Positions 1-56,100 of a stretch of DNA of 56,100 bases are shown here, piece after piece. This DNA comes from Vicinamibacterales bacterium (lineage in GTDB: Bacteria > Acidobacteriota > Vicinamibacteria > Vicinamibacterales > CAVVIG01): assembly GCA_025450765.1 (NCBI GenBank), contig JANWLS010000112.1, positions 1 to 56,100 on the forward strand. The letters run 5' to 3'. The translations under genes were made by a program, and so were the position numbers. How positions within the stretch are numbered: the first letter of the stretch is position 1; each line of letters starts with the position of its first letter. Under the pieces are notes generated by a model. It ran no database searches. It saw only the letters and a list, made by a program, of their open reading frames with translations, and had not been told where the DNA came from.

Positions 1-221
1 GGCCCCGCCTCGCTCCAGCCAAAGCCCGCGCGGTCGTAACTGCACGCGCGTGTGAAGGCGGCCACGCGCGGCTGCACGAGCGCCCAGCTCAGGGACGATC
101 CGCCGAGCGCGGCGTCGAAGATGACGGCCGGCGCCCCTTCACCCTCGCTGTGCAGGTGCAGGCGGAAGCCGCCGACGTCGACGAGATCGCCGGGTGGGTG
201 CGTTCGTAATCCCCGAGGCAT
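1..221 (-). CDS. alpha/beta-fold hydrolase, N-terminal part (gene continues beyond the left edge)
   Basis: Own translation of the minus strand from ATG (cat at 219-221) gives MPRGLRTHPPGDLVDVGGFRLHLHSEGEGAPAVIFDAALGGSSLSWALVQPRVAAFTRACSYDRAGFGWSEAG. This is a typical alpha/beta-hydrolase N-terminus. The gene is absent from the ORF track because it is open-ended. Confidence 0.6.
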   Translation of the reverse strand, partial: MPRGLRTHPPGDLVDVGGFRLHLHSEGEGAPAVIFDAALGGSSLSWALVQPRVAAFTRACSYDRAGFGWSEAG

Positions 222-273
222 GACAACGGTCCTGCTGCGTCTCGCAGGCTGAGCCGTGCGTCCACTCCGTTCA

Positions 274-966
274 TTATGGGCCGGCTGGAGGCGGAGCCGC
301 CGATCCGTCCGACCAGCGTCGGACGGGGATCAGGAGCACGGTCGGTTCAAGTGGGCTCCCGTTCACCCCGATGATTGGCGACCCTGCGAGCCCGGCGCCC
401 CAGGCGGAGGCCCCGCCCGACCGCACGAAGAACATCAGGTGCGGCAGCCACGGTCCCGCGGCATCGTCGCTCACGTACCCTTCCTTCGAGAGCATGAACG
501 AAAACGACCCGGCCGCGGGAGTGACGAACAGGTGGCTGGCGAACGCGGCGCGAGTCTTGTCGATCACCTGCTGCCGTGTCGCGCCCGCCAACACCCATTC
601 GGTGCGCTTCAGGTATTGCGGCAGCACGCTGCGCGCCGCAGGCGGGTTGAAGCAGTTCGGGGCGCGCAGCTTCGGGTTCCAGAACTGGGGATCGTCAAAG
701 CCGGCCGTCCACGACCGCTCGACGAAGCAGACGAAGCCGTTCGTCCCCTTCACCGCTCGCTCGTAGCCGCGGCGCCCGAGAACGAGCACGTCCGCGGCGG
801 CCGAGATGGACGGCGGAGCCGCGGTCCGCGCCAGTGCGATCTCCGCCTCTCGACTGGAGATCATGTACTGCTCGACAGGGGCCATCACAGGGTAACGGGC
901 CTGCGCGCGCGGGTTCGCGGCCGCGAGCAGCGCCATGAGAACGAACAACGCCACGTGCTTCGGCAT
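274..966 (-). CDS. secreted/exported hypothetical protein
   Basis: 230-aa ORF with a signal-peptide-like N-terminus (MPKHVALFVLMALLAAANPRAQA). No family recognised. The overlapping plus-strand ORFs are Arg/Pro-rich shadows. Confidence 0.65.
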   Translation of the reverse strand: MPKHVALFVLMALLAAANPRAQARYPVMAPVEQYMISSREAEIALARTAAPPSISAAADVLVLGRRGYERAVKGTNGFVCFVERSWTAGFDDPQFWNPKLRAPNCFNPPAARSVLPQYLKRTEWVLAGATRQQVIDKTRAAFASHLFVTPAAGSFSFMLSKEGYVSDDAAGPWLPHLMFFVRSGGASAWGAGLAGSPIIGVNGSPLEPTVLLIPVRRWSDGSAAPPPAGP

Positions 967-1058
967 CGAAAACCTCTCCCTCTGAGCGCGGATCAGCCTC
1001 GCTCGGTCGGTAGTCGATCGAAGCCGGGCGAAATCGACAGAGTCGGGGAGCCGCCGAC

Positions 1059-1095
1059 AAAAAAGCCCTCAACTGGCATGCCGCCAATTGAGGGC
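1059..1095 (-). terminator. rho-independent terminator (probably the original tRNA-Pro terminator)
   Basis: The minus-strand transcript reads GCCCUCAA-U-UGGC-GGCAU-GCCA-G-UUGAGGGC followed by UUUUUU (a-run 1059-1064 on the plus strand). It lies directly 3' of the tRNA-Pro 3' fragment at 1115-1154. Confidence 0.55.
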
Positions 1096-1114
1096 CTTTG
1101 CTTCCGCGGAATTC

Positions 1115-1154
1115 TGGTCGGGGCGAGAGGATTCGATCCTCCGACCCCTCGGTC
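1115..1154 (-). repeat. direct repeat: 3' 40 nt of tRNA-Pro (att-like island boundary)
   Basis: tggtcggggcgagaggattcgatcctccgacccctcggtc matches 5124-5163 (tggtcggggcgagaggatttgaacctccgacccctcggtc) at 38/40 positions in the same orientation. Both mismatches fall in the T-loop. Similarity stops abruptly at 1155. Confidence 0.8.
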
Positions 1155-1239
1155 GACCTTCGCCCACAACCGCCGTCAATCTTCGACGCACCACGCCGTT
1201 CTCGCGGGCGACCTCCCCTGCCCTGGCGACGTAGAGTTT

Positions 1240-2006
1240 TCATGTTCTCTCGGCGCCATCGCCGCCGCGCGTTCTCGCGATTTCGTCGAGCAGCGGATCC
1301 AGCCAGGCCGCCACGAGCTGGTGGGCTTCAGCCAACACTGGGTTCACCCGGACGCGTTCCGCTTCCCTCTTGTAGCTGACGGCGAGCTCGCGAGGCGGCG
1401 TCGGCAGACGAGCGGGGACAGCGTGCGTCTGGCGCCGGGCGAACACTCGCGAGATCGCGTTCTTGAGCGCGGCGGGCTCCATGCGCTCGTATTGCCGGAT
1501 CAGGAGAAGATCGACCAGGTCTCTCGCGCGCGTCGTGCCGCCGCCCTTGTACCTCCGCGTGTACGCGTGCAGCTTCTCCGCGACCTGCCGCGCCACCGGC
1601 ACCAGGGACATCTCGATCGGCGCGAATCCGAGCTCGGCGAACACTCCCGGCCGTTGCACCGGTTCCGCGTCCCAGGGCTCCGGCGATGCGATGCTGACGT
1701 CCACCTCCAGCGGCTCGAACGTCCTCCCGGATAGAGTGCTCTCCAGTTTGTATCTCAACGCGAGTCGAACTCCAGCTTCGGAGAGTTCTTCGGTGCCAAC
1801 AATGGCGAAGGCGAAATAATCTCCAGCGTCCTCCCTCCCTTCACGGCCCACCGTCCTGGCGCCACCGTCGAGAGACGGACGACCAGTCGTTCCAAGGCGG
1901 CCTGACGACGGACGATGTACGCCGGTACGCCGAGCCGGCGGGCGCGTTCGCGCAATCGGGCTTCGACGGCCATCCGGAAACCAGCCGGCGTTGCGTATTC
2001 ACGCAC
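1240..2006 (-). pseudogene. AbiEii/AbiGii-family nucleotidyltransferase toxin (type IV TA), disrupted
   Basis: The gene is split over two frames. ORF 1755-2006 gives the N-terminus (...LERLVVRLSTVAPGRWAVKGG) and then runs into nonsense. ORF 1240-1851 gives the C-terminal body (...VARQVAEKLHAYTRRYKGGGTTRARDLVDLLLI...). The frames switch around 1833-1851, and the segment expected just after the KGG motif appears to be missing. Confidence 0.6.
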
Positions 2007-2631
2007 GTGCGCGCGACTCCGCGATGGCCCGTGCGACGAGCTGCTGGACGCGAACGGAACGGCGCTTCACCGCCGCCTGCAGCTCATTCGGCGATACCAA
2101 ACCTGAAGCGAGTGCCCGGCCGGTGGCCTCGATGACCACACTTGGATCGGTCCCGAGGTCGGCGGCGTCGGCAAGCGTCCGCGCGGGCGAGGTGACTCGG
2201 ACGCCGAAGCGGCTGCGGATTTCATCACGACGCAGGGGAAGAGTCGTGGTGTGCACGGCGACACCGGCCGTGGACTGCGCCGTTCGGGGCCGGCGCTCCC
2301 GAGGTAGCGTCAGGTGGATCTCCCGTGAGCGCGAGGGCGCTAGATCGTACAGAGTGAGGGCGGTCAAGTGGGACACGACGGCGCCGCGGGAGGCGTTCTT
2401 CAGCCAGGCCGCGACGACGTCCTCGTGCGGGTCGGCGGGCACGCCGACAAGGCGATAGAAGCCACGTCCCTCACGTTCGAAGTGGCCCGCGGCAACATGA
2501 TGCACGAGGCTTCGGGCGCTGTAGCCGAGCGCGTGCGCCTGAACGGCCGTGAAGTAGCCCGCCTGAGTAGCGGCAAGCTCGAACAGGCGTTGCAGCTTGT
2601 CGGTCCGCGAGGGTCGCTTCGCAGTTGTCAT
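1999..2631 (-). CDS. AbiEi-family antitoxin / transcriptional regulator (type IV TA)
   Basis: 210-aa ORF with the characteristic N-terminus (LQRLFELAATQAGYFTAVQAHALGYSARSLVHHVAAGHFEREGRGFYRL) and C-terminal domain (AVVSHLTALTLYDL, VRVTSPARTLADAA). Its stop overlaps the AbiEii fragment start by 8 nt. Confidence 0.8.
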   Translation of the reverse strand: MTTAKRPSRTDKLQRLFELAATQAGYFTAVQAHALGYSARSLVHHVAAGHFEREGRGFYRLVGVPADPHEDVVAAWLKNASRGAVVSHLTALTLYDLAPSRSREIHLTLPRERRPRTAQSTAGVAVHTTTLPLRRDEIRSRFGVRVTSPARTLADAADLGTDPSVVIEATGRALASGLVSPNELQAAVKRRSVRVQQLVARAIAESRARA

Positions 2632-2787
2632 GTCCCATATAGTATACGTTATACGTACTTAACTTGGGACGCTACGCCTGGGTTTCTCGCGCCTGGGAAT
2701 CGTCAGCTCCCGCGCCCTTCAGCACCACTCAACTCGACCGCGCGGCCAGCTGCCTCGAGCGGCGCCCGCTCCGGTCTCCTTCTCGTG

Positions 2788-2889
2788 CGTCTGCCGCGGC
2801 GCAAACAACTCGCCCTGCATCGCGGGCCGGCGCCGATTCCGATCGGTCCGGCGGAACGCTGGAGCATGGACTTCGTCCACGCCGAGCTC
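2788..2889 (+). mobile_element. short relic of an IS3-family transposase (OrfB integrase-core entry segment)
   Basis: The plus-frame translation RLPRRKQLALHRGPAPIPIGPAERWSMDFVHAEL resembles the conserved ...P.RPNERWSMDFV... stretch of IS3-family OrfB proteins. Similarity ends after about 34 residues, and no inverted repeats or complete ORF are present. Confidence 0.3.
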
Positions 2890-3039
2890 GAGAGGTGGGT
2901 ACTTGCGTTCGTCGTACTGACGCACGAAGCGGACCAAATCGGGTTCGATGCGGCGAATGATCTCGCCCGTCTCAGTCGTCGTGAGCTCTGTCACGTCGTC
3001 TCCTACACGGTCGATGAGCCGGTCGTCGCTGCGTCTGCG

Positions 3040-3694
3040 TCACAGATCTGCGATGGATACGCAAATTCCGTGATGATCTGGCAGAGCCTTCGGGAGTGGA
3101 AATTCATCAGGCCAGACCTCCGGCAACCCCGTGACCCGAAGCCCACTACTGAGTACCACGTGGTCGATGCTCGCCCGCCAGCCTCTCGCCAGCAAGGGAT
3201 CAGACTCACCTCCCGTGACGCATGAGAGCTTGCGTGAACTCAACTCGTCTCGGAGCGCAGATCGACCAACGCTGGTGCCGACTGGACCGTTCGCGTCGAG
3301 TTCTTGATTGAAGTCTCCAGCAACACACAACTCCGCGCCAGGATCCCGAGCAACTGCCTCATCCCAGGTCCCGCACCTGCGCCCGAAGCCAGCGCACGAA
3401 TGCACGTCCTCCACGATATTCGGCGTGCCGCGTGTCACCGCGCCACGGAAGGACCGTTCCGAAAACTAAGAGTGGGCTGCGTGCGGGGCGGCGGACGCGG
3501 ATCGCGGCGGTGCGCTCCGGTTCCTCTTTGAGGCTTAGCGCTTCTGCCACAAGTCCGTGACGGATCCATATGCCTACCCAGCGCCCGCCGTTGAGGCGGT
3601 CGGGCGCGGATTCAGTTCCTTCCTCGGTGTCAGGCAGTTGAAGCCCAAGGACTCGGACCGTTTCGAACGTGAGGGGCTCAGGGGATCTCGCCAT
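3040..3694 (-). pseudogene. endonuclease/exonuclease/phosphatase (EEP)-like gene, frameshifted
   Basis: The C-terminal frame (3040-3438) has the EEP motifs ELCVAGDFNQELD and SIDHVVLS. The upstream part (from ATG at 3694, ...SPLLVFGTVLPWRGD...) is in another frame that stops at 3359. The frames overlap at 3359-3438, consistent with a single frameshift. Confidence 0.45.
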
Positions 3695-3800
3695 GCGCCC
3701 GAGTATAGGGCAAGACGAAAGGTGGCAACGGTCCCAAGGCGCAGCGACCGTTGAACTCGTCTCCGGGCTAGAATCACGGAGGGACGGGTGAGGAGTCTGT

Positions 3801-4127
3801 ATGCCCATCATCGATACCGGCAGTCTGAAAGTCATCCAACGCTTGCCGGGGTGGTTCGGTCGATATTTTCATTCGGAGCACATGACGTTCGCGCATTACG
3901 ATTTCAAGCGCGGAGCGTCGATCCATGAACACGGCCATCCCGAAGAAGAAGTTTACGAGGTGATCGAAGGCGAGTTGGAGATGACGATTGATGGCACAGT
4001 GCAGATCGTCTCGCCCGGTTTCGTTGCCGTGGTGCCATCCCATGCTCGCCATTCCATCAGGGCTCTCTCGGACGGTCGTGTGATCATTATCGACCATCCG
4101 CGTCGTCGCGAGTTCGAGGAGAGTTAA
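3801..4127 (+). CDS. cupin-domain protein
   Basis: 108-aa ORF with cupin motifs GASIHEHGHPEEEVYEVIEGE and VPSHARHSIRA. It has an ATG start and visibly lower G+C than the flanking chromosome. Confidence 0.8.
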   Translation: MPIIDTGSLKVIQRLPGWFGRYFHSEHMTFAHYDFKRGASIHEHGHPEEEVYEVIEGELEMTIDGTVQIVSPGFVAVVPSHARHSIRALSDGRVIIIDHPRRREFEES

Positions 4128-4186
4128 CGCTGGCAAATGCGAGGGCTTACCGACTCAGCCGTTCAGCGCAAGCGGCCTGCGTGGAT

Positions 4187-4693
4187 TCAGGGGGTGCGTG
4201 CTTCGGCGGTCTCGGGGCAGGTTTGGGTATGTTCGCAGTTCACAGGCCCGGCATTGTGATGGCGTCGGGCCTGTTCTGGCGCAAGGGTACTCAGGTTATC
4301 GTGTGCACGGACCTCGATCCTGCCGTCCACAACTGAACCCTTTAGGATCACTGCGCCTTCGTAATACGGAACTCCGGAAAGTTGGAGCAACCAGAACACC
4401 TCCACGGTGCGCATCGCCAACTCTTCGTGTTGGCCATCGAGCAATCGCGGGTTCTCGCTGGGAGCACGGCGGAGCAAGAGCAGATTGCACCGCCGTAACG
4501 TGTCAATCGCTATGGTTCCCAACGACTGCTGCCAGAACTCGTCGATGATGTCCACGGGGAGGCCAGGCGCTACCGCCGTAGAATCAGGCAAGACCTGAGA
4601 CCCGAGGGCTTCTGTGCCAATGTTCGTGATTGCCAAGATCGCGAATTTGTCGCCCTCGGCTAGATCAAGCGGAAGTGCATGTTTTCGTTCCAT
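4187..4693 (-). CDS. hypothetical protein (island-borne orphan)
   Basis: The ORF is open to 4774, but the Arg-rich leader suggests the internal ATG at 4693 (MERKHALPLDLAEGDKF...). No recognisable family. Lower G+C than surroundings. Confidence 0.4.
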   Translation of the reverse strand: MERKHALPLDLAEGDKFAILAITNIGTEALGSQVLPDSTAVAPGLPVDIIDEFWQQSLGTIAIDTLRRCNLLLLRRAPSENPRLLDGQHEELAMRTVEVFWLLQLSGVPYYEGAVILKGSVVDGRIEVRAHDNLSTLAPEQARRHHNAGPVNCEHTQTCPETAEARTP

Positions 4694-4858
4694 CGGCCCA
4701 ATCCCCTCGAGATGCGCCACGCCTTGACTTGCGTTGCGCGAACGTTCCGGGCGACGCCGCCGGCTCGGCAGCATAGCGCCAATCCGGCGACGGCGGGAGA
4801 TTCAGGCCGCAAGGCGTTTCCGAAGCGGCGCTCGATTCGGGGGAGCGCTCATCGGCGT

Positions 4859-4888
4859 ACAAAGAAATGGCCGGCGTCCGACCGGCCA
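4859..4888 (-). terminator. candidate rho-independent terminator
   Basis: The minus-strand transcript reads UGGCCGG-UCGGACG-CCGGCCA followed by UUUCUUUGU. It lies about 235 nt downstream of tRNA-Pro and upstream of the orphan ORF. Confidence 0.4.
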
Positions 4889-4938
4889 ATGCACTCCGTC
4901 GCGTTAGGCGCTCGGCCCTCGCGAAGCCCGATTCAGTT

Positions 4939-4960
4939 CAGGGTAACCACAGGGTAACCA
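4939..4960. repeat. perfect tandem 11-mer (cagggtaacca x2)
   Basis: cagggtaacca occurs at 4939-4949 and again at 4950-4960, in non-coding DNA near the tRNA-proximal end of the island. Confidence 0.85.
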
Positions 4961-5040
4961 TTCGCCGCCCGCCGGCAGCTGATGCCGGCGATCTTGGAAG
5001 CCGTGCGCGCTGAGGGGAGGCTAATCGGGCGTGCAGCCGA

Positions 5041-5061
5041 TCAGCATAAGGTCAGCATAAG
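5041..5061. repeat. 10-mer direct repeat with 11-bp phasing (tcagcataag x2)
   Basis: tcagcataag occurs at 5041-5050 and 5052-5061, about 60 nt from the tRNA-Pro 3' end. Confidence 0.85.
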
Positions 5062-5122
5062 CGTTTGAGCCTGAAAACGACCGATCATGGCCGACCGAGT
5101 TTCGGAATGTTTTGCGGGAAAG

Positions 5123-5200
<78 letters not shown>

Positions 5201-5209
5201 ACAACCCGA

Positions 5210-5977
5210 CTATCTTACCCCAGCTTCCCGCTCCAGCGATAGCTCCAACGCCGTCAACAGATGATGCGCCGTCAGGTCGGGCTGGAGCGGCGTCACCGAC
5301 ACGTACCCGTCCCGGACGGCCTGGTAGTCGGACCGGTCGTGCGGCTGCCACTCGTTCTGCCCCTCCTCGATCCAGTAGTACGGCCGCCCTTTCGGGTCCG
5401 ACCGCTCGCCGATCGAGGTCACGTGATTCCGGCTGGCCTGCACGGTGACCTTGATCCCCTTCGCGGCGACCGACGGCACGTTCACGTTCAGGAACGTCCG
5501 CGTCGGCAGCCCATCGCGCAGGATGTGCGTCGCGATCTCGCACGCCACCCGCGCCGCCTGCGTGAAGTCCAGGTCGCCGGCGCGCTCGCGCGGGTTGTGC
5601 AGCGACACCGCCAGGCTCGGGATCCCGAGCAGCGCCCCTTCCATCGCGCCCGCCACGGTCCCCGAATACGTCACATCGTCGCCGAGGTTCCACCCTTTGT
5701 TGATCCCCGAGACGACCAGATCCGGCATCGCCTTCAGCACCTGGGCGATGCCGATGTTCACGCAGTCGGTCGGGGTCCCGTCCACGGCGAACCGGTGCGG
5801 CGCGACGCGCTCCAGGCGCAGCGGACGCCGGAGCGTGAGCGCGTGGCCAATCGCGCTCGCCTCGGTGCTCGGCGCGACGACGTGCACATCGCCGAGGCCG
5901 GCAAGGGACTGCGCGAGCGCCAGCAGTCCTTCGGAGAGCACGCCATCGTCATTGGTGACCAGAATCTGTTTCGCCAT
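5210..5977 (-). CDS. surE: 5'/3'-nucleotidase SurE
   Basis: 255-aa ORF beginning with the canonical SurE N-terminus MAKQILVTNDDGVLSEGLLAL, with later motifs SGINKGWNLGDDVTYSGTVAGAMEG. Confidence 0.9.
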   Translation of the reverse strand: MAKQILVTNDDGVLSEGLLALAQSLAGLGDVHVVAPSTEASAIGHALTLRRPLRLERVAPHRFAVDGTPTDCVNIGIAQVLKAMPDLVVSGINKGWNLGDDVTYSGTVAGAMEGALLGIPSLAVSLHNPRERAGDLDFTQAARVACEIATHILRDGLPTRTFLNVNVPSVAAKGIKVTVQASRNHVTSIGERSDPKGRPYYWIEEGQNEWQPHDRSDYQAVRDGYVSVTPLQPDLTAHHLLTALELSLEREAGVR

Positions 5978-6010
5978 GCGTCGCTCATTATACCGGCCGC
6001 CTCGGGCGAC

Positions 6011-7264
6011 TCAGGCCGCGCGGGCCGCGCCTCTCGACGGGATGATCGCCACGAGCAGCACGGTCGACAGCAGCGCGAGCGCGGCACCCACTTCGAATGC
6101 AACCGGCGCGCCGAAGACGCTCCAGAGCACGCCAAACACAATGCTCGCGATGAGGGAGCCGATGCCGAGCACGGCGTTATACAGGCCGAACACCGTGCCG
6201 CGCAGTGTGGCCGGCGCGAGGTCAGCCATGAGCGCCCGCTCGGCCCCTTCCGTGAGCGCGTAGTAGAGACCGTACACGAAGAACCAGATCACGAGCGTGG
6301 TGCTCGAGCGGCTCAACGCAAAACCGGCGTACACGAGCGCATACACCAACCAGCCGCACACGATGACCGCGCGCCGGCCGAGCCGATCCGAGAGGATGCC
6401 TCCCGGGGTCGCGAGCACCGCCTTCACGGTATTGAAGCCCGCCCACAGCAGCAGCACCGTCGTGGGGCTGCCTTCGACATCGGTGAGCCGCAGCAGCAGA
6501 TACGCGTCGGTTGAATTCCCCAGCGTGAAGATCGCCAGGACAATCAGAAACAGCACGAGCGGACGCGGCAGCGCGCGCGCGACGCCGGCCAGGTGCGGCT
6601 GGTCCTGAGCGGCGCGGGACGCCTTGGCTCGTGCGGAGTCGAAGGGCGTCTCTGGAAGCTTGATCAACAGCGCGACGGCGATCGCACCCGGAATGACCGT
6701 GAGCCCGAACAGCAGGCGATAGTGCCCGGGCATCAGCATCAGGAAGCCGGCGGCGGCGAGCGGGCCGATGACGGCGCCGGCGTTGTCCATGGCCCGATGG
6801 AAGCCGAACACACGTCCGCGCGTGTCCGGCCGGGCCCACGAGGCGAGCATCGCGTCGCGCGGCGCGCCGCGGATCCCTTTTCCGATCCGGTCGGTAAACC
6901 GGATCGCGAGCACCTGCTCCCAGGCCGTCACGAGGCCGGTGAACGGCCGCACCGCCGACGAGATCAAATACCCGGCGAGGACGATCGGTTGCTTCAGGCG
7001 AAATCGATCGGAGAGATACCCGGTTGAAATCTTGAGGAGGCTGTTGGCGGCTTCGGCGGCGCCTTCAATGACACCAATCGAAACCACCGAGGCGGCGAGG
7101 ACGCGCGTCAGGAAGAACGGCAGGATGGCGTAGATCGCCTCCGACGCGGCATCCGTGAAGAGGCTCACCCAGCCCAGCCGCCACACCGGGGTTGGAAGGC
7201 TTGCGAGGAGGCGCTGATCCTGGCCTTCCGCGGCCGGCGGGTGGGAACTGCTCGAACTCGACAC
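6011..7264 (-). CDS. MFS transporter
   Basis: 417-aa ORF with about 12 hydrophobic segments and an MFS-type loop (GYLSDRFRLKQP). GTG start at 7264; the true start is uncertain. Confidence 0.8.
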   Translation of the reverse strand: MSSSSSSHPPAAEGQDQRLLASLPTPVWRLGWVSLFTDAASEAIYAILPFFLTRVLAASVVSIGVIEGAAEAANSLLKISTGYLSDRFRLKQPIVLAGYLISSAVRPFTGLVTAWEQVLAIRFTDRIGKGIRGAPRDAMLASWARPDTRGRVFGFHRAMDNAGAVIGPLAAAGFLMLMPGHYRLLFGLTVIPGAIAVALLIKLPETPFDSARAKASRAAQDQPHLAGVARALPRPLVLFLIVLAIFTLGNSTDAYLLLRLTDVEGSPTTVLLLWAGFNTVKAVLATPGGILSDRLGRRAVIVCGWLVYALVYAGFALSRSSTTLVIWFFVYGLYYALTEGAERALMADLAPATLRGTVFGLYNAVLGIGSLIASIVFGVLWSVFGAPVAFEVGAALALLSTVLLVAIIPSRGAARAA

Positions 7265-7334
7265 CTACAACAGCCTACACTGGACTGGTTTGCGGCGGCT
7301 GCCCGGCGTCGTTACAATGAAAGACAACTATCTC

Positions 7335-8462
7335 ATGTCATCGCTGGGCGAGATTCTCGAGGGCCAGACGCGCGAGGGCGATCTGTACGAGCCGATCGAC
7401 AAAGGCCGGATCCGGTGCTACGCGTGTGGGCATGCCTGCCCCATTCCGGACGGCGCGGCCGGGGTCTGCAAGGTCCGCTTCAATCGGGGCGGGCGGCTGT
7501 TCGTCCCCTGGGGCTATGTCGGCGGCGTGCAGTGCGACCCGGTGGAAAAGAAGCCGTTCTTCCACGCCTACCCCGGCGCGCTCGCCTACAGTTTCGGGAT
7601 GCTCGGGTGCGATCTGCACTGCGGCTACTGCCAGAACTGGGTCAGCTCGCAGGCGCTGCGCGACCCGGAGGCGGTCGTGCCGCCGCGACGCGTCACGCCG
7701 GAGGCGCTCGTCCTCGGCGCGCAGGCACAGGGGGCGCGGCTGCTCGTGAGCACCTACAACGAGCCGCTCATCACCAGCGAGTGGGCGGTCGCGATCTTCA
7801 AGGAGGCGAAAGAGGCCGGCCTCGTGACGGCGTTCGTCTCGAACGGCAACGGCACGCCGCAGGTGCTCGAATATCTGCGGCCGTGGGTGGATCTCTACAA
7901 GGTCGATCTCAAGAGCTTCGACGACCGTCACTATCGCCAGCTTGGCGGGCGCCTGCAACCAATCCTCGATACGATCCGCCGTCTGCACGCGATGGACATC
8001 TGGCTCGAAGTCGTCACGCTGCTCATCGACGGCTTCAACGACTCCGACGAGGAGCTCACGCGCCTCACCGCATTCCTCGCGTCCGTGTCGCCGGACATTC
8101 CGTGGCACGTCACCGCGTTCCACCAGGACTACAAGATGATGCAGCCGGGCGACACCTCGCCCGACATGCTCGTGCGCGCCGCCGCCATCGGGCGCCGCGA
8201 AGGGCTCCGCTTCGTCTACGCCGGCAACCTGCCCGGCTCGGTCGGCGATCTCGAACACACGTCCTGCGCCGGATGCGGCCATCGCCTGATCGAACGCCAG
8301 GGATATCGCATCCGACGCTACCGAATCACCCCCGACGGGCGCTGTCCCTCGTGCAGCCTGCCGGTCCCCGGCCGCTGGAGCCGCCGGTTCGACGGCCAGA
8401 CGACGGTGCATCGATTCATCCCGGGCGGATTTGGTGCGTTGCCGGTCGTGAACCCGCGCTGA
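7335..8462 (+). CDS. AmmeMemoRadiSam-system-type radical SAM enzyme (PflA-like activase family)
   Basis: Motifs IRCYACGHACPIPDGAAGVCKVR, CDPVEKKPFFHAYPG and the radical-SAM cluster GCDLHCGYCQNW. The ORF opens at TTG 7290; ATGs at 7317 and 7335 are more likely starts. Confidence 0.75.
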   Translation: MSSLGEILEGQTREGDLYEPIDKGRIRCYACGHACPIPDGAAGVCKVRFNRGGRLFVPWGYVGGVQCDPVEKKPFFHAYPGALAYSFGMLGCDLHCGYCQNWVSSQALRDPEAVVPPRRVTPEALVLGAQAQGARLLVSTYNEPLITSEWAVAIFKEAKEAGLVTAFVSNGNGTPQVLEYLRPWVDLYKVDLKSFDDRHYRQLGGRLQPILDTIRRLHAMDIWLEVVTLLIDGFNDSDEELTRLTAFLASVSPDIPWHVTAFHQDYKMMQPGDTSPDMLVRAAAIGRREGLRFVYAGNLPGSVGDLEHTSCAGCGHRLIERQGYRIRRYRITPDGRCPSCSLPVPGRWSRRFDGQTTVHRFIPGGFGALPVVNPR

Positions 8463-8511
8463 GGTCCGGCCGGCTTTGCTTGCCGCCGCAGATCGCGTAC
8501 GCTGAATCGGG

Positions 8512-9531
8512 ATGGAGACCCGCGACCGCTTCAACCGCCCCCTGCGCAATCTCCGTCTGTCGGTCACCGACCGCTGCAACCTCCGCTGCCAATACTGCAT
8601 GCCGGAGGAGCACTACACCTGGCTGCCCCGCGAGCACCTCCTGAGCTTCGAGGAAATCAGTGCGCTCGTCGACGCGTTCATCGACGTCGGCGTCGACAAG
8701 GTGCGCCTCACGGGCGGCGAGCCGCTGCTCCGGCGGGACCTGCCGGCGCTCATCCGGCTGCTGGCCGCCAAGCCGGCGATCGGTGACCTCGCCCTCACGA
8801 CCAACGGTGTGCTGCTCGCCGAACAGGCCGAGGCCCTTCGTGCGGCGGGCCTGCAGCGCATCACCGTGAGCCTCGACACGCTCAATCCCGAGCGGTTCAC
8901 GGCCCTCACGCGCCGCCACGATCTCGATCGCGTACACACCGGCATCGCCGCCGCATCGTCGGTCTTCGGCGCGTTGAAGCTCGATACGGTGGTGATCCGC
9001 GAGGTGAACGACCGCGAGCTCATCGCGCTCGTCGAGTATGCGCGCACGGTCCACGCGGAAATCCGTTTCATCGAATACATGGACGTGGGCGGTGCCACGC
9101 ACTGGACGCGCGAGGCGGTCGTGTCGAGGGCGGAGATCCTGGAGACGCTCGAGCAGCACTACGGCCGGATCGAGCCGATCCTGGAGCGCCACTCCGCGCC
9201 GGCGGAGCGCTTCGCCCTCCCGGACGGGACGACGTTCGGCATCATCGCGTCGACCACCGCGCCATTCTGCGCCGACTGCGATCGCAGCCGTGTGACGGCC
9301 GACGGGATGTGGTTCCGGTGCTTGTACGCGAGCGAAGGGACGGACCTGCGGGCCCCGCTGCGCGGCGGCGCCTCACGCGACGAGCTGAGCGGAATTCTGA
9401 GGACGGGGTGGCAGCAGCGCGCCGACCGTGGCGCCGAAGCGCGGCTCGCGAGCCGGACTCGCGAGCCGCTGGTTCCGTTGAGCACCCTCAAGAGCAACCC
9501 GCATCTGGAGATGCACACGCGGGGCGGGTGA
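8512..9531 (+). CDS. moaA: GTP 3',8-cyclase MoaA (molybdenum cofactor biosynthesis)
   Basis: The N-terminus [20 protein letters not shown] (CxxxCxxC), the motifs LTGGEPLLR and LTTNG, and the C-terminal second cluster [19 protein letters not shown]. Confidence 0.9.
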
Positions 9532-9537
9532 TCCTTC

Positions 9538-9975
9538 TCAATTCTTCACGGTTTCAGCCACGCAGTACTTGTCGAACGCCTCCGTCAACTCCTGCGCGAT
9601 CTGCGCCGCCGACTGCCCCTCAATCTGGCGCCGCTCCATCATGTAGAGGAGCTTGCCGTCGCGCAGCAGCGCCACCGACGGCGACGAGGGGGGATACCCG
9701 GTGAAATAGCCGCGGGCCCGGTCGGTCGCTTCGACGTCCGCCCCGGCGAACACGCTCGCCACCAGGTCCGGTTTGGTCGTGTGATTGAGCGCCACCGCGA
9801 TGCCGGGGCGCGCCTTGCCCGCCGCACAGCCACAGACGGAATTCACCACGATCATCACCGTGCCGGGCGTTTCACGCACAGCCCGGTCCACCGCCGCGGC
9901 CGTTCTGAGCTCGCTCACGCCCAGCCGGGTCAACTCTTCGCGCATCGGCGCGATGAAAAATTCGGGATACGGCAA
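9538..9975 (-). CDS. bacilliredoxin family protein (BrxA/BrxB, YphP/YqiW-like)
   Basis: 145-aa ORF with the family signature VVNSVCGCAAG (CGC redox motif) and the N-terminus PMREELTRLGVSEL. TTG start at 9975. Confidence 0.75.
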   Translation of the reverse strand: MPYPEFFIAPMREELTRLGVSELRTAAAVDRAVRETPGTVMIVVNSVCGCAAGKARPGIAVALNHTTKPDLVASVFAGADVEATDRARGYFTGYPPSSPSVALLRDGKLLYMMERRQIEGQSAAQIAQELTEAFDKYCVAETVKN

Positions 9976-10144
9976 TCTGAGCTCCTTCCTGAGGTCTGAA
10001 ATCCGACGTGATCCACCTTAGCACAGGCCCCTATGACGGGGATCAGGCGCCCCGATCCGACACCCTGCCGAAATATCGACAGCCGGACGGCCAGGGCCTG
10101 CACACCCCCGCGCGCCTCTGCACACGACGGCACATCAGCCATGG

Positions 10145-10160
10145 CGGCATCGGCGTTGCT
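10145..10160 (+). promoter_or_regulatory. weak sigma-54-like -24/-12 motif upstream of the hybrid kinase
   Basis: cGGCAT-cggcg-TTGCt has the canonical GG-N10-GC spacing, 38 nt upstream of the TTG start at 10198. There are two mismatches to TGGCAC-N5-TTGC. Confidence 0.2.
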
Positions 10161-10197
10161 TTAGCGGGCGTCGTCATTCGTCCGGCAATCCGACACC

Positions 10198-12891
10198 TTG
10201 CGCCACAGACTCCCCTCGCCGCACGCCTGGTCCCCATTGATCGCGGCGCTTTGCCTGCTCGTCCTCCTCGTGTGGTCGGGGATGCCGCTGAATCACGGGC
10301 TCACGCAGGTTGCCGCGATCCGCGATGCGTCGCTGCTGGCCGCGCTGTTCGCCCTGCTCCTGGGCGTCGCCTTCGCGGGACACCGGTCACTGCGTCACCA
10401 GATCGATCTCAACTCGACACGGCTCGCGCGCACGGTCGAGGAGAAGGTCCGCCTCAGCGAGGCGCTTCACACCAGCCACGATCGCTACCGGCTGCTGGTC
10501 GACAGCGTGCAGGAATACGCCATCTTTCTCCTGACGGCCGACGGCGAGGTGGCCAGCTGGAACATCGGCGCCGAGCGCGTCAAAGGCTATTCGGCCGAAG
10601 AGGCACTCGGGCTCCCGTTCGCACGGTTCTACCCACCAGAAGATGTCGAGGCCGGCGCGCCGGCCCGCGCGCTCGAACACTCGGCGGCGGCCGGACGATT
10701 CGAGTGTGAAGGCTGGCGGCTGCGGCGCGACGGATCGCGCTTCTGGGCCACGGTGGTCGTCACGGCGCTGACGGACGATGATGGCGGGCTGTGCGGGTTC
10801 TCGTGCATCACCCGCGACGTCACCGAACGGCGGCGCGCCGAAGCGCAGCTCGCGTTCCAGGCGCGCGTGCTGTCGCAGGTGAATGAACCGATCGTGGGCA
10901 TCGATGCCGACGGCCGGGTCACCTACTGGAATGCCGGCGCCGAGCGGCTGTATGGCGTCCTGGCGCCGGATGCGGTCGGTCGGCCGCTCGTCGACAGCTA
11001 CACCCTCCGCTGGGTTCGGCCGGGCGATGAAGAACGCGCCAAAGCCACGTTCGCGGCCACCGGCTCCTGGTTCGGCGAGCAGATTCATCGCCGCCGATCC
11101 GGCGAGGAGCTGTACGTCGAGTCCTTCATCAGCGTGCTCACCGACGATCGTGGCGAACCGATCGGCTCGCTCGCCGCCGCCCGTGACGTCACCGAGCGGC
11201 GCCGCGTCCGGGAGGCGCTGCACGCGCGCGCCCACCAGCAGGCGGCGCTCGCGGCCCTCGGCCAGCACGCGCTCGCCGAATCCAACTTTGACGCGCTGCT
11301 GGACGAGGCCGTCCGCACGCTCATCCGCACGCTCGACGTCGACTGCGCGCACGTCGTGGAGCTCGCGCCCGATAGCCAGTCGCTCACGCTGCGGTGCGGC
11401 GTGGGGCTCCCGCAGACGGTCCAGCACACGGCGATGGGGATGGGCAACGCGTCGCAGGCCGGGTACACGCTGACCGTCGACGAGCCCGTCATCGTCTCCG
11501 AGCTGGTCCGGGACATGCGCTTCACCGACCGCACGTTCCTGGCAGACGAGGGGATCATCAGCGGCGTCAGCGTCATCATCCGCCTCGGCGACGGTCCATT
11601 CGGCGTGTTGAGCGCCCACACACGGACGCGGCGGACGTTTACGACCGATGACGTCCACTTCCTCGAATCCGTCGCGAACGTGCTCGGCGTCACACTCCAG
11701 CGCGTGCGCGCCGAGGCGGCCCTTCGCGAAAGCGAGGTGAACTACCAGCATACGCAGAAACTCGAAAGCCTCGGGATCCTGGCCGGCGGCATCGCGCACG
11801 ATTTCAACAACCTGCTGCTCGGCGTCCTCGGGCACGCCGGGCTGGCCCGCATGGAGCTCGCGCCCGAGTCGCCCGTGCAGAACCGCCTGGAACAGATCGA
11901 AACGACGGCGCAGCGCGCCGCCGAGCTCACGAACCAGATGCTGGCCTACTCCGGCAAGGGGCGGTTCGTCGTCCAGCCGATGAACCTGACCGAGCTCGTG
12001 CAGGAGATGACGCACCTGCTGCAAACGGTGGTTTCGAAAAAGGCGGAGCTCCGCGTCGACTTTGCGTCGGGCCTGCCGGCCGTCAACGCCGACGGCTCGC
12101 AGCTCCGCCAGGTCGTGATGAACCTGATTACCAACGCGTCCGATGCGCTCGGCGACGCGGACGGTACGATTACCATCCGGACCGGTCTCGTGCACGCCGA
12201 TGCCACGTACCTCGCCGACACGTATGTGAACACGCGACTGCCGAGCGGTCCATACGTGTTCGTGGAAGTCTCCGATACCGGCTGCGGCATGGATGCCACC
12301 ACGCGCGCACGCATCTTCGACCCGTTCTTCACGACGAAGTTCACGGGCCGCGGCCTGGGTCTGGCCGCCGTCCTCGGCATCGTCCGGGGCCATCACGGCG
12401 CCATCAAGCTGTACAGCGAGCCAAAGCTCGGAACCATCTTCAAGGTGCTGCTGCCGGCGGCGTCAGCCTCGGTGCAGGCCGTCGAGAAGCCGGCTCCTGC
12501 ACAGGACGGCTGGCGCAGCGGCGGCCTGGTGCTCGTCGTGGACGATGAGGAGGGCGTGCGGACCGTCGCGCAGGGCGTGCTGGAGCGCGTGGGCTTCGAC
12601 GTGCTCGAGGCCCGCGACGGCCGCGAAGGAGTCGACGTGTTCCGCGAGCGCGCCGGCGACATTCGCGCCGTGCTGCTCGACATGACCATGCCGCGCATGA
12701 GCGGCGTCGAGGCGCTGCGCGAAATCCGGCGAATCCGGCAGGACGTGCCGGTGATCCTGTCGAGCGGCTACAGCGAGGAAGATGCGGCGGATCACTTCCG
12801 CTTCGGCGAGGACGAGATGTCCGGCTTCATCCAGAAGCCGTATGCGGCCGCCGGGCTGGTGGACAAGCTCCGCGAGGTCCTGGAAGCCTGA
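10198..12891 (+). CDS. PAS/GAF sensor hybrid histidine kinase with C-terminal receiver
   Basis: N-terminal TM segment; PAS-like segments (ASWNIGAERVKGYSAEEALG, TYWNAGAERLYGV); a GAF-like middle; H-box GGIAHDFNNLL; ATPase boxes NLITNASDA, DTGCGMD and GRGLGLA; receiver LVVDDEEGVR...DMTMPRMSG. TTG start; the true start is uncertain. Confidence 0.85.
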   Translation: MRHRLPSPHAWSPLIAALCLLVLLVWSGMPLNHGLTQVAAIRDASLLAALFALLLGVAFAGHRSLRHQIDLNSTRLARTVEEKVRLSEALHTSHDRYRLLVDSVQEYAIFLLTADGEVASWNIGAERVKGYSAEEALGLPFARFYPPEDVEAGAPARALEHSAAAGRFECEGWRLRRDGSRFWATVVVTALTDDDGGLCGFSCITRDVTERRRAEAQLAFQARVLSQVNEPIVGIDADGRVTYWNAGAERLYGVLAPDAVGRPLVDSYTLRWVRPGDEERAKATFAATGSWFGEQIHRRRSGEELYVESFISVLTDDRGEPIGSLAAARDVTERRRVREALHARAHQQAALAALGQHALAESNFDALLDEAVRTLIRTLDVDCAHVVELAPDSQSLTLRCGVGLPQTVQHTAMGMGNASQAGYTLTVDEPVIVSELVRDMRFTDRTFLADEGIISGVSVIIRLGDGPFGVLSAHTRTRRTFTTDDVHFLESVANVLGVTLQRVRAEAALRESEVNYQHTQKLESLGILAGGIAHDFNNLLLGVLGHAGLARMELAPESPVQNRLEQIETTAQRAAELTNQMLAYSGKGRFVVQPMNLTELVQEMTHLLQTVVSKKAELRVDFASGLPAVNADGSQLRQVVMNLITNASDALGDADGTITIRTGLVHADATYLADTYVNTRLPSGPYVFVEVSDTGCGMDATTRARIFDPFFTTKFTGRGLGLAAVLGIVRGHHGAIKLYSEPKLGTIFKVLLPAASASVQAVEKPAPAQDGWRSGGLVLVVDDEEGVRTVAQGVLERVGFDVLEARDGREGVDVFRERAGDIRAVLLDMTMPRMSGVEALREIRRIRQDVPVILSSGYSEEDAADHFRFGEDEMSGFIQKPYAAAGLVDKLREVLEA

Positions 12892-12898
12892 GGACGTT

Positions 12899-12929
12899 GA
12901 GAAAAGGGCCGGCTCCGCCGACCCTTCTC
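12899..12929. terminator. imperfect hairpin between convergent genes (candidate bidirectional terminator)
   Basis: gagaaaagggccggc-tcc-gccgacccttctc gives about 12 bp of pairing with a 2-nt bulge and one mismatch. It sits between the kinase stop (12891) and the motB stop (12945). Confidence 0.35.
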
Positions 12930-12944
12930 CCTGCGGCTCCGCCG

Positions 12945-13775
12945 CTACGGTGAGCTGCCGGACGCGGGGGACGCGCCCGGGCCCGCCGTTGCCGTCGGCG
13001 GCTCCGCGCCGACGTACCGCACCAGAATCGACACGCGCCGATTGCGCGGGTCGAGCGGATCGTTTGGAATGCGCGGCTCCGTATCCGCGTAGCCCCGCAC
13101 CTCCTGGATCTGCACCGGCCTCACCCCCTGGCGCTCCATCACGCGCCGCGCCGCGTTGGCGCGATCGGCCGAGAGATCCCAGTTCGTGAACGTGTCGCCC
13201 TTCGAATACTGCCGGCTGTCGGTGTACCCCTCCACGACAATGCCGTTCGGCAGCGGCCCGAGCTCGTGCGCAATCGCGGTGAGAATCTTCACGCCCTCCG
13301 CATTCAGCACATCGCTGCCCGTGTCGAAGAAGCCCATCTTCGACGAGTCGATGAGCTGAATGCGCAGCCCTTCGCGCGTCATCTGGATCTCGATCTGATC
13401 CTTCAGGTCCTTCAGCTCCGGGAGGCGAGCCAGCGCCTCGCGAATCCGCTCCCCCGCCTTCTCGAGCGCCTGGCGCTCGTTCAACGACGGGTCCACCTGA
13501 TGGATCGCGATCGGTGCCTGCGGCGCGATGCCGACCTTCGAGCCCGACATCACGCCGTCAGACTTCTCGTTGTTGAAGATGCCCGGATCGCGGAAGTATC
13601 CGGCCACCGAACTGCGCACGATGTGGCTCTGGCTGATGATCCACATCACCAGGAAGAAGGCCATCATCGCCGTCACGAAGTCGGCGTACGCGACTTTCCA
13701 CGCGCCGCCGTGATGCCCCGCATGCGCGCGGTGCTTCTTCTTGACGATGATGATGTCGTGCGGCTTCGGGGGCAC
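12945..13775 (-). CDS. motB: flagellar stator protein MotB (set 1)
   Basis: TM/plug region with the conserved Asp (AWKVAYADFVTAMMAFFLVMW) and a C-terminal OmpA-like peptidoglycan-binding domain (VVEGYTDSRQY...NWDLSADRANAARRV). GTG start. Confidence 0.85.
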   Translation of the reverse strand: MPPKPHDIIIVKKKHRAHAGHHGGAWKVAYADFVTAMMAFFLVMWIISQSHIVRSSVAGYFRDPGIFNNEKSDGVMSGSKVGIAPQAPIAIHQVDPSLNERQALEKAGERIREALARLPELKDLKDQIEIQMTREGLRIQLIDSSKMGFFDTGSDVLNAEGVKILTAIAHELGPLPNGIVVEGYTDSRQYSKGDTFTNWDLSADRANAARRVMERQGVRPVQIQEVRGYADTEPRIPNDPLDPRNRRVSILVRYVGAEPPTATAGPGASPASGSSP

Positions 13776-13780
13776 GGGCG

Positions 13781-14656
13781 CTACGCCGCTTCCTTCTCGG
13801 CCGCACGGCCGGCCGCGCGGCAGCGTTCTTCGGTCTGGTTGAAGGTCGGGCGCACGTCAGCCGGCAGCACGCGCCGGGCGAACTCGACGGCGATGGCCGG
13901 CGGAAAGCCCTTGTAGCTCGCGAGCAGTCCCGCCTTGATGCACTGCGTGTACCGCCCGTGATCCTGCGCCTGCTGCTCGAGGTTGGTGGACATCGGCGCG
14001 ACGAACCCGTAGGACATCAGGATGCCGAGGAACGTGCCGACCAGTGCGGCCGCCACCTTCTCGCCGATTTCCGTCGCCGGCCCGTCGATCGCGCCCATCG
14101 TGATGACGACGCCGAGCACCGCCGCCACGATGCCGAAGCCAGGGAGGGCGTCGCCGACCTTCGACAGAATGTTCGCCGGCTTGGTTTCCTCGTCGTGATT
14201 GACCTGCAGGTCTTCGTCCATCAGCGACTCGAGGTCGTGCGGCGAGATCCCGCCGATGATGATCACCTTCACCGAGTCGGCGAGAAAATCGACCGCATGA
14301 TGCTTGGCGAGGAATTTCGGATAGGTCGACAGGATCGAGCTCTTCTCGGGCTCCTCGAAATGGGCTTCGAGGGACATCACGCCCGACTGCTGGCTGAGAC
14401 GGAACAACTGATACTGCATGGCCAACAGCTCGAGGAAGTCGTCCTTGGTGAGCCCCTTGCCGAGCAGCCCCTTGATTTGCCCGATCAGCTGCTTGACCAC
14501 CTTCACGGGCGTGCTGATCAGCAGGGATCCAAGCGCCGCACCGCCGATGATGATCAGCTCCGACGGCTGCTTCAGGACCAGCAGGTTGCCGCCTTCCATC
14601 AGGTAGCCGGTGAGGACCGACGCGAAGACGAGGATGGCGCCGACGATGAGCAGCAT
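13781..14656 (-). CDS. motA: flagellar stator protein MotA (set 1, E. coli-type, 291 aa)
   Basis: The conserved Pro-containing segments GDALPGFGIVAAVLGVVITMG and ALVGTFLGILMSYGFVAPM. Its ATG overlaps the upstream kinase stop (TAATG at 14654-14658). Confidence 0.9.
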   Translation of the reverse strand: MLLIVGAILVFASVLTGYLMEGGNLLVLKQPSELIIIGGAALGSLLISTPVKVVKQLIGQIKGLLGKGLTKDDFLELLAMQYQLFRLSQQSGVMSLEAHFEEPEKSSILSTYPKFLAKHHAVDFLADSVKVIIIGGISPHDLESLMDEDLQVNHDEETKPANILSKVGDALPGFGIVAAVLGVVITMGAIDGPATEIGEKVAAALVGTFLGILMSYGFVAPMSTNLEQQAQDHGRYTQCIKAGLLASYKGFPPAIAVEFARRVLPADVRPTFNQTEERCRAAGRAAEKEAA

Positions 14657-16824
14657 TAGACGTGCGCCTCCTGCATGGTCCGGAGCAACGCATCCTGAAG
14701 CGATTTCATCGTGACCGGTTTACTGAGCACGCGTGTCACTTCCTCCGGCGGGTTCTCCTCGTAATCGGCCCCCCAGCCGGTGAGCAGCGCGACCGGGGTC
14801 TCCGGCCGCTGCGCCCGGACGCGGCGCGCCAGCTCGATGCCGTTCATGCCGGGCATGCCGAGATCGGTGAGCACGACGTCGAAGTGCTCGCGCTGGAAGT
14901 GACGGAGCGCCGACTCGCCGGAATCCGCAACGGCGACCGTGTGGCCGAGCGCTCCCAGCATGTCGGCGACGCTCTCGAGCACGTCGGGCTGATCGTCGAC
15001 GAGCAGCACGCGCAGGCGTGGCGCGGACGGACGGCCCGCCTTCGCGGTCGCCGCGGCCGCCGGATTCGACGGGGCGGCGGCGTTCGGTTTGGAGGGTTCA
15101 GAAGCTTTCGCCGATCGCGCGGCGCCCTGTGTGGCTGGCAGCACCAGCGTGAACGTGGTGCCGCTGCCCATCGTCGAATGCACCTCGAGCGTGCCGTGGT
15201 GCCGCTCGGCGATCCCCCAGCAGACGCTGAGCCCCAATCCGGCGCCGTCCTTCCCCTTCGTCGTGAAGAACGGCTCGAAGATGCGTTCCTTCACCTCGTC
15301 GGGAATGCCGGTGCCCTGATCGATGACGCTGATGAGCGCCTTGTCGTGCGAGGCGCCCGTGCGGATCACGATCTTGCCGCCGTCCGGCATCGCGTCGATG
15401 GCGTTGAACACCAGGTTCATCAGCAGCTCGCGGATTTCGGAGCTGACCACGCGGACGGCCGGCGTCGGATTCGCCTCGACGAGCACCTCGAACTGCACAC
15501 CGCGGCGCTGCGCGAGCTCGCGCCATCGGGGGCGCGCCAGGTTCACGACGAGTTGCGCCATCTCCGCGAGATCGACCTGTTCCGATTCGGCTTCGGGCGT
15601 CGAGCGGCCGAAGAGCTGCAGGCGCCGGACGATCGCGGCCGCGTCGACGGCGGCGGTGCGGATGGTGTCGAGATCGGAACGGATGGCCAGATCGGGCGGC
15701 GAGGTGTGCAGCAGCCACTCGATCATCCCGAGGATCGTCGTCAGGGAGTTGTTGAAATCGTGCGCCACGCCGGACGCCATTTCGCCGAGCGCGCGAAGCC
15801 GCTGCGCGCGCACCATCTGGTCCTGGGTGGACTGAATCGACGAGAGCGAGTGCTGCAGCTCGCCGCTGAGCCGCGTCTGCTCCGACAGGGCCTGCTCGAT
15901 GCGCGCGTTCGTGGTCTGGAGCTCGTGCACGAGCCGCTCACGCTCGATCTCCGCCTGCTTGCGTTCGGTGATGTCGGTGGCGACGATGATGACGCCGGCC
16001 GTCGTGCCGGCCGCCGTGCGCCGGGGGAAGCGGCGCATCAGGAGGCAGCGCGCCGTGCCGCCCAGGACGATCGCGCATTCCGACTCGAGCGTCTCGCCTG
16101 AGACTTCGACGATCTGATCGCGAGCCACCTGGTCACTGGCGACGTCCGGCGGAAACAGTTCCGCATCGCGCTTCCCGACGACCTGCTCGAGGGGGAGCCC
16201 CAGGGCGGCGAGGAACGCGGCGTTCGCTTCGGTGTAGCGGCCGAAGACGTCCTTGGCGTACACGTAGTCCGCCGTCGACTGGAAGACGCTCCGATAGGGA
16301 TCGCTTTCGTTCACCGCGTGGGACGTCGCGGAGGCGGCCTGCGAATCGTCAGCCCTCTTCCCGCCACGACCGTTCCGGCCGCCGGGCTCATCCTGATGCC
16401 CCCCGGATTCGTCGCGATCGATGATGAGGCTGAACTGTCCGGCGATGAGGCGCATCGCCGCATCCACTTCCGCCGGCAGAAGGCGCGTGTGGCGCCACGC
16501 GACGGCGAGTTGTCCCCAGACGAACGGCGTCTCGACTTCGGCGCCGCCGAAGAGTGCGGCGCCCCGGCTGCCGAGCCAGCGCTCGAGACGATCGGAGGCG
16601 GCGGCGCGCGCGATTTCGTGGGCGGACGCCGGGGGTGCGAGCGGGCCGATGACGAAGGTGGTGTCCTCCGCGCCCGGCTGCTTGTCGACGTCCGTCAGCC
16701 ACACGACGGCGGCGTCGGCATGAAACAGCTCGAGCAGGCTCGTGCCGCAGCGCGAGGCCAGGTTGTGCCGGCCCCGCACCTTGGTGAGCTGCGCGAGAAC
16801 TTCAGCGATGCGATCGAGGTCCAT
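14656..16824 (-). CDS. GAF/PAS sensor hybrid histidine kinase with C-terminal receiver
   Basis: H-box SGVAHDFNNSLT; ATPase boxes NLVFNAIDAMP, DQGTGIP and GAGLGLSV; receiver VLLVDDQPDV...TDLGMPGMNG. A PAS-like segment precedes the coiled coil. Confidence 0.85.
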   Translation of the reverse strand: MDLDRIAEVLAQLTKVRGRHNLASRCGTSLLELFHADAAVVWLTDVDKQPGAEDTTFVIGPLAPPASAHEIARAAASDRLERWLGSRGAALFGGAEVETPFVWGQLAVAWRHTRLLPAEVDAAMRLIAGQFSLIIDRDESGGHQDEPGGRNGRGGKRADDSQAASATSHAVNESDPYRSVFQSTADYVYAKDVFGRYTEANAAFLAALGLPLEQVVGKRDAELFPPDVASDQVARDQIVEVSGETLESECAIVLGGTARCLLMRRFPRRTAAGTTAGVIIVATDITERKQAEIERERLVHELQTTNARIEQALSEQTRLSGELQHSLSSIQSTQDQMVRAQRLRALGEMASGVAHDFNNSLTTILGMIEWLLHTSPPDLAIRSDLDTIRTAAVDAAAIVRRLQLFGRSTPEAESEQVDLAEMAQLVVNLARPRWRELAQRRGVQFEVLVEANPTPAVRVVSSEIRELLMNLVFNAIDAMPDGGKIVIRTGASHDKALISVIDQGTGIPDEVKERIFEPFFTTKGKDGAGLGLSVCWGIAERHHGTLEVHSTMGSGTTFTLVLPATQGAARSAKASEPSKPNAAAPSNPAAAATAKAGRPSAPRLRVLLVDDQPDVLESVADMLGALGHTVAVADSGESALRHFQREHFDVVLTDLGMPGMNGIELARRVRAQRPETPVALLTGWGADYEENPPEEVTRVLSKPVTMKSLQDALLRTMQEAHV

Positions 16825-16877
16825 GTCTCTACGAGTCTTCAGTCTTCAGTGCTCAGTAAGAACCGGGTGTCTGCTCC

Positions 16878-17909
16878 TCATTGCACCGTCGTCGAATGGC
16901 GATCGATCAGCCGCAGCCAGGCCTGCACCACGTCGGGATCGAACTGGGAGCCGGCACACCGTACGAGCTCGGCCGCCGCGCGGACGCTGGTGACCGGGTC
17001 GTGGTACACGCGCGCCCAGGTGAGCGCATCGTAGGTGTCCACCACCGCCGTGATGCGCGCGCCGATCGGAATCGCGCCGCCGGCGAGCCCCTGCGGATAG
17101 CCGCTGCCGTCCCACGCTTCGTGGGACGCGAGGACGATCTCGGCGGCCGGCTTGAGGGCCGGCACCACCGAGACGATGCTGTGGCCGATCTGCGGATGCG
17201 TCCGGATGATGGCGATCTCCTCGTCGGTCAGCGGACCCGGCTTGTGGATGAGCGCGTCGGGCATCGCCACCTTGCCGATGTCGTGCAGGAGCGCCCCCCG
17301 CTGGACGTGGACACGCTCGGAGTCGGCGACCCTCAAGACCTCGGCCAGGGCCGCGGCCATGCTGGCCACGCGCTTGGCGTGCTCGAAGGCTTCCGGGTTG
17401 CGCGTGTTCAGCGTGATGAGCAGCGCCTCGAGCACCGACGAGGAGATGTGCTCGATCTCGGCGAAGGCACTGGCGAGCTCCACGCTCCGGCGTTCAATGG
17501 CATCTTCGAGGCGCTTCCGCTCCTGCGCGAGCCGGCGGTTCGTGTCGCGCCAGCGGACCGCGCGATCGACGGAGTCGATGAGCTGCTGCTGCGTGAGCGG
17601 CTTCAGCAGGTAGTCGAGGACGCCCAAACGCATCCCTTCGACGGCGGCGTCGAAGCGCTGCATGCCCGTCACCATGATCAGGGCGAGCTCCTCGTCCTGC
17701 TCGCGGAGCCGGTGCGCCAGCGCCACGCCGTCCTGGCCGGGCAGGGCCAGGTCGAGCAGCGCCACATCAGGCCGTTCGCGCGAGATGACCTCGAGCGCCT
17801 CGTCGGCCTCGCCGGCCGTCATGCAGTGATAGCCCTGGCGCGACAGCCAGTCGCTCAGCAGCCGCCGGATCGCCGGCTCATCGTCGACAACAAGGATGTT
17901 TGCGTCCAT
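16878..17909 (-). CDS. response regulator with HD-GYP domain (RpfG-like c-di-GMP phosphodiesterase)
   Basis: Receiver ILVVDDEPAIRRLL...DLALPGQDG, plus HD-GYP motifs LLHDIGKVAMPD and SHEAWDGSGYPQGL. The start is chosen at the ATG at 17909 (MDANILVVDD), which is preceded by AAAAAGGCGG. The ORF is open to 18020. Confidence 0.85.
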   Translation of the reverse strand: MDANILVVDDEPAIRRLLSDWLSRQGYHCMTAGEADEALEVISRERPDVALLDLALPGQDGVALAHRLREQDEELALIMVTGMQRFDAAVEGMRLGVLDYLLKPLTQQQLIDSVDRAVRWRDTNRRLAQERKRLEDAIERRSVELASAFAEIEHISSSVLEALLITLNTRNPEAFEHAKRVASMAAALAEVLRVADSERVHVQRGALLHDIGKVAMPDALIHKPGPLTDEEIAIIRTHPQIGHSIVSVVPALKPAAEIVLASHEAWDGSGYPQGLAGGAIPIGARITAVVDTYDALTWARVYHDPVTSVRAAAELVRCAGSQFDPDVVQAWLRLIDRHSTTVQ

Positions 17910-17948
17910 GACCGCCTTTTTCAGGGGCTCCGCCCCGAGTAACAAGGT

Positions 17949-18032
17949 GGTCATCGGCCCCGACGGCCGGAGGCTTGAACGTGTGCGCTTCCGCCCGCGC
18001 GGTTCAAGAATCGCGCGCACGTGCCGATGACC
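17949..18032. promoter_or_regulatory. nested dyad carrying two back-to-back sigma-28-like promoter motifs
   Basis: The outer arms ggtcatcggc (17949-17958) and gccgatgacc (18023-18032), and the inner arms cttgaac (17974-17980) and gttcaag (18002-18008), share one symmetry centre. The plus strand reads TCAA-N15-GCCGATGA and the minus strand reads TCAA-N16-GCCGATGA, compared with the consensus TAAA-N15-GCCGATAA. Confidence 0.4.
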
Positions 18033-18040
18033 AGTGAGTC

Positions 18041-18532
18041 ATGAGAATCCTGATCGTCGACGACGAAGCGTCGATCGTCGAGCTGCTCGCCTCGGTCTGC
18101 GTCCGCGACGACCATGACGTCGCGTCCTGCACGGCCTCGACGGAAGCCCTGGCCTATCTCGACGCGAACCACGTCGACCTCCTCATTACAGACATCGCCA
18201 TGGGGCCGCCGGACGGTCTGCAGCTGATTCGGCAGGCCCGGGAAAAGCATCCGCAGCTGCTGGCGATTGCGATTACGGGGTACGCGGGACGCTATGGGCT
18301 GGAGGACGTGCTCGGCGCCGGCGCCTCGGACCTGATGTTCAAGCCGTTCCGGATGGACGAACTGCGCGCCCGCGTGGCGCTGGCGGACGAACGGCGGCGG
18401 ATGGTAGAAACCCTGAATGCGCGTCGCCAGACGCTGCAGCAGATGAGCGCCGATATGATCAAGGGTCTGGAGCAGGAGCTCCAGGAAGCCCGGCGCCCGA
18501 CGCCGCCCCGCACGGCCGCCCACAAGATGTAG
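18041..18532 (+). CDS. single-domain (CheY-like) response regulator with short C-terminal helix
   Basis: MRILIVDDEASIVELL...DLLITDIAMGPPDG...AITGY...DLMFKPF; 163 aa with an ATG start. Confidence 0.8.
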   Translation: MRILIVDDEASIVELLASVCVRDDHDVASCTASTEALAYLDANHVDLLITDIAMGPPDGLQLIRQAREKHPQLLAIAITGYAGRYGLEDVLGAGASDLMFKPFRMDELRARVALADERRRMVETLNARRQTLQQMSADMIKGLEQELQEARRPTPPRTAAHKM

Positions 18533-18554
18533 GCCCGCCGACCCGCCACCATTC

Positions 18555-18570
18555 GGGCACATCCGTTGCT
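18555..18570 (+). promoter_or_regulatory. sigma-54-like -24/-12 promoter motif upstream of the Maf-like operon
   Basis: gGGCAC-atccg-TTGCt matches TGGCAC-N5-TTGC at all positions except the first T. It lies 23 nt after the regulator stop and about 130 nt upstream of the ATG at 18699. Confidence 0.4.
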
Positions 18571-18698
18571 CCCTCCCTGGCCGGGACGAAGGCCAGGACC
18601 TACTCCCACTGAAAGTGCTCCGTTTTCGTGCCGGCCGGCGTGCCGGCACCAGCCGCCCACGCCGGGTGTCCGGCAGCGGTGTCGGCCCGACGACCGTC

Positions 18699-21536
18699 AT
18701 GCACACGGTGGAAGCATTTCTCGACAGCCCTGAGGGGCGATCGATCCGGCTCCATAGCGGGCGCGACCCGGTCGGAGAAGCCGCCCGATGGCTCGATAGC
18801 GCCCTGCCGGGTGGCGAGGTCCCCGAGTTTCTCGTGCTGCTCGGCGCCGGTCTTGGGTACGTGTTCGACGCGCTGGAGACGCGCGCCGTGCGCCCGCGCG
18901 TCTTGCTGATCGAATCGGACCCAGCGCTGCTCGCCGCCATGCGCGCCCGGCGCGACTGGAGCGGCTGGCTGGACAGCGGCCGACTGATCGTCCTTTCGGG
19001 CCCGGACTACGCCGGCCAGGGCGATGCGTGGCGGCATGTGCCGCGTCCGGAGATCGACTGGCCCGTCCTCGCCCATCCTGTGCTGCTCCGGGAGCGGCCC
19101 GCTGCGACCAGGGCCGCCCAGGCGGTCGCAGAGCGCATCCTCTTCGATGCGCGCGCCAACGCGGACAGCCGCACGGCGCTCGCTCGAACCTACCTCCTGC
19201 ACACGCTCGCCAACACGGGTGTGATCGCCCGCGAGGGGAACGCCGGTGCGCTGTTCAATGCATTTCCAGGGGTGCCGGCGATTGTCATCGGCGCGGGTCC
19301 TTCGCTCGATTCCAATCTCGACGCGCTGGCGACGGTCGGCGATCGCGCGCTGATGATTGCGGCGGACACGGCGCTCCGTCCCCTGCTGTCGGCGGGCGTC
19401 GCTCCGCAGATCGTGTTGGCGGCCGATCCCAGTGAAGCGAACGCGCGACACTTGCAGGATCTGCCACCGTGCGGCGCAACATGGCTCGTCGCCGAAGGCA
19501 GCGTCGGCTCCGGAGCCTTCGCGGCATTCGCCGGCCGCACGTTCGTCTTCCGGCTCGGCACGCACGAGCCCTGGCCGTGGCTGGAATCGCTTGGGATCGC
19601 GCGCGCATCGCTCCGCGCATGGGGCTCGGTCGTGACGTCAGCCTTTGACCTGGCGATTCAGGCAGGCTGCGACCCGATCATCTTTGCGGGGCTGGACCTC
19701 GCGTTCACGCGTGAGCGTCCGTACTGCCGGGGAGTCACGTGGGAGGAGGACTGGGCCCGCGAAGCACTCCACGGTCAGTCCGGCAAGCCGCTGGCACAGA
19801 CCTGGCGCGAGAGCATGGCGCGCTGGAAGCTCACCACCGAACAGGGCATCGACGGACACCCGGTGACGACCGCGCCACACCTGCAGGCCTTCCGGAACTG
19901 GATTGTCGAGCAGACGCCCACACTTGGGCGGCGCATCGTCAATGGAACGGGCGCCGGCATTCTCGTCGGCGGCGCGATCGAACAGCGCGACCTCGCGGGT
20001 GCCGTTCGTGAATGGCTGCCGGTGGACCCGCTCGACCTGCAGGCAACGCTGCGCCGCACCCACGCCCATCGCACGGATGGCCCGAGAACTCAGGAACGTA
20101 TGCCAGCTCTGTTGACCGAGTTGGCGCGCACCACAGCCGGCGCAGCACGGCGCGACCCGATCGACGCCTGGGTGGCGTTTGCCCCTGGCGTGGACGCTGA
20201 AGCGATCCGAGTCGCCCTCGGCGATGCGTGTGAGATGCTGGCGGCGCCTGCCCCTGCTCCACCACCGTCGATCGCCCCCCCCGTCCAGCCGCAAACCGTC
20301 TGGGATCCCTTCGTCGGGTTGATTCGAGTCCCGCCGCCTGAACGCGCGGCGACGCTGCACGCCGCGGCTGTTGACCAGGTCATTCCAGAGTGGGTGCGGC
20401 ACTCGCGCGACGTCCGCATCGCCGACGATGTTGATTCGACATCGCTCGTCCATGCGATCGAGTCAGCCCTGCGCGCGGACGCGTATCCGGCTCGGCGTCT
20501 CGACGAACTGGTGGCGTCGTTCATCCTGAGGTTCGAGGCGGACGCCGACCGCGCCGCCCACTCGTGGCGCCTGCTCGCGGCGTGGATGGCCCGCCAACCA
20601 GCGCACACCGCCCTTCCCCGTATTCTCAACGGGCTGCTTTCCTTGTCGGCCTGGCCGAGCCCTGATCCGTGTGAGCCCTCCCAGGCACCGCCACGCTCGG
20701 TGCTCGAGTCGACCGTCATCAGGCGGCTGACACCGCGTGTCCTCACGAATGAAGGCGTTGGCCGGGGCGTGTCTGTCCACACGTTCGACGATCGGCACGC
20801 CATCGTGACGCCCTATGGCGGACGGTGCAGCGTCCTGGTGGCAGAGGACGGCTCGCACCGCCCGCTGCCCGAGTGGCCACATCCGATCGTCGCGGAAGTG
20901 CCGTGGGGCGCGGAGGGCGGCGCGCTGGCGTGGGGGAATCACGACCGCCAACATTCGCACCTGATGTTTCGGCGCACAGGCCACAGCACGCCCGAGATCG
21001 AGGTGCTGCCCTTTTCGGCAGGCGCCACGCTCCTGACGCGAGAAGATGGAACGGCGATCTTTCCGAGTCATCACGGCGGGCTGTGGCAGTGGGCGCCGGG
21101 CACGGGCGCTCACAGAATGGCGGAAGCTCCGCCGTGCATCGGGATCGGTCGGCTCGCCGACGGCATCCGGCTGGATCCCGTGTCGCGCGATGCCAGGGAT
21201 CGACCCACTCGAGACCTGGCGCGCGACGCCTTCCTCTATCGCGTCGGACACGTGGAGCTCACGCGAGTGCCGCTCGATCGACGCGGTCAGCGATGGTCGC
21301 TGGCGACAGCGGCTGGCTGGACCGCGACGGCGTTTCCACAGACCGACCTCGTCCATGTCGTTCAGGCGTCTCGCCGGCGAGCCTTCGATCTCGTCTGCGA
21401 TTATCCCGTCGCCCTCGGCTGGGCCGGTCGCAGCCTGATCGTCGCCACGTGCCACTCCGAGATTCTCCTGTTCGGCCAGCTGCAGACGTCGCTCGACGCA
21501 GCGGACGCCACCGCAGAGCGGCACCGTCATGACTAG
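18699..21536 (+). CDS. Maf / MptE-like (DUF115) motility-accessory-factor-type protein with a long uncharacterised C-terminal region
   Basis: The DUF115 core FPGVPAIVIGAGPSLDSNLDALATVGDRALMIAADTALRPLLSAGVAPQIVLAADP (nt ~19275-19430). ATG at 18699 (MHTVEAFLDSPEG); the ORF opens at GTG 18615. About 500 C-terminal residues have no recognisable family. Confidence 0.75.
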   Translation: MHTVEAFLDSPEGRSIRLHSGRDPVGEAARWLDSALPGGEVPEFLVLLGAGLGYVFDALETRAVRPRVLLIESDPALLAAMRARRDWSGWLDSGRLIVLSGPDYAGQGDAWRHVPRPEIDWPVLAHPVLLRERPAATRAAQAVAERILFDARANADSRTALARTYLLHTLANTGVIAREGNAGALFNAFPGVPAIVIGAGPSLDSNLDALATVGDRALMIAADTALRPLLSAGVAPQIVLAADPSEANARHLQDLPPCGATWLVAEGSVGSGAFAAFAGRTFVFRLGTHEPWPWLESLGIARASLRAWGSVVTSAFDLAIQAGCDPIIFAGLDLAFTRERPYCRGVTWEEDWAREALHGQSGKPLAQTWRESMARWKLTTEQGIDGHPVTTAPHLQAFRNWIVEQTPTLGRRIVNGTGAGILVGGAIEQRDLAGAVREWLPVDPLDLQATLRRTHAHRTDGPRTQERMPALLTELARTTAGAARRDPIDAWVAFAPGVDAEAIRVALGDACEMLAAPAPAPPPSIAPPVQPQTVWDPFVGLIRVPPPERAATLHAAAVDQVIPEWVRHSRDVRIADDVDSTSLVHAIESALRADAYPARRLDELVASFILRFEADADRAAHSWRLLAAWMARQPAHTALPRILNGLLSLSAWPSPDPCEPSQAPPRSVLESTVIRRLTPRVLTNEGVGRGVSVHTFDDRHAIVTPYGGRCSVLVAEDGSHRPLPEWPHPIVAEVPWGAEGGALAWGNHDRQHSHLMFRRTGHSTPEIEVLPFSAGATLLTREDGTAIFPSHHGGLWQWAPGTGAHRMAEAPPCIGIGRLADGIRLDPVSRDARDRPTRDLARDAFLYRVGHVELTRVPLDRRGQRWSLATAAGWTATAFPQTDLVHVVQASRRRAFDLVCDYPVALGWAGRSLIVATCHSEILLFGQLQTSLDAADATAERHRHD

Positions 21537-22848
21537 CCTGGCGATACCTCGGGTTCCAGACTCGCGCAATCCCGATCTCCTCCAGTCGGCGCGAGGTCCG
21601 GCCCTGGAGCGCGAGGTCGCGAAATACACGCGCGATGAGCTCCGGGCCCTGCTGCGCGACGACCCATGGCGGGCCAACCATGTCGTGAATCTCCGCGAGT
21701 TCCTGTCCGGCGAGTCGGTCCTGACCACCTATCCATGGGACGTGTCGATTCCGATTGCGGACATCTGCAATGCACGCTGCCCGTTCTGCACCTCGTGGTT
21801 TCAGGGCACACGGTGTCTCCTCCTGGACGAAGTCGACGCGCTTGCGCCCGTGCTGCGGCATGCCGCTCGGCTGGCGTTGGCTGGTCACGGTGAGCCGCTC
21901 GTCCACCCGCAGTTCGACGCCCTCGCGGATCGGCTGACCGCCCTCCTCGATCCCCGATGCGTCACGTACCTCATTACCAACGGCCTGCTCCTCGGCCGGC
22001 GGCTGGACGTCCTCCTCCGGTTTACTCGTGGATTCACCGTCAGCCTGAACGCCGTGACACCGACCACACACCAGGAGGTGATGCACCTTGGACCGGATGC
22101 CCTGCCAGGCATCCTGGAAGCGGTCCGGCATCTGATCCATCGGCGGGACACGATCGCCCCCGGCATCGATGTCAGCCTCTCGTTCGTCGTGATTCAGCAG
22201 AACGTGCACGAGCTCGCCCGCTTCATCGAACTTGGCAACGAGCTTGGCGTCAATCGCCTCTTCGTCCGCACGCTCGCGCCCCAGGGGGGGCTCGGCACCG
22301 GGTTGAACTACCATGCGCTGCCGCCGTACCTGCATCGTGACTTCAAGGCGCTCGTGTCGAGGGCGGCGGACGCCGTTCGCTCGTCGTCCGTGCGTGTGGT
22401 CGGCGACCTGGCCAGTCTGGCCGCGCCGGTATTCCCGGCTGGCGTGGAACGGCAGATCCGGGAGAATCCACCGCCCGTTGTTCCTGTTTCCGAGATCCTT
22501 CGCAGCGGCCGGGGGCGCTCCGGTGCCGATGGACGAGGGGTGAACGGCAGGGGGCGCCTGCTCGCCACTCCGGCCCTCGACGCTGAAAGCGATCACGAAA
22601 ACGTGTACGACCGATCGGCGCGCTACGCCTGTCGTGCGCCGTACCACTTCTTGTATCTGAACGATTTCGAATTCCGGATGAGCCCGTGCTGCTACATGAC
22701 GCATGTGCCCGGGTTCGAAGCGACGCACTACGACGGCGGCTTTGATTTCTTCCAGGTGTGGAACAGCCCGGCGATGGTAGAACTGCGGCGGCGCTTGACC
22801 CGGGGGCCGCTGCTCGGCCCCTGTTTGCGGTGCCCACCCATTTACTGA
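21529..22848 (+). CDS. radical SAM enzyme with C-terminal SPASM/twitch-type Cys-rich domain
   Basis: Cluster motif ADICNARCPFCTSW (CxxxCxxC), then ALAGHGEPLVHPQ. The C-terminus CRAPYHFLYLN...SPCCYM...WNSPAMVELRRRL...CLRCPP is typical of SPASM domains. The start overlaps the upstream stop (ATGACTAG, 21529-21536). Confidence 0.8.
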   Translation: MTSLAIPRVPDSRNPDLLQSARGPALEREVAKYTRDELRALLRDDPWRANHVVNLREFLSGESVLTTYPWDVSIPIADICNARCPFCTSWFQGTRCLLLDEVDALAPVLRHAARLALAGHGEPLVHPQFDALADRLTALLDPRCVTYLITNGLLLGRRLDVLLRFTRGFTVSLNAVTPTTHQEVMHLGPDALPGILEAVRHLIHRRDTIAPGIDVSLSFVVIQQNVHELARFIELGNELGVNRLFVRTLAPQGGLGTGLNYHALPPYLHRDFKALVSRAADAVRSSSVRVVGDLASLAAPVFPAGVERQIRENPPPVVPVSEILRSGRGRSGADGRGVNGRGRLLATPALDAESDHENVYDRSARYACRAPYHFLYLNDFEFRMSPCCYMTHVPGFEATHYDGGFDFFQVWNSPAMVELRRRLTRGPLLGPCLRCPPIY

Positions 22849-22875
22849 CACGCGATACAGACCCGAGGTAAGCGA

Positions 22876-24297
22876 ATGGCAAGAGTGATGCTCGTGCAGC
22901 CGTGGAGCTACCACGATGAGAACGTGACGGGCCAGGACCTCGGGGAGCAATGGCGCAACGGCCCCTACTCGCTCGTGCTCCTCGGGACCATTCTCCGTCG
23001 CGAGGGCCACGAGGTGCGGATCGTCGACATGATCCGCGATGTGGTCGTGCTGAACGGCTCGGTTGACGGGTGCCTGCACCAGTTCGGCCTCGCGCTCTCG
23101 GAGTTCAGGCCCGACGTGGTCGGGTTCGGCTTCTTTTCCATTCACTATGCCGAGGTCATCCGAGCGGTCGACTACGCCAGGGCCGAATGTCGACGAATCG
23201 GAATCGCCCCGATCTTCATCGCCGGTGGGATCCACGCGTCGACCGAGCCCGCGCTGACGCTGCGGGACATGCACTTCGACCACGCGTTCATCGGCGAGGC
23301 CGATGTCAGTCTCGCACGGTTCGTTTCGACCGCCTCTCCAGACGGCATTCCAGGCATCGTCTCGAATCCTGCCGATCCGGTGAACCCGGGAGAAGCGATC
23401 AGCAGGCTCGATGATCTGCCGTTCCCGGACTGGTCCCTGGTGGACTACCGGTTCTACGCTCAGCCATCGCGCGGCAAGCTGAAGACGCGGAAGACCAGAA
23501 GTCTTGATTTGATGATGGGCCGCGGCTGCGTCTACAAGTGCACGTTCTGCGCGTATCCGACGCTGTCATCGGTCCGCTTCTATTCCGCCGAATACCTCGT
23601 CGAGCAGGTTCAATACATGCACCGGGAGTTCGCGATCGACAGCGTGTACTTCACAGATTCGACGATCGGGAACAACCGGCGGCTGATTACGGCGTTCTCG
23701 GAGGGCATGATCCGGAGCGGCCTCGCGCGGCACGTCGAATGGCATGCGAACATCCGCCCCAATCAGGTCAATGAGGAGATTCTCACACTGATGTGGGCAG
23801 CCGGATGCCGGTTCCTGTTCTATGGATTCGAATCGGGCAGCCAACGCGTCCTCGACCTCATGGCGAAGGGGTGCAAGGTCGGAGACAACGACAAGGCCGC
23901 GCGACTCCACGAGCGCCTCGGATTCCCCTACCACGCCAGCATGCTGCTCGGATTTCCCGGCGAGCGCGAAGAAGACATCCAGGAGACACTGGCGTTCATG
24001 CGGCGTTACACGCCTCCCAGCATGGGCGTGAACTGGTACGTGCCGCTACCGGGGTCTCCGGATTACGACACACTGAAGGCGCAGGGCGCCCTCGACGTCG
24101 GAGATCCGAAGCTCTGGAGAACGATTGGCGAGGTGAACAGCGCGCGCGTGTATGCCGAGGTGCCGGAAGCTCGCTTCCGTGAACTGTTTTCGGAGGCGGA
24201 ACGCATCGCCAACGTCGACGCACCGGCGCGTGCGCGGGCGCTCTGGGGATGCCTGGCGCCGCCCCATTCGGCGCTCGATCTGCCCGCTGCGTCCTGA
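22876..24297 (+). CDS. B12-binding-domain radical SAM enzyme
   Basis: An N-terminal Rossmann-like B12-binding segment (VMLVQPW...LGTILRREGHEVRIVDM) followed by MMGRGCVYKCTFCAYP (CxxxCxxC). GAGG lies 7 nt upstream of the ATG. Confidence 0.85.
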   Translation: MARVMLVQPWSYHDENVTGQDLGEQWRNGPYSLVLLGTILRREGHEVRIVDMIRDVVVLNGSVDGCLHQFGLALSEFRPDVVGFGFFSIHYAEVIRAVDYARAECRRIGIAPIFIAGGIHASTEPALTLRDMHFDHAFIGEADVSLARFVSTASPDGIPGIVSNPADPVNPGEAISRLDDLPFPDWSLVDYRFYAQPSRGKLKTRKTRSLDLMMGRGCVYKCTFCAYPTLSSVRFYSAEYLVEQVQYMHREFAIDSVYFTDSTIGNNRRLITAFSEGMIRSGLARHVEWHANIRPNQVNEEILTLMWAAGCRFLFYGFESGSQRVLDLMAKGCKVGDNDKAARLHERLGFPYHASMLLGFPGEREEDIQETLAFMRRYTPPSMGVNWYVPLPGSPDYDTLKAQGALDVGDPKLWRTIGEVNSARVYAEVPEARFRELFSEAERIANVDAPARARALWGCLAPPHSALDLPAAS

Positions 24298-24312
24298 GGT
24301 CTCCGGCTGGTG

Positions 24313-27300
24313 CTACGCCGCCTCGGCGGACGGGCTCCCCGCTTCGAGCTCCCGCAGGTACGCCGCCGCCTTCCCGTGCGACGGCTGCGCCGCCAGCGCC
24401 CGCAGGAAGTGGCGGCGAGCCTGTGCACGGCGATCCTCCTGCAGGTCCAGCTCACCCAGATGGAAGTGACAACTGGCTCTGATCTGCGCCTCGATGTCCG
24501 GGGGAGCCTTCTGGTGCCTCAACGCACGATTGTAATATCGTCGGGCCAGATCGGGCCGTCCGATCTCACGATAGGCAGACGCGAGACGCTGCGCCATCAG
24601 CGCGCGTGGCTCGGCGCCGTTTCGTACCAGCCGTCGGTACAACCTGGCTGCCACCCGATGTCGGCCGGAGCGAGCGGCGAGATGGGCCGCTTCGAAGAGA
24701 ACTCCGGACTGGAGCTCAGCATCGGTCTCTTCCAACCCCAGCATGCGTGCGTACACGCTGTAGGCCTCCTCCACACGATCGTCGTCGCGCAGCGATCGTG
24801 CCTCAGCAAGAGCACTCAGCGGGAAATCGAAGCTGGCCTCGATGCCGATCGGTGCGTCTACGGCAAATGGGTTCACGACCTGTTCGTAAGGCAATCGGCT
24901 GTAGGCCGCGTAGCGATCGGCCGCCGTTTGGGACCCGAGCACCGCTGGCGCCCGATCATCGCGCGCGATCGCGGCCGCTGATCGGATGGGAATCCCAGCC
25001 CAGATTTCGCCCGCGTATTGCGCATCGTCCGTATAGATCGCCGTGATCCGCAGGTTCAGCTGCCGAACGGCCGCCACGAGCAGCGGCGTCATCACGGCAT
25101 CGAGCCCCAGGATCCGAACGGCCGTGGTCTGCGGAGGAAGCAGAACGCGCAGCCGCGCGATCAACGCGCCCTGCAGCCGCAGCGTTCTCCGGCGATAGTC
25201 GCGCAGCAGGAGGCATGGAATATCCGAGGTACCAGGCGAACCGAACGCCAATTCGCTCCATTCTTTCTCGATCGACGAATCGAGCATCCAATCTGCCGTC
25301 CCGCCTGAAGAAAGCATCCGCACGCCGACGTTCGCCTCCTCGGCCCCCCCAGCCTCCTGAATCCTCCGCCAGAACTCGAGTAGAGGCATGGAGGCGAGCT
25401 CGTCGAGGCCTCCAAGTCGCTCGTACGTTTCCCGCCGGAACAGGAGAACGGAAGCGGGCCTGTTCGAGGCAGGCGTACCCGCACACGACAGGGCCATCAG
25501 CTCGGGATCCTGGTCGAAGCGCCGCATCAACTGCGCCACATCGCGAGGCGCACATTCTGCTGCTGTCGCCAGTAGACAAATGCGCCGGCCTTTCGCTCGC
25601 GCCAGCGCTTCGTTGATGGCGACCGTCCGGGTTCGTCCCCGGACAATGTGAACCAAGGAGGCGTCGAAGGCCGGCACGGGCACGCCGTCCTCCACTGAGA
25701 GCAGTATCTCAGCTCCCGAGTGCTCGTAAGTAGCCACCAGGCGCTCGATCGACGCCGCCCCAGACGGCACCGGACAGATCACCGACAGATTCGGACCGCG
25801 TTCCTCCGGCGTGAACAGGCGCACCGCCGAGGGCCCCTCGCTGACCTCTACCGCGGCCGTCAAGCCCCAGTCGCGGCGGTTCACATACGGCTTGGAGGAA
25901 TCCCACCATGGTCCGAACGGCGCGGCTTCGTGCTTGTCGCCGTACTTCTGGACCGCAGTCACGAAGGACCCATCGTGGTCCAGGTGGAAAATCTCGCCGA
26001 TCATCCTGCTCGGCAGGCCATGGCGATGGCACTGGATACAGAACTGCCCGTCCTTGTAAATCTTCGCGAACTTCACCAGCTCGTTGAAGCCGCCGACCCG
26101 GTGATAGCTCGCGCGATCCAGCAGCAGGAAGTCGCCCGCGCCGTTCACGTAGTACGGCGGCTCCACCTCGTTGCGACGGAGATGATTCCGGCAGTTCTCA
26201 AAGAGGTCCCACGTGGCCTCGCGCCAGCCGACGCGGCGATCGACATCGATACGCAGCGCTCGATAAAGCGTGCCAGGAACCAGCGGGCCGCGCGCGAGAC
26301 ACTCGATGACGTCGCGCGAGTAGAAGATGTCGGTATTGCTCGTCAGAATCCAGTCCGCCTGAGACCGGCGGATGGCCACGTTCTTCGCGAAAAACTCCAT
26401 GAAGACGAGCCGCGGATTCTCGCAGAGCTTCTCGTGCCACGCGGGGCTCACGACGTACGCGCGCGTCCACCACGGCAGGCGCTCCCTGATGATGTCGGCC
26501 AGCAACGGCCGGCCGGGCGTGGGATTCCACTCCACGAGCGTGAATTCGTGAGGAATACCCGCCTCGGTGAGGGCGCGATGGTTGAACGCCGCCGCCGCGA
26601 ACATCCGCTCGTTGAAGTCCTGGCCACCAAAGCCATCGTTCCGGCCAGTGAGGACAATTTCGAGTGTCCCGCCGCCAGCCGCCAGACCAGGACGCTCCAG
26701 CTCGGCCGAGAATCCGAATTCCCGATACAACTCGTGAATCTGAGCAGGGTTGATGGCGCCGGCGCGCAACAGCCGATCGGCCGTCTCATGTCCGCTGCGG
26801 ACGATTTCGTGCTGGCCCTGGCCGCGAGCCGCTGACACGTTGGTGAACACCGTGAAGCCGGGGCATTCTGCGGCCGCCTTGTAGCTCCTGTTGGAGTCGG
26901 GGACAAAGCCGACGTCCGTGATCGAGGTCCCGCTCACGTGCCCGGGCGGGTACGCAAAGGTGACCTGCTCGTAGCACCCCTTCAGCTCGTCAACGAAACG
27001 CGCGACGCTCGCGTGGTGCACGCTGTCGTGCAGCACGACCACTTTGGGCCGCAGCGCGAGCACGTTGCGCCAGTCCGCACGGACGCCGTCCTCACCGTGG
27101 TCGCCATCGATGAACACGAGCTCGAATGTCCGCCCCTCGGTGGCCAGCTTCGGGAGCAGGTCTCGCGAATCGCCGACGAGGAACTCGATCGCCCCGTCGA
27201 TGTCCGGGCGTACGGCCGCCGAGATCTCGCGGTTTCGAGCCAAGCCCGAGGCGAACGTCCGGGCACCGAAGGGAATGTCGATTGTCGTGACGCGGCAGTC

Positions 27301-27492
27301 GCGTCCGAACGCCGTGCCCGCGGCGGCCATGCTCAGGGCGCCGATGCCGGTACTCGTGCCGATCTCCAGGATAGTGCGTGGCGCGTGGAGCAGGACGAGC
27401 GACGCCAGGAAGGTGTACTCTTCGGCCGAGCAGGCGTTTCCGCCGCCGAAGTCCATCTGCTCCAGCTGTTCGAGATCGAGCAGGTACGGCAT
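24313..27492 (-). CDS. multidomain enzyme: class I SAM-methyltransferase + GT-A-like glycosyltransferase module(s) + Rossmann-like segment + C-terminal TPR repeats
   Basis: The ATG at 27492 (MPYLLDLEQ) lies 7 nt after the upstream stop. MTase segment: LHAPRTILEIGTSTGIGALSMA...VFIDGDHGEDG. GT-A-like segment: IVLTGRNDGFGG...TLVEWNP...TSNTDIFYS...GAGDFLLLDRASYHRVGGFNE. The C-terminus has TPR-like repeats. Paralogous to 31503-33746. Confidence 0.75.
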   Translation of the reverse strand: MPYLLDLEQLEQMDFGGGNACSAEEYTFLASLVLLHAPRTILEIGTSTGIGALSMAAAGTAFGRDCRVTTIDIPFGARTFASGLARNREISAAVRPDIDGAIEFLVGDSRDLLPKLATEGRTFELVFIDGDHGEDGVRADWRNVLALRPKVVVLHDSVHHASVARFVDELKGCYEQVTFAYPPGHVSGTSITDVGFVPDSNRSYKAAAECPGFTVFTNVSAARGQGQHEIVRSGHETADRLLRAGAINPAQIHELYREFGFSAELERPGLAAGGGTLEIVLTGRNDGFGGQDFNERMFAAAAFNHRALTEAGIPHEFTLVEWNPTPGRPLLADIIRERLPWWTRAYVVSPAWHEKLCENPRLVFMEFFAKNVAIRRSQADWILTSNTDIFYSRDVIECLARGPLVPGTLYRALRIDVDRRVGWREATWDLFENCRNHLRRNEVEPPYYVNGAGDFLLLDRASYHRVGGFNELVKFAKIYKDGQFCIQCHRHGLPSRMIGEIFHLDHDGSFVTAVQKYGDKHEAAPFGPWWDSSKPYVNRRDWGLTAAVEVSEGPSAVRLFTPEERGPNLSVICPVPSGAASIERLVATYEHSGAEILLSVEDGVPVPAFDASLVHIVRGRTRTVAINEALARAKGRRICLLATAAECAPRDVAQLMRRFDQDPELMALSCAGTPASNRPASVLLFRRETYERLGGLDELASMPLLEFWRRIQEAGGAEEANVGVRMLSSGGTADWMLDSSIEKEWSELAFGSPGTSDIPCLLLRDYRRRTLRLQGALIARLRVLLPPQTTAVRILGLDAVMTPLLVAAVRQLNLRITAIYTDDAQYAGEIWAGIPIRSAAAIARDDRAPAVLGSQTAADRYAAYSRLPYEQVVNPFAVDAPIGIEASFDFPLSALAEARSLRDDDRVEEAYSVYARMLGLEETDAELQSGVLFEAAHLAARSGRHRVAARLYRRLVRNGAEPRALMAQRLASAYREIGRPDLARRYYNRALRHQKAPPDIEAQIRASCHFHLGELDLQEDRRAQARRHFLRALAAQPSHGKAAAYLRELEAGSPSAEAA

Positions 27493-27499
27493 GGCGTGC

Positions 27500-28261
27500 T
27501 CAGCTCCGTCTGAGGAGATCGAACCAGTTGAAGTCATCGTCGTGAAAGTTGAAGGCGAGGACCGGATCGAAGCGTCGCGGCGCCAGCAGAGAAAGGACTT
27601 TCGGCAGGTCGTACCATTCCGCCCAGGGTGTCCCCTCCCCATCCGTGTTTACGCCCCACCGGGCGAACGGAACCGCACCGTCGCGCACCCACCGCTCCCG
27701 CGGATAGGCGAGCTGAATCCAGCGTCCGCCGATGCGCAACTTCGGGACGAGGCACGCCACTTCCTGCTTCATGAAGTCGAACGGCGCGTGATGGAGCGAT
27801 CCCTGCGCCCAGATGACGTCGAAGCTCTCATCCTCGAGTGCGCACAGTGACGACAAATCCTCGATATGCAGGAAGCAGACGTGATGAAGGCCGAGCGCCC
27901 GCGCGAGACGTTCGAGCACGCGAAGGTTCTCGGCCACAATATCGGCGCAGGTGACGGAGGCTCCTGCCTGCGCCCAGGAGAGCGCGTCGAGACCGAAGCC
28001 GCTGCCATAATCGAGGACCCGCGCACTGGTCAGCAGCGGCTGGTAGAGCGTGTGATACCAGCCGCGCATCTCCCATCGCGATCGTTCTGCGTTTCTGATC
28101 GATTCCCAGCAGGCGACGAGACGATCGTCTGTGAGCGTGGCGAGCTGACGAGAAGAGAGCCTCTCGCCATCGACGTCACCCGGAATCTCGTGCCACTTGC
28201 CGCGCAACCTCCCGAACCAGTCATCCAGGATGACGTTGGTCGTCGCTGCGCTCCGTACCAT
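27500..28261 (-). CDS. class I SAM-dependent methyltransferase (tandem paralogue A)
   Basis: Motif I VLDYGSGFGLDALSWAQAGASVTCADI, then FDVIWAQGSLHH. The start is taken at the ATG at 28261 (MVRSAATT...), 4 nt after the paralogue's stop. Its C-terminus ...DDDFNWFDLLRRS mirrors that of the neighbour. Confidence 0.75.
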   Translation of the reverse strand: MVRSAATTNVILDDWFGRLRGKWHEIPGDVDGERLSSRQLATLTDDRLVACWESIRNAERSRWEMRGWYHTLYQPLLTSARVLDYGSGFGLDALSWAQAGASVTCADIVAENLRVLERLARALGLHHVCFLHIEDLSSLCALEDESFDVIWAQGSLHHAPFDFMKQEVACLVPKLRIGGRWIQLAYPRERWVRDGAVPFARWGVNTDGEGTPWAEWYDLPKVLSLLAPRRFDPVLAFNFHDDDFNWFDLLRRS

Positions 28262-28265
28262 GTCG

Positions 28266-29030
28266 TCAGCTGCGCCGGACCAGGTCGAACCAGTTGAAAT
28301 CGTCGCCATGAAAGTTGAAATCCAGGATTCGATCGAAGCGATGTGGCTCGAGCAGCGCCGTCAGCTTGCCGAGGTCATACCATTCGCAGTACGGCGTGGT
28401 CTCTCCATCGGTCATCGCGCCCCAGAGGTCGAAGGACGGCGCGCCCTCCCGCATCCAGCGCTCTTTGGGATACGCGAGCTGAATCCAGCGCCCGCCGATC
28501 TTCAGCTTCGGGACGACCTGTGCCACCTCCCGCTTCATGAAGGAGAACGGCGCGTTGTGCAGCGATCCCTGCGCCCACAGCACGTCGAACGAGGCGTCCG
28601 CCAGCGCGTCGAGCGCGGAGAAATCGTGAAGATGGACGAACTCGACCTGCCCGAGACCGAGTGCGGAGGCCACACGTTTCAACACATCGAGGTTGCTCGG
28701 AACAATGTCGGCGAACACGACGGAGGCGCCCGCCTCAGCCCAGGTGAGGCCGTCGATGCCGAAGCCGCTGCCGTAGTCGAGCACGCGCGCGCCACGCATC
28801 AGCGGGCGATACAGCGCGTGATACCAGCCGCGCACCTCCCACTGCGCCACGTCGCGATCCCGCACCGATCGCCAGCGTCCCACGAGCTGGTCATCACGCA
28901 GGGCCAGCAGGTCCCGCGAGTGTAACCGTCCTTCGAAGACGTGGCCGGGCACTTCGCCCCACTTGGTGCGAAGCTTGTGCAGCCACTCCTCCGTCGAGAC
29001 GTCTGCAACGTGTGCCGCGGGAGATGCCAT
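28266..29030 (-). CDS. class I SAM-dependent methyltransferase (tandem paralogue B)
   Basis: VLDYGSGFGIDGLTWAEAGASVVFADI, FDVLWAQGSLHN, ...GDDFNWFDLVRRS. It is colinear with 27500-28261 over its whole length. ATG at 29030 (MASPAAHV); an alternative GTG lies at 29042. Confidence 0.75.
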   Translation of the reverse strand: MASPAAHVADVSTEEWLHKLRTKWGEVPGHVFEGRLHSRDLLALRDDQLVGRWRSVRDRDVAQWEVRGWYHALYRPLMRGARVLDYGSGFGIDGLTWAEAGASVVFADIVPSNLDVLKRVASALGLGQVEFVHLHDFSALDALADASFDVLWAQGSLHNAPFSFMKREVAQVVPKLKIGGRWIQLAYPKERWMREGAPSFDLWGAMTDGETTPYCEWYDLGKLTALLEPHRFDRILDFNFHGDDFNWFDLVRRS

Positions 29031-29214
29031 TGCCTGCTCCACCAGATGGACGGCTGGCCGATTCCAGTGCCGGCCGGCCGGACAGACCGGTGCCCCGCCG
29101 TCGACCGGCCAGCACGGATGTGCATGGCTTTTCGCCCGGATATGCAGCTCGAGGCTGCCGGGGGGCCGTCGGCGCGGCGTCGGGATGGACGGGGAGCAAA
29201 CGGTGTTCCGGGAT

Positions 29215-29268
29215 GTCCGGGGTCCGAAGTCCGAGGTCCACTCCCTCGTCCGACGTCCAACGTCTATC
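29215..29268. repeat. heptad-phased GTCC(G/A)NN array
   Basis: gtccggg gtccgaa gtccgag gtccact (29215-29242), a 5-nt break, then gtccgac gtccaac gtctatc (29248-29268). The array overlaps the stop codon of the GT2-TPR gene and starts a 220-nt non-coding gap. Confidence 0.7.
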
Positions 29269-30400
29269 CGCGAGCGTCGGGTGAGAGAGGGGGAAGCTGG
29301 TCGCGCAACCGGCGCCGCGTGAGGCGGAGGGCCGAAGGCTGCGCCAGGTTGACGGCGGCGTCCTGATAGGCCGGTCGCAGGCGCGATGCGCGCGCAAATG
29401 CCTCCCGGGCGGCTTGGTCACGACCGGTGGTCGCGAGCACGACCCCGAGATTGTTCCAGGCAGCCGCATCGTCTTGGGAGTCATCGAGCACGCGGCGATA
29501 GCACGGCTCGGCCCGGCTCAACTCGCCGGCATCAAGGGCGAGATTTCCGAGATGAAACAGGAATGGCGGCTCGCCCGGCCACGTGTCCGCCGCGCGTCGG
29601 AGCGCTGCCTCGGCCTCTTGCGTGTCGCCCCGCCGCAGCAGGAACTCGGCCCAGACCAATGCCTGTCGGCGTCGTTCTGGAAACGCCTCGGTGATCGCCT
29701 GGAGCGCACGCACCGGATCCACGCGTCGAAGGGCGCCTGCTTCCCATCGGAACATGTACTCGCGGTCGTTGCTCAGATTGGTCGCGTGCCGCCGATACAA
29801 GGCCAGCGGCCGCTCGACATAGGCAAACGCGCCTCGTTCCGCCAGCCGCAGCCAGAGGTCGTAGTCCTCGCGCACGCCTTCCTGCTCACAGAAGCCGCCG
29901 ACGTCGAGCAGCGCCCGGCGCTGAACGCAGGCGCTATCCGTCGCGATCCAGTTCCGCTCGAGCAGCCACCCGAGCTGCCGCGACTGCGGCACCCGCTCGG
30001 AATCCAGGCGTGAGGCGTGGGCGTACGGCCGGCCGTGCGCGTCGATCGGCGTCACCGCCCCGTGACAGAGCACGGTCTGCGCGGCGGCTTCGAAGGCTGC
30101 GGCGTGTGCTTCGCACATCCCGTCGGCCGCGACGTTGTCGGCGTCGAGAAACGAGACCAGATCGCACTCGGTGGCGCGAATTCCCAGATTTCTCGCCGCC
30201 GCCACGCCAGCCGCCGGCGCCGACAGATACTGGATGCGCATCCGAAACGGCCGGAGCACGTCGGCGGTCTCTTCGGGCGATGAGTCGACCACGATCACTT
30301 CATCCGGGACACGACCCTGCTGAAGAAGGCTGCACAGGCACTCGGCCAGGTAGCGCGTCTGGCGATAGTGCGGCACGACGACGGCGAGCGTGGGCTTCAC
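29264..30400 (-). CDS. family 2 glycosyltransferase with C-terminal TPR repeats
   Basis: GT2 signature LAVVVPHYRQTRYLAECLCSLLQQ...VIVVDSSPEE...FLDADN. The C-terminal ~120 aa are TPR-like (AEAALRRAADTWPGEPPFLFHLGNLALDAG...). GTG start with a 4-nt overlap onto the upstream stop. Confidence 0.8.
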   Translation of the reverse strand: MKPTLAVVVPHYRQTRYLAECLCSLLQQGRVPDEVIVVDSSPEETADVLRPFRMRIQYLSAPAAGVAAARNLGIRATECDLVSFLDADNVAADGMCEAHAAAFEAAAQTVLCHGAVTPIDAHGRPYAHASRLDSERVPQSRQLGWLLERNWIATDSACVQRRALLDVGGFCEQEGVREDYDLWLRLAERGAFAYVERPLALYRRHATNLSNDREYMFRWEAGALRRVDPVRALQAITEAFPERRRQALVWAEFLLRRGDTQEAEAALRRAADTWPGEPPFLFHLGNLALDAGELSRAEPCYRRVLDDSQDDAAAWNNLGVVLATTGRDQAAREAFARASRLRPAYQDAAVNLAQPSALRLTRRRLRDQLPPLSPDARG

Positions 30401-31506
30401 GCCGCATCCCTCAACACGCGCTGGTACACCCCGATCGTCTGCCGCGCGGCGCGAGGCCAGGAGAACCGGGCCGCCTGCGGTGGGCCTGAGGCCCGAAGCC
30501 TGGCGCGCAGATCAGCGTCAGCATCGAGCGTGCGAATGGCGCCGGCGATCTCATCGCCTCGATCGGCCGCCACGAACAAGGCGCTCTCACCCGCCACTTC
30601 AGGCAAGGACGAATTGTCGGAGCAGATCACCGGAGCGCCGCACGCCATGGCTTCGAGCACCGGCAGGCCGAAGCCTTCGTAGAACGACGGATAGATGAAC
30701 CCGCGGCAAGCCCCATACAGGCTGGCGAGCTTCTCATCGCCCGGCGCCGGCACCACCCTCACGCGATCCGCCAGGCGCAGGCGATCGACCGCTTCGCGCG
30801 CGACGTCGGCGCCAGGTCCGCTGGCCGCGACGATGATGAGTGGCGAGGAAGCGGAAGACGCAGCATACGCGCGCAGCAGCCCCAGCAGGTTCTTGTGCGG
30901 CGCCGTCACGCCCACCGCCAGGAAGAAGCCGTCCGGCTCGACACCGAAGCTGGCCAGTGCAGCCCAATCGGGAGGCCTGGCCACGAAGCAGTCGTCTACC
31001 GCCGCATGGACCGTTGTGATGCGTTCCGGATCGACGTCCAGCAGCCGGACGAGGTCACGAGCCGTGTGATGGGAGTCCGCGATGACGGCGCGGCTCCGCG
31101 GAAGCCCACGACAGATCCGTTCGAACATCGCGCGAATCGGATCCGCGATGAGCGCCGGACAAACGAGGGGCGTCACGTCGTGAATCGTGCTCACGGCGGG
31201 CGTGACCACGGGAACCCATTGCCCTGTCAGTGAATGGAACAGATCGACGCCCGTCACCTCATCCGCCAGATAGCGATTCTCCTGGTCCGAATCCTGCCAG
31301 GTCGCGCGGGACACGACGACATCAGCCGATGTACCGGGCGGCAACACGAGATCCTCGGGGCGGTGGCGGTTCGAGATCAGCAGCCGGAAGGACAGCTCGC
31401 GACGAGCGGTGGTGAGCAGATGGTCGACGAGGTTGCGTGTATAGCGCCCGACACCACCGCGCGTGAAGTAGCCGCGCGCGTCGATGGCGACGAGCGGACG
31501 CCTCAC
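30397..31506 (-). CDS. family 4 (GT-B, group 1) glycosyltransferase
   Basis: The C-terminal GT4 motif FIYPSFYEGFGLPVLEAMACGAPVICSDNSSLPEVAG. GTG start overlapping the upstream stop by 4 nt. Confidence 0.85.
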   Translation of the reverse strand: MRRPLVAIDARGYFTRGGVGRYTRNLVDHLLTTARRELSFRLLISNRHRPEDLVLPPGTSADVVVSRATWQDSDQENRYLADEVTGVDLFHSLTGQWVPVVTPAVSTIHDVTPLVCPALIADPIRAMFERICRGLPRSRAVIADSHHTARDLVRLLDVDPERITTVHAAVDDCFVARPPDWAALASFGVEPDGFFLAVGVTAPHKNLLGLLRAYAASSASSPLIIVAASGPGADVAREAVDRLRLADRVRVVPAPGDEKLASLYGACRGFIYPSFYEGFGLPVLEAMACGAPVICSDNSSLPEVAGESALFVAADRGDEIAGAIRTLDADADLRARLRASGPPQAARFSWPRAARQTIGVYQRVLRDAA

Positions 31507-33746
31507 CGGGCGTATCCTGGCGCGAAGACGCCCTGCCGCCAGCGGTCGCGGATGGCCGGCGACAGCCGCGCTTCGAGCTTCGCCGCGTCCTTGGCGCGCC
31601 GGAGCACGGTGACGAGATACTCCCAGGCTTTGCCGTGGTCCGGCTGCTGCGTCAGCACGCCATCGAACACCTGGACGGCCCGCGCATCGTCATGTGAATC
31701 CGCCAGCAGGCGCCCCTGGTGAAACGCCGCCCGCGCGCGCAGGGACGCGTCAGGGTTGCGGGGATCGGCGGCGTCCGAGAAGAGACGAAGCGCCTCGATT
31801 GATCGGCCCTGTCGATCGCACAACAGGGCGGCGTCGTACGCATGGAGCGCCCAGTGCGGTCCTTCGAGGGCGGCGAGCGGCTCGATTCGGGCGAGCACGC
31901 CGTCGAGATGCTCTGTCTTGAGGTCGCGCGCCTGCGCCGCTCGAAGCCGGTCGAGCTCGGAGGGAATCCGGGGCGCCCGCGCGAGCGCAGGGTCGACGGC
32001 GAGCACATGAACGGCATGGCCGTAGCCGGCTGCCACGATTCGTTCGAGCATCATCGGCTGCGGAACGGTGACAAAGAGATCGGTCGCCGGCGACACCGCC
32101 AGATCCTCGATCGCCCGCATCCGCTCGCCCCAGTGCATCGTGCCGATTTCACGCCGGTCCGGGCTGAATACGCCGGCGCAGCGGCAGTCGGCCGCCTGCA
32201 GCGCCTCGATCAGCCAGGGCGTCGCCCAGTCGAGGCCGATGATGCCGCACTCAGCGCCACGGCCACCCTTCGCGGTCACGCGCGCCACGAAGTGCGCCAG
32301 CCAGCCGCGAATATCGGCGCTGGATGAAAGGTATTCGCAGACGGCGACGCTGCGCTCCTCGATACTCCCCTGCCTCGCCGGCTCCTGGGCCGTGCGCGCC
32401 ATCAGCCCGCGGCGTGCACGGATCGCGCAGCGGGCCGGGCCAGCCACAGGCGCTTCCCAGGCAGAGAGGAGATGCGGTTGACGGCTCGCCGCTGCGGTAA
32501 AGAAGAAGGCGCGCAGCGGATCGGACTCCGTCTGGTCCAGCCCCCCGACCTGCTCGTAGAGATCGCGCGACATCACGAGAGGCGCATCATCAACCCCAAG
32601 CCATCCGGACGCGGCATCCTGGACGACCGCCCACGACGGCACGCCAAGGTCGCCGGCACGTTCGCGGAGCTCGCGCGTGGCGGCCAGGCACTCGGCCGCG
32701 ACATCGGCCGTGAGCGGGCCCGGCACGATACAGAGGTACTTGCCATGGCTGCGCGCCAGGCCATCATTGATTCGATGGCTCACGCTGACGGCCGCGATGG
32801 CCGGCGCGATTTCAAGCTCCTCGCCGGGCGGTTCCGGATCGGGCACAGAGCCATCCGCGGAAATCACACTCAGCAGTGGACCGCTCACCGAGGGATGCTG
32901 CAAGGTCGTGATCCGGCGACCGGTCCGCTCCGCGACGGCCGACGCAAGCCCCCAACCGGGCTCGTTTTCGTACTCCACGCGGTAGTCCCATTCGGGACCG
33001 TACGGAGCCGTGGCGGAGCCCAGGGAGCTCCCCGCGTTCGCGTAGGAGCCGTCGTGATCGATGTGCCAGATGGTGCCCAGCACCTCGAAGGCGAGACCGC
33101 GGCGCCAGGCGCGATGGCAGAACTGGCCGTCTTTGTGAATCTTGGCGAAACGCACCGTCTCGTTGAAGCCGCCGAGCTCGTGATAGCTGTCGCGCGTCAG
33201 CAGCAGGAAATCGCCGGCTGAATTTCCATAGTCAGGGCCGCTCAGCCGGTTGACGCGAACCTGGTGGGCCGGATCGGCAAAGACCCGCTCATCGGGCTCA
33301 CGCCAGTTCACCCCGCGGTCGACGTCCACACGCTCCGCCCGATAGACGCACCGATCGCGCCAGTCGCCCCTGGCGAGGCGCTCGACGAGCGCCTGGGAGA
33401 AGAACACGTCGGAGTTCGTCGTCAGGATCAGCGGCGCCGGCGATCGACGGATTGCCGCATTCTTCGCAAAGAACTCCATGAACTGGAGGTGCGGATTCTC
33501 GGAGAGCCGCCGATGCCACTCGGCGGGCACGACGAAGCAGGCGTCCCACCACGGCAGGCGGCTCGTCACGATGGACGAGAGCGACTTGCGGCCGGGGATC
33601 GGATTCCACTCGACCAGCGTGAAGCGATGTGCCACGCTGGCGCGCTCGAGCGCCTGATGATTGGCCGACGCGGCGGCGCACAGACGGTCGACGAAGTCCG
33701 CTCCGCCGAACGCGTCGTTCCGCCCCGCAATGATGATGTCGATCAT
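31503..33746 (-). CDS. GT-A-like glycosyltransferase + Rossmann-like segment + C-terminal TPR repeats (paralogue of 24313-27492, lacking the methyltransferase domain)
   Basis: The ATG at 33746 (MIDIIIAGRNDAFGG) lies 5 nt after the upstream stop. IIIAGRNDAFGG...TLVEWNPIPGR...TTNSDVFFS...SAGDFLLLTRDSYHELGGFNE aligns colinearly with the larger paralogue. TPR-like C-terminus. Confidence 0.7.
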   Translation of the reverse strand: MIDIIIAGRNDAFGGADFVDRLCAAASANHQALERASVAHRFTLVEWNPIPGRKSLSSIVTSRLPWWDACFVVPAEWHRRLSENPHLQFMEFFAKNAAIRRSPAPLILTTNSDVFFSQALVERLARGDWRDRCVYRAERVDVDRGVNWREPDERVFADPAHQVRVNRLSGPDYGNSAGDFLLLTRDSYHELGGFNETVRFAKIHKDGQFCHRAWRRGLAFEVLGTIWHIDHDGSYANAGSSLGSATAPYGPEWDYRVEYENEPGWGLASAVAERTGRRITTLQHPSVSGPLLSVISADGSVPDPEPPGEELEIAPAIAAVSVSHRINDGLARSHGKYLCIVPGPLTADVAAECLAATRELRERAGDLGVPSWAVVQDAASGWLGVDDAPLVMSRDLYEQVGGLDQTESDPLRAFFFTAAASRQPHLLSAWEAPVAGPARCAIRARRGLMARTAQEPARQGSIEERSVAVCEYLSSSADIRGWLAHFVARVTAKGGRGAECGIIGLDWATPWLIEALQAADCRCAGVFSPDRREIGTMHWGERMRAIEDLAVSPATDLFVTVPQPMMLERIVAAGYGHAVHVLAVDPALARAPRIPSELDRLRAAQARDLKTEHLDGVLARIEPLAALEGPHWALHAYDAALLCDRQGRSIEALRLFSDAADPRNPDASLRARAAFHQGRLLADSHDDARAVQVFDGVLTQQPDHGKAWEYLVTVLRRAKDAAKLEARLSPAIRDRWRQGVFAPGYAR

Positions 33747-33751
33747 GGCCG

Positions 33752-34693
33752 CTACCAGCGAGCGTCGGCTTCGGCCTTGTGCGCCTCGTACCAGTGAATG
33801 GTCTTCGCGAGGCCGTCGCGAAGCGAGTGTCGGGGACGCCACGCCAGGTGCGTGCGCGCGCGTGCCGGGTCGAGCACTTTCACCGCCTGGCCGTCGGGCT
33901 TGTCACGCTCCCACACGAGCTTGCCGGCAAAGCCGGTGACGTCGGCAATCGTTTCGCTCAGCTCCTTGATGCTCGTGCCGATTCCGGTGCCGACGTTCAG
34001 CGGCAGCTCGCTGTCGTCGTAGGCGTCAGCGGCTTCCACAATCGCTTCGGCACAGTCCTCCACATAGAGAAACTCCCGGATCGGTCGACCCGTCCCCCAC
34101 AGCCGCACATCTGCAGCGTTGGCCTGCTTGGCTTCAACGAACTTGCGGATCAGAGCCGCGACGACATGGGAGCGATGGGGGTTGTAGGAATCCCACGGGC
34201 CGTACAGGTTCGTGAGCACGACGTGACTGGAGCTGAGACCATACTGCTTCCGATAGGCTCGGCCCTGCACCGACATGATCTTCTTGGTGATCCCGTAGTT
34301 CTCAACGCTCGGATGCACCGGGCCGGCCCAGAAGTCCTCCTCGCGCATCGTATTTTCGAGCTGCCCCGGGTACGAGCAGGCGGTGCCGACGACGAGGATC
34401 TTTCGGATCGAATCCACCTGGCGCGCGGCTTCGAACACGTTCGCACCCATGGTGATGTTGCGATAGTAGATCGTGGCCGGCTCAACGCCGTTGATGCCCA
34501 ATCCCCCGTAATAGGCCGCAGAATGAATCACGCGATCCGGCCGGACGGTTTCGAAGCACCGGACGGCGTCGTCGAGTCTCGTCAGGTCGAATTCAGCCGA
34601 GGTCGGCGTGGCCACATCGTGGCCGGCCCGTTTCAACCCGCAGACGATCTGCCGTCCCAGAAATCCCCGCCCGCCCGTCACCAGGTATCGCAT
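33752..34693 (-). CDS. fcl: GDP-L-fucose synthase family (Fcl/WcaG-like NDP-4-keto-6-deoxyhexose 3,5-epimerase/4-reductase)
   Basis: MRYLVTGGRGFLG; TNLYGPWDSYNPHRSHVVAALIRKFVEA...VRLWGTGRPIREFLYVED and DKPDG align closely with the E. coli Fcl motifs [28 protein letters not shown]...WGSGTPMREFLHVDD and SKPDG. No gmd partner is present in the window. Confidence 0.7.
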   Translation of the reverse strand: MRYLVTGGRGFLGRQIVCGLKRAGHDVATPTSAEFDLTRLDDAVRCFETVRPDRVIHSAAYYGGLGINGVEPATIYYRNITMGANVFEAARQVDSIRKILVVGTACSYPGQLENTMREEDFWAGPVHPSVENYGITKKIMSVQGRAYRKQYGLSSSHVVLTNLYGPWDSYNPHRSHVVAALIRKFVEAKQANAADVRLWGTGRPIREFLYVEDCAEAIVEAADAYDDSELPLNVGTGIGTSIKELSETIADVTGFAGKLVWERDKPDGQAVKVLDPARARTHLAWRPRHSLRDGLAKTIHWYEAHKAEADARW

Positions 34694-34727
34694 CGTCTCC
34701 CTCTCGATCCCATCGCTCGCGCCTGCG

Positions 34728-35654
34728 CTACGCCGCGTTCCGCCACTCGGATCGCTGCTTGATGAACGGCACCACCTGCAGGACTTCCCTGATGCCTTCG
34801 TCGAGCGTGATCGCGGCGCGGTAGCCGAGCCGGTTGATCTTTTCGTAACAGACCTCGTAATTCCGCTTGTCGAGGTCCTCGCCCACGGCCGCGTCGTGGA
34901 GATAGAACGGCTGGAACTGCTGAATCCGCTTCGCGACCTCGATCTTGGTGTAGTTCATGTCGGAGGATCCGACGTTGAACACCTGCCCCACCATCGCCGC
35001 GCTGTGCTCGAGGGCGAACGGATAGACCCCGGCCGCATCCCGCGCGTGCAGGAACGTCCGCCGGTGATGGCCTTCGAACATGATGATCTGCCGGTTGTGA
35101 TAGGCCTGGTAGCAGAAGTCGTTCACCAGCAGATCGAGCCGCAGCCGCGGGCTGAGGCCGAACACCGTGGCGAACCGCAGGCCGATGCCGCCCCGGTCGA
35201 GAACCAGGTGCTCCGCGTCCCGCTTCGTCCGGCCATAGAGCGTCAGTGGATTGATCGGCGTTTCTTCGGTGCATACCGTTTCGCACTGGCCATACGTGCT
35301 GCCGGTGCCGGCATAGATCAGGAGCTGCGACCGCGACACGGCGTCGCAGATCTGTTTCGTGCCGCCCACATTCGTCGTCTCGGCGAGCGTCGGATCGGCC
35401 GCGCACGCGGGATAGCCGACGATGGCGGCCAGGTGGATCACGCAGTCGGCGGCCTTCACGGCGGGCGCCACCACCGACGCGTCACGCACGTCGCCGTGCA
35501 GCACGGTCACGCGCGGATGCGCCGCGAAATGGAGGATCGGGCTGGGCCCGAACATGAAATTGTCGAGGAGCGTGACCGAGTGCCCCTCTTCGAGCAGCAT
35601 CGGACACAGCAGCGAGCCGATGTAGCCGGCCCCGCCCGTTACGAGAATCTTCAT
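34728..35654 (-). CDS. NAD-dependent sugar-nucleotide epimerase/dehydratase (extended SDR)
   Basis: MKILVTGGAGYIGS Rossmann motif and the catalytic YGRTK. ATGA overlap with the upstream gene (35651-35654). Confidence 0.8.
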   Translation of the reverse strand: MKILVTGGAGYIGSLLCPMLLEEGHSVTLLDNFMFGPSPILHFAAHPRVTVLHGDVRDASVVAPAVKAADCVIHLAAIVGYPACAADPTLAETTNVGGTKQICDAVSRSQLLIYAGTGSTYGQCETVCTEETPINPLTLYGRTKRDAEHLVLDRGGIGLRFATVFGLSPRLRLDLLVNDFCYQAYHNRQIIMFEGHHRRTFLHARDAAGVYPFALEHSAAMVGQVFNVGSSDMNYTKIEVAKRIQQFQPFYLHDAAVGEDLDKRNYEVCYEKINRLGYRAAITLDEGIREVLQVVPFIKQRSEWRNAA

Positions 35655-36979
35655 GCCGCCACCTCCGAACGGCGCCCGGCCTGGAGCGGACCGTTCTCAT
35701 AGAGATCCATCACGAACCGGGGAACCGTCCCGAGCGCCTGGATGCGGCGGCGCTCGACGTCCGAGAGTGTCCGGTTGACGAGCACGACCTCACAATCGCA
35801 CCAGACGCGCTCGAGCGGCTGGCTCACCGTGTCGTAGAGCGACTCGACGAAGGTGTTCTGGCGCGCCGCCAGCGCGAACGCCTGCCGATCGATTCCCTCG
35901 AACATCGGGTCGTAGGCGAGCACCTCGGCGTCCACGCCCTGCGCGGCCCGGATGAAGTCGAGCGCCAGCGACTCGCGCATCTCGTTGAACCCGGGACGGA
36001 AGGCGGTGCCGATGATGCCGAGCGGGCGGCCCGAGCCGAGGCCCAGGTTCAGCCAGCGCTGGACGAGATCCTGGCGATGCTTCTCGTTCGAGGTCCTGAG
36101 CGCGCGGCAGACGCCCTGCTCGAACCACTCATGGTGCTTCGACGCGGCGAGCAGGCCCCCAAGGATCTGGGCATCCTTCGGCAGGCACGGGCCCGAATAC
36201 GGCGGCCCCGGCTTCATGTGTGAGCGCGTCAGCAGACGCCCCCACGCGCCTTCTCCGAACGCAATGTCGATGATGTCGGCCGGCGCCACGCCGTGCTCGG
36301 TGCAGAGCGCGCCGACCTCGTTGGCAAACGAGATTTTCAGGCCCATCCACGCGTTGTGAATCATCTTGATCCACTCCGCTTCGGCGTACCCGACGTAGCG
36401 GGCGGGGACTTCGACGACATCGCGGAAGAACCGCTCCAGAACAGCCGGCGGGTTCGCCGGATTCCGGGTGCCAGCCACGAGCTTGCCGGGACGCAGGTAG
36501 TCGTCGATGCCGTACCCGGCCCGCAGGAACACCGGCTCGTAGACGACCTCGAGCCCGGGCCGCGCCGTGAAGATCGGAAGGATCTCCGCCGCGAGCGCGC
36601 CTGGAAACACGGTGCTGCCAATGACGATGACCTGTCCATCCGGTGAGGTGGATGCCAGTTCACGCAACACCGCCTCGAGCGCGGTGTAATCGCACTGCTC
36701 GCCCGCGGCCGGCGTCTGCACGCCGACGAACACGAGCGCACAGTCACGCGTCGCCTTCGCGGTGTCGCCTGTCTGCAGACGGCCCTCCGCGAGGGCGGTC
36801 GCGAGAATGGCTTCGATCCCATGCTCGGGAACGACGGTGCGTCCCGCCGCGAGCTCGGCGAGCTTGCGACGGTCCAGATCGACGGCCACACAGGATCGTC
36901 CCTTGTGAAGGCAGGCGCCGAGCACGCTCACGCCCATGTTCCCGAGCCCGATGACCCCAACCGACGACGTCATGCCCAT
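35651..36979 (-). CDS. nucleotide-sugar dehydrogenase (UDP-glucose/GDP-mannose dehydrogenase family)
   Basis: VGVIGLGNMGVSV Rossmann N-terminus. Length and central/C-terminal layout fit the UDPG/GMD dehydrogenase family. ATG at 36979 preceded by AGGAG (alternative ATG at 36973). Confidence 0.75.
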   Translation of the reverse strand: MGMTSSVGVIGLGNMGVSVLGACLHKGRSCVAVDLDRRKLAELAAGRTVVPEHGIEAILATALAEGRLQTGDTAKATRDCALVFVGVQTPAAGEQCDYTALEAVLRELASTSPDGQVIVIGSTVFPGALAAEILPIFTARPGLEVVYEPVFLRAGYGIDDYLRPGKLVAGTRNPANPPAVLERFFRDVVEVPARYVGYAEAEWIKMIHNAWMGLKISFANEVGALCTEHGVAPADIIDIAFGEGAWGRLLTRSHMKPGPPYSGPCLPKDAQILGGLLAASKHHEWFEQGVCRALRTSNEKHRQDLVQRWLNLGLGSGRPLGIIGTAFRPGFNEMRESLALDFIRAAQGVDAEVLAYDPMFEGIDRQAFALAARQNTFVESLYDTVSQPLERVWCDCEVVLVNRTLSDVERRRIQALGTVPRFVMDLYENGPLQAGRRSEVAA

Positions 36980-36995
36980 GTGCTCCTGCGTGCCG

Positions 36996-37889
36996 TCACG
37001 CCGCCGGTGCCGCGGCCGACTGCGCCGCCAGCGCCGGGAACGTGAACTCGCCACTGCGTTCGTTGAGCGAGAAGTAGAAGAAGTGACCGTTCAGGCTGAA
37101 CCATTCCGGACCGAGCAGCCGCCGCATTTCGTCCACCTTCACCGGATCGGCGCCGAGCTCCGTGTGGAAGCTGTGGTCGGCCGATTGGAGGGTGATCCGG
37201 TTGCGCGACGTGAAGTCGATCGCCGCGATGGCCTGCTCGACCGCCGTGTCGATGTGTCCGAGGCGGAGGCGCGGCCCGCTCCAGTCGTTCGCCGTCCAGA
37301 GCCCTCGCGATTGATACCGCGCCGATTCAGGCGGCCCGTACCGGGCGTCGGAGAGGTCGTGCATGATGACGAGGTGCGGCTTGTGCGCGATCGCCGGCAC
37401 GATCCGGGCGAGCACCTGCTCAGCCACCGCGAAGCCGTGCGCATCCCAGAACACCAGGACGCGCCGGGCCCGCGCGATCGGCGTCTCGAAATCGAAGGTC
37501 TCGATCCGGGCCTCATGCGTCTGCAGCGGCGCGAACCATTCCGGTGGGACGATCGCCGCGACGCGCGGCCTGGTCAGGCGATCCCAGTCGTTCCCCATGC
37601 AGACGCTTACGATCGAGCGCCCGTTCGCCCCTGACTGGTTCACCGCTTCGGTGAACACGCAGGTCGAATTCCCCAGGCCGCGGCCGAGCTCGATCACCAG
37701 GTCCGGGCGAAATTCGAGGGTCATCGCCAGGATCTGCGCCCATTGCGATGCGCTGAGGTCAGTGAGCCGTCCCACGGCGCGCTGCAGTGCCGTCAGGCGT
37801 TCGCGAGCGGCAGCAATCCGATGGCGTTGATTCCAGAAGGCATCGGACGCCGTCATCGGGTTCTCGGGCGAGGTGATCGTCAGTTCCAT
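36996..37889 (-). CDS. putative CmcI/TylF-like class I methyltransferase
   Basis: The ATG at 37889 (MELTITSP) lies 10 nt after the nadE stop. FRPDLVIELGRGLGNSTCVFTEA resembles the SAM-binding strand-loop of cephalosporin-hydroxylase (CmcI)-type methyltransferases. This assignment is tentative. Confidence 0.5.
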   Translation of the reverse strand: MELTITSPENPMTASDAFWNQRHRIAAARERLTALQRAVGRLTDLSASQWAQILAMTLEFRPDLVIELGRGLGNSTCVFTEAVNQSGANGRSIVSVCMGNDWDRLTRPRVAAIVPPEWFAPLQTHEARIETFDFETPIARARRVLVFWDAHGFAVAEQVLARIVPAIAHKPHLVIMHDLSDARYGPPESARYQSRGLWTANDWSGPRLRLGHIDTAVEQAIAAIDFTSRNRITLQSADHSFHTELGADPVKVDEMRRLLGPEWFSLNGHFFYFSLNERSGEFTFPALAAQSAAAPAA

Positions 37890-37899
37890 TGAATCAATC

Positions 37900-39585
37900 T
37901 CAGGACGCGCGCGCCTCGGCCGCGGCGATCTCGTCGATGGTGAGGTGCGATTCCCAGTGGCCGCGCACGATCGGCATCCTCCAGCCGGGACCAAAGGCCC
38001 GGTGCGTCACGCGCAGGCCCGGCGCCGCCTGCGTGCGCTTGAACTCGGCCCGGCGCACCAGGCGGAGCACGTCGCGCACGACGGCCGGATCGAATCCAGC
38101 CGCCGCAATCTCTTCCAACGTTTCGTGTCCTTCCAGGTGCCGCTCGAGAATGGCATCGAGCATCGCATACGGCGGCAGCGAGTCCTGATCCGTCTGACCG
38201 GGCCGCAGCTCCGCCGACGGCACCTTCTCGAGAATCGCCGCCGGAATCCTGGTCCCGCCGCGATTCACCCACGCAGCCACCCGGTACACCATCGTCTTGG
38301 TGAGATCGGCCAGCACCGCCAGCCCGCCGCACATGTCGCCGTAGAGTGTGGCGTAGCCAACCGCCAACTCCGACTTGTTGCCGGTCGTGAGCAGCAGCGA
38401 TCCCCGTTTGTTGGCGAGCGCCATCAGCAGGAGGCCGCGGATACGGGCCTGCAGGTTCTCTTCGGTCACATCGGGCGCGAGTCCCCGGAAGACTTCGGCC
38501 AACGTTTCGTCGCAAGCCTCCATCACCGGCGCGATGGGGAGTGATTCGGTCGCGATGCCCAGGCGTTGCGCCAGTTCGAGCGAGTCTCCGACGCTGCCCG
38601 GGCTCGACCACGGCGACGGCAGCAGGACACCCGTCACATTCGCCGCCCCGACGGCGTCGGCGGCCACGACCGCCGTCAACGCCGAGTCGATGCCCCCCGA
38701 GAGGCCCAGCAGCACGCGGCGGAAGCCGCTCTTCTGCGCGTAATCGCGAGTGCCGAGGACCAGGGCCTGGAAGATCTCTTCCTCATTGACTGACGCCGAC
38801 GCCTCCACTGGCGGATGGAACCGGTCGGTGTCCACGATGACCACGTCTTCGGTGAAGGCGCGTGCGCGCACCGCCACGCGCGCCGTGCGATCGATCAGGA
38901 GGCTGCGGCCGTCGAACACGAGGTCGTCCTGACCGCCCACCTGGTTGACATACGCGACCGGGACCCGATGCCTCCGCGCAATCGCGGCGAACATCGCTTC
39001 GCGCACCTGCTGCTTGCCGCCGGCGAAGGGAGAAGCCGAGAGGTTCACGAGGATGTCCATCCCACACTGCGCGGCCTCCTCCACGGGATCGCGCCCGTAG
39101 CGTCGTGTCCGCCAGAACTCGCGATCGTTCCAGGCATCCTCGCAGATGCTGACGCCGATCCGGCGCCCGCACAGGTCGAACAGCCCGATGCCGTCGCCGG
39201 CATCGAAGTACCGCGGCTCGTCGAAGACGTCGTAGTCCGGCAGGAGCGTCTTCGGAAAGACGTTTCGGACTGCTCCGTCGGCGAGAAGCGCCGCCGCATT
39301 CCACAGTCCTCGGCCGTTGCGCCGGGCGTGGCGAATGGGGGCTCCCACCAGGACGGGCGGCGCGCCGCGCAGCCGCGCGGCGAGCGCCGTCAGGACCGAT
39401 TCCGTCTGATGCAGGAAGGCGGGCTGCAAAAGCAGGTCCCGCGGCGGATAGCCCGTCAGCGACAGCTCCGGCGTGACGCAGAGATCAGCCGTGCCGGGCA
39501 GCGCCCGGATGGCGTGCTCGATGCGCGCGGCGTTCCCTTCGAGGTCGCCGAGGACGGCGTTCAGTTGGACGAGCGCGATCCGCAT
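37900..39585 (-). CDS. nadE: glutamine-dependent NAD+ synthetase
   Basis: An N-terminal CN-hydrolase domain (MRIALVQLN...VSICEDAW) and a C-terminal NAD synthase domain with the SGGIDSALTAVVA P-loop; 561 aa. Confidence 0.9.
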   Translation of the reverse strand: MRIALVQLNAVLGDLEGNAARIEHAIRALPGTADLCVTPELSLTGYPPRDLLLQPAFLHQTESVLTALAARLRGAPPVLVGAPIRHARRNGRGLWNAAALLADGAVRNVFPKTLLPDYDVFDEPRYFDAGDGIGLFDLCGRRIGVSICEDAWNDREFWRTRRYGRDPVEEAAQCGMDILVNLSASPFAGGKQQVREAMFAAIARRHRVPVAYVNQVGGQDDLVFDGRSLLIDRTARVAVRARAFTEDVVIVDTDRFHPPVEASASVNEEEIFQALVLGTRDYAQKSGFRRVLLGLSGGIDSALTAVVAADAVGAANVTGVLLPSPWSSPGSVGDSLELAQRLGIATESLPIAPVMEACDETLAEVFRGLAPDVTEENLQARIRGLLLMALANKRGSLLLTTGNKSELAVGYATLYGDMCGGLAVLADLTKTMVYRVAAWVNRGGTRIPAAILEKVPSAELRPGQTDQDSLPPYAMLDAILERHLEGHETLEEIAAAGFDPAVVRDVLRLVRRAEFKRTQAAPGLRVTHRAFGPGWRMPIVRGHWESHLTIDEIAAAEARAS

Positions 39586-39642
39586 GAAGTGATGCCAGGA
39601 CAGCCCTGCCCTTCAGGGGCAGGTCGCCGTGCGTGGGCGGGC

Positions 39643-39658
39643 TGCAAGGATGTCGCCA
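39643..39658 (-). promoter_or_regulatory. weak sigma-54-like -24/-12 motif upstream of nadE
   Basis: The minus strand reads TGGCGA-CATCC-TTGCA, with canonical spacing and two mismatches in the -24 box. It lies about 58 nt upstream of the nadE ATG. Confidence 0.2.
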
Positions 39659-39809
39659 CTAGGTGGCCGCGCCGTATGCGGCATCGGGCCGGTGTGACCG
39701 TGCAATTCCGCGCAAATCGGGCCGCGCCCGGGATGCCGCGCTGTCAGGCTCGCGACGCCGCGTCGGCCCACCGACCTCGGACGAACAGGTTCGGGTATCA
39801 TGCGCGTAT

Positions 39810-41789
39810 ATGCCGATGACCACTACGCCCGTGCCGACCCCGACTCGTGGCCCGTACGTCCCCGCATCGGTGCATCTGCCGGAGATCACCGTCAAGGCGG
39901 TCATCCTGGGCATCATCCTGGCCATCGTCCTCGCCGGCGCGAACGCCTACCTGGGGCTGTTCGCCGGCATGACGGTCTCGGCCTCGATTCCAGCCGCCGT
40001 CATCTCGATGGGCGTGCTGCGCCTCTTCAAGACCTCGAACATCCTGGAGAACAACATCGTCCAGACGTGCGCGTCGGCTGGCGAGAGCCTGGCGGCCGGC
40101 GTCATCTTCACCTTGCCGGCGCTCATCCTGCTCGGCACCTGGGCGCAGTTCAATTTCTTTCAGACCTTCCTGATCGGCTGCTTCGGCGGCATTCTCGGCG
40201 TGCTCTTCACCGTGCCGCTCCGTCGCGCGCTCATCGTCGAACAGCCGCTCCAGTTTCCCGAAGGGATGGCGTGCGCGGAAGTCCTGGAGACCGGCGAAAA
40301 GGGCGGGGCCGGGGTGAAGTTCATCGCGTGGGCCGCGATCGTCGCCGCCGCGTTCAAGTTCTCGCAGACGGGGCTCCGACTGGTCGCGGAGACCGCCGAA
40401 GGGGCGACGTATCTCTTCGGTCGCCGCACGGTCGCCTACTTCGGCTCCAACCTCTCCCCCGCCCTCCTCGGCGTCGGCTACATCGTCGGGCTCAACATCG
40501 CCGTGCTCGTCTTTCTCGGTGGCGCGCTGAACTGGCTGGTCGCGATCCCCGTCCTGGTGTGGGTACACGGCGCGCCCGCGGGGACGTCGGCGACCGATTT
40601 CGCCGGCCACCTCTGGTCCACCCAGACGCGGTACATCGGCGTCGGGGCGATGGTCGTCGGCGGGTTGTGGGCCCTCGTCAAGATGCGCGGCAGCGTGTTC
40701 TCGGGCATCACCTCCGGCATGGCGGCGTATCGCGATCTGAAGGAAGGCCGCGAGACGGACCGCCTGAATCACGACATGCCGATGCAGTGGGTGCTCATCG
40801 CGGTCGTGCTCTCCGTGATCCCGCTCTACTTCCTCTATCACTTCCTGATTGGCCGCTTCGACATCAGCATCACGATGGCGGTCATCATGGTGGTCGGCGG
40901 GTTTCTCTTCTCAGCGGTGTCCGGGTACATGACCGGCCTCGTCGGGTCCTCGAACAATCCGGTCTCCGGCGTCACGATCGCCACGCTCCTCTTCGCGGCC
41001 CTCATCATTCTTGGCCTCTTCGGCCATGCGGGCGGCCACGGCGCGGCAGCCACGATCCTGATCGCGGGCGTCGTCGCCTGCGCGGCGGCCATCGCCGGCG
41101 ACAACCTGCACGACCTGAAGACGGGCTACCTGGTCGGTGCGACGCCCTGGAAGCAGCAGGTGATGCTCATCATCGGCGTCCTCGTCTCGGCGGTGGTCAT
41201 GGCCCCGGTCTTGAACCTGCTGCTGAACGCCTACGGCATCGGGCCGGCTACGCCCCAGCATCCGCAGTCGCTGACCGCGCCGCAGGCGACGCTGATGCAG
41301 TCGGTGGCCGAAGGCGTCTTCCGCGGCGGGCTCCCATGGACGATGGTCGTCATCGGGATGATCATGGCGGCCGGCATCATCGCCTTCGACGTGGCCCAGG
41401 AGAAGCGCGGGCGCAGCTTCCGCACGCCGGTCCTCGCCGTCGCGATCGGGATCTATCTGCCCTTCGAGCTCTCGGTACCGATCTTTCTCGGCGGCATCAT
41501 CGCGTGGCTCGTGCAGCGCGCGCAGCACCGGATTCCGCACACGAGCGGCGAAGAGGCCGAGCAGACGCGCAAGGAGATCGAGCAGCGCGGCCTGCTCATC
41601 GCGTCGGGCCTGATGACTGGAGCGGCGCTCGTCGGCATCGGCATGGCGATCCCGATCGTGCTTTCGGGCCGCGCCGACGTCCTGGCCGTCTTCGGTGTGC
41701 AGGATCTGGTGTGGCCTGGCGTGGCTATTCTGATCGTGCTGCTGTACGGGATCTATCGCGCGAGCGTGCCCAGGACTACGCGATCTTGA
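39810..41789 (+). CDS. OPT-family oligopeptide transporter
   Basis: ATG at 39810. The N-terminal OPT signature is EITVKAVILGIILAIVLAGANAYLGLFAGMTVSASIPAAVISMGVLR. The protein is polytopic throughout (659 aa). Confidence 0.85.
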   Translation: MPMTTTPVPTPTRGPYVPASVHLPEITVKAVILGIILAIVLAGANAYLGLFAGMTVSASIPAAVISMGVLRLFKTSNILENNIVQTCASAGESLAAGVIFTLPALILLGTWAQFNFFQTFLIGCFGGILGVLFTVPLRRALIVEQPLQFPEGMACAEVLETGEKGGAGVKFIAWAAIVAAAFKFSQTGLRLVAETAEGATYLFGRRTVAYFGSNLSPALLGVGYIVGLNIAVLVFLGGALNWLVAIPVLVWVHGAPAGTSATDFAGHLWSTQTRYIGVGAMVVGGLWALVKMRGSVFSGITSGMAAYRDLKEGRETDRLNHDMPMQWVLIAVVLSVIPLYFLYHFLIGRFDISITMAVIMVVGGFLFSAVSGYMTGLVGSSNNPVSGVTIATLLFAALIILGLFGHAGGHGAAATILIAGVVACAAAIAGDNLHDLKTGYLVGATPWKQQVMLIIGVLVSAVVMAPVLNLLLNAYGIGPATPQHPQSLTAPQATLMQSVAEGVFRGGLPWTMVVIGMIMAAGIIAFDVAQEKRGRSFRTPVLAVAIGIYLPFELSVPIFLGGIIAWLVQRAQHRIPHTSGEEAEQTRKEIEQRGLLIASGLMTGAALVGIGMAIPIVLSGRADVLAVFGVQDLVWPGVAILIVLLYGIYRASVPRTTRS

Positions 41790-42927
41790 GATCGTCCTCG
41801 TACCGGGCCGCGCGGTGCACGGCTGTCATGGCAGCCGTCCGCCGTGCGTCCACGCTCGGTTCGAAGTCGGGCACCGCGGCGCAGAGATCATTGAGAGCCG
41901 CGAGGGGGTCGTGCCGCCGCACGTCATCCCGCAGCGCGCGCAGCGCTCGTCGCACGCGCGGCGCGTGCATCGCGCGCTGCTTCGCCACCCAGATCCGTCC
42001 ATGCGTCGTCCGGCGCAGATCGAGCCCCTGTGACGTCAGGTCCTCGCGCTGCTTCTCGCCGGCGCGCAGGCCGACGATTTCGATCGGCACTTCGGGCAGC
42101 CCGGCTTCCGCCGCGACTGCGAGCAACCGCACCGCCAACTCGCCGATCCGCACCGGCGCGCCCATGTCCAACCAGTAGATCTCACCGGCACGCCCGAGCA
42201 GGTCCGCTTTCACGATGAGACCCACCGCCTCCGTCGCCGTCATGAAGTAGCGCGTCGCATCGGGATCCGTCACCTGGATCGGGAGCCCCGCCTGGATCCG
42301 CTCCAGCATGATCTCGACGACGCTGCCGCTGCTGCCGAGGATGTTGCCGAACCGGACGGCGAGTGGACGGAAGGTCGAGCCGGCCTCGGCGAGCGCCACG
42401 AGCTCGGCGAGCCGCTTGGTCGCCCCCATGACGCTGCGCGGCTGCGCCGCCTTGTCGGACGACACGAGCACGAAGCGCGCGCCCACTTCCTGGGCCGCGC
42501 GCACCGCGTGCAGCGTTCCGAACACGTTGGTCTCGATGGCCGGGCAGATCGCGCGCTCGGTCATGGTGACGTGCTTGTAGGCCGCCGCGTGATAGACGGC
42601 GTGTGGCCGCATCTGCTGACACGCGCTGCGCAGGTGCCGCAGCCGGGTGACGTCGCCGAGCAGCGCATCGACCGGCACATCGGGACAGCTCGCCGCGAGC
42701 TCGCGCTCGATGTGAAACAGGTTGTACTCCGACTGCTCGAACAGCGTGAGCCGCGCGGGCCGGCACCGCGCAATCTGCCGCGCCAGCTCTGATCCGAGCG
42801 AGCCGCCGGCGCCGGTGATCAGGATCCGCTGCCCGGCGAGCTCCTGCCGATCGGCATCACCCAGGATGTCGCGCTCATCACGCCCGAGCAGCGTCTCGTG
42901 CACCGCCAGGCGAACCCGTTCAGTCAT
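41776..42927 (-). CDS. UDP-GlcNAc 4,6-dehydratase of the Polysacc_synt_2 family (CapD/PglF/WbpM/PseB-like, soluble short form)
   Basis: ILITGAGGSLGSELARQI, YHAAAYKHV, SSDKAAQPRSVMGATKR and FGNILGSSGSVV. The motif style is closer to CapD/PglF than to FlaA1/PseB. The start overlaps the motB stop by 8 nt. Confidence 0.8.
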   Translation of the reverse strand: MTERVRLAVHETLLGRDERDILGDADRQELAGQRILITGAGGSLGSELARQIARCRPARLTLFEQSEYNLFHIERELAASCPDVPVDALLGDVTRLRHLRSACQQMRPHAVYHAAAYKHVTMTERAICPAIETNVFGTLHAVRAAQEVGARFVLVSSDKAAQPRSVMGATKRLAELVALAEAGSTFRPLAVRFGNILGSSGSVVEIMLERIQAGLPIQVTDPDATRYFMTATEAVGLIVKADLLGRAGEIYWLDMGAPVRIGELAVRLLAVAAEAGLPEVPIEIVGLRAGEKQREDLTSQGLDLRRTTHGRIWVAKQRAMHAPRVRRALRALRDDVRRHDPLAALNDLCAAVPDFEPSVDARRTAAMTAVHRAARYEDDLKIA

Positions 42928-43777
42928 GCCCCGCCTTCTCCGGCTCCTCGGCCTTGCTGGTGGTCGGGTTGAGAATCACGATGTCGACCCGTCGGTTCAG
43001 CGCGCGATTGGCGTCGCTGGTGTTCGGCACGCGCGGACGGTACTCCGCGTACCCAGCCGCCGAGATCCGCGACGGCGCCACGCTGGCCTGCCCGATCAGG
43101 AACTCGACGACGTTGGTCGCCCGTGCCGTCGACAACTGCCAGTTCGACGAGAACTTGGCGGTGTGGATCGGCACATCGTCCGTATGACCTTCCACGCGGA
43201 CCTGGTTGCCGACCTCGTTCAGCGTCTGCCCGATCTGGAGCAGCACCGAGGTCGCTTCCGAGGACAGATCGGCGCTGCCGGTCGCAAACGATCCCGCCTC
43301 GCGGATGGAGATGACGAGGCCGCGTGGGTCGCGTTCGATGTCGAGCAGCTTGTTCTGGATGGCCGAGTGCAGCTCGCGCGTGAGCGCCGCGCGCACCTCG
43401 CTCAGGCTCATCTCGTGGCCCTTCGGCCCGACCTGCCCCGCCGGCTTCGGGTTGCGCCCGAGCACGTCATCGCCCGCGACCGGCAGTTGCTGGTTGACGC
43501 CGAGCTTCTGCTGCATGGCGCTGGCGGCCTTGGCGTCGAAGGCGATGTGCAGCGAGCTCACCATCGCCGACAGCTTCTGTGCGTCGACGTGCGACATCGC
43601 GTACATCGTGGTGAAGAACGCGAACAGCAGCGTCACGAAATCGGCGTACGACACGAGCCACCGCTCGTGATTGGAGTGTTCGGTCCGGACGCGCCGCAGG
43701 CGGCGCCGGCGGCGCTCGACGACCTGCGTGGCCTGGGCGGTCGTCGTATCACGCTTCCGAGGGTCTGGTCGGGGCAT
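42920..43777 (-). CDS. motB: flagellar stator protein MotB (set 2)
   Basis: HERWLVSYADFVTLLFAFFTTMYAMS (TM segment with the conserved Asp) and an OmpA-like C-terminus VEGHTDDVPI...NWQLSTARATNVVEFL. Confidence 0.8.
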   Translation of the reverse strand: MPRPDPRKRDTTTAQATQVVERRRRRLRRVRTEHSNHERWLVSYADFVTLLFAFFTTMYAMSHVDAQKLSAMVSSLHIAFDAKAASAMQQKLGVNQQLPVAGDDVLGRNPKPAGQVGPKGHEMSLSEVRAALTRELHSAIQNKLLDIERDPRGLVISIREAGSFATGSADLSSEATSVLLQIGQTLNEVGNQVRVEGHTDDVPIHTAKFSSNWQLSTARATNVVEFLIGQASVAPSRISAAGYAEYRPRVPNTSDANRALNRRVDIVILNPTTSKAEEPEKAGHD

Positions 43778-43783
43778 GGGTCC

Positions 43784-44578
43784 TCAGGCCGCCTTCGCCG
43801 GTCTCGCGGGCGGCGCATCGGCGCGCGCCGCAAACCCGACGAGCTTCTCCTGGATGGTTCGCGGATTGAGACCTTCCTGGATCGCCATGATCCCCTCGAT
43901 GACCAGTTCACGCCGCCGCGCCTCGTGGCGCGCCTTCATCTTCAGCTTGGTCGCGATCGGCAGGAAGATCAGGTTCGCGGAGCCGACGCCGTAGAGCGTC
44001 GCGACGAACGCGACGGCGATGCCCGCCCCGAGCTTGCTTGGGTCGGCGAGGTTCTGCATCACGTGGATCAACCCGAGCACCGCGCCGATGATGCCGATGG
44101 TCGGGGCGTAGCCGCCACCGCTCTCGTAGATTTTCGCGGGAATCTCGTCGTATTCCTCGCGGCACTGGTTCTCGATCTCCAGCATCTCGCGGACGGCGTG
44201 CGGCTCCGTGCCATCGACGGCGAGGCGAAGCCCCTTCTGCATGAAGGGATCGGCGACCGTCGGCAACTCGTCCTCGAGCGACATGATCCCCTCCTTGCGC
44301 GCCTTGCGGGCGTATTCGAGGATCGTGTCGATCGTCAGCTCGGGCGGCTCGCCGTCCCACAGGAACACGGTACGCAGGCCGCCAAGCGCACGCTTGACGT
44401 CGGCCAGCGAGAAGCTGAGGAGCACTGCCCCGATGGTGCCGCCAAAGACGATCAGGGCGGCCGTCAGCTGCAGCAGCGAACCGAGACGTCCGCCCTCGAG
44501 CGCCTGGCCGATCAGGATCAAGCCGAGGCTGACCGGCACGCCGGCGACCGAGGTGAAATCGATGCGTGTCTTCCTCAC
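43784..44578 (-). CDS. motA: flagellar stator protein MotA/PomA-type (set 2, 264 aa)
   Basis: GGYAPTIGIIGAVLGLIHVM and AFVATLYGVGSANLIFLPIA, the conserved Pro-containing TM3/TM4 segments. GTG start. Confidence 0.85.
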   Translation of the reverse strand: MRKTRIDFTSVAGVPVSLGLILIGQALEGGRLGSLLQLTAALIVFGGTIGAVLLSFSLADVKRALGGLRTVFLWDGEPPELTIDTILEYARKARKEGIMSLEDELPTVADPFMQKGLRLAVDGTEPHAVREMLEIENQCREEYDEIPAKIYESGGGYAPTIGIIGAVLGLIHVMQNLADPSKLGAGIAVAFVATLYGVGSANLIFLPIATKLKMKARHEARRRELVIEGIMAIQEGLNPRTIQEKLVGFAARADAPPARPAKAA

Positions 44579-44587
44579 CGTAAGGCC

Positions 44588-44812
44588 TTATTCGGGTGCT
44601 CGCACCCGCGACACCTCGCGCGGGTAGTCCGGACGCGCCACCATCCGTTTGAACTCGATCACCCGTTCGACGATCTGCTCGGGCGTTTCGCGGACGCACA
44701 GCTTCGCGCCGTCCGCCAGGGAAATCAGGGTATCGGGCGTCTGCTCGATGTATTCGATGAGATCGACGTTGAGCAGCATCGGCGTCCCGTCCAGGCGCGT
44801 GATGGCGATCAT
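44588..44812 (-). CDS. flbD: flagellar protein FlbD
   Basis: The 74-aa ORF MIAITRLDGTPMLLNVDLIEYIEQTPDTLISLADGAKLCVRETPEQIVERVIEFKR matches the FlbD pattern. ATGA overlap with the upstream gene. Confidence 0.8.
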   Translation of the reverse strand: MIAITRLDGTPMLLNVDLIEYIEQTPDTLISLADGAKLCVRETPEQIVERVIEFKRMVARPDYPREVSRVRAPE

Positions 44813-45543
44813 GCGACCCTCGCCTGCGCGGTCAGCGCATCGGCCGCCCGGATGATCTCGGCAAGCGGCGCAGGACCGTGCGACTCCGGACCTCGGCCAT
44901 CGGCCGTCGGGAGCGGACGTCGGACACTCGCCAACACGCGCTCCATGTAGGCCAGGTCCGCCACCGTGTCGATGGTGACCCGCACGTCGGGCCGGCGAAG
45001 CGCAGCGGGCGCCCTGGGCAGCAGCACGCGATAGCGCGAGCGATTGAACTTCACATACGTCGTGACGTGCTCGCGATCGTCCGCCTCGGTCGCATGGGCG
45101 CTCGCATCGAGCAGCACATCCGATCGCACGGCTTCGACCGCAGCCCCGTGCGGCAGCTCCCGCTCGCAGCAGTAGTCGGCGCTGCCCGTTCGCAAGGCGG
45201 ACAACACGCGAGACGCCGCGTTCAGATCAACGGCCGGATTGTCGCCGGTGGCCCGTACGATGTAGGTGGCGCCGGTCTCACGAATCACCTGCACGAACCG
45301 ACGGAGGACATCAACGCGCGCGCCTCGCACGACCTGCGCACCCAGCCGCTCACCCTCCTGTGCCAGCACATCGTCTTCTTCGTCGATCGTCGTGGCGAGC
45401 ACCACGGGCGCGACACCGGCGTGCATCAGCCGCCGCAGGCAGTGTCCGACGACCGTCTCGCCAGCCAGCCGGCGGAGCGCCTTGCCAGGCAGCCGTTCGG
45501 AGCCCATGCGGGCCTGCAGCACAATTGCCGTGTCAGAGGTCAT
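44809..45543 (-). CDS. acylneuraminate/pseudaminate cytidylyltransferase-like (SpsF/PseF family)
   Basis: ATG at 45543 preceded by AAGGAGG. The N-terminus is AIVLQARMGSERLPGKALRRLAG, typical of CMP-sugar cytidylyltransferases of the SpsF/PseF type. Confidence 0.75.
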   Translation of the reverse strand: MTSDTAIVLQARMGSERLPGKALRRLAGETVVGHCLRRLMHAGVAPVVLATTIDEEDDVLAQEGERLGAQVVRGARVDVLRRFVQVIRETGATYIVRATGDNPAVDLNAASRVLSALRTGSADYCCERELPHGAAVEAVRSDVLLDASAHATEADDREHVTTYVKFNRSRYRVLLPRAPAALRRPDVRVTIDTVADLAYMERVLASVRRPLPTADGRGPESHGPAPLAEIIRAADALTAQARVA

Positions 45544-46655
45544 GCCACCTCCTTGTCGGCATTTATTAATGGGCGTGGGGCCCCACCCCCACGCCGAGCT
45601 GACGCTGATGCTCGCGCTCGGATTCGCATGTCCTCGGGCTCGCATGGCCGCGGGCGCTCCCACCCTTGATTTCCTGCCTCGAGTACCCCCATTTCACTCC
45701 CGGGTTTGAAAATGGATTGTTCGTAACTCGTCATCCACAGGTCGCGCTGGAACTCACCGACGGCGGAGGCCACCGGGCGGTTGATGGCGAGATCGACGAG
45801 CATCCGGGGAAAGTCGGCGCCCGCGGCAATCGTCAGCGGAATGCCGCCCGAGAACCGCGGGTTGATTTCGAAGATCACGGGCCGGCCGTCGACGATGCGG
45901 CACTGGATGTTGACGGCGCCGGCGAACGCGAGGGCGTCGGCGCACCGGAGCGCCAGCTCGATGAGCGCGGGATCGCCGGACGTGCGTCCCCGGTCGGTCA
46001 CGCCGGAGCGGATCACCACGCGCTCGCGCGGCACGACCGACAGCGGGCGCCCGTCGAAGTCACACAGCATGTCAATCGTGTATTCGGCGCCGTTCAGGAA
46101 CTCTTGAATCACCGGCTGCTCGACGTAGTGCAGAAAGAACGCCAGCTCGCGCGGGTTCCGCACCGCATACGCGCCGACGCTGCCCCGGCCGTACCGCGGT
46201 TTGATGAAGAGGGGGAAATCAGGTCGATCCGGCAACATGCCCGGCAGGAACGACTGCGCGGCCGGAATCCCCCGCGCACGAAGATGCTCACAGAGGGCGT
46301 GTTTGTCGTTGCACAGGCTGGCCGTCCGCTCGGTCGACGCCGCCACGCGCACACCCATCCGTTCGAACGCCGGCCGCACGCGCCCGAAGAGCGGAAGCTC
46401 ATCGTCGATCGTCGGCACGATGAGGCCGATCGCTTCGCGCTGGCTGATCGCCCCGATCTCGTCGAGATAGGCGGGCTCGGTGGCCAGCGAGACACGATAC
46501 GCGCGCGCCGCGACGTGCACCGCCGGCGACATCGGATTGACGTCGGTGACGACCACCGAACCGCGCACACCGGCGCCCGCGAGGGCCTGCCGAAACGCCT
46601 GGACGAGGGCGACGCGACGCGACGCGGCGGTAATCAAGACGTTAAGCAACGTCAC
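45540..46655 (-). CDS. ATP-grasp domain enzyme (carboxylate-amine ligase type)
   Basis: The pre-ATP-grasp N-terminus NVLITAASRRVALVQAF...VVVTDVNPMSPA. ATP-grasp body: LCNDKHALCEHLRARGIPAAQSF, FIKPRYGRGSVGAY, EINPRFSGG. The last ~50 residues are an Arg/Ala-rich tail crossing a hairpin. GTG start. Confidence 0.7.
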   Translation of the reverse strand: MTLLNVLITAASRRVALVQAFRQALAGAGVRGSVVVTDVNPMSPAVHVAARAYRVSLATEPAYLDEIGAISQREAIGLIVPTIDDELPLFGRVRPAFERMGVRVAASTERTASLCNDKHALCEHLRARGIPAAQSFLPGMLPDRPDFPLFIKPRYGRGSVGAYAVRNPRELAFFLHYVEQPVIQEFLNGAEYTIDMLCDFDGRPLSVVPRERVVIRSGVTDRGRTSGDPALIELALRCADALAFAGAVNIQCRIVDGRPVIFEINPRFSGGIPLTIAAGADFPRMLVDLAINRPVASAVGEFQRDLWMTSYEQSIFKPGSEMGVLEAGNQGWERPRPCEPEDMRIRARASASARRGGGAPRPLINADKEVA

Positions 46656-47712
46656 GCATCCTCCCCGCGTCGCGGGATCCTCCTCCGAGATCGGCCTCGA
46701 CGAACGGCGAGCCGGCCGCGATGAACCGCACGGCAGGCCGACCGACCAGGTCTCGCCACTTCGACGGCGCCAAGCCGTCGGCGGGCCGCAGGACGGTCAC
46801 GTCCCGCTCGGTGATGCTCGCCCCGGGTCGCAGATCGCGGCGGGCGTAGAGACTTCGGCGGCTCGCGGTGCGGTTGCCGGCTTCAGCGAGCACGCAGGTC
46901 TTCGCGGCATCCCCGAGCGCCCCGCGCACACGGCTCGTCGTCCGCACGACCTCCGCCAACGCCTCCGGCGTCGAGGACACGGCCACGTCCGCCCCAGCGT
47001 CGTCCGCCGTGAGCACGAAGTGCCGCTCGTAAATGGACGCGCCCAGCGCGACGGCCAGGGCCGCGGCCAGCGGCTCCGTCGTGTGATCGGAGAGGCCTAC
47101 CGGAACGCCGAACGCGGCGGCGAGCGTCTCGATCGCCTTGAGATGTTCGGCGCCAGCCGGGACCGGGTACGCCGAGACGCAGTGCAGCAGCGCGATCTCG
47201 CGCGCTCCGGCCGTGCGGGCGCAGATGAGCGCTTCGGCCACCTCGCCCAGGTCACTCATGCCGGTCGAGCAGATCATCGGGCGCCCCGTCTGCGCGACCC
47301 GCTCGATGATCGGCTGGCACGTCAGGTCGCCACTCGCGATCTTGTACGCGTCGACGCCCACGTGCTCCAGCAAGTCGACGGCGTCGAGCGACAGCGGCGT
47401 GGCGATGAACGCCATACCGAGCTGCCGCGCGCGCGCCGCCACGGCGCGATGTGCCGCTTCGTCGAGCTCGAAGGCGCGGAAGAAGTCCGACATGGACCCG
47501 GCGCGCACATGCGCCGGTGCCGGGCAGTGCGGAGCCACCAGCCCGCCGGGCGTCAGTGTCTGCAGCTTGATGGCCGAGGCCCCCGCGGCGGCGGCCGCCG
47601 CGACCAGCTCCAGCGCGCGCGCCAGCGATCCGCCGTGGTTGAGGCCGAGCTCCGCGACGACGAAGAGCGGCTGCTCCGGCCCGACGATGTGCCTGCCGAT
47701 TTCAATGGACAT
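46642..47712 (-). CDS. nonulosonic acid synthase (NeuB/PseI/LegI family) with C-terminal SAF domain
   Basis: The N-terminus MSIEIGRHIVGPEQPLFVVAELGLNHGG is typical of NeuB-family aldolases; also KIASGDLT and ERHF. Start at the ATG at 47712 (alternatives at 47724 and 47748), overlapping the HAD gene's end. Confidence 0.85.
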   Translation of the reverse strand: MSIEIGRHIVGPEQPLFVVAELGLNHGGSLARALELVAAAAAAGASAIKLQTLTPGGLVAPHCPAPAHVRAGSMSDFFRAFELDEAAHRAVAARARQLGMAFIATPLSLDAVDLLEHVGVDAYKIASGDLTCQPIIERVAQTGRPMICSTGMSDLGEVAEALICARTAGAREIALLHCVSAYPVPAGAEHLKAIETLAAAFGVPVGLSDHTTEPLAAALAVALGASIYERHFVLTADDAGADVAVSSTPEALAEVVRTTSRVRGALGDAAKTCVLAEAGNRTASRRSLYARRDLRPGASITERDVTVLRPADGLAPSKWRDLVGRPAVRFIAAGSPFVEADLGGGSRDAGRMRDVA

Positions 47713-48400
47713 ACTGAGCGGCATATTCCACCAACGCTTCCGCAGCATCCGGAATTTCCGATAAGGTCGAGACCACCAGGTCGGCTTCGCTCGCTTCGGT
47801 CATGTCGGCGCGCGCAAACACGCCGCGCCGGATCCGTACGGTCCAGAGCCCTGCCCGCCGCGCGCCCGCCACATCGCACCAGGGGTCGTTACCCGCGAAC
47901 ACCGCCCGCTCCGCCGGAACGTCGAGTGCCATCAGGGCCGCCCGGAACGCCGCCGGGTCGGGCTTGCCGCGGCCGTCGCCGTACTCACACGCGAAGATCA
48001 CCCGATCCACGAAGACGTCGAGGCCGAGCGCCGCAATCTTCCTCGCCTGCACGCGCGGCAGGCCATTGGTCAGGATGGCGAGGCGCCACTGCCGCCGCAC
48101 CTGCTCGAGCATCCGCCGGCAGTCGTCGGGCAGCCGAAGCCTCGGCCGGTGTGCCCGCATCACGTCGACGAGCTCCGGCACGATCTCGGGATCGAGATCG
48201 AAGGTTTCACAGAGCGCCTGGAACGCATGGCCGCGGCCACCCTGGCGGGCGACACGCACGAGCGTGCGAAAGCCGTCGCCGCGCGCGACGCCGAAGCGCG
48301 CTTCCACGTGCGCCGAGACCGCGACGAAGCCGCTCAGCAGGTAGCGCCGCTCGGGATACAGCGTGTCGTCGAGATCGAACATCAGGGCTCTCGGCATCAC
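47702..48400 (-). CDS. HAD-superfamily hydrolase (phosphatase-like)
   Basis: DxDxT motif LMFDLDDTLY; later motifs LAILTNG and GKPDP...FAGNDPWCDVAGA. The start is GTG at 48400 or ATG at 48397. Confidence 0.75.
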   Translation of the reverse strand: MMPRALMFDLDDTLYPERRYLLSGFVAVSAHVEARFGVARGDGFRTLVRVARQGGRGHAFQALCETFDLDPEIVPELVDVMRAHRPRLRLPDDCRRMLEQVRRQWRLAILTNGLPRVQARKIAALGLDVFVDRVIFACEYGDGRGKPDPAAFRAALMALDVPAERAVFAGNDPWCDVAGARRAGLWTVRIRRGVFARADMTEASEADLVVSTLSEIPDAAEALVEYAAQYVH

Positions 48401-49395
48401 TACGCCGCCTTGCGGTCGCCAAGCGACCGCTTCGAGGTTCCGTGCGCCAGCCTGCGCAGCGCGGTGGCGACGCGTTGGGCGCCCCGGCCGTCGACCTGCT
48501 GGCTCGCTCGCTCACTCAGATCGCGTTGCGCGCGGACGCTGTCGAGTAGTCGCAGCACCTGGCCGATGGCGCCTTCGAGGTTGCGCGGCGTGCCGGCATC
48601 GATGGCGGCACCGCGCGCGGCAAATGCACGGATCGTGGGCCGCTGCGCCGGGACCACGGCGACCGCCACGGCCGGGGTGCCGAGACAGCAGGCTTCGTAG
48701 AGCGTGACGCCGCCGGCGACGAGCACCACGGTCGCGTGTGCCAGTTCGTAGGCCAGCCCGTCGGACGACACGACCCACTGCACGTTGGGCGGCAGCCGTC
48801 GTGGAGGCGTGGCGACGAACCCTCCAGCGATCCGCACTTCGACGTCCGGTCTGCGCCTGGCCAGCACGGTGCCGAAACGCCACGCGGCGCGCGCCTGCGC
48901 GCCGCCGCCGAGCGTCACCAGGACCCGCGGCCGCGGCAGATCGTCCCAGTCGCGCGGAGCCCGCGCCCTGAGCCACTGGAGCCTGGGATTCAGGATGGCG
49001 TAGCGCGTGCCAGCCAGCACCACCGTGCGGGGAGACGCTTTCATCGGGACGATGCTGCCGTCGATCTGCAGGTCTGAGGCGCACCGGGCGAGCCCCAGGT
49101 CGTGCACGCTCGCCACGGGAATGCCGCGGCGTCGCGCCGCCGCACACCATGGGTTCGCGGACCCGGCGTGGGGATCATCGATCACCAGCAGATCCGGTCG
49201 TTCGCGCTCCATCACGTCCGAGGGCGACCCGTCGACCACTTCCAATCCGAGCCGGCGCGCGACGCGCGCTGCCGTGCGTCCACCGCGCACGCTCACGCGC
49301 GGCTCCACCTCGAGCGCGCGCGCCAGCCAGGCACTTCGCACCAGGTGGCCGAAGCCGCGACGAGGTCCGCCGGCCGCCCGAAAGAGCACCTGCAT
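48400..49395 (-). CDS. pseG: UDP-2,4-diacetamido-2,4,6-trideoxy-beta-L-altropyranose hydrolase-like (PseG family)
   Basis: The N-terminus MQVLFRAAGGPRRGFGHLVRSAWLARAL matches the PseG pattern (VLFR...G.GH..R). The GT-B-like C-terminal half contains VVLVAGGVTLYEACCLG. Confidence 0.7.
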   Translation of the reverse strand: MQVLFRAAGGPRRGFGHLVRSAWLARALEVEPRVSVRGGRTAARVARRLGLEVVDGSPSDVMERERPDLLVIDDPHAGSANPWCAAARRRGIPVASVHDLGLARCASDLQIDGSIVPMKASPRTVVLAGTRYAILNPRLQWLRARAPRDWDDLPRPRVLVTLGGGAQARAAWRFGTVLARRRPDVEVRIAGGFVATPPRRLPPNVQWVVSSDGLAYELAHATVVLVAGGVTLYEACCLGTPAVAVAVVPAQRPTIRAFAARGAAIDAGTPRNLEGAIGQVLRLLDSVRAQRDLSERASQQVDGRGAQRVATALRRLAHGTSKRSLGDRKAA

Positions 49396-49397
49396 CG

Positions 49398-50615
49398 CTA
49401 TCCCGCTCGCTTCAACATCCTGGTGGTCCGTACCAGTCGCCGCACGGTATCAATCACGCGGTCGACCTCCTCGTCGGAGAGCGAGGCCGACAGCGGCAGG
49501 GACAATGTGCGATCCGAAATGAATTCCGCGTGCGGGAACCGCCCACGGGCGAGCGCGAACCGCTCCTGGTAGTAGGAGTGCAGATGCAGCGCGGTGAAAT
49601 GGATCGCGGTGCCGATGCCTTCGGTGGCGAGCGCCGCCTGCAGGCCGTCGCGCGACCAGCCGCAGGACGCTTCGTCGACCAGCACGGTATACAGATGACG
49701 GCCGTGTACCATCCCGAGGTCCGGGAGGGACGGCAGCGTCAGTGGGAGATCCGCGAGGCCTTCGTCGTAGCGCCGGCCGATCGCTTCGCGCCGATCGTGC
49801 ATCTCGTCGAGGCGATCGAGCTGGCGCAGGCCGATGGCGGCCTGCAGATCCATCATGTTGTACTTGAACCCGGCCATCACCACGTCGTAGTGAGCCGCGC
49901 CGCCGATCTCATAGCGCCGCCACGCGTCCCGGCTGAGCCCATGGAGCGCGGCCGTCCGGATGCGCGCCGCGGCCTCGCCCGAGTCGGTGGTCACCATCCC
50001 GCCTTCGCCGGTCGTCAGGTTCTTCGTGGCGTAAAAGCTGAAACAGGTGAAGTCGGCCGTGTTGCCAATCCGCTGGCCGCCGGCGACCGCCTCGACGGCG
50101 TGCGCCGCATCCTCTATTAAGGCGAGGCCGTGGCGCTGGCTGAGGCGCCTGAAGGCCCGCACGTCGACGGGACGTCCTCCGAAGTGGACCGGCAGGACCG
50201 CGCGCGTGCGCGGCGACACCGCCGCAGCCGCCGCCGACGGGTCCAGGTTCATCGTCACGCGGTCGACGTCGGCGAACACGGGCGTCGCGCCGGCGTGGAT
50301 GATGGCGTTGGCCGTGGCGCAGAATGTCAGCGGCGTCGTAATCACCTCGTCGCCCGGGCCGATGCCGGCGGCGAGCAGCGACAGGTGCAGCGCCGCGCTG
50401 CACGAGCTCACGGCAACGGCATGGCGGGCGCCGACGAGCGATCGGAACCGCTCCTCGAAGCGCGCCACGCGAGGGCCGGTGGTCAACCAACCGGATTGAA
50501 GCGTAGCCACAACCTCGTCGATCTCGTCCGTGCCAAGGCTCGGGCGGGCGAATGCGACCGGCGCCTCCTGCCGCGCCGGTTTCGCCGTCGATCGACGCGC
50601 GGCTAAATGCGGCAC
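49398..50615 (-). CDS. DegT/DnrJ/EryC1/StrS-family PLP-dependent sugar aminotransferase (PseC-like)
   Basis: FARPSLGTDEIDEVVATLQSGWLTTGPRV, DEVITTPLTFCATANA and the PLP-lysine region FSFYATKNLTTGEGG. GTG start at 50615; the true start is uncertain. Confidence 0.85.
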   Translation of the reverse strand: MPHLAARRSTAKPARQEAPVAFARPSLGTDEIDEVVATLQSGWLTTGPRVARFEERFRSLVGARHAVAVSSCSAALHLSLLAAGIGPGDEVITTPLTFCATANAIIHAGATPVFADVDRVTMNLDPSAAAAAVSPRTRAVLPVHFGGRPVDVRAFRRLSQRHGLALIEDAAHAVEAVAGGQRIGNTADFTCFSFYATKNLTTGEGGMVTTDSGEAAARIRTAALHGLSRDAWRRYEIGGAAHYDVVMAGFKYNMMDLQAAIGLRQLDRLDEMHDRREAIGRRYDEGLADLPLTLPSLPDLGMVHGRHLYTVLVDEASCGWSRDGLQAALATEGIGTAIHFTALHLHSYYQERFALARGRFPHAEFISDRTLSLPLSASLSDEEVDRVIDTVRRLVRTTRMLKRAG

Positions 50616-51475
50616 ACCAATCGCTCCACGTTCGCCGGCAGCCGGCGTCCGCTGCCCACGAGCCCCTTCGAGGACAAGTGGGCCTTGGGCAGTGGCGCCC
50701 CGGCGGTCGGCCGGCTATGAAAGGTCACCACCCCTGCTGACGCGGCGAGCCGCCTCTCGGCCTCGCGCCGCCAGGTCGCAAAATCCGGCAGCAGCGCGAG
50801 CGCCAGATCAACGCGCACCACGCCGTCGCGGCAGGTCACCTGCAACTGGCCGTGCGCCCACGCGAGCCGCGAGGGATAGACGAGCGAGGGATCGCTGCCG
50901 ACACGAAAGTACGGCCATCCCTTGCGCGAGAGGGGGCGCCGCGCCGCCTGCTGTAACTCACCGCCGATCGCCGCCACGAACACGCCATCCGGATCGAACA
51001 CCTGGACGCGGTTGTTTCGCTCGTCGGCCACCACGAGCAGTGGGTCCTCGCCGTTGGCGGACGTGCGCCCCACGCGCGGATGTGTAATGAGGATGTCGCT
51101 CGGCGCACTGAACTGCGCGGGACCGGCGCCAAAGCCACCGAAGGCGCCAACCGGCTCCCCGTCCAGCGTGAGAATCTGGATCCGGTGGTTCCCGGCATCG
51201 CAGATGTACAGGCGCGGCTCACCACTGACCGGATGCGTGAGCATCGTCAAGCCGCGCGGATGCAGGAATTCGCCGGCGCCGTAACCAGGACCGCCGATCT
51301 GCCGGCGCGTGCCGTCAGGCTCGACGATGACGAGCCGATGGTTCAGCTCGTCGGTGAGGAACCAGCGGCCGTCTGCGCTCTGGGCCATCGAGTGGATCGG
51401 GCGCGAGGCGGACGGGGTCAGCAGGACTTCCCACGCCGGTGCCGTGTCTGAGATCTGTTCCATGGCTCTGCTCAC
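50603..51475 (-). CDS. NHL-repeat (six-bladed beta-propeller type) protein
   Basis: Repeated NHL-like units: TDELNHRLVIVEPDG, GEFLHPRGL, CDAGNHRIQILTLDG, AQFSAPSDI, ADERNNRVQVFDPDG. The start is GTG at 51475 (4-nt overlap) or ATG at 51463. Confidence 0.7.
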   Translation of the reverse strand: MSRAMEQISDTAPAWEVLLTPSASRPIHSMAQSADGRWFLTDELNHRLVIVEPDGTRRQIGGPGYGAGEFLHPRGLTMLTHPVSGEPRLYICDAGNHRIQILTLDGEPVGAFGGFGAGPAQFSAPSDILITHPRVGRTSANGEDPLLVVADERNNRVQVFDPDGVFVAAIGGELQQAARRPLSRKGWPYFRVGSDPSLVYPSRLAWAHGQLQVTCRDGVVRVDLALALLPDFATWRREAERRLAASAGVVTFHSRPTAGAPLPKAHLSSKGLVGSGRRLPANVERLVCRI

Positions 51476-52092
51476 GCCGCGGGCCGGACCGAGGCCCGCA
51501 AGGTATCGAAGATCGGCCGCCAGCGCTTCAGCGCCGGCTCGAGGTCGTACTCGAGAATGTCGGCGACCGTCAGCCAGTCGTGCGCCTGTTGGGCATCGAT
51601 AATCGATTCGAGCTGCCCACTGAGCTCGGTGATCTGCGCCGCGACCGACCGGCCGTCGCGCGTCATCTGCTGCAGGTCCACGCCGAGCGCCTGCGCGCCG
51701 GTCGCCAGGATCGCGACCATTGAGCGGACCCCCTCGGCCAGTTCCATCAGGCCCTGGTTGGCGCCCGCCAGGTCGACGCCGCGAAAGGCGTCGCCGGTCT
51801 GGGCCGCGGCAGCCGACAGCGCCGCGAGGGAGAGCGCCCCCTGCGCCAGCGCCTCGTCGATCAATTCGCTCGGCGGCGTCGTTTCGATCTCGATCCGTTC
51901 GAATCCGGTGAGGGGCAGCGCGGCGTGAGCCGGCTGGCGGAATGTCGGTTCGTCGACGCCGTCGAATCGGACTGCCGTCACGACTTCCCCGCGCGCCGCG
52001 GCGTCGCGGTCAACGCCCGCCAGCAGTTTTCCCCATGTTTCCGGCAGCTTTTCGAGCGTCTGTTCGCCTTCGTTCACGACGACGTGCGGCAT
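51472..52092 (-). CDS. hypothetical protein (first gene of the nonulosonate/stator operon)
   Basis: 206-aa ORF from the ATG at 52092 (MPHVVVNEGEQ), preceded by GGGAGG. Ala/Leu-rich and probably helical; no family recognised. Confidence 0.5.
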   Translation of the reverse strand: MPHVVVNEGEQTLEKLPETWGKLLAGVDRDAAARGEVVTAVRFDGVDEPTFRQPAHAALPLTGFERIEIETTPPSELIDEALAQGALSLAALSAAAAQTGDAFRGVDLAGANQGLMELAEGVRSMVAILATGAQALGVDLQQMTRDGRSVAAQITELSGQLESIIDAQQAHDWLTVADILEYDLEPALKRWRPIFDTLRASVRPAA

Positions 52093-52117
52093 TCGGGTCC
52101 TCCCGGCGCGGCAAGGG

Positions 52118-52134
52118 AGCGAGAAGCTTGCCAA
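52118..52134 (-). promoter_or_regulatory. sigma-54-like -24/-12 motif upstream of the nonulosonate/stator operon
   Basis: The minus strand reads TTGGCAAG-CTTC-TCGCT. The invariant GG and GC have canonical spacing, with one mismatch in each box. It lies about 25 nt upstream of the ATG at 52092. Confidence 0.3.
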
Positions 52135-52228
52135 CACTCGGGCTTCTCGTTCGAGCGGTCAGGCCACAGGCCGCAGGCCACGCGCCAGGGCGCCCTTGGC
52201 TCCGTTCGTGCATTCCCGGCCGCGTCTC

Positions 52229-55117
52229 ATGCCCAATCCGTCGCTCTCGCTGTGCATGATTGTGAAAAACGAGGAACGGCACGTGGCGCGATGCCTCGCC
52301 TCGGTTCGCGATCTCGTTGACGACATCGTCCTGGTCGACACCGGCAGCACCGATGGCACCCTTGCCATTGCCGAACGCTTCGGCGCGCGCGTCTTCCCGC
52401 TTGCGTGGCAGGACGACTTCAGCCTGGCGCGCAACCACAGCCTCGAGCAGGCGCGCGGCGAATGGATCCTCGTGCTCGATGCGGACGAATCGATCGCCGC
52501 GTGCGATCACGCGCCGATCCGTGCAGGCTTGTGCGACAGCGCATTGAATGCGGTCACGGCTTATCAGCGCCACTACCTCGCGCAGGGGACGGTGGTCGGG
52601 TGGCAGCCCGGACCTGGTGGGTACGAGGAAGGCAAGCCGTACCCGGGGTTCTTCGATGTGGAGTGCCGCCGGCTGTTTCGCAACCGTCCGTGGCTGCGGT
52701 TTCAGAACCGGGTACACGAGGAGCTGGTGTCGTCCGATCCCGGCAAGCCGCTCGCCCAGACGCGCGGCCCGTGGATCATTCATCACTACGGCAAGGTGGA
52801 TGGCGACGCCGTGCTCAAGGCCAAGGGCGAGGCCTACCTGCGCATCGGCCGCAAGAAAATCGAGGATCGTCCCAAGGATCCGCTCGCACACTACGAGCTC
52901 GGCATTCAGTATCTCGAGCTCGGCCAGCCAACAGACGCGGCCGCCTGCTTCGAGCGGGTGCAGACCCTCCATCCGAATTTCCGCGACACGCTGCTCCGCC
53001 AGGCGATTTGCCAGGTCCGGCTGCGCCAGTTCCAGAAGGCGCTGGTCTCGTTGCGGCTGGCGGCCAGAGGACTGCCCCAATTCGCGGCGGAAATTGCGCT
53101 CGAGGAAGGGAATGTCCGGCGGGCGCTCGACGACATGCCGGCGGCCGAGCGCGCCTTCAAGCGAGCCATCGCGCACAACCCGACGTTCGCCGCCTCGAGC
53201 GTCAACCTGGCGCTGGTCTACAAGCGGAGCGACCGGATCCCCGAGGCCCTCACGGCACTGGATCAGGTCCTGGTCCACTGCCCCGGGCACTTCGAGTCGC
53301 TCGCGCTCCGTGCGCAGCTGCGCCGCGACACGGGCGACCTCGCCGGCGCCCTGGCCGATCTCGAATCGCTCGGCTCGCATCCGGGGGCGCTCCGCCTCCG
53401 GGCGCGCATCCTGGTGGGCCAACAGCGCTTCGCCGAGGCACGCGGCTGCCTGCTGCAGCTTGGCGAGGCCGCCGATGCGGAAGTGGCGGCCCTGCGCGGC
53501 GCCGTCGCCCTCGGTCTCGGCGAACGTGAGGAGGCGATTGCCGCGCTGCGCAGCAGCCTGCAGATCCATGAAAGCCAGGAAGCGGCCATGAACCTGTCGG
53601 CCGCGCTCGAGGCCTCGGGCGATCGAGAAGGGGCGATCGACGCGGCGACCGTCGCCCTGAAGCTGGCGCCAGACGACCCCGCCGCCCTCAGGCGCTTCAG
53701 CCAGCTCGCCTCGACCGAGCTCGGCGCCCGCGCTCGATCGGACGAGAGCCCGTTCACCATCTTTTTCTACAACCCATTCGGCATCATGTACGACGCGCGG
53801 ACGCCGCGCACGCGAGGGCTTGGCGGCACGGAGAGCGCGGTGGTCTATCTCGCCGAAGCGCTCGCCGAACGCGGCCACCGGATCGTGGTGCTCAACAACT
53901 GCGAGGAGCCTGGCCGCTGGAGCGGCGTCGAGTACGCGCGCTGGGAGACGATGCCGGCGCGCGCCGTCAGCGATCGGCCGGATGTTCTGGTGGCCATCCG
54001 CTACTGGCAGGCGATCGGCCGCGCCCGGTTCGCCCCGCTGCAGATCTTCTGGACCGGCGACGCCTACGACCAGCCGTTCCTCGAGGGCATCGACGATCCG
54101 AAGCGCCGCGCCGGCATCGACCTCGTCGCGCTCGAAAGCCGGTGGCAGGCCGACACGTTTTCCACGCACCACGGCATTCCGCCATGGCGGATTGCGCAGC
54201 ATCCGTACGGCTTCGCCGCATCCGCAGCGGGCCTGGACGGCGGAAGGTCGACGCGTCCGGTCCCAGACGCCAGGCGGCGGACGCTCGCGTACACGAGCAC
54301 GCCGTTCCGCGGCCTCGATGTGCTGCTCGACCTGTTTCCACGGATCCGCGCCGCGTGTCCGGATGCGGAGCTGGAGGTCTTCAGCAGCATGCGCGTGTAC
54401 GGGATGGCCGAGGAAGACGACCGCCGTCAGTTCCGCGCGCTCTATCGAAAGGCGAAGCAGCCCGGCGTCACGCTCGTCGGCACCGTGCCGCAACTGGAGC
54501 TCGCCGAGCGGCTGCGCGACATCCGTGTGCTCGCCTATCCCAACTCCTATCCGGAAACGTTCTGCATCGCCGCGCTCGAAGCGCAAGCGGCCGGCTGCGT
54601 CGTCGTCACCTCGGAGCTCGGGGCTCTGCCGGAGACCGTGGGCTGCGGCGGGGTGTGCCTGCCGGGTGAGATCACGAGCCCGGACTATCAGCGCGCCTTC
54701 GTCGAGGCCTGCGTGCGCCTGCTCACCGACGATGAGGCCTGGCAGTCGCTGAGCCGGGGCGCGATTGCGCACGCGTGGGACGGCTATACCTGGTCCGCGG
54801 TGGCGGCGACATGGGACACGCTGTGCCGGCGCGCCCTCGCGCCGGAGCCGCCTCTCGTCGACCGGATCGCCCGCCACCTCGCGTCAGGCCGGGCCCCGCT
54901 TGCGATGCGCATGCTGGATCGGGAAGCCGCTCCGGACATGGTGCTCGAGGAGGATTGGCAGGCGCTCCGCGAGCTCGCGGCCTGGCGCGCTGACGCCGGC
55001 TCGCGCCCGGATCTTTCGATGCTGCGGAAGGTGGCGCAGCGCTTCCCCACGATTCGCCGACTGGCGCTGCTCGAGCGATGGCAGGCGGCCGACGAGAGCA
55101 GGAGAACGGCCGCATGA
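52229..55117 (+). CDS. tripartite GT2 glycosyltransferase - TPR array - GT4 glycosyltransferase fusion
   Basis: ATG at 52229. GT2 part: LSLCMIVKNEERHVARCL...VLVDTGSTDGT...LVLDADE. The middle has about 8 TPR-like repeats (YELGIQYLELGQPTDAAACFERV...). GT-B part: TRGLGGTESAVVYLAEALAERGHRIVVL and ETFCIAALEAQAAGCVVVTSELGALPE. Confidence 0.8.
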   Translation: MPNPSLSLCMIVKNEERHVARCLASVRDLVDDIVLVDTGSTDGTLAIAERFGARVFPLAWQDDFSLARNHSLEQARGEWILVLDADESIAACDHAPIRAGLCDSALNAVTAYQRHYLAQGTVVGWQPGPGGYEEGKPYPGFFDVECRRLFRNRPWLRFQNRVHEELVSSDPGKPLAQTRGPWIIHHYGKVDGDAVLKAKGEAYLRIGRKKIEDRPKDPLAHYELGIQYLELGQPTDAAACFERVQTLHPNFRDTLLRQAICQVRLRQFQKALVSLRLAARGLPQFAAEIALEEGNVRRALDDMPAAERAFKRAIAHNPTFAASSVNLALVYKRSDRIPEALTALDQVLVHCPGHFESLALRAQLRRDTGDLAGALADLESLGSHPGALRLRARILVGQQRFAEARGCLLQLGEAADAEVAALRGAVALGLGEREEAIAALRSSLQIHESQEAAMNLSAALEASGDREGAIDAATVALKLAPDDPAALRRFSQLASTELGARARSDESPFTIFFYNPFGIMYDARTPRTRGLGGTESAVVYLAEALAERGHRIVVLNNCEEPGRWSGVEYARWETMPARAVSDRPDVLVAIRYWQAIGRARFAPLQIFWTGDAYDQPFLEGIDDPKRRAGIDLVALESRWQADTFSTHHGIPPWRIAQHPYGFAASAAGLDGGRSTRPVPDARRRTLAYTSTPFRGLDVLLDLFPRIRAACPDAELEVFSSMRVYGMAEEDDRRQFRALYRKAKQPGVTLVGTVPQLELAERLRDIRVLAYPNSYPETFCIAALEAQAAGCVVVTSELGALPETVGCGGVCLPGEITSPDYQRAFVEACVRLLTDDEAWQSLSRGAIAHAWDGYTWSAVAATWDTLCRRALAPEPPLVDRIARHLASGRAPLAMRMLDREAAPDMVLEEDWQALRELAAWRADAGSRPDLSMLRKVAQRFPTIRRLALLERWQAADESRRTAA

Positions 55118-55809
55118 CGGATTCGGTGAAGCCGCGCGTCCACTATTGGCACCCGCATGAGCCCGTCCGCGCCCTGGCGCTCGAAGCGGCCCGCGGCGCC
55201 GCGCGTGTGCTGGAGATCGGGCCAGGCGATCTGCCATTCCCGCTGGCGACAGAATTCGTCGACTGGCTGCCGCGCCCCGCGGTCGAGGGACGCCCCGTTC
55301 ACGTGCTCGACTTGAATGTCGATCGCCTGCCGTTCCCCGATCAGAGCATCGATTTCCTGTACACGCGCCACACGCTCGAGGACCTCTACAACCCGCTGCA
55401 CGCGTGCCGCGAGATTGCGCGCGTGGCACGCGCGGGGTACATCGAAACGCCGTCGCCCCTCGCCGAGAGCTGCCGCGGCGTCGACGCCAGCAGTCCGCCG
55501 TGGCGGGGCTATGTTCACCATCATTCGCTGCTCTGGGCCGAGGCCGGCCGGCTGATCCTGCTCCTGAAGATTCCGCTCATCGAGCATCTCATCTTCGGCA
55601 ACGAGCATCAGATCGCCGGCCTGCTCGAGAGCAGCCCGATTTACTGGAACACGTGCTTCTTCTGGACAGGGCCGCTTCAGTTCCAGCTGCTGCAGCACGA
55701 TCGCGACTTCTCACTGGCCGACCTGCAGCATGGCTATGGCTCGCTCGTCCTGCGGGGCATGTACCACGCCGTCGAGGACAGCCGCCGCCTGGCCGCGCGA
55801 CTGGCGTAG
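55114..55809 (+). CDS. class I SAM-dependent methyltransferase
   Basis: The ATG at 55114 overlaps the upstream stop (ATGA). Motifs: RVLEIGPGDLPF and LPFPDQSIDFLYTRHTLEDLYNPLHACREIARVARAGY. Confidence 0.65.
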   Translation: MTDSVKPRVHYWHPHEPVRALALEAARGAARVLEIGPGDLPFPLATEFVDWLPRPAVEGRPVHVLDLNVDRLPFPDQSIDFLYTRHTLEDLYNPLHACREIARVARAGYIETPSPLAESCRGVDASSPPWRGYVHHHSLLWAEAGRLILLLKIPLIEHLIFGNEHQIAGLLESSPIYWNTCFFWTGPLQFQLLQHDRDFSLADLQHGYGSLVLRGMYHAVEDSRRLAARLA

Positions 55810-55852
55810 CCTGACGAATCATCCCAGCGTGTCGCCTGAACGGAACGCCCAC

Positions 55853-56100
55853 ATGGCTCATCTCAGCGCGGAACAACGGATGCCGACCGAGGCGCTCCCG
55901 AAAAACCGGGAGCCGCTCGATGGCTATTTCGGACGCTTCTTCGAGCTCCTCCGCGGAGGGCTCGCCTCAGGGGGCTCGGAGCTTGGGCTGCCGATGACGC
56001 TCTTCTCGCTCGCGGTGAGCACGCGGGCGACCCAGCTCGTCGAGATCGGCCGCTTCAAGGGCCTGTCGACCGTGGCCCTGGCGAGCGCCCTCAAGTTCAA
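55853..56100 (+). CDS. probable class I SAM-dependent methyltransferase, N-terminal part (runs off the right edge)
   Basis: Own translation from the ATG at 55853 gives MAHLSAEQRMPTEALPKNREPLDGYFGRFFELLRGGLASGGSELGLPMTLFSLAVSTRATQLVEIGRFKGLSTVALASALKF. The LVEIGRFKGLSTVALA segment resembles the SAM-binding motif of the N-terminal domain of 24313-27492 (ILEIGTSTGIGALSMA). Confidence 0.45.
   Translation, partial: MAHLSAEQRMPTEALPKNREPLDGYFGRFFELLRGGLASGGSELGLPMTLFSLAVSTRATQLVEIGRFKGLSTVALASALKF

Follow-up and report, generated by a model that had tools for sequence, protein, structure and literature searches.

In a 56-kb stretch of a Vicinamibacterales (Acidobacteriota) genome (56,100 nucleotides, hereafter the window), our analysis supports a Maf-family protein gene and two radical-SAM genes, rSAM-1 and rSAM-2, as a single conserved, tightly packed unit within a motility-associated glycosylation island of roughly 38 kb. 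The two enzymes belong to a sugar-tailoring toolkit of many bacterial polysaccharide loci rather than being a Maf-specific invention, and this toolkit was most likely recruited into the island.

The source organism is a soil acidobacterium. The features of the window are as follows.

12945-18020, minus strand: MotB1, MotA1, a hybrid histidine kinase and RR-HD-GYP, lying upstream of the Maf operon and transcribed away from it (Pfam)
18041-18532, plus strand: CheY-like response regulator of one domain, ending in a short coiled coil (PF00072, E 1e-22, aa 3-112)
18556-18569, plus strand: sigma-54-type -24/-12 element (GGCAC-N5-TTGC), located 5' of the Maf gene (motif match)
18699-21536, plus strand: Maf-family (PF01973/DUF115) putative nonulosonate protein glycosyltransferase (Pfam, AF2 and Foldseek)
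21529-22848, plus strand: rSAM-1, SPASM/twitch-type radical-SAM enzyme, 439 aa (PF04055, E 5e-10)
22876-24297, plus strand: rSAM-2, radical-SAM enzyme of class B (cobalamin binding), 473 aa, preceded by a GAGG ribosome-binding site (PF02310, PF04055)
24313-27642, minus strand: 1109-aa protein with MT_24 methyltransferase, domain X and C-terminal TPR (Pfam)
27500-29042, minus strand: two class-I methyltransferase paralogues in tandem, MTa (27500-28309) and MTb (28266-29042) (Pfam MT_11/25)
29264-31506, minus strand: glycosyltransferases GT2-TPR (29264-30400) and GT4 (30397-31506) (Pfam)
31503-33842, minus strand: unk779, domain X and C-terminal TPR (weak TPR match; domain X alignment A5)
33752-37054, minus strand: two NAD-dependent epimerase/dehydratases and a UDP-sugar dehydrogenase (Pfam)
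36996-37994, minus strand: unk332, uncharacterised, with faint MT_24 similarity (fusions and adjacency elsewhere)
41776-50615, minus strand: nonulosonate operon, pseudaminic-acid-like (Pse-like) and divergent, with stator genes inside it (Pfam)

All open reading frames of the region covered by the note were verified on the plus strand, where an earlier note on this DNA had placed them, in the order response regulator, Maf-like protein, rSAM-1, rSAM-2. Read directly in the sequence, the Maf gene and rSAM-1 overlap by 8 nt (ATGACTAG, 21529-21536), from the ATG of the latter to the TAG stop of the former; rSAM-1 ends at 22848, and a 27-nt spacer containing the GAGG separates it from the ATG of rSAM-2 at 22876. 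Given that the closest relative found (locus L001) shows the same gene order and keeps both the overlap (8 nt) and the spacer (27 nt) at 57/67/75 % amino-acid identity, the arrangement exceeds chance. The 3' end of the response regulator gene, whose 163-aa product holds a receiver domain and no other Pfam domain, is also found upstream of Maf in L001. The sigma-54-type element is the only exact match to its motif in the window, where 0.57 are expected by chance, and is not significant alone; it is retained at the same position in L001 and L144/L145 and also adjoins Maf in L143 and in L140/L146, the latter with a sigma-54 activator encoded beside Maf. Sigma-54 thus probably drives the Maf-rSAM operon.

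The Maf-like protein comprises 945 aa from its ATG, or 973 aa from an alternative GTG start at 18615. The earlier note had recognized a Maf/MptE-like core from the motifs PAIVIGAGPSLD, MIAADTAL and IVLAADP, all of which are present, and had proposed profile and structure searches; both place the protein inside the family. It scores 114 bits against the PF01973 MptE-like model (cut-off, 34.6; aa 197-366 of the 973-aa form), with the core at approximately nt 19203-19712. The best Foldseek match of its AF2 model (pLDDT 88.6) is the 5MU5 Maf (E 1.9e-15, 609 columns), which is also matched by sequence at E 9e-5. By Pfam score and by fold, it is therefore a true Maf-family member, scoring only 19.7 bits on NCBIfam PseD. 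An extra six-bladed beta-propeller forms the C-terminus (approximately nt 20631-21473), for which Vgb-lyase/NHL propellers come next after 5MU5 in Foldseek.

For rSAM-1, the CNARCPFC motif described earlier (CNARCxFC in the family) stands, together with the PF04055 match, whereas the proposed SPASM-type Cys-rich C-terminus stands only in part: the window protein has five invariant C-terminal cysteines (C368, C387, C388, C432 and C435) rather than the seven-Cys SPASM motif, and it falls below the Pfam SPASM threshold. The SPASM/twitch-type label is fair at the family level, because four members match the latter half of PF13186 at or above its gathering threshold, and because an identical protein is named "radical SAM/SPASM domain-containing" at NCBI. 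The family counts approximately 100 clusters at E<=1e-30 and shares a conserved N-terminal extension of about 70 aa (DPW...N..WE...SYPW). The closest folds to the AF2 model (pLDDT 90.3) are NifB, DesII, BlsE, SkfB, SuiB and MoaA, of which DesII and BlsE act on sugars.

The B12-binding-like N-terminus noted earlier for the second radical-SAM protein was borne out by Pfam (PF02310, E 4e-11; PF04055, E 5.5e-18), as was the 27-nt gap by the reading above. rSAM-2 carries GRGCVYKCTFC, and HEY7790404.1 of a Vicinamibacterales MAG matches it at 100 % identity. It reached no NCBIfam equivalog, the best being TIGR04013 with 109 bits against a cut-off of 251. Its best sequence relatives in the PDB are QCMT, AprD4, TsrM, OxsB and TokK, the closest being QCMT, the MCR glutamine (protein) C-methyltransferase. 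Not all cobalamin radical-SAM enzymes are methylases. AprD4 is classed by NCBIfam as a diol-dehydratase, not as a B12 methylase. Neither radical-SAM family has a characterised member, and their NCBIfam and PDB similarities, which include RiPP maturases among the NCBIfam matches, are generic at roughly 40-110 bits.

Elsewhere, both families keep different company. In co-occurrence counts based on tblastn with the window proteins within 10 kb rather than on full annotation, none of the 26 genomes with rSAM-1 orthologues has Maf, Mot or rSAM-2 nearby, and Maf accompanies rSAM-2 in 4 of 24 loci, all from the closest clade (L002, L083, L084 and L086, where the two adjoin). A nonulosonate gene lies nearby in one locus of each set (1/26 for rSAM-1, a NeuB; 1/24 for rSAM-2); the rSAM-1 case, L023, has both NeuB and ATP-grasp homologues. 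Synteny with Maf is thus essentially missing elsewhere for rSAM-1 and partly so for rSAM-2. Their other contexts are glycan loci and hence not unrelated: rSAM-1 orthologues reside in O-polysaccharide/EPS loci, and the partner genes of the two enzymes are found alongside Wzm/Wzt, Bac_transf or Poly_export (for example, Wzm/Wzt, glycosyltransferases and Bac_transf in L142; glycosyltransferases, methyltransferases, Bac_transf and Poly_export in L141). On these counts we rejected a Maf- or nonulosonate-specific module; the earlier note had put the genes forward as a candidate flagellin/glycan tailoring module.

The conserved partners of the radical-SAM enzymes are class-I, MT_24 and FkbM methyltransferases, domain X, UDP-sugar dehydrogenase and epimerases, the last two recurring beside both families. 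Among the 24 rSAM-2 loci spanning 6 kb or more, 18 have an adjoining MTa/b-like class-I methyltransferase; of the 23 loci with both flanks, 19 have one no farther than 1.2 kb away, and in four clusters (P0295, P0296, P0299 and P0325) it is fused to rSAM-2. MTa and MTb, 62 % identical to each other, are this conserved partner type. Fusions of rSAM-1 join it to domain X (P0180), unk332 (P0361 and P0367, 48-53 % identity) and MT_21 (P0214, P0217 and P0219); some orthologues have an FkbM methyltransferase fused or adjoining, and in 14 of 26 genomes rSAM-1 adjoins domain X. unk332 also adjoins rSAM-2 in L086, L088, L093 and L113. The undescribed domain X has no profile match in Pfam or the PDB and is "GT-A-like" from motifs alone. 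It is shared by unk779, which matches nothing in Pfam but a weak TPR, and its 1109-aa paralogue (34 % over 830 aa), whose gene converges on rSAM-2 with 15 nt between the two. All of these partner types are encoded at 24313-37994 in the window, and therefore the substrate of the radical-SAM enzymes is likely a non-nonulosonate sugar of a heteroglycan.

The earlier placement of the operon beside stator genes and a nonulosonate operon is confirmed by Pfam, and both arrangements recur in relatives. The window holds two MotA/MotB sets (12945-14656 and 42920-44578), the second within the operon at 41776-50615, which encodes PseB-like, MotB2, MotA2, cytidylyltransferase, ATP-grasp, NeuB/PseI-like, HAD, PseG-like and PseC-like proteins, all with NCBIfam matches below equivalog cut-offs. 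The MotBA-histidine kinase-Maf order is also found in L144/L145 (MotA1 59 %, histidine kinase 50 %), and the PseB-MotB-MotA order in L143 (PseB 79 %, MotB2 71 %).

From the observed domains and folds, the geometry of the operon, synteny, co-occurrence and gene fusions, we infer chemistry, substrate and acceptor as follows, a proposal that as a whole we regard as probable but far from secure. Under sigma-54 control, the Maf-like protein would transfer a Pse-like nonulosonate, made by the 41.8-50.6 kb operon, onto a protein acceptor, with its beta-propeller possibly serving as an acceptor- or partner-binding module. rSAM-1 and rSAM-2 would belong to a wider glycan-tailoring toolkit with the convergent operon at 24.3-38.0 kb and its TPR-fused glycosyltransferases, domain-X proteins, MTa/MTb, MT_24 domain, unk332, UDP-sugar dehydrogenase and epimerases. 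rSAM-2 would be cobalamin dependent, most likely a C-methyltransferase sharing its sugar substrate with an MTa/MTb-type methyltransferase. rSAM-1 would be a single-auxiliary-cluster SPASM/twitch enzyme, partnered with the domain-X and unk332 proteins, that probably oxidises, epimerises or decarboxylates a UDP-uronic-acid-derived sugar. The outcome would be a heteroglycan carrying many methyl groups, built on the Maf-installed sugar. Its most probable carrier would be flagellin, a putative acceptor only, because no flagellin gene occurs in the window or in any of the 147 fetched loci.

Alternatively, as in the main reading of the earlier note, the radical-SAM enzymes might tailor the nonulosonate itself, for example by C-methylation or oxidation of the Pse-like sugar, or of CMP- or UDP-linked precursors of it, on either side of the Maf transfer step. 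Their co-transcription with Maf, retained in L001, the adjacency of rSAM-2 and Maf in the closest clade, the extra ATP-grasp and HAD genes of the nonulosonate operon in the same island, and the genes of L023 would fit such a role; however, the scarcity of Maf and nonulosonate genes around both enzymes, and O-polysaccharide/EPS partners such as UDP-sugar dehydrogenase, epimerases, domain X and methyltransferases, make it unlikely. Direct modification of the protein acceptor, for instance C-methylation or crosslinking of flagellin residues, strikes us as quite improbable: the similarities that suggest it (QCMT for rSAM-2, the peptide maturases SkfB and SuiB among the rSAM-1 folds, and RiPP maturases in NCBIfam) are all generic core matches, both families live mainly in polysaccharide loci with Bac_transf, Wzm/Wzt and Poly_export where an obvious protein target is absent, and the fusions involve GT-like and methyltransferase domains rather than peptide-recognition (RRE) domains.

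The island could also be non-flagellar, the Maf-like protein glycosylating another surface protein or serving polysaccharide synthesis, with the Mot neighbours regulatory or historical. We consider this rather unlikely, since MotAB is linked to Maf in three independent loci and embedded in the nonulosonate operon, sigma-54 promoter elements and a sigma-54 activator are present as in many flagellar regulons, and all characterised Mafs act on flagellin (PMC11339370). Yet flagellin and flagellar structural genes are missing from the window and from within 10 kb of Maf in L140, L143, L144, L146 and L147, the architecture of about 1000 aa plus propeller is unlike that of characterised Mafs, the PseD score is low, and the radical-SAM toolkit is elsewhere polysaccharide associated. 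That independent genes were merely juxtaposed in a hypervariable island is very improbable. L143, for all its conserved PseB and MotB2, does carry another Maf (44 % identity) and lacks rSAM genes, and only two of five island types in the Maf-first sampling carry rSAM genes, but the stop/start overlap and spacer length are retained at 57-75 % identity, and all fusion and adjacency partners of both enzymes lie directly downstream in the convergent operon.

We also compared the island with known systems. Like the Maf flagellin transferases (PF01973/MAF_flag10) of Magnetospirillum magneticum (5MU5), Campylobacter/Helicobacter (PseE/Maf), Shewanella (Maf-1/Maf-2) and Clostridium botulinum, the Maf-like protein has a PF01973 core, the whole Maf fold and GxGPS and DP motifs, although it is only about 15 % identical to 5MU5, and like their loci the island combines nonulosonate biosynthesis with motility genes. 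The protein shares with Maf-1 an extra C-terminal module, here a propeller rather than a TPR, and has no GlfM-type partner. Unlike in described Maf loci, the window Maf is co-transcribed with two radical-SAM genes, with no flagellin gene nearby; as the earlier note had presumed, the literature searched contained no glycosylation island with this combination and no report linking Maf or flagellin glycosylation to radical-SAM enzymes. The nonulosonate pathway, extra glycosyltransferases and methyltransferases within a single island recall heteroglycan flagellin glycosylation islands (the Aeromonas FGI with its Fgi glycosyltransferases; the Caulobacter/Brevundimonas FlmG TPR-glycosyltransferases), and the TPR-fused glycosyltransferases recall FlmG, whose TPR domain, like that of Maf-1, binds flagellin (10.1101/2023.12.03.569772). 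In contrast to these heteroglycan islands, the present one is much larger and methyltransferase-richer, with domain X and two radical-SAM enzymes, and its TPRs occur at the C-terminus of domain-X proteins.

Like class B enzymes (TsrM, TokK, OxsB, QCMT and the GenK/Fom3 type), rSAM-2 pairs a B12-binding Rossmann domain at the N-terminus with a subsequent CX3CX2C radical-SAM core, but it stays under every named NCBIfam equivalog cut-off and conservedly adjoins or is fused to a class-I methyltransferase in glycan loci; the words "sugar," "glycan," "polysaccharide" and "flagell" are absent from the text of a 2026 review of B12 radical-SAM enzymes (PMC12931638). rSAM-1, finally, resembles the SPASM/twitch sugar and nucleotide enzymes (BtrN, DesII, BlsE and MoaA) in its CX3CX2C core and Cys-rich C-terminal auxiliary-cluster region, in its fold neighbours (DesII, BlsE and MoaA) and in the SPASM scores of its family. 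It differs from them in its five conserved cysteines, sub-threshold SPASM score and N-terminal extension, and in belonging to a family whose fusion partners are domain X, unk332 and FkbM methyltransferase domains.

Codon-position G+C picked out one clear set of genes in the window (G+C, ~67%), which around the Maf-like gene reads as follows:

18041-18532, + strand: receiver-only response regulator, 163 aa (PF00072, E 1e-22)
18699-21536, + strand: Maf-like ORF, 945 aa (973 aa from the alternative GTG at 18615), PF01973 (MptE-like)
21529-22848, + strand: rSAM-1, a radical-SAM gene, 439 aa (PF04055; motif CNARCPFC)
22876-24297, + strand: rSAM-2, a B12-binding radical-SAM gene, 473 aa (PF02310, B12-binding; PF04055; motif GRGCVYKCTFC)

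Read directly, the junctions of the last three ORFs are those described in the earlier note: the stop of the Maf-like ORF and the start of rSAM-1 share 8 nt (ATGACTAG, 21529-21536), and rSAM-2 follows a 27-nt spacer that contains a ribosome-binding site, GAGG. Between the end of rSAM-2 and the stop of a convergent gene, which encodes an 1109-aa protein, lie 15 nt. The products of rSAM-1 and rSAM-2 are identical to HEY7790403.1 and HEY7790404.1, respectively, from a Vicinamibacterales MAG (Acidobacteriota). A terminator and sigma-70 promoter scan of 17800-24600 gave nothing above chance, and an Rfam scan of the window returned a tRNA as its only match and, near rSAM-2, no cobalamin riboswitch.

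When the sequence upstream of Maf was aligned with that of the closest relative found (L001, one of the 147 loci fetched), it showed GGCACATCCGTTGC at 18556-18569 (+), 46 nt before the Maf GTG and 130 nt before the ATG. This element, GGCAC-N5-TTGC, matches the sigma-54 -24/-12 consensus (GG-N10-GC), is suitably placed upstream of the gene, and is a putative sigma-54-type promoter. It is the single exact match in the window, where 0.57 would be expected by chance, and it carries weight because it recurs beside Maf in related islands, not from the window match alone. The same element lies upstream of Maf in L001 (95-108) and in L144/L145 (9743-9756), on the opposite strand of the divergent Maf/GT2-TPR intergenic region in L140/L146 (L140 9926-9939, -), and directly 3' of Maf, ahead of the next gene, in L143 (4395-4408). 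About 1 kb from Maf, L140 and L146 further carry the gene for a sigma-54-dependent NtrC-type regulator. Flagellar genes are commonly under sigma-54 control.

The assignment of the 945-aa protein to the Maf/MptE family held up. PF01973 matched above its gathering score (114.3 bits; cutoff, 34.6) over profile positions 3 to 170 of 171, and a sequence search of the PDB returned a sole match, the Magnetospirillum Maf structure 5MU5 (E 9e-5). An AF2 model (35 homologs in the alignment; pLDDT, 88.6; pTM, 0.84) again had 5MU5 as its best Foldseek match (E 1.9e-15 over 609 aligned columns; TM[target], 0.43), which points to the three-domain Maf fold of that structure. With 19.7 bits against a cutoff of 670 for the NCBIfam equivalog NF050051 (PseD), the protein is a distant family member and not a PseD ortholog. 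It has more than 600 homologs, mostly of 1000-1130 aa, and the source names, which few of them have, read [quoted passage not shown] or “DUF115.” After 5MU5, all Foldseek matches were six-bladed beta-propellers (virginiamycin B lyase, NHL domains) covering residues ~645-925, which correspond to ~20631-21473 of the window, and the propeller consensus is kept across the 35 aligned long homologs from the set of >600. We therefore count the protein as a bona fide member of the Maf family, extended at its C terminus by a beta-propeller.

The two radical-SAM enzymes could be placed by class but not by subfamily. In rSAM-2, PF02310 scored 43.2 bits (cutoff, 32.1) over aa 31-148 and PF04055 66.1 bits over aa 214-374, with C218, C222, and C225 invariant; an N-terminal B12-binding domain followed by a CX3CX2C core is the architecture of a class B (cobalamin-dependent) radical-SAM enzyme. 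The best NCBIfam match, TIGR04013, reached 109 bits versus a cutoff of 251, and all named subfamilies scored far below their cutoffs, so that judging by sequence rSAM-2 does not appear to belong to a characterized subfamily (HpnJ, BchE, PhpK, QCMT, TsrM, or others). Its PDB profile matches (at most 65 bits) cover the core only, as do its nearest solved relatives by sequence: QCMT (9CCB, identified via PMC12931638), AprD4, TsrM, OxsB, and TokK. Assignment as BchE, HpnJ, or a lipid-type enzyme was considered and rejected, given scores far below cutoff and a context of glycan rather than pigment or hopanoid genes. More than 300 matches at 50-75% identity show this family to be well conserved.

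For rSAM-1, the earlier note's “SPASM-type Cys-rich C terminus” survived in part. PF04055 scored 40.3 bits (cutoff, 29.5), and C80-x3-C84-x2-C87 is invariant in 26 homologs. PF13186 (SPASM) did not match the window protein, although four family members reached 22.2-25.3 bits (cutoff, 21.5) over model positions 15-67 only, and the C terminus holds five invariant cysteines (C368, C387, C388, C432, and C435) instead of the seven of the SPASM motif with its two auxiliary clusters. Because of these five cysteines, the four members above threshold, and the PGAP/NCBI label of the identical protein (“radical SAM/SPASM domain-containing protein”), rSAM-1 is probably of the SPASM/twitch type with one auxiliary cluster. 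A PDB sequence search with its last 104 residues gave chance antibody matches only. Its AF2 model (pLDDT, 90.3) resembles NifB, DesII, BlsE, SkfB, SuiB, and MoaA at similar scores, which suggests a fold of the SPASM/twitch group, including sugar-acting enzymes, and allows no specific assignment. The family is small, at ~100 clusters (50% identity) with E<=1e-30 among 1.84 billion representatives.

The operon sits within a larger island, of which the main parts are as follows:

12945-18020, - strand: MotB1/MotA1, hybrid histidine kinase, and RR-HD-GYP, upstream of the Maf operon
12945-14656: first set of stator genes (MotAB), different from MotB2/MotA2
24313-37994, - strand: convergent glycan operon, downstream of rSAM-2
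24313-27642, - strand: 1109-aa protein (MT_24, region bearing domain X, TPR)
36996-37994, - strand: unk332, 332 aa, faint MT_24 similarity and nothing else assigned
41776-50615, - strand: PseB-like, MotB2, MotA2, cytidylyltransferase, ATP-grasp, NeuB/PseI-like, HAD, PseG-like, and PseC-like genes

Besides the 1109-aa protein and unk332, the convergent operon encodes two paralogous, 62% identical class I methyltransferases (MTa and MTb), GT2-TPR and GT4 proteins, unk779, two epimerase/dehydratases, and a UDP-sugar dehydrogenase. The 779-aa unk779 has no Pfam domain but a weak TPR match and is paralogous to residues 299-1096 of the 1109-aa protein (34% over 830 aa). Both carry what we call domain X, an undescribed segment of ~300 aa (aa ~20-330 of the protein at 31503-33842 and aa ~310-620 of that at 24313-27642; also L142 11396-12763). 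It shares the motifs SRNDDHGG, KNVGIRRARG, ATNxD, NACGDF, and HIEH, of which RND..G, N..RR, N.D, GDF, and H are invariant. Profile searches of domain X found nothing in the PDB at E<=1 and, in Pfam at E<=5, only a faint GT49 match on one homolog; on its motifs, therefore, domain X reads like a divergent GT-A glycosyltransferase. Four proteins of the window are TPR-fused and of glycosyltransferase type (29264-30400, 24313-27642, 31503-33842, and 52196-55117), the last a 973-aa GT2-TPR-GT1 protein.

A glutamine-dependent, NadE-like gene (CN_hydrolase plus NAD_synthase, 37900-39585, -) heads the glycan operon and, followed by an OPT transporter, separates it from the nonulosonate cluster. A 656-aa NAD-synthetase-like paralog stands beside an epimerase in rSAM-1 loci (L142 4407-6377; L003, L008, L013, L014, L024, and L102), and the gene may be an amidotransferase making a uronamide rather than a housekeeping NadE. 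Past the PseC-like gene lie an NHL protein, the GT2-TPR-GT1 giant, and another methyltransferase. At the window's left end, a tRNA (5127-5200, -) and a stretch of lower G+C that carries an AbiEii toxin-type gene (1240-1851, -) are probably a small mobile islet unrelated to the Maf operon. Two more radical-SAM genes, for an unassigned 390-aa protein (7290-8462, +) and MoaA with Mob_synth_C (8512-9531, +), are unrelated to the glycosylation island.

With two MotAB sets and a Pse-like operon, the island bears out the location “next to stator genes and a nonulosonate operon,” and the Maf-like gene is linked to nonulosonate biosynthesis genes. Because all Pse-type assignments fall below the NCBIfam equivalog cutoffs (PseB, 118.6 versus 407.8; PseC, 352.5 versus 423.5; PseG, 68.7 versus 153.6; PseI, 267.2 versus 340.3), the pathway is predicted to be Pse-like but divergent; no PseH was recognized in the operon by NCBIfam models. 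The ATP-grasp ligase (45540-46655) and HAD hydrolase (47702-48400, -) within it suggest an N-acylated or amino-acid-decorated Pse-like sugar. The second MotB/MotA pair follows the PseB-like gene and sets it apart from the other genes of the operon (41776-44578, -); the order PseB-MotB-MotA is kept in L143 (12320-14418; PseB, 79%, and MotB2, 71% identity).

How far the three genes travel together depends on the relative considered. In L001 the gene order is the same, the 8-nt overlap and 27-nt spacer are retained, and the tail of the response regulator lies upstream (identities: Maf, 57%; rSAM-1, 67%; rSAM-2, 75%). The next clade (L002, L083, L084, and L086; rSAM-2, 71-73%) has the arrangement UDP-sugar dehydrogenase, MT, MT, rSAM-2, Maf, without rSAM-1. 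Sampling from Maf homologs recovered further islands. Maf adjoins a GT2-TPR/GT4/methyltransferase operon in L140/L146, stands with a 769-aa methyltransferase, GT2-TPR, and PseB-MotB-MotA in the close relative L143, both without a radical-SAM gene, and in L147 lies among sugar-nucleotide genes, giant multi-glycosyltransferase proteins, a methyltransferase, and a sulfotransferase. L144/L145 have MotBA, a histidine kinase, again MotBA and a histidine kinase, then Maf, GT4 genes, and a different B12 radical-SAM gene. From these island types, therefore, long Maf genes consistently lie in large, variable glycosyltransferase/methyltransferase islands, often with MotAB, and radical-SAM genes are an optional accessory (two of five island types in the Maf-first sampling). 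The B12 radical-SAM gene of L144/L145 (546 aa, 19165-20805, -) lies within a GT4 operon beside another long Maf; at 25% identity, it was rejected as an rSAM-2 ortholog and falls in another family. It seems that Maf islands have taken up B12 radical-SAM enzymes on more than one occasion.

Seen from the radical-SAM genes, the company is different. Scanning one genome per species yielded 26 clear rSAM-1 orthologs, from Nitrospirota, Terriglobia, Vicinamibacterales, Planctomycetota, several Alphaproteobacteria, and a Brucella species. Within 10 kb, none of the 26 had Maf, rSAM-2, or Mot genes and one had NeuB; domain X was found in 14, a UDP-sugar dehydrogenase in 12, and an epimerase in 11. Domain X adjoins or is fused with rSAM-1 in many genomes. 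Fusions of rSAM-1 point the same way as its glycan gene neighborhood: with domain X (cluster P0180), with unk332-like proteins at 48-53% identity (P0361 and P0367), and with FkbM-type MT_21 (P0214, P0217, and P0219). The annotated Nitrospirales locus L142 runs from Wzm, Wzt (with Wzt_C), MT, MT_24, NadE-like, epimerase, and MT_21 through an unknown gene, rSAM-1, a domain-X protein, UDP-sugar dehydrogenase, and four glycosyltransferases to Bac_transf; it is an ABC-transporter-type O-polysaccharide locus.

For rSAM-2, a metagenome scan placed an MTa/MTb-like class I methyltransferase within 1.2 kb, usually <200 nt, in 19 of the 23 orthologous loci having at least 1 kb of sequence on either side. 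Among the 24 loci of at least 6 kb, 18 held such a methyltransferase, 10 domain X, 8 a UDP-sugar dehydrogenase, and 4 unk332; Maf occurred in 4 (all from the 71-73% clade), a cytidylyltransferase in 1, and rSAM-1 in none. An unk332 gene adjoins rSAM-2 in L086, L088, L093, and L113. Fusion to a class I methyltransferase is seen in clusters P0295, P0296, P0299, and P0325. L141, an EPS or capsule locus, opens with GT2, a 781-aa unknown, rSAM-2, MT, MT_24, GT2, and two MT genes and continues with UDP-sugar dehydrogenase, acetyltransferase, epimerase, Bac_transf, and Poly_export.

The co-occurrence survey thus divides: the Maf/rSAM-1/rSAM-2 unit is kept in L001 and rSAM-2/Maf in the 71-73% clade, but none of the 26 rSAM-1 orthologs has Maf within 10 kb. 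A reading of the operon as specific to Maf or nonulosonates, on which its exceptional look rested, is weakened by these counts. Every conserved partner (MTa/b, domain X, unk332, UDP-sugar dehydrogenase, and epimerases) is encoded by the convergent operon at 24313-37994. Because all partners of rSAM-1 and rSAM-2 lie there, the functional unit is most likely not “Maf plus two radical-SAM enzymes” but a toolkit for glycan tailoring, one that works on lipid-linked polysaccharides in other genomes and that the window lineage has joined to an island of Maf, nonulosonate, and stator genes. The preserved junctions in L001 and the partner genes in the neighboring operon speak against a meaningless adjacency, for which the close relative L143, with Maf but no radical-SAM gene, might speak; we regard it as most improbable.

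We give slightly better than even chances to the following scheme as a whole. Maf would install a Pse-like sugar on the acceptor, and the TPR-fused glycosyltransferases would extend it. Class I and MT_24 methyltransferases, together with the cobalamin enzyme rSAM-2, would methylate the glycan, rSAM-2 acting at an unactivated carbon, and rSAM-1 would carry out a radical oxidation, epimerization, or decarboxylation of a uronic-acid-derived sugar. That the radical-SAM enzymes tailor the nonulosonate itself would fit the neighboring Pse-like operon but sits poorly with the near absence of NeuB and cytidylyltransferase genes from their other loci, and we consider it unlikely. Direct modification of a protein, for which SkfB and SuiB among the structural matches of rSAM-1 might speak and against which its GT-like and methyltransferase fusion partners do, seems very unlikely. 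As to the acceptor, tblastn with the N- and C-terminal domains of Salmonella FliC found no flagellin in the window or the 147 loci, a search that very divergent flagellins could escape. The TPR tails of the window's domain-X/GT2 proteins are similar to the TPRs with which FlmG and Shewanella Maf-1 bind flagellin, consistent with glycan assembly directly on protein, and long Mafs often lie with MotAB; a nonflagellar acceptor is quite unlikely in our estimate.

More tentatively, and with the odds against it, the rSAM-2/class I methyltransferase and rSAM-1/unk332/domain-X combinations may together be a widespread uncharacterized pathway for radical modifications on uronic-acid-derived sugars of surface glycans, grafted in this acidobacterial lineage onto a Maf system to yield a C-methylated flagellin heteroglycan. 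The cobalamin radical-SAM enzyme would C-methylate, and the twitch enzyme would oxidize, epimerize, or decarboxylate. If true, protein glycosylation or the assembly of polysaccharides would for the first time be seen to involve cobalamin-dependent radical-SAM chemistry, and domain X would be a new glycosyltransferase family.

The toolkit is spread over Acidobacteriota, Nitrospirota, Planctomycetota, and Alphaproteobacteria in O-polysaccharide/EPS loci, and characterizing one member would give function to hundreds of genes. Two conserved uncharacterized radical-SAM families with fixed partners look like a sugar-tailoring toolkit, which turns an odd operon into a testable proposal. Characterization could also uncover new C-branched or C-methylated sugars in these abundant soil bacteria, and the operon offers a concrete way into such sugar chemistry, with flagellin as a candidate acceptor only.

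Flagellin glycosylation islands around Maf and nonulosonic acids are well known. The searched literature contained no relevant paper on Maf or flagellin glycosylation with radical-SAM enzymes or on cobalamin radical-SAM enzymes with polysaccharide or C-methyl groups, and nothing useful on Vicinamibacter motility; a Campylobacter HS:19 match concerned a radical-SAM enzyme of a capsule locus and not Maf. Neither a glycan nor a flagellar role comes up in a 2026 review of B12 radical-SAM enzymes (PMC12931638). The view that described glycosylation islands contain no such combination therefore agrees with the searched literature, in which Maf islands, B12 radical-SAM enzymes, and SPASM/twitch enzymes are known kinds, while their combination, the propeller Maf, and the radical-SAM/partner toolkit are undescribed. 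The solved Maf 5MU5 lacks the C-terminal beta-propeller of the window protein. In Shewanella, Maf-1 attaches to flagellin through a C-terminal TPR, and Maf-2 needs a separate factor, GlfM (10.1101/2023.12.03.569772). The propeller may, by analogy, be a module that binds an acceptor or a partner, and long propeller Mafs, with hundreds of homologs, would then represent another solution to acceptor choice besides the TPR of Maf-1 and the GlfM of Maf-2.

Follow-up and report, generated by a model that had tools for sequence, protein, structure and literature searches.

Why should the genes of the flagellar stator lie among genes for making a sugar? In the window, by which we mean the whole 56-kb stretch of DNA analysed (56,100 nucleotides), twelve minus-strand genes form one run (41776-52092), within which flbD-motA-motB is flanked by the genes for a CMP-sugar cytidylyltransferase and a CapD/PglF-like 4,6-dehydratase (Table 1). 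An OPT transporter gene, convergent with the run, and a TPR-glycosyltransferase gene, divergent from it, mark its two ends, so that it has exactly twelve genes. ATGA overlaps of 4 nt join the stop of the ATP-grasp gene to the cytidylyltransferase gene (45540-45543) and the latter to flbD (44809-44812), motB and the dehydratase gene overlap by 8 nt (42920-42927), motA is flanked by gaps of 9 nt (44579-44587) and 6 nt (43778-43783), and the remaining junctions are overlaps or gaps of at most 2 nt. The original prediction had described this layout, with the stator trio embedded between the two sugar genes, and our gene calls and junction coordinates reproduce it exactly.

Table 1. Features of the twelve-gene run and of its surroundings in the window.
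Feature	Position	Strand	Evidence and remarks
Maf glycosyltransferase, MptE-like PF01973 (motility-associated factor)	18615-21536	+	Pfam 114.3 bits
OPT transporter	39663-41789	+	Convergent; 3′ boundary of the run
CapD/PglF-like UDP-GlcNAc 4,6-dehydratase	41776-42927	-	Pfam Polysacc_synt_2 282 bits
MotB stator subunit, MotD-like	42920-43777	-	Pfam MotB_plug + OmpA; NF006541 226.7 bits
MotA stator subunit, MotC/PRK09109-like	43784-44578	-	Pfam MotA_ExbB + MotA_N
FlbD, SwrD-family small stator-associated protein	44588-44812	-	Pfam FlbD 87.5 bits, full length
CMP-sugar cytidylyltransferase, CTP_transf_3	44809-45543	-	Pfam 94.6 bits; ATG 45543, AAGGAGG Shine-Dalgarno
ATP-grasp ligase, PRK12767/ATPgrasp_Ter type	45540-46655	-	Profile matches
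NeuB-family nonulosonate synthase	46642-47748 (start probably 47712)	-	Pfam NeuB 232.7 bits + SAF
HAD-IA phosphatase	47702-48400	-	Pfam Hydrolase/HAD_2, TIGR02253
PseG-like nucleotide-sugar hydrolase/GT-B protein (weak assignment)	48400-49395	-	NCBIfam PseG 68.7 bits, cut-off 153.55
DegT/DnrJ/EryC1 sugar aminotransferase	49398-50615	-	Pfam 429 bits
NHL-repeat beta-propeller protein	50603-51475	-	Pfam NHL + DUF5128
DUF8042 (PF26154) protein, first operon gene	51472-52092	-	ATG 52092, GGGAGGA Shine-Dalgarno
Sigma-54-type -24/-12 motif TGGCAAGCTTCTCGCT	52118-52133	-	41 nt upstream of first start codon
GT2-TPR-GT4 glycosyltransferase	52196-55117	+	Pfam; divergent from the run; candidate flagellin glycosyltransferase

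Which sugar might these genes make? The locus had been labelled pseudaminic-acid-type, and the comparisons do not bear this out. First, the dehydratase is PglF-like (194 bits to PglF/WlaL and 90 bits to PseB among PDB sequences). Second, the aminotransferase is ArnB-like, scoring 401.8 bits for ArnB and 352.5 bits for PseC in NCBIfam, both under cut-off, and 349 bits for ArnB against 163 bits for Helicobacter pylori PseC among PDB sequences. Third, the synthase is equidistant from NeuB and PseI (155.6 versus 154 bits in PDB), and its NCBIfam scores of 285.5 bits (NeuB_NnaB) and 267.2 bits (PseI) both fall short of cut-off. Fourth, the PseG match is also below cut-off, and a PDB sequence search with this protein gave no match. 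Finally, there is no PseH in the window and no GNAT acetyltransferase in the operon. The pseudaminic, legionaminic and bacillosamine pathways (PseBCHGIF; LegBCHGIF; PglFED) share with the operon a 4,6-dehydratase, an aminotransferase, a NeuB-type synthase and a CMP-transferase; the operon differs from them in the missing acetyltransferase, in the affinities of its dehydratase and aminotransferase, and in its additional ATP-grasp ligase and HAD phosphatase. These gene assignments are consistent with a CMP-nonulosonate (sialic-acid-like) product, for which the name "pseudaminic" is not established.

The stator genes are assigned more simply: MotA matches NF006583 at 307 bits, over the 237-bit cut-off, and MotB has the plug, the conserved SYADF aspartate and the OmpA-like domain. 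The first gene of the run encodes a protein with 64 homologues, annotated as PF26154/DUF8042 in precomputed Pfam data; its AF2 model (pLDDT 94.8) predicts a small alpha/beta domain and a four-helix bundle, and structural matches to the model were generic helical bundles only. In the NHL-repeat protein encoded by the second gene, no obvious signal peptide was found.

Is the arrangement peculiar to this genome? Examination of synteny in relatives found the gene order kept in at least 13 other distinct loci, with MotA identities of about 50-85%. Synteny is complete over all twelve genes in L001, L002 and L003, where the 8-nt motB/dehydratase overlap is also kept, and the nested form, with the dehydratase gene after motB, recurs in L100 and L106. 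The nesting of the trio inside a sugar operon stands for the window; in roughly half of the loci with the linkage (L096, L101, L103, L091, L031, L066, L070 and a second copy in L004), the trio is instead attached 3′ of the sugar genes. The ATP-grasp and cytidylyltransferase genes adjoin each other in the window and in L001-L003, L031, L070, L096, L100, L101, L103 and L106; in L091, a hybrid histidine kinase gene separates them. The 4-nt cytidylyltransferase/flbD overlap is found in nine loci (the window, L001-L003, L031, L066, L096, L100 and L101), and L106 shows it too; loci keeping it have 41-65% cytidylyltransferase identity to the window and, where measured, a GC content of 66-73%. Independent gene calls on the 13.5-kb contig L097 give the same order and junctions where it covers the run (PseG-like/HAD through CapD, OPT and NadE), with a cytidylyltransferase of 244 aa. 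Its recurrence in many independent genomes places the arrangement far beyond chance; the operon is conserved in a group of soil Acidobacteria (Vicinamibacterales-like Acidobacteriota). In the MotA tree, linked loci fall into three sub-clades with unlinked loci interspersed, a pattern that may stem from a single origin followed by losses or from several gains. The original prediction took flbD-motAB to lie normally within structural operons, and this placement was verified between hook and switch genes in Oscillospiraceae and Arthrobacter loci (L008, L012); in the Acidobacteriota, by contrast, the genes usually form a free-standing trio, with GCCGATA 50-96 nt upstream in 16 of 53 cases.

Are the twelve genes transcribed together? 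The -24/-12 motif before the DUF8042 gene is the sole match to TGGYA-N6-TNGCW in the window, and it is identical in L001-L003 although the surrounding spacer has diverged. Of 14 loci checked, 12 have the same or a near-identical motif before the DUF8042 gene, at 40-42 nt in the window, L001-L003, L100, L102, L105 and L106 and farther upstream in L096, L101, L103 and L104; it is missing only in L091 and L107, where DUF8042 is not first in the run. Strict matches numbered 16 in 12 loci (about 205 kb), 13 of them directly upstream of glycosylation/stator operon genes. These motifs suggest a promoter of the sigma-54 class; no gene for a sigma-54 enhancer-binding protein was found in the window. 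Internal signals that might isolate flbD-motAB were looked for, and we found neither a sigma-70-like promoter nor a minus-strand terminator in 41000-53000, and no sigma-28 or sigma-54 motif inside the run. The 260 nt preceding flbD were free of both kinds of motif in the window, L001-L003, L031, L066 and L096, and no sigma-28-like GCCGATAA (one mismatch or fewer) was placed upstream of flbD in the window. An internal promoter of an unrecognised type may still lie inside the cytidylyltransferase gene; L091 carries GCCGATAA 47 nt before flbD. Because the junctions are tight and conserved, no internal signals were found and one conserved sigma-54-type motif lies at the 5′ end, co-transcription, probably with translational coupling as originally proposed, is the best reading of the run.

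We consider that the locus represents a conserved flagellar operon in which a CMP-nonulosonate cassette is joined to FlbD-MotA-MotB, the two being co-regulated and the sugar destined for flagellin, and we would give this reading a probability of about 0.65. It builds on the observed gene order, its conservation over many genomes, the tight or overlapping junctions and the conserved 5′ -24/-12 motif. The cassette comprises the aminotransferase, PseG-like, HAD, NeuB, ATP-grasp and cytidylyltransferase genes, together with the PglF-like dehydratase gene in one sub-clade.

Might the gene order instead be neutral, the cassette or the trio having been inserted by chance into a hypervariable region, so that adjacency carries no function? 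Glycosylation regions of Clostridium have been described as hypervariable (PMC13317340). Here, the cargo behind DUF8042 changes from genome to genome: L105 has GT2, asparagine synthase and Maf, L102 has GT2, and L104 has a methyltransferase, MotA2, MotB2 and che genes. The sugar cassette also varies, in that HAD, NHL, DegT and CapD come and go (HAD is missing from L096; NHL is found in L001-L003, L096, L101 and L103 and missing from L100 and L106) and L091 carries its kinase insertion, and linkage is seen in only about 5 of the 45 metagenome loci whose upstream sequence was long enough. On this reading, unrecognised internal promoters could drive the stator genes separately. However, the cytidylyltransferase/flbD overlap has been kept across the sequence divergence given above, the linkage outlives rearrangement (the second copy of L004 has NeuB|FlbD, and L070 has CMP-transferase|MotA with no FlbD), and the window's clade has no promoter-like motif before flbD. 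We therefore regard a neutral order as unlikely.

Where would the sugar go? LPS and capsule pathways, too, use PglF-like dehydratases, ArnB-like aminotransferases and NeuB homologues, genes for UDP-glucose dehydrogenase and an epimerase lie nearby (33752-37054), and no flagellin gene was found within the window, all of which would suit a cell-surface polysaccharide in a coincidental motility neighbourhood. Against this, no Wzx/Wzy/Wzz, ABC exporter or initiating transferase genes were found in the window, which does contain Maf, 30 kb from the operon within the same glycosylation island, and the TPR-glycosyltransferase, whose gene is divergent from DUF8042 in L001, L002, L102 and L105 also. 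Furthermore, flagellin, fliD and fliS directly adjoin the orthologous operon in L100, L101 and L104. Because of these neighbours in the relatives and these glycosyltransferases in the window, the glycan most likely targets flagellin, and a polysaccharide destination seems distinctly improbable. Some other bacteria O-glycosylate periplasmic proteins, and the physical nesting and probable translational coupling had suggested that the nonulosonate might be attached to MotB, FlbD or another periplasmic motor part, the stator being its substrate or needing it for assembly. The glycosyltransferases present are, however, of flagellin-specific kinds, the relatives' operon lies beside flagellin genes, the trio is simply 3′-terminal in roughly half of the loci with the linkage, the Ser/Thr content of the MotB periplasmic linker is lower in linked than in unlinked loci (8.8% versus 12.5%), and L102, L105 and L107 have the DUF8042 and glycosyltransferase genes but no stator; we consider a glycan on the stator highly improbable. 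An artefact, whether an assembly chimera or a very recent repeat-flanked stator insertion, is refuted by identical MotB-CapD junctions in three independent assemblies (NCBI, JGI and Logan), by the synteny over many species-level genomes, by flanking repeats that are short and at chance level, and by uniform GC and GC3 along the run.

Co-transcription of stator and glycan genes had been thought unusual, and precedents for the arrangement exist. In C. beijerinckii NCIMB 8052, MotA and MotB are encoded inside a Pse glycosylation island between fliD and flgB, where motA and motB are reported as present only (PMC13317340). That island likewise combines nonulosonate biosynthesis, Maf glycosyltransferase and flagellin genes; unlike it, the trio here is overlap-fused to its neighbours, and the fusion is conserved in many Acidobacteriota, with a sigma-54-type motif at the 5′ end and DUF8042 first. 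In Listeria monocytogenes, the order is motB (lmo0686), lmo0687, gmaR (lmo0688), cheV and flaA, so that motB lies two genes from gmaR (PMC5491136). Stator and flagellin glycosylation genes are there too adjacent on one strand beside flagellin, but GmaR is an O-GlcNAc glycosyltransferase and anti-repressor rather than a sugar-nucleotide pathway, and the locus has no nonulosonate, sigma-54 or overlapping junctions. The flaB-jhp0106 (pseE) operon of H. pylori is RpoN-dependent (PMC5368276) and similarly lets a sigma-54 promoter belonging to the flagellar hierarchy, here represented by a motif, control a flagellin glycosylation function; in that case flagellin and glycosyltransferase genes share the promoter, whereas here the sugar pathway and stator would do so and flagellin is apparently sigma-28-type. 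The canonical fliK-flgD-flgE-flbD-motA-motB-fliL-fliM operon of Firmicutes, Actinobacteria and Spirochaetes holds the same trio in the same internal order, between hook and switch rather than sugar-pathway genes. The layout belongs with the flagellar glycosylation islands already known, as a variant of them, and does not constitute a system of a new kind.

How might the co-regulated flagellar operon have arisen, and what would it do? We propose that a free-standing flbD-motAB, which is how the trio commonly occurs in the phylum, in some cases with a sigma-28-like promoter, joined the 3′ end of the sugar cassette behind the promoter-proximal DUF8042 gene; in the window's sub-clade, the dehydratase gene is found downstream of motB. 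If a single sigma-54-dependent transcript covers all twelve genes and several junctions are translationally coupled, stator units and activated sugar would be made together. The Maf and TPR-glycosyltransferases of the island would transfer the sugar to flagellin, itself probably under a separate promoter, as suggested by the sigma-28-type TAAA/TCAA-N15-GTCGATTA carried by the flagellin genes of L100, L101 and L104. With such co-expression and flagellin as the acceptor, the link to the stator would most likely reflect shared regulation of two flagellar functions rather than a biochemical interaction between glycan and stator.

Are the stator genes genuinely embedded among sugar-biosynthesis genes? 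The window is about 68% GC, and real genes were therefore picked by third-position GC and then by profile searches, which left exactly twelve minus-strand genes between 52092 and 41776, with flbD, motA and motB placed between a cytidylyltransferase gene and a dehydratase gene (see the table). ATGA overlaps are present at 45540-45543 and 44809-44812 and an 8-nt overlap at 42920-42927, motA is flanked by gaps of 9 nt (the flbD side) and 6 nt, and the remaining junctions of the run are overlaps or gaps of at most 2 nt. When the twelve genes were re-checked, the gene order and all of the overlaps and gaps of the original prediction were matched exactly. An assembly chimera, or a recent insertion of the stator genes between repeats, had been named among the threats to this prediction. 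First, an identical MotB, followed by the CapD-family gene with the same overlap, occurs in NCBI (MAG), JGI (metagenome) and Logan assemblies, all three independent of one another. Second, the 13.5-kb contig of the NCBI assembly carries HAD-NeuB-ATP-grasp-cytidylyltransferase-FlbD-MotA-MotB-CapD-OPT-NadE in the same order as the window. Third, a repeat search of the flanks of the trio gave short chance matches only, and the base composition is even over the whole run. Because the three assemblies agree, related genomes are syntenic and the repeats are chance matches, the run is neither an artefact nor a recent insertion.

Features of the window and of related loci; positions are those of the window unless a locus is named
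Feature	Position	Strand	Remark
DUF8042 protein	51472-52092	-	gene 1 of run
NHL-repeat protein		-	gene 2
DegT-family aminotransferase		-	gene 3
Weak PseG-like protein		-	gene 4
HAD phosphatase		-	gene 5
NeuB+SAF synthase		-	gene 6
ATP-grasp ligase		-	gene 7
CTP_transf_3 cytidylyltransferase		-	gene 8
FlbD	44588-44812	-	gene 9
MotA	43784-44578	-	gene 10
MotB (plug + OmpA)	42920-43777	-	gene 11
Polysacc_synt_2 (CapD-family) dehydratase		-	gene 12
OPT transporter	39663-41789		convergent; bounds run
GT2-TPR-GT4 glycosyltransferase	52196-55117		divergent; bounds run; TPR-glycosyltransferase by profile search
TPR-glycosyltransferase	29264-30400		profile search
Maf (PF01973, MptE-like), 973 aa	18615-21536	+	
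Maf, then two radical-SAM genes	18615-24297	+	one radical-SAM gene with B12-binding domain
Glycan-tailoring run	24313-33842	-	
HD-GYP-type response regulator	16878-18020	-	
PAS hybrid histidine kinase	14656-16824	-	
MotA2	13781-14656	-	
MotB2	12945-13775	-	
Cupin	3792-4127		
AbiEii-type toxin fragment	1240-1851		
Sigma-54-type motif	52118-52133		upstream of gene 1
Second sigma-54-type motif	L001 3157		
Second sigma-54-type motif	L002 3073		
Second sigma-54-type motif	L003 3146		
Second sigma-54-type motif	L106 1893		
Second sigma-54-type motif	L096 2469		
Second sigma-54-type motif	L101 10754		

The stator assignments rest on domain matches. FlbD, directly upstream of motA, matches PF06289 at 87.5 bits, with positions 1-58 of the 59-position profile covered. 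MotA matches the MotA_ExbB channel domain (PF01618, 105.3 bits), the N-terminal domain (PF20560, 30.2 bits) and NF006583 (307 bits, cut-off 237), and MotB matches the plug/TM domain (PF13677, 70.1 bits) and the OmpA-like, peptidoglycan-binding domain (PF00691, 60.4 bits). MotB also contains a SYADFVTLLFAFF segment carrying the conserved Asp, which we take to be equivalent to the E. coli Asp32 motif. No structural flagellar genes were found in the window. A second, divergent stator pair, MotA2 and MotB2, has about 25% identity to the nested pair and lies directly downstream of genes for a PAS hybrid histidine kinase and an HD-GYP-type response regulator, an arrangement that suggests a signalling-controlled alternative stator. 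A pair of this type follows DUF8042 and precedes che genes in locus L104, and in L004, from an acidobacterial MAG, three stator sets, including a separate free-standing flbD-motAB, lie within 8 kb (12733-19980).

Related loci were collected by a one-genome-per-species scan, by a metagenome scan that started from a MotA alignment and by look-ups with the first gene of the run, DUF8042; the last two added loci that are more distant. In L001-L003 (three Acidobacteriota/Vicinamibacterales MAGs from the species scan), all twelve genes and the divergent TPR-glycosyltransferase gene occur in the same order, with 55-85% amino-acid identity. The nested form, in which the dehydratase gene follows motB, is shared by the window, L001-L003, L106 and the Vicinamibacterales MAG L100; an appended form, in which motB is last, is found in L096, L101, L103, L091, L031, L066 and L070. 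The end of the cytidylyltransferase gene overlaps the beginning of flbD by 4 nt in the window, L001-L003, L031, L066, L096, L100, L101 and also L106. The content of the cassette varies: the HAD, NHL, DegT and CapD genes are each missing from some loci, a hybrid histidine kinase/response regulator gene lies between the ATP-grasp and cytidylyltransferase genes of L091 (7948-9087), motA directly follows the cytidylyltransferase gene without flbD in L070 (2019-2036), and L004 carries a second stator copy in the order PseG-like-NeuB-FlbD-MotA-MotB-MotA2-MotB2 on one strand. Of the 45 metagenome loci in which 1.5 kb or more of sequence precedes motA, approximately 5 have the trio linked to sugar genes, and in a neighbour-joining MotA tree the linked loci fall into three related sub-clades with unlinked ones interspersed; no single origin was recovered. 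The view that the trio normally lies in a structural operon holds for one Oscillospiraceae locus and one Arthrobacter locus (fliK-flgD-flgE-flbD-motA-motB-fliL-fliM) but not for unlinked acidobacterial loci, in which flbD-motA-motB is mostly a free-standing trio, with a divergent or unrelated gene upstream (e.g., histidine kinase, Rrf2) and an unrelated gene downstream (e.g., TauE). The arrangement of stator and sugar genes is both real and conserved.

From which promoter might this run be transcribed? A scan of 41000-53000 revealed neither a sigma-70-like promoter nor a minus-strand intrinsic terminator, and internal signals of these kinds that would isolate flbD-motAB were thus not found; an Rfam scan of the region matched no family. 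When the spacers preceding gene 1 in the window and in L001-L003 were aligned, one block, TGGCAAGCTTCTCGCT, was perfectly conserved and the rest had diverged. Its GG and GC are spaced (GG-N10-GC) as in sigma-54 promoters (TGGCAC-N5-TTGC); the block is the sole match in the window to TGGYA-N6-TNGCW and closely resembles E. coli glnAp2 (TGGCACAGATTTCGCT). A sigma-54-type motif is located upstream of DUF8042 in 12 of 14 loci; in eight of these (the window, L001-L003, L100, L102, L105 and L106) it is the same or nearly the same sequence and precedes the start codon by 40-42 nt, and in L096, L101, L103 and L104 it is more distant. The only two loci that lack it are L091 and L107, whose DUF8042 gene is not first in the run. 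Strict matches to the motif across 12 loci (about 205 kb) are directly upstream of glycosylation/stator operon genes in 13 of 16 cases. In relatives (see the table), DUF8042 is separated from the following gene by a 240-330-nt spacer that contains a further motif of the sigma-54 type (TGGTAYYCCCCTTGCT and similar); spacer and motif are both absent from the window (about 51380-51475), whose run thus seems to depend on the one promoter ahead of DUF8042. No gene with a Sigma54_activat domain (enhancer-binding protein) was found in the window.

Signals of the late flagellar type were sought as well. In the window, a sigma-28 search with GCCGATAA gave scattered one-mismatch matches only, none of them before flbD, and TAAA-N15-CGATTA had no match. 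Flagellin genes beside the operon in relatives are preceded by TAAA/TCAA-N15-GTCGATTA, a sigma-28-type pattern (L100 4264-5576; L101 9509-9800; L096 1360-1410). GCCGATA occurs 50-96 nt upstream of 16 of the 53 free-standing trios, against a background of approximately 0.1 per 200 nt, and no motif of the sigma-28/GCCGATA type precedes flbD in the window clade. Because the 5′ motif is conserved and flbD has no motif before it, the whole run would be transcribed from one sigma-54-dependent promoter, and the stator genes would no longer have a promoter of their own. The co-transcription of stator and sugar genes that had been predicted is thus well supported by the tight junctions, the lack of internal signals and the conserved 5′ motif, all of them features of sequence. 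These patterns also hint that the flagellar genes of these Acidobacteriota are controlled in two tiers, one sigma-54 and one sigma-28.

What sugar might the pathway produce? The NeuB synthase together with the CTP_transf_3 enzyme indicates a CMP-activated nonulosonate, and the narrower label "pseudaminic" is not supported by comparison with profile models and PDB sequences. The dehydratase scores 118.6 bits against the PseB model TIGR03589 (cut-off 407.75), and among PDB sequences it matches the retaining PglF/WlaL at 194 bits and PseB (2GN4) at 90 bits; we therefore rejected it as PseB, the inverting UDP-GlcNAc 4,6-dehydratase/5-epimerase, as it is far under the cut-off and much closer to PglF/WlaL. 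The aminotransferase likewise scores higher with the ArnB model (401.8 bits) than with the PseC model TIGR03588 (352.5 bits, cut-off 423.5), and its PDB matches are ArnB at 349 bits and PseC (2FN6) at 163 bits. No PseH-type (GNAT) acetyltransferase domain is encoded among the twelve genes; an ATP-grasp ligase is present instead, and this ligase and the HAD phosphatase are extra components. The PseG-like protein is under the cut-off of TIGR03590 (68.7 bits against 153.55) and has no PDB sequence match. The synthase is under both cut-offs (PseI, 267.2 bits against 340.25; NeuB_NnaB, 285.5 against 399.65) and is equidistant from NeuB (155.6 bits) and PseI (154 bits) in the PDB. The cytidylyltransferase matches CTP_transf_3 at 94.6 bits, has weak KdsB-type matches only in NCBIfam, and has as its best PDB match 6OEW, an uncharacterised cytidylyltransferase.

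The surroundings of the operon bear on the acceptor of this glycan. The nonulosonate genes (the NeuB/CMP-transferase operon) occur in the window together with Maf and TPR-type flagellin glycosyltransferases, and the region from 18.6 to 33.8 kb contains Maf, several TPR-glycosyltransferases, methyltransferases and radical-SAM genes. We class the locus as a flagellar glycosylation island in which a stator module is embedded. No flagellin gene lies within the 56-kb window; flagellin adjoins the orthologous loci in L100, L101, L104 and L107, with fliD and fliS also beside the operon in L100, L101 and L104, and flgK, flgL, fliW and csrA also in L101 and L104. Given the Maf and TPR-glycosyltransferases in the window and the flagellin-fliD-fliS genes beside the operons of relatives, the glycan acceptor is most likely flagellin. 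Several other features of the window were observed. The two radical-SAM genes that follow Maf may modify the flagellar glycan. The minus-strand run of glycan-tailoring genes encodes a 1109-aa methyltransferase/GT2/TPR protein, two methyltransferases, GT2-TPR and GT4 proteins and a 779-aa TPR protein; with this run and 52196-55809, the window is mostly glycosylation island, broken by the housekeeping gene nadE and the OPT transporter gene. Positions 1-5000, with lower third-position GC, small unknown ORFs, an AbiEii-type toxin fragment and a cupin gene, may be a mobile or recently acquired segment.

The original prediction had also raised the idea that the glycan acts on the stator. Taken furthest, MotB, FlbD or a periplasmic partner would be modified by the nonulosonate, or would assemble with its help, and would thereby constitute a glycan-dependent motor component; in a milder version, the fusion would have shifted the stator from the late sigma-28 class to the sigma-54 class, and stators would be installed before the filament. 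We consider this reading highly improbable. O-glycosylation of MotB could be expected to go with a periplasmic linker rich in Ser and Thr in the linked loci, but Ser and Thr make up 8.8% of the linker in 11 linked MotB proteins versus 12.5% in 60 unlinked ones, a lower rather than a higher proportion. Considering this result together with the flagellin-type glycosyltransferases and the appended forms of the operon, nothing is left in favour of a stator-acting glycan.

The first gene of the run is assigned by precomputed annotation to DUF8042 (PF26154). Its confident AlphaFold model (28 homologues; pLDDT 94.8) places a four-helix bundle after a small alpha/beta domain, and a fold search matched only generic or designed four-helix bundles. 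DUF8042 genes are always beside genes for TPR or other glycosyltransferases, including in L102, L105 and L107, which are without sugar pathway or stator. We regard DUF8042 as a candidate accessory factor for flagellin glycosylation, whose role might parallel that of GlfM, a four-helix-bundle protein described as giving Maf its specificity (bioRxiv 10.1101/2023.12.03.569772). The promoter-proximal position and glycosyltransferase neighbours thus tie a family without known function to flagellin glycosylation.

Flagellar glycosylation islands are well known, and the linkage of stator and glycan genes that had been called unusual is not without precedent in gene order. A 2026 survey places MotA and MotB within the Pse island of C. 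beijerinckii (PMC13317340), and the Listeria gene motB shares a strand with gmaR, a flagellin glycosyltransferase gene two genes further downstream (PMC5491136). In H. pylori, one transcript from an RpoN promoter carries both flaB and a gene for a flagellin glycosyltransferase (PMC5368276). Searches of the available literature library retrieved no paper joining flbD and motA with pseudaminic acid, or Acidobacteria flagella with nonulosonic acid. What is new is the tight and conserved FlbD-MotA-MotB/sugar-nucleotide fusion, its occurrence in Acidobacteriota, the sigma-54-type motif and the DUF8042 leader gene; no new mechanism is revealed.

In one lineage of the poorly studied and mostly uncultured Acidobacteriota, the torque generator and the flagellar sugar supply seem to have been wired to one promoter, which appears to depend on sigma-54 and to differ from the sigma-28-type promoters of the flagellin genes. 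The result is a first sequence-based sketch of the flagellar regulatory hierarchy in Acidobacteriota. The locus also offers a natural test case of whether selection for timing or stoichiometry favours joining flagellar modules of unrelated function in one operon.
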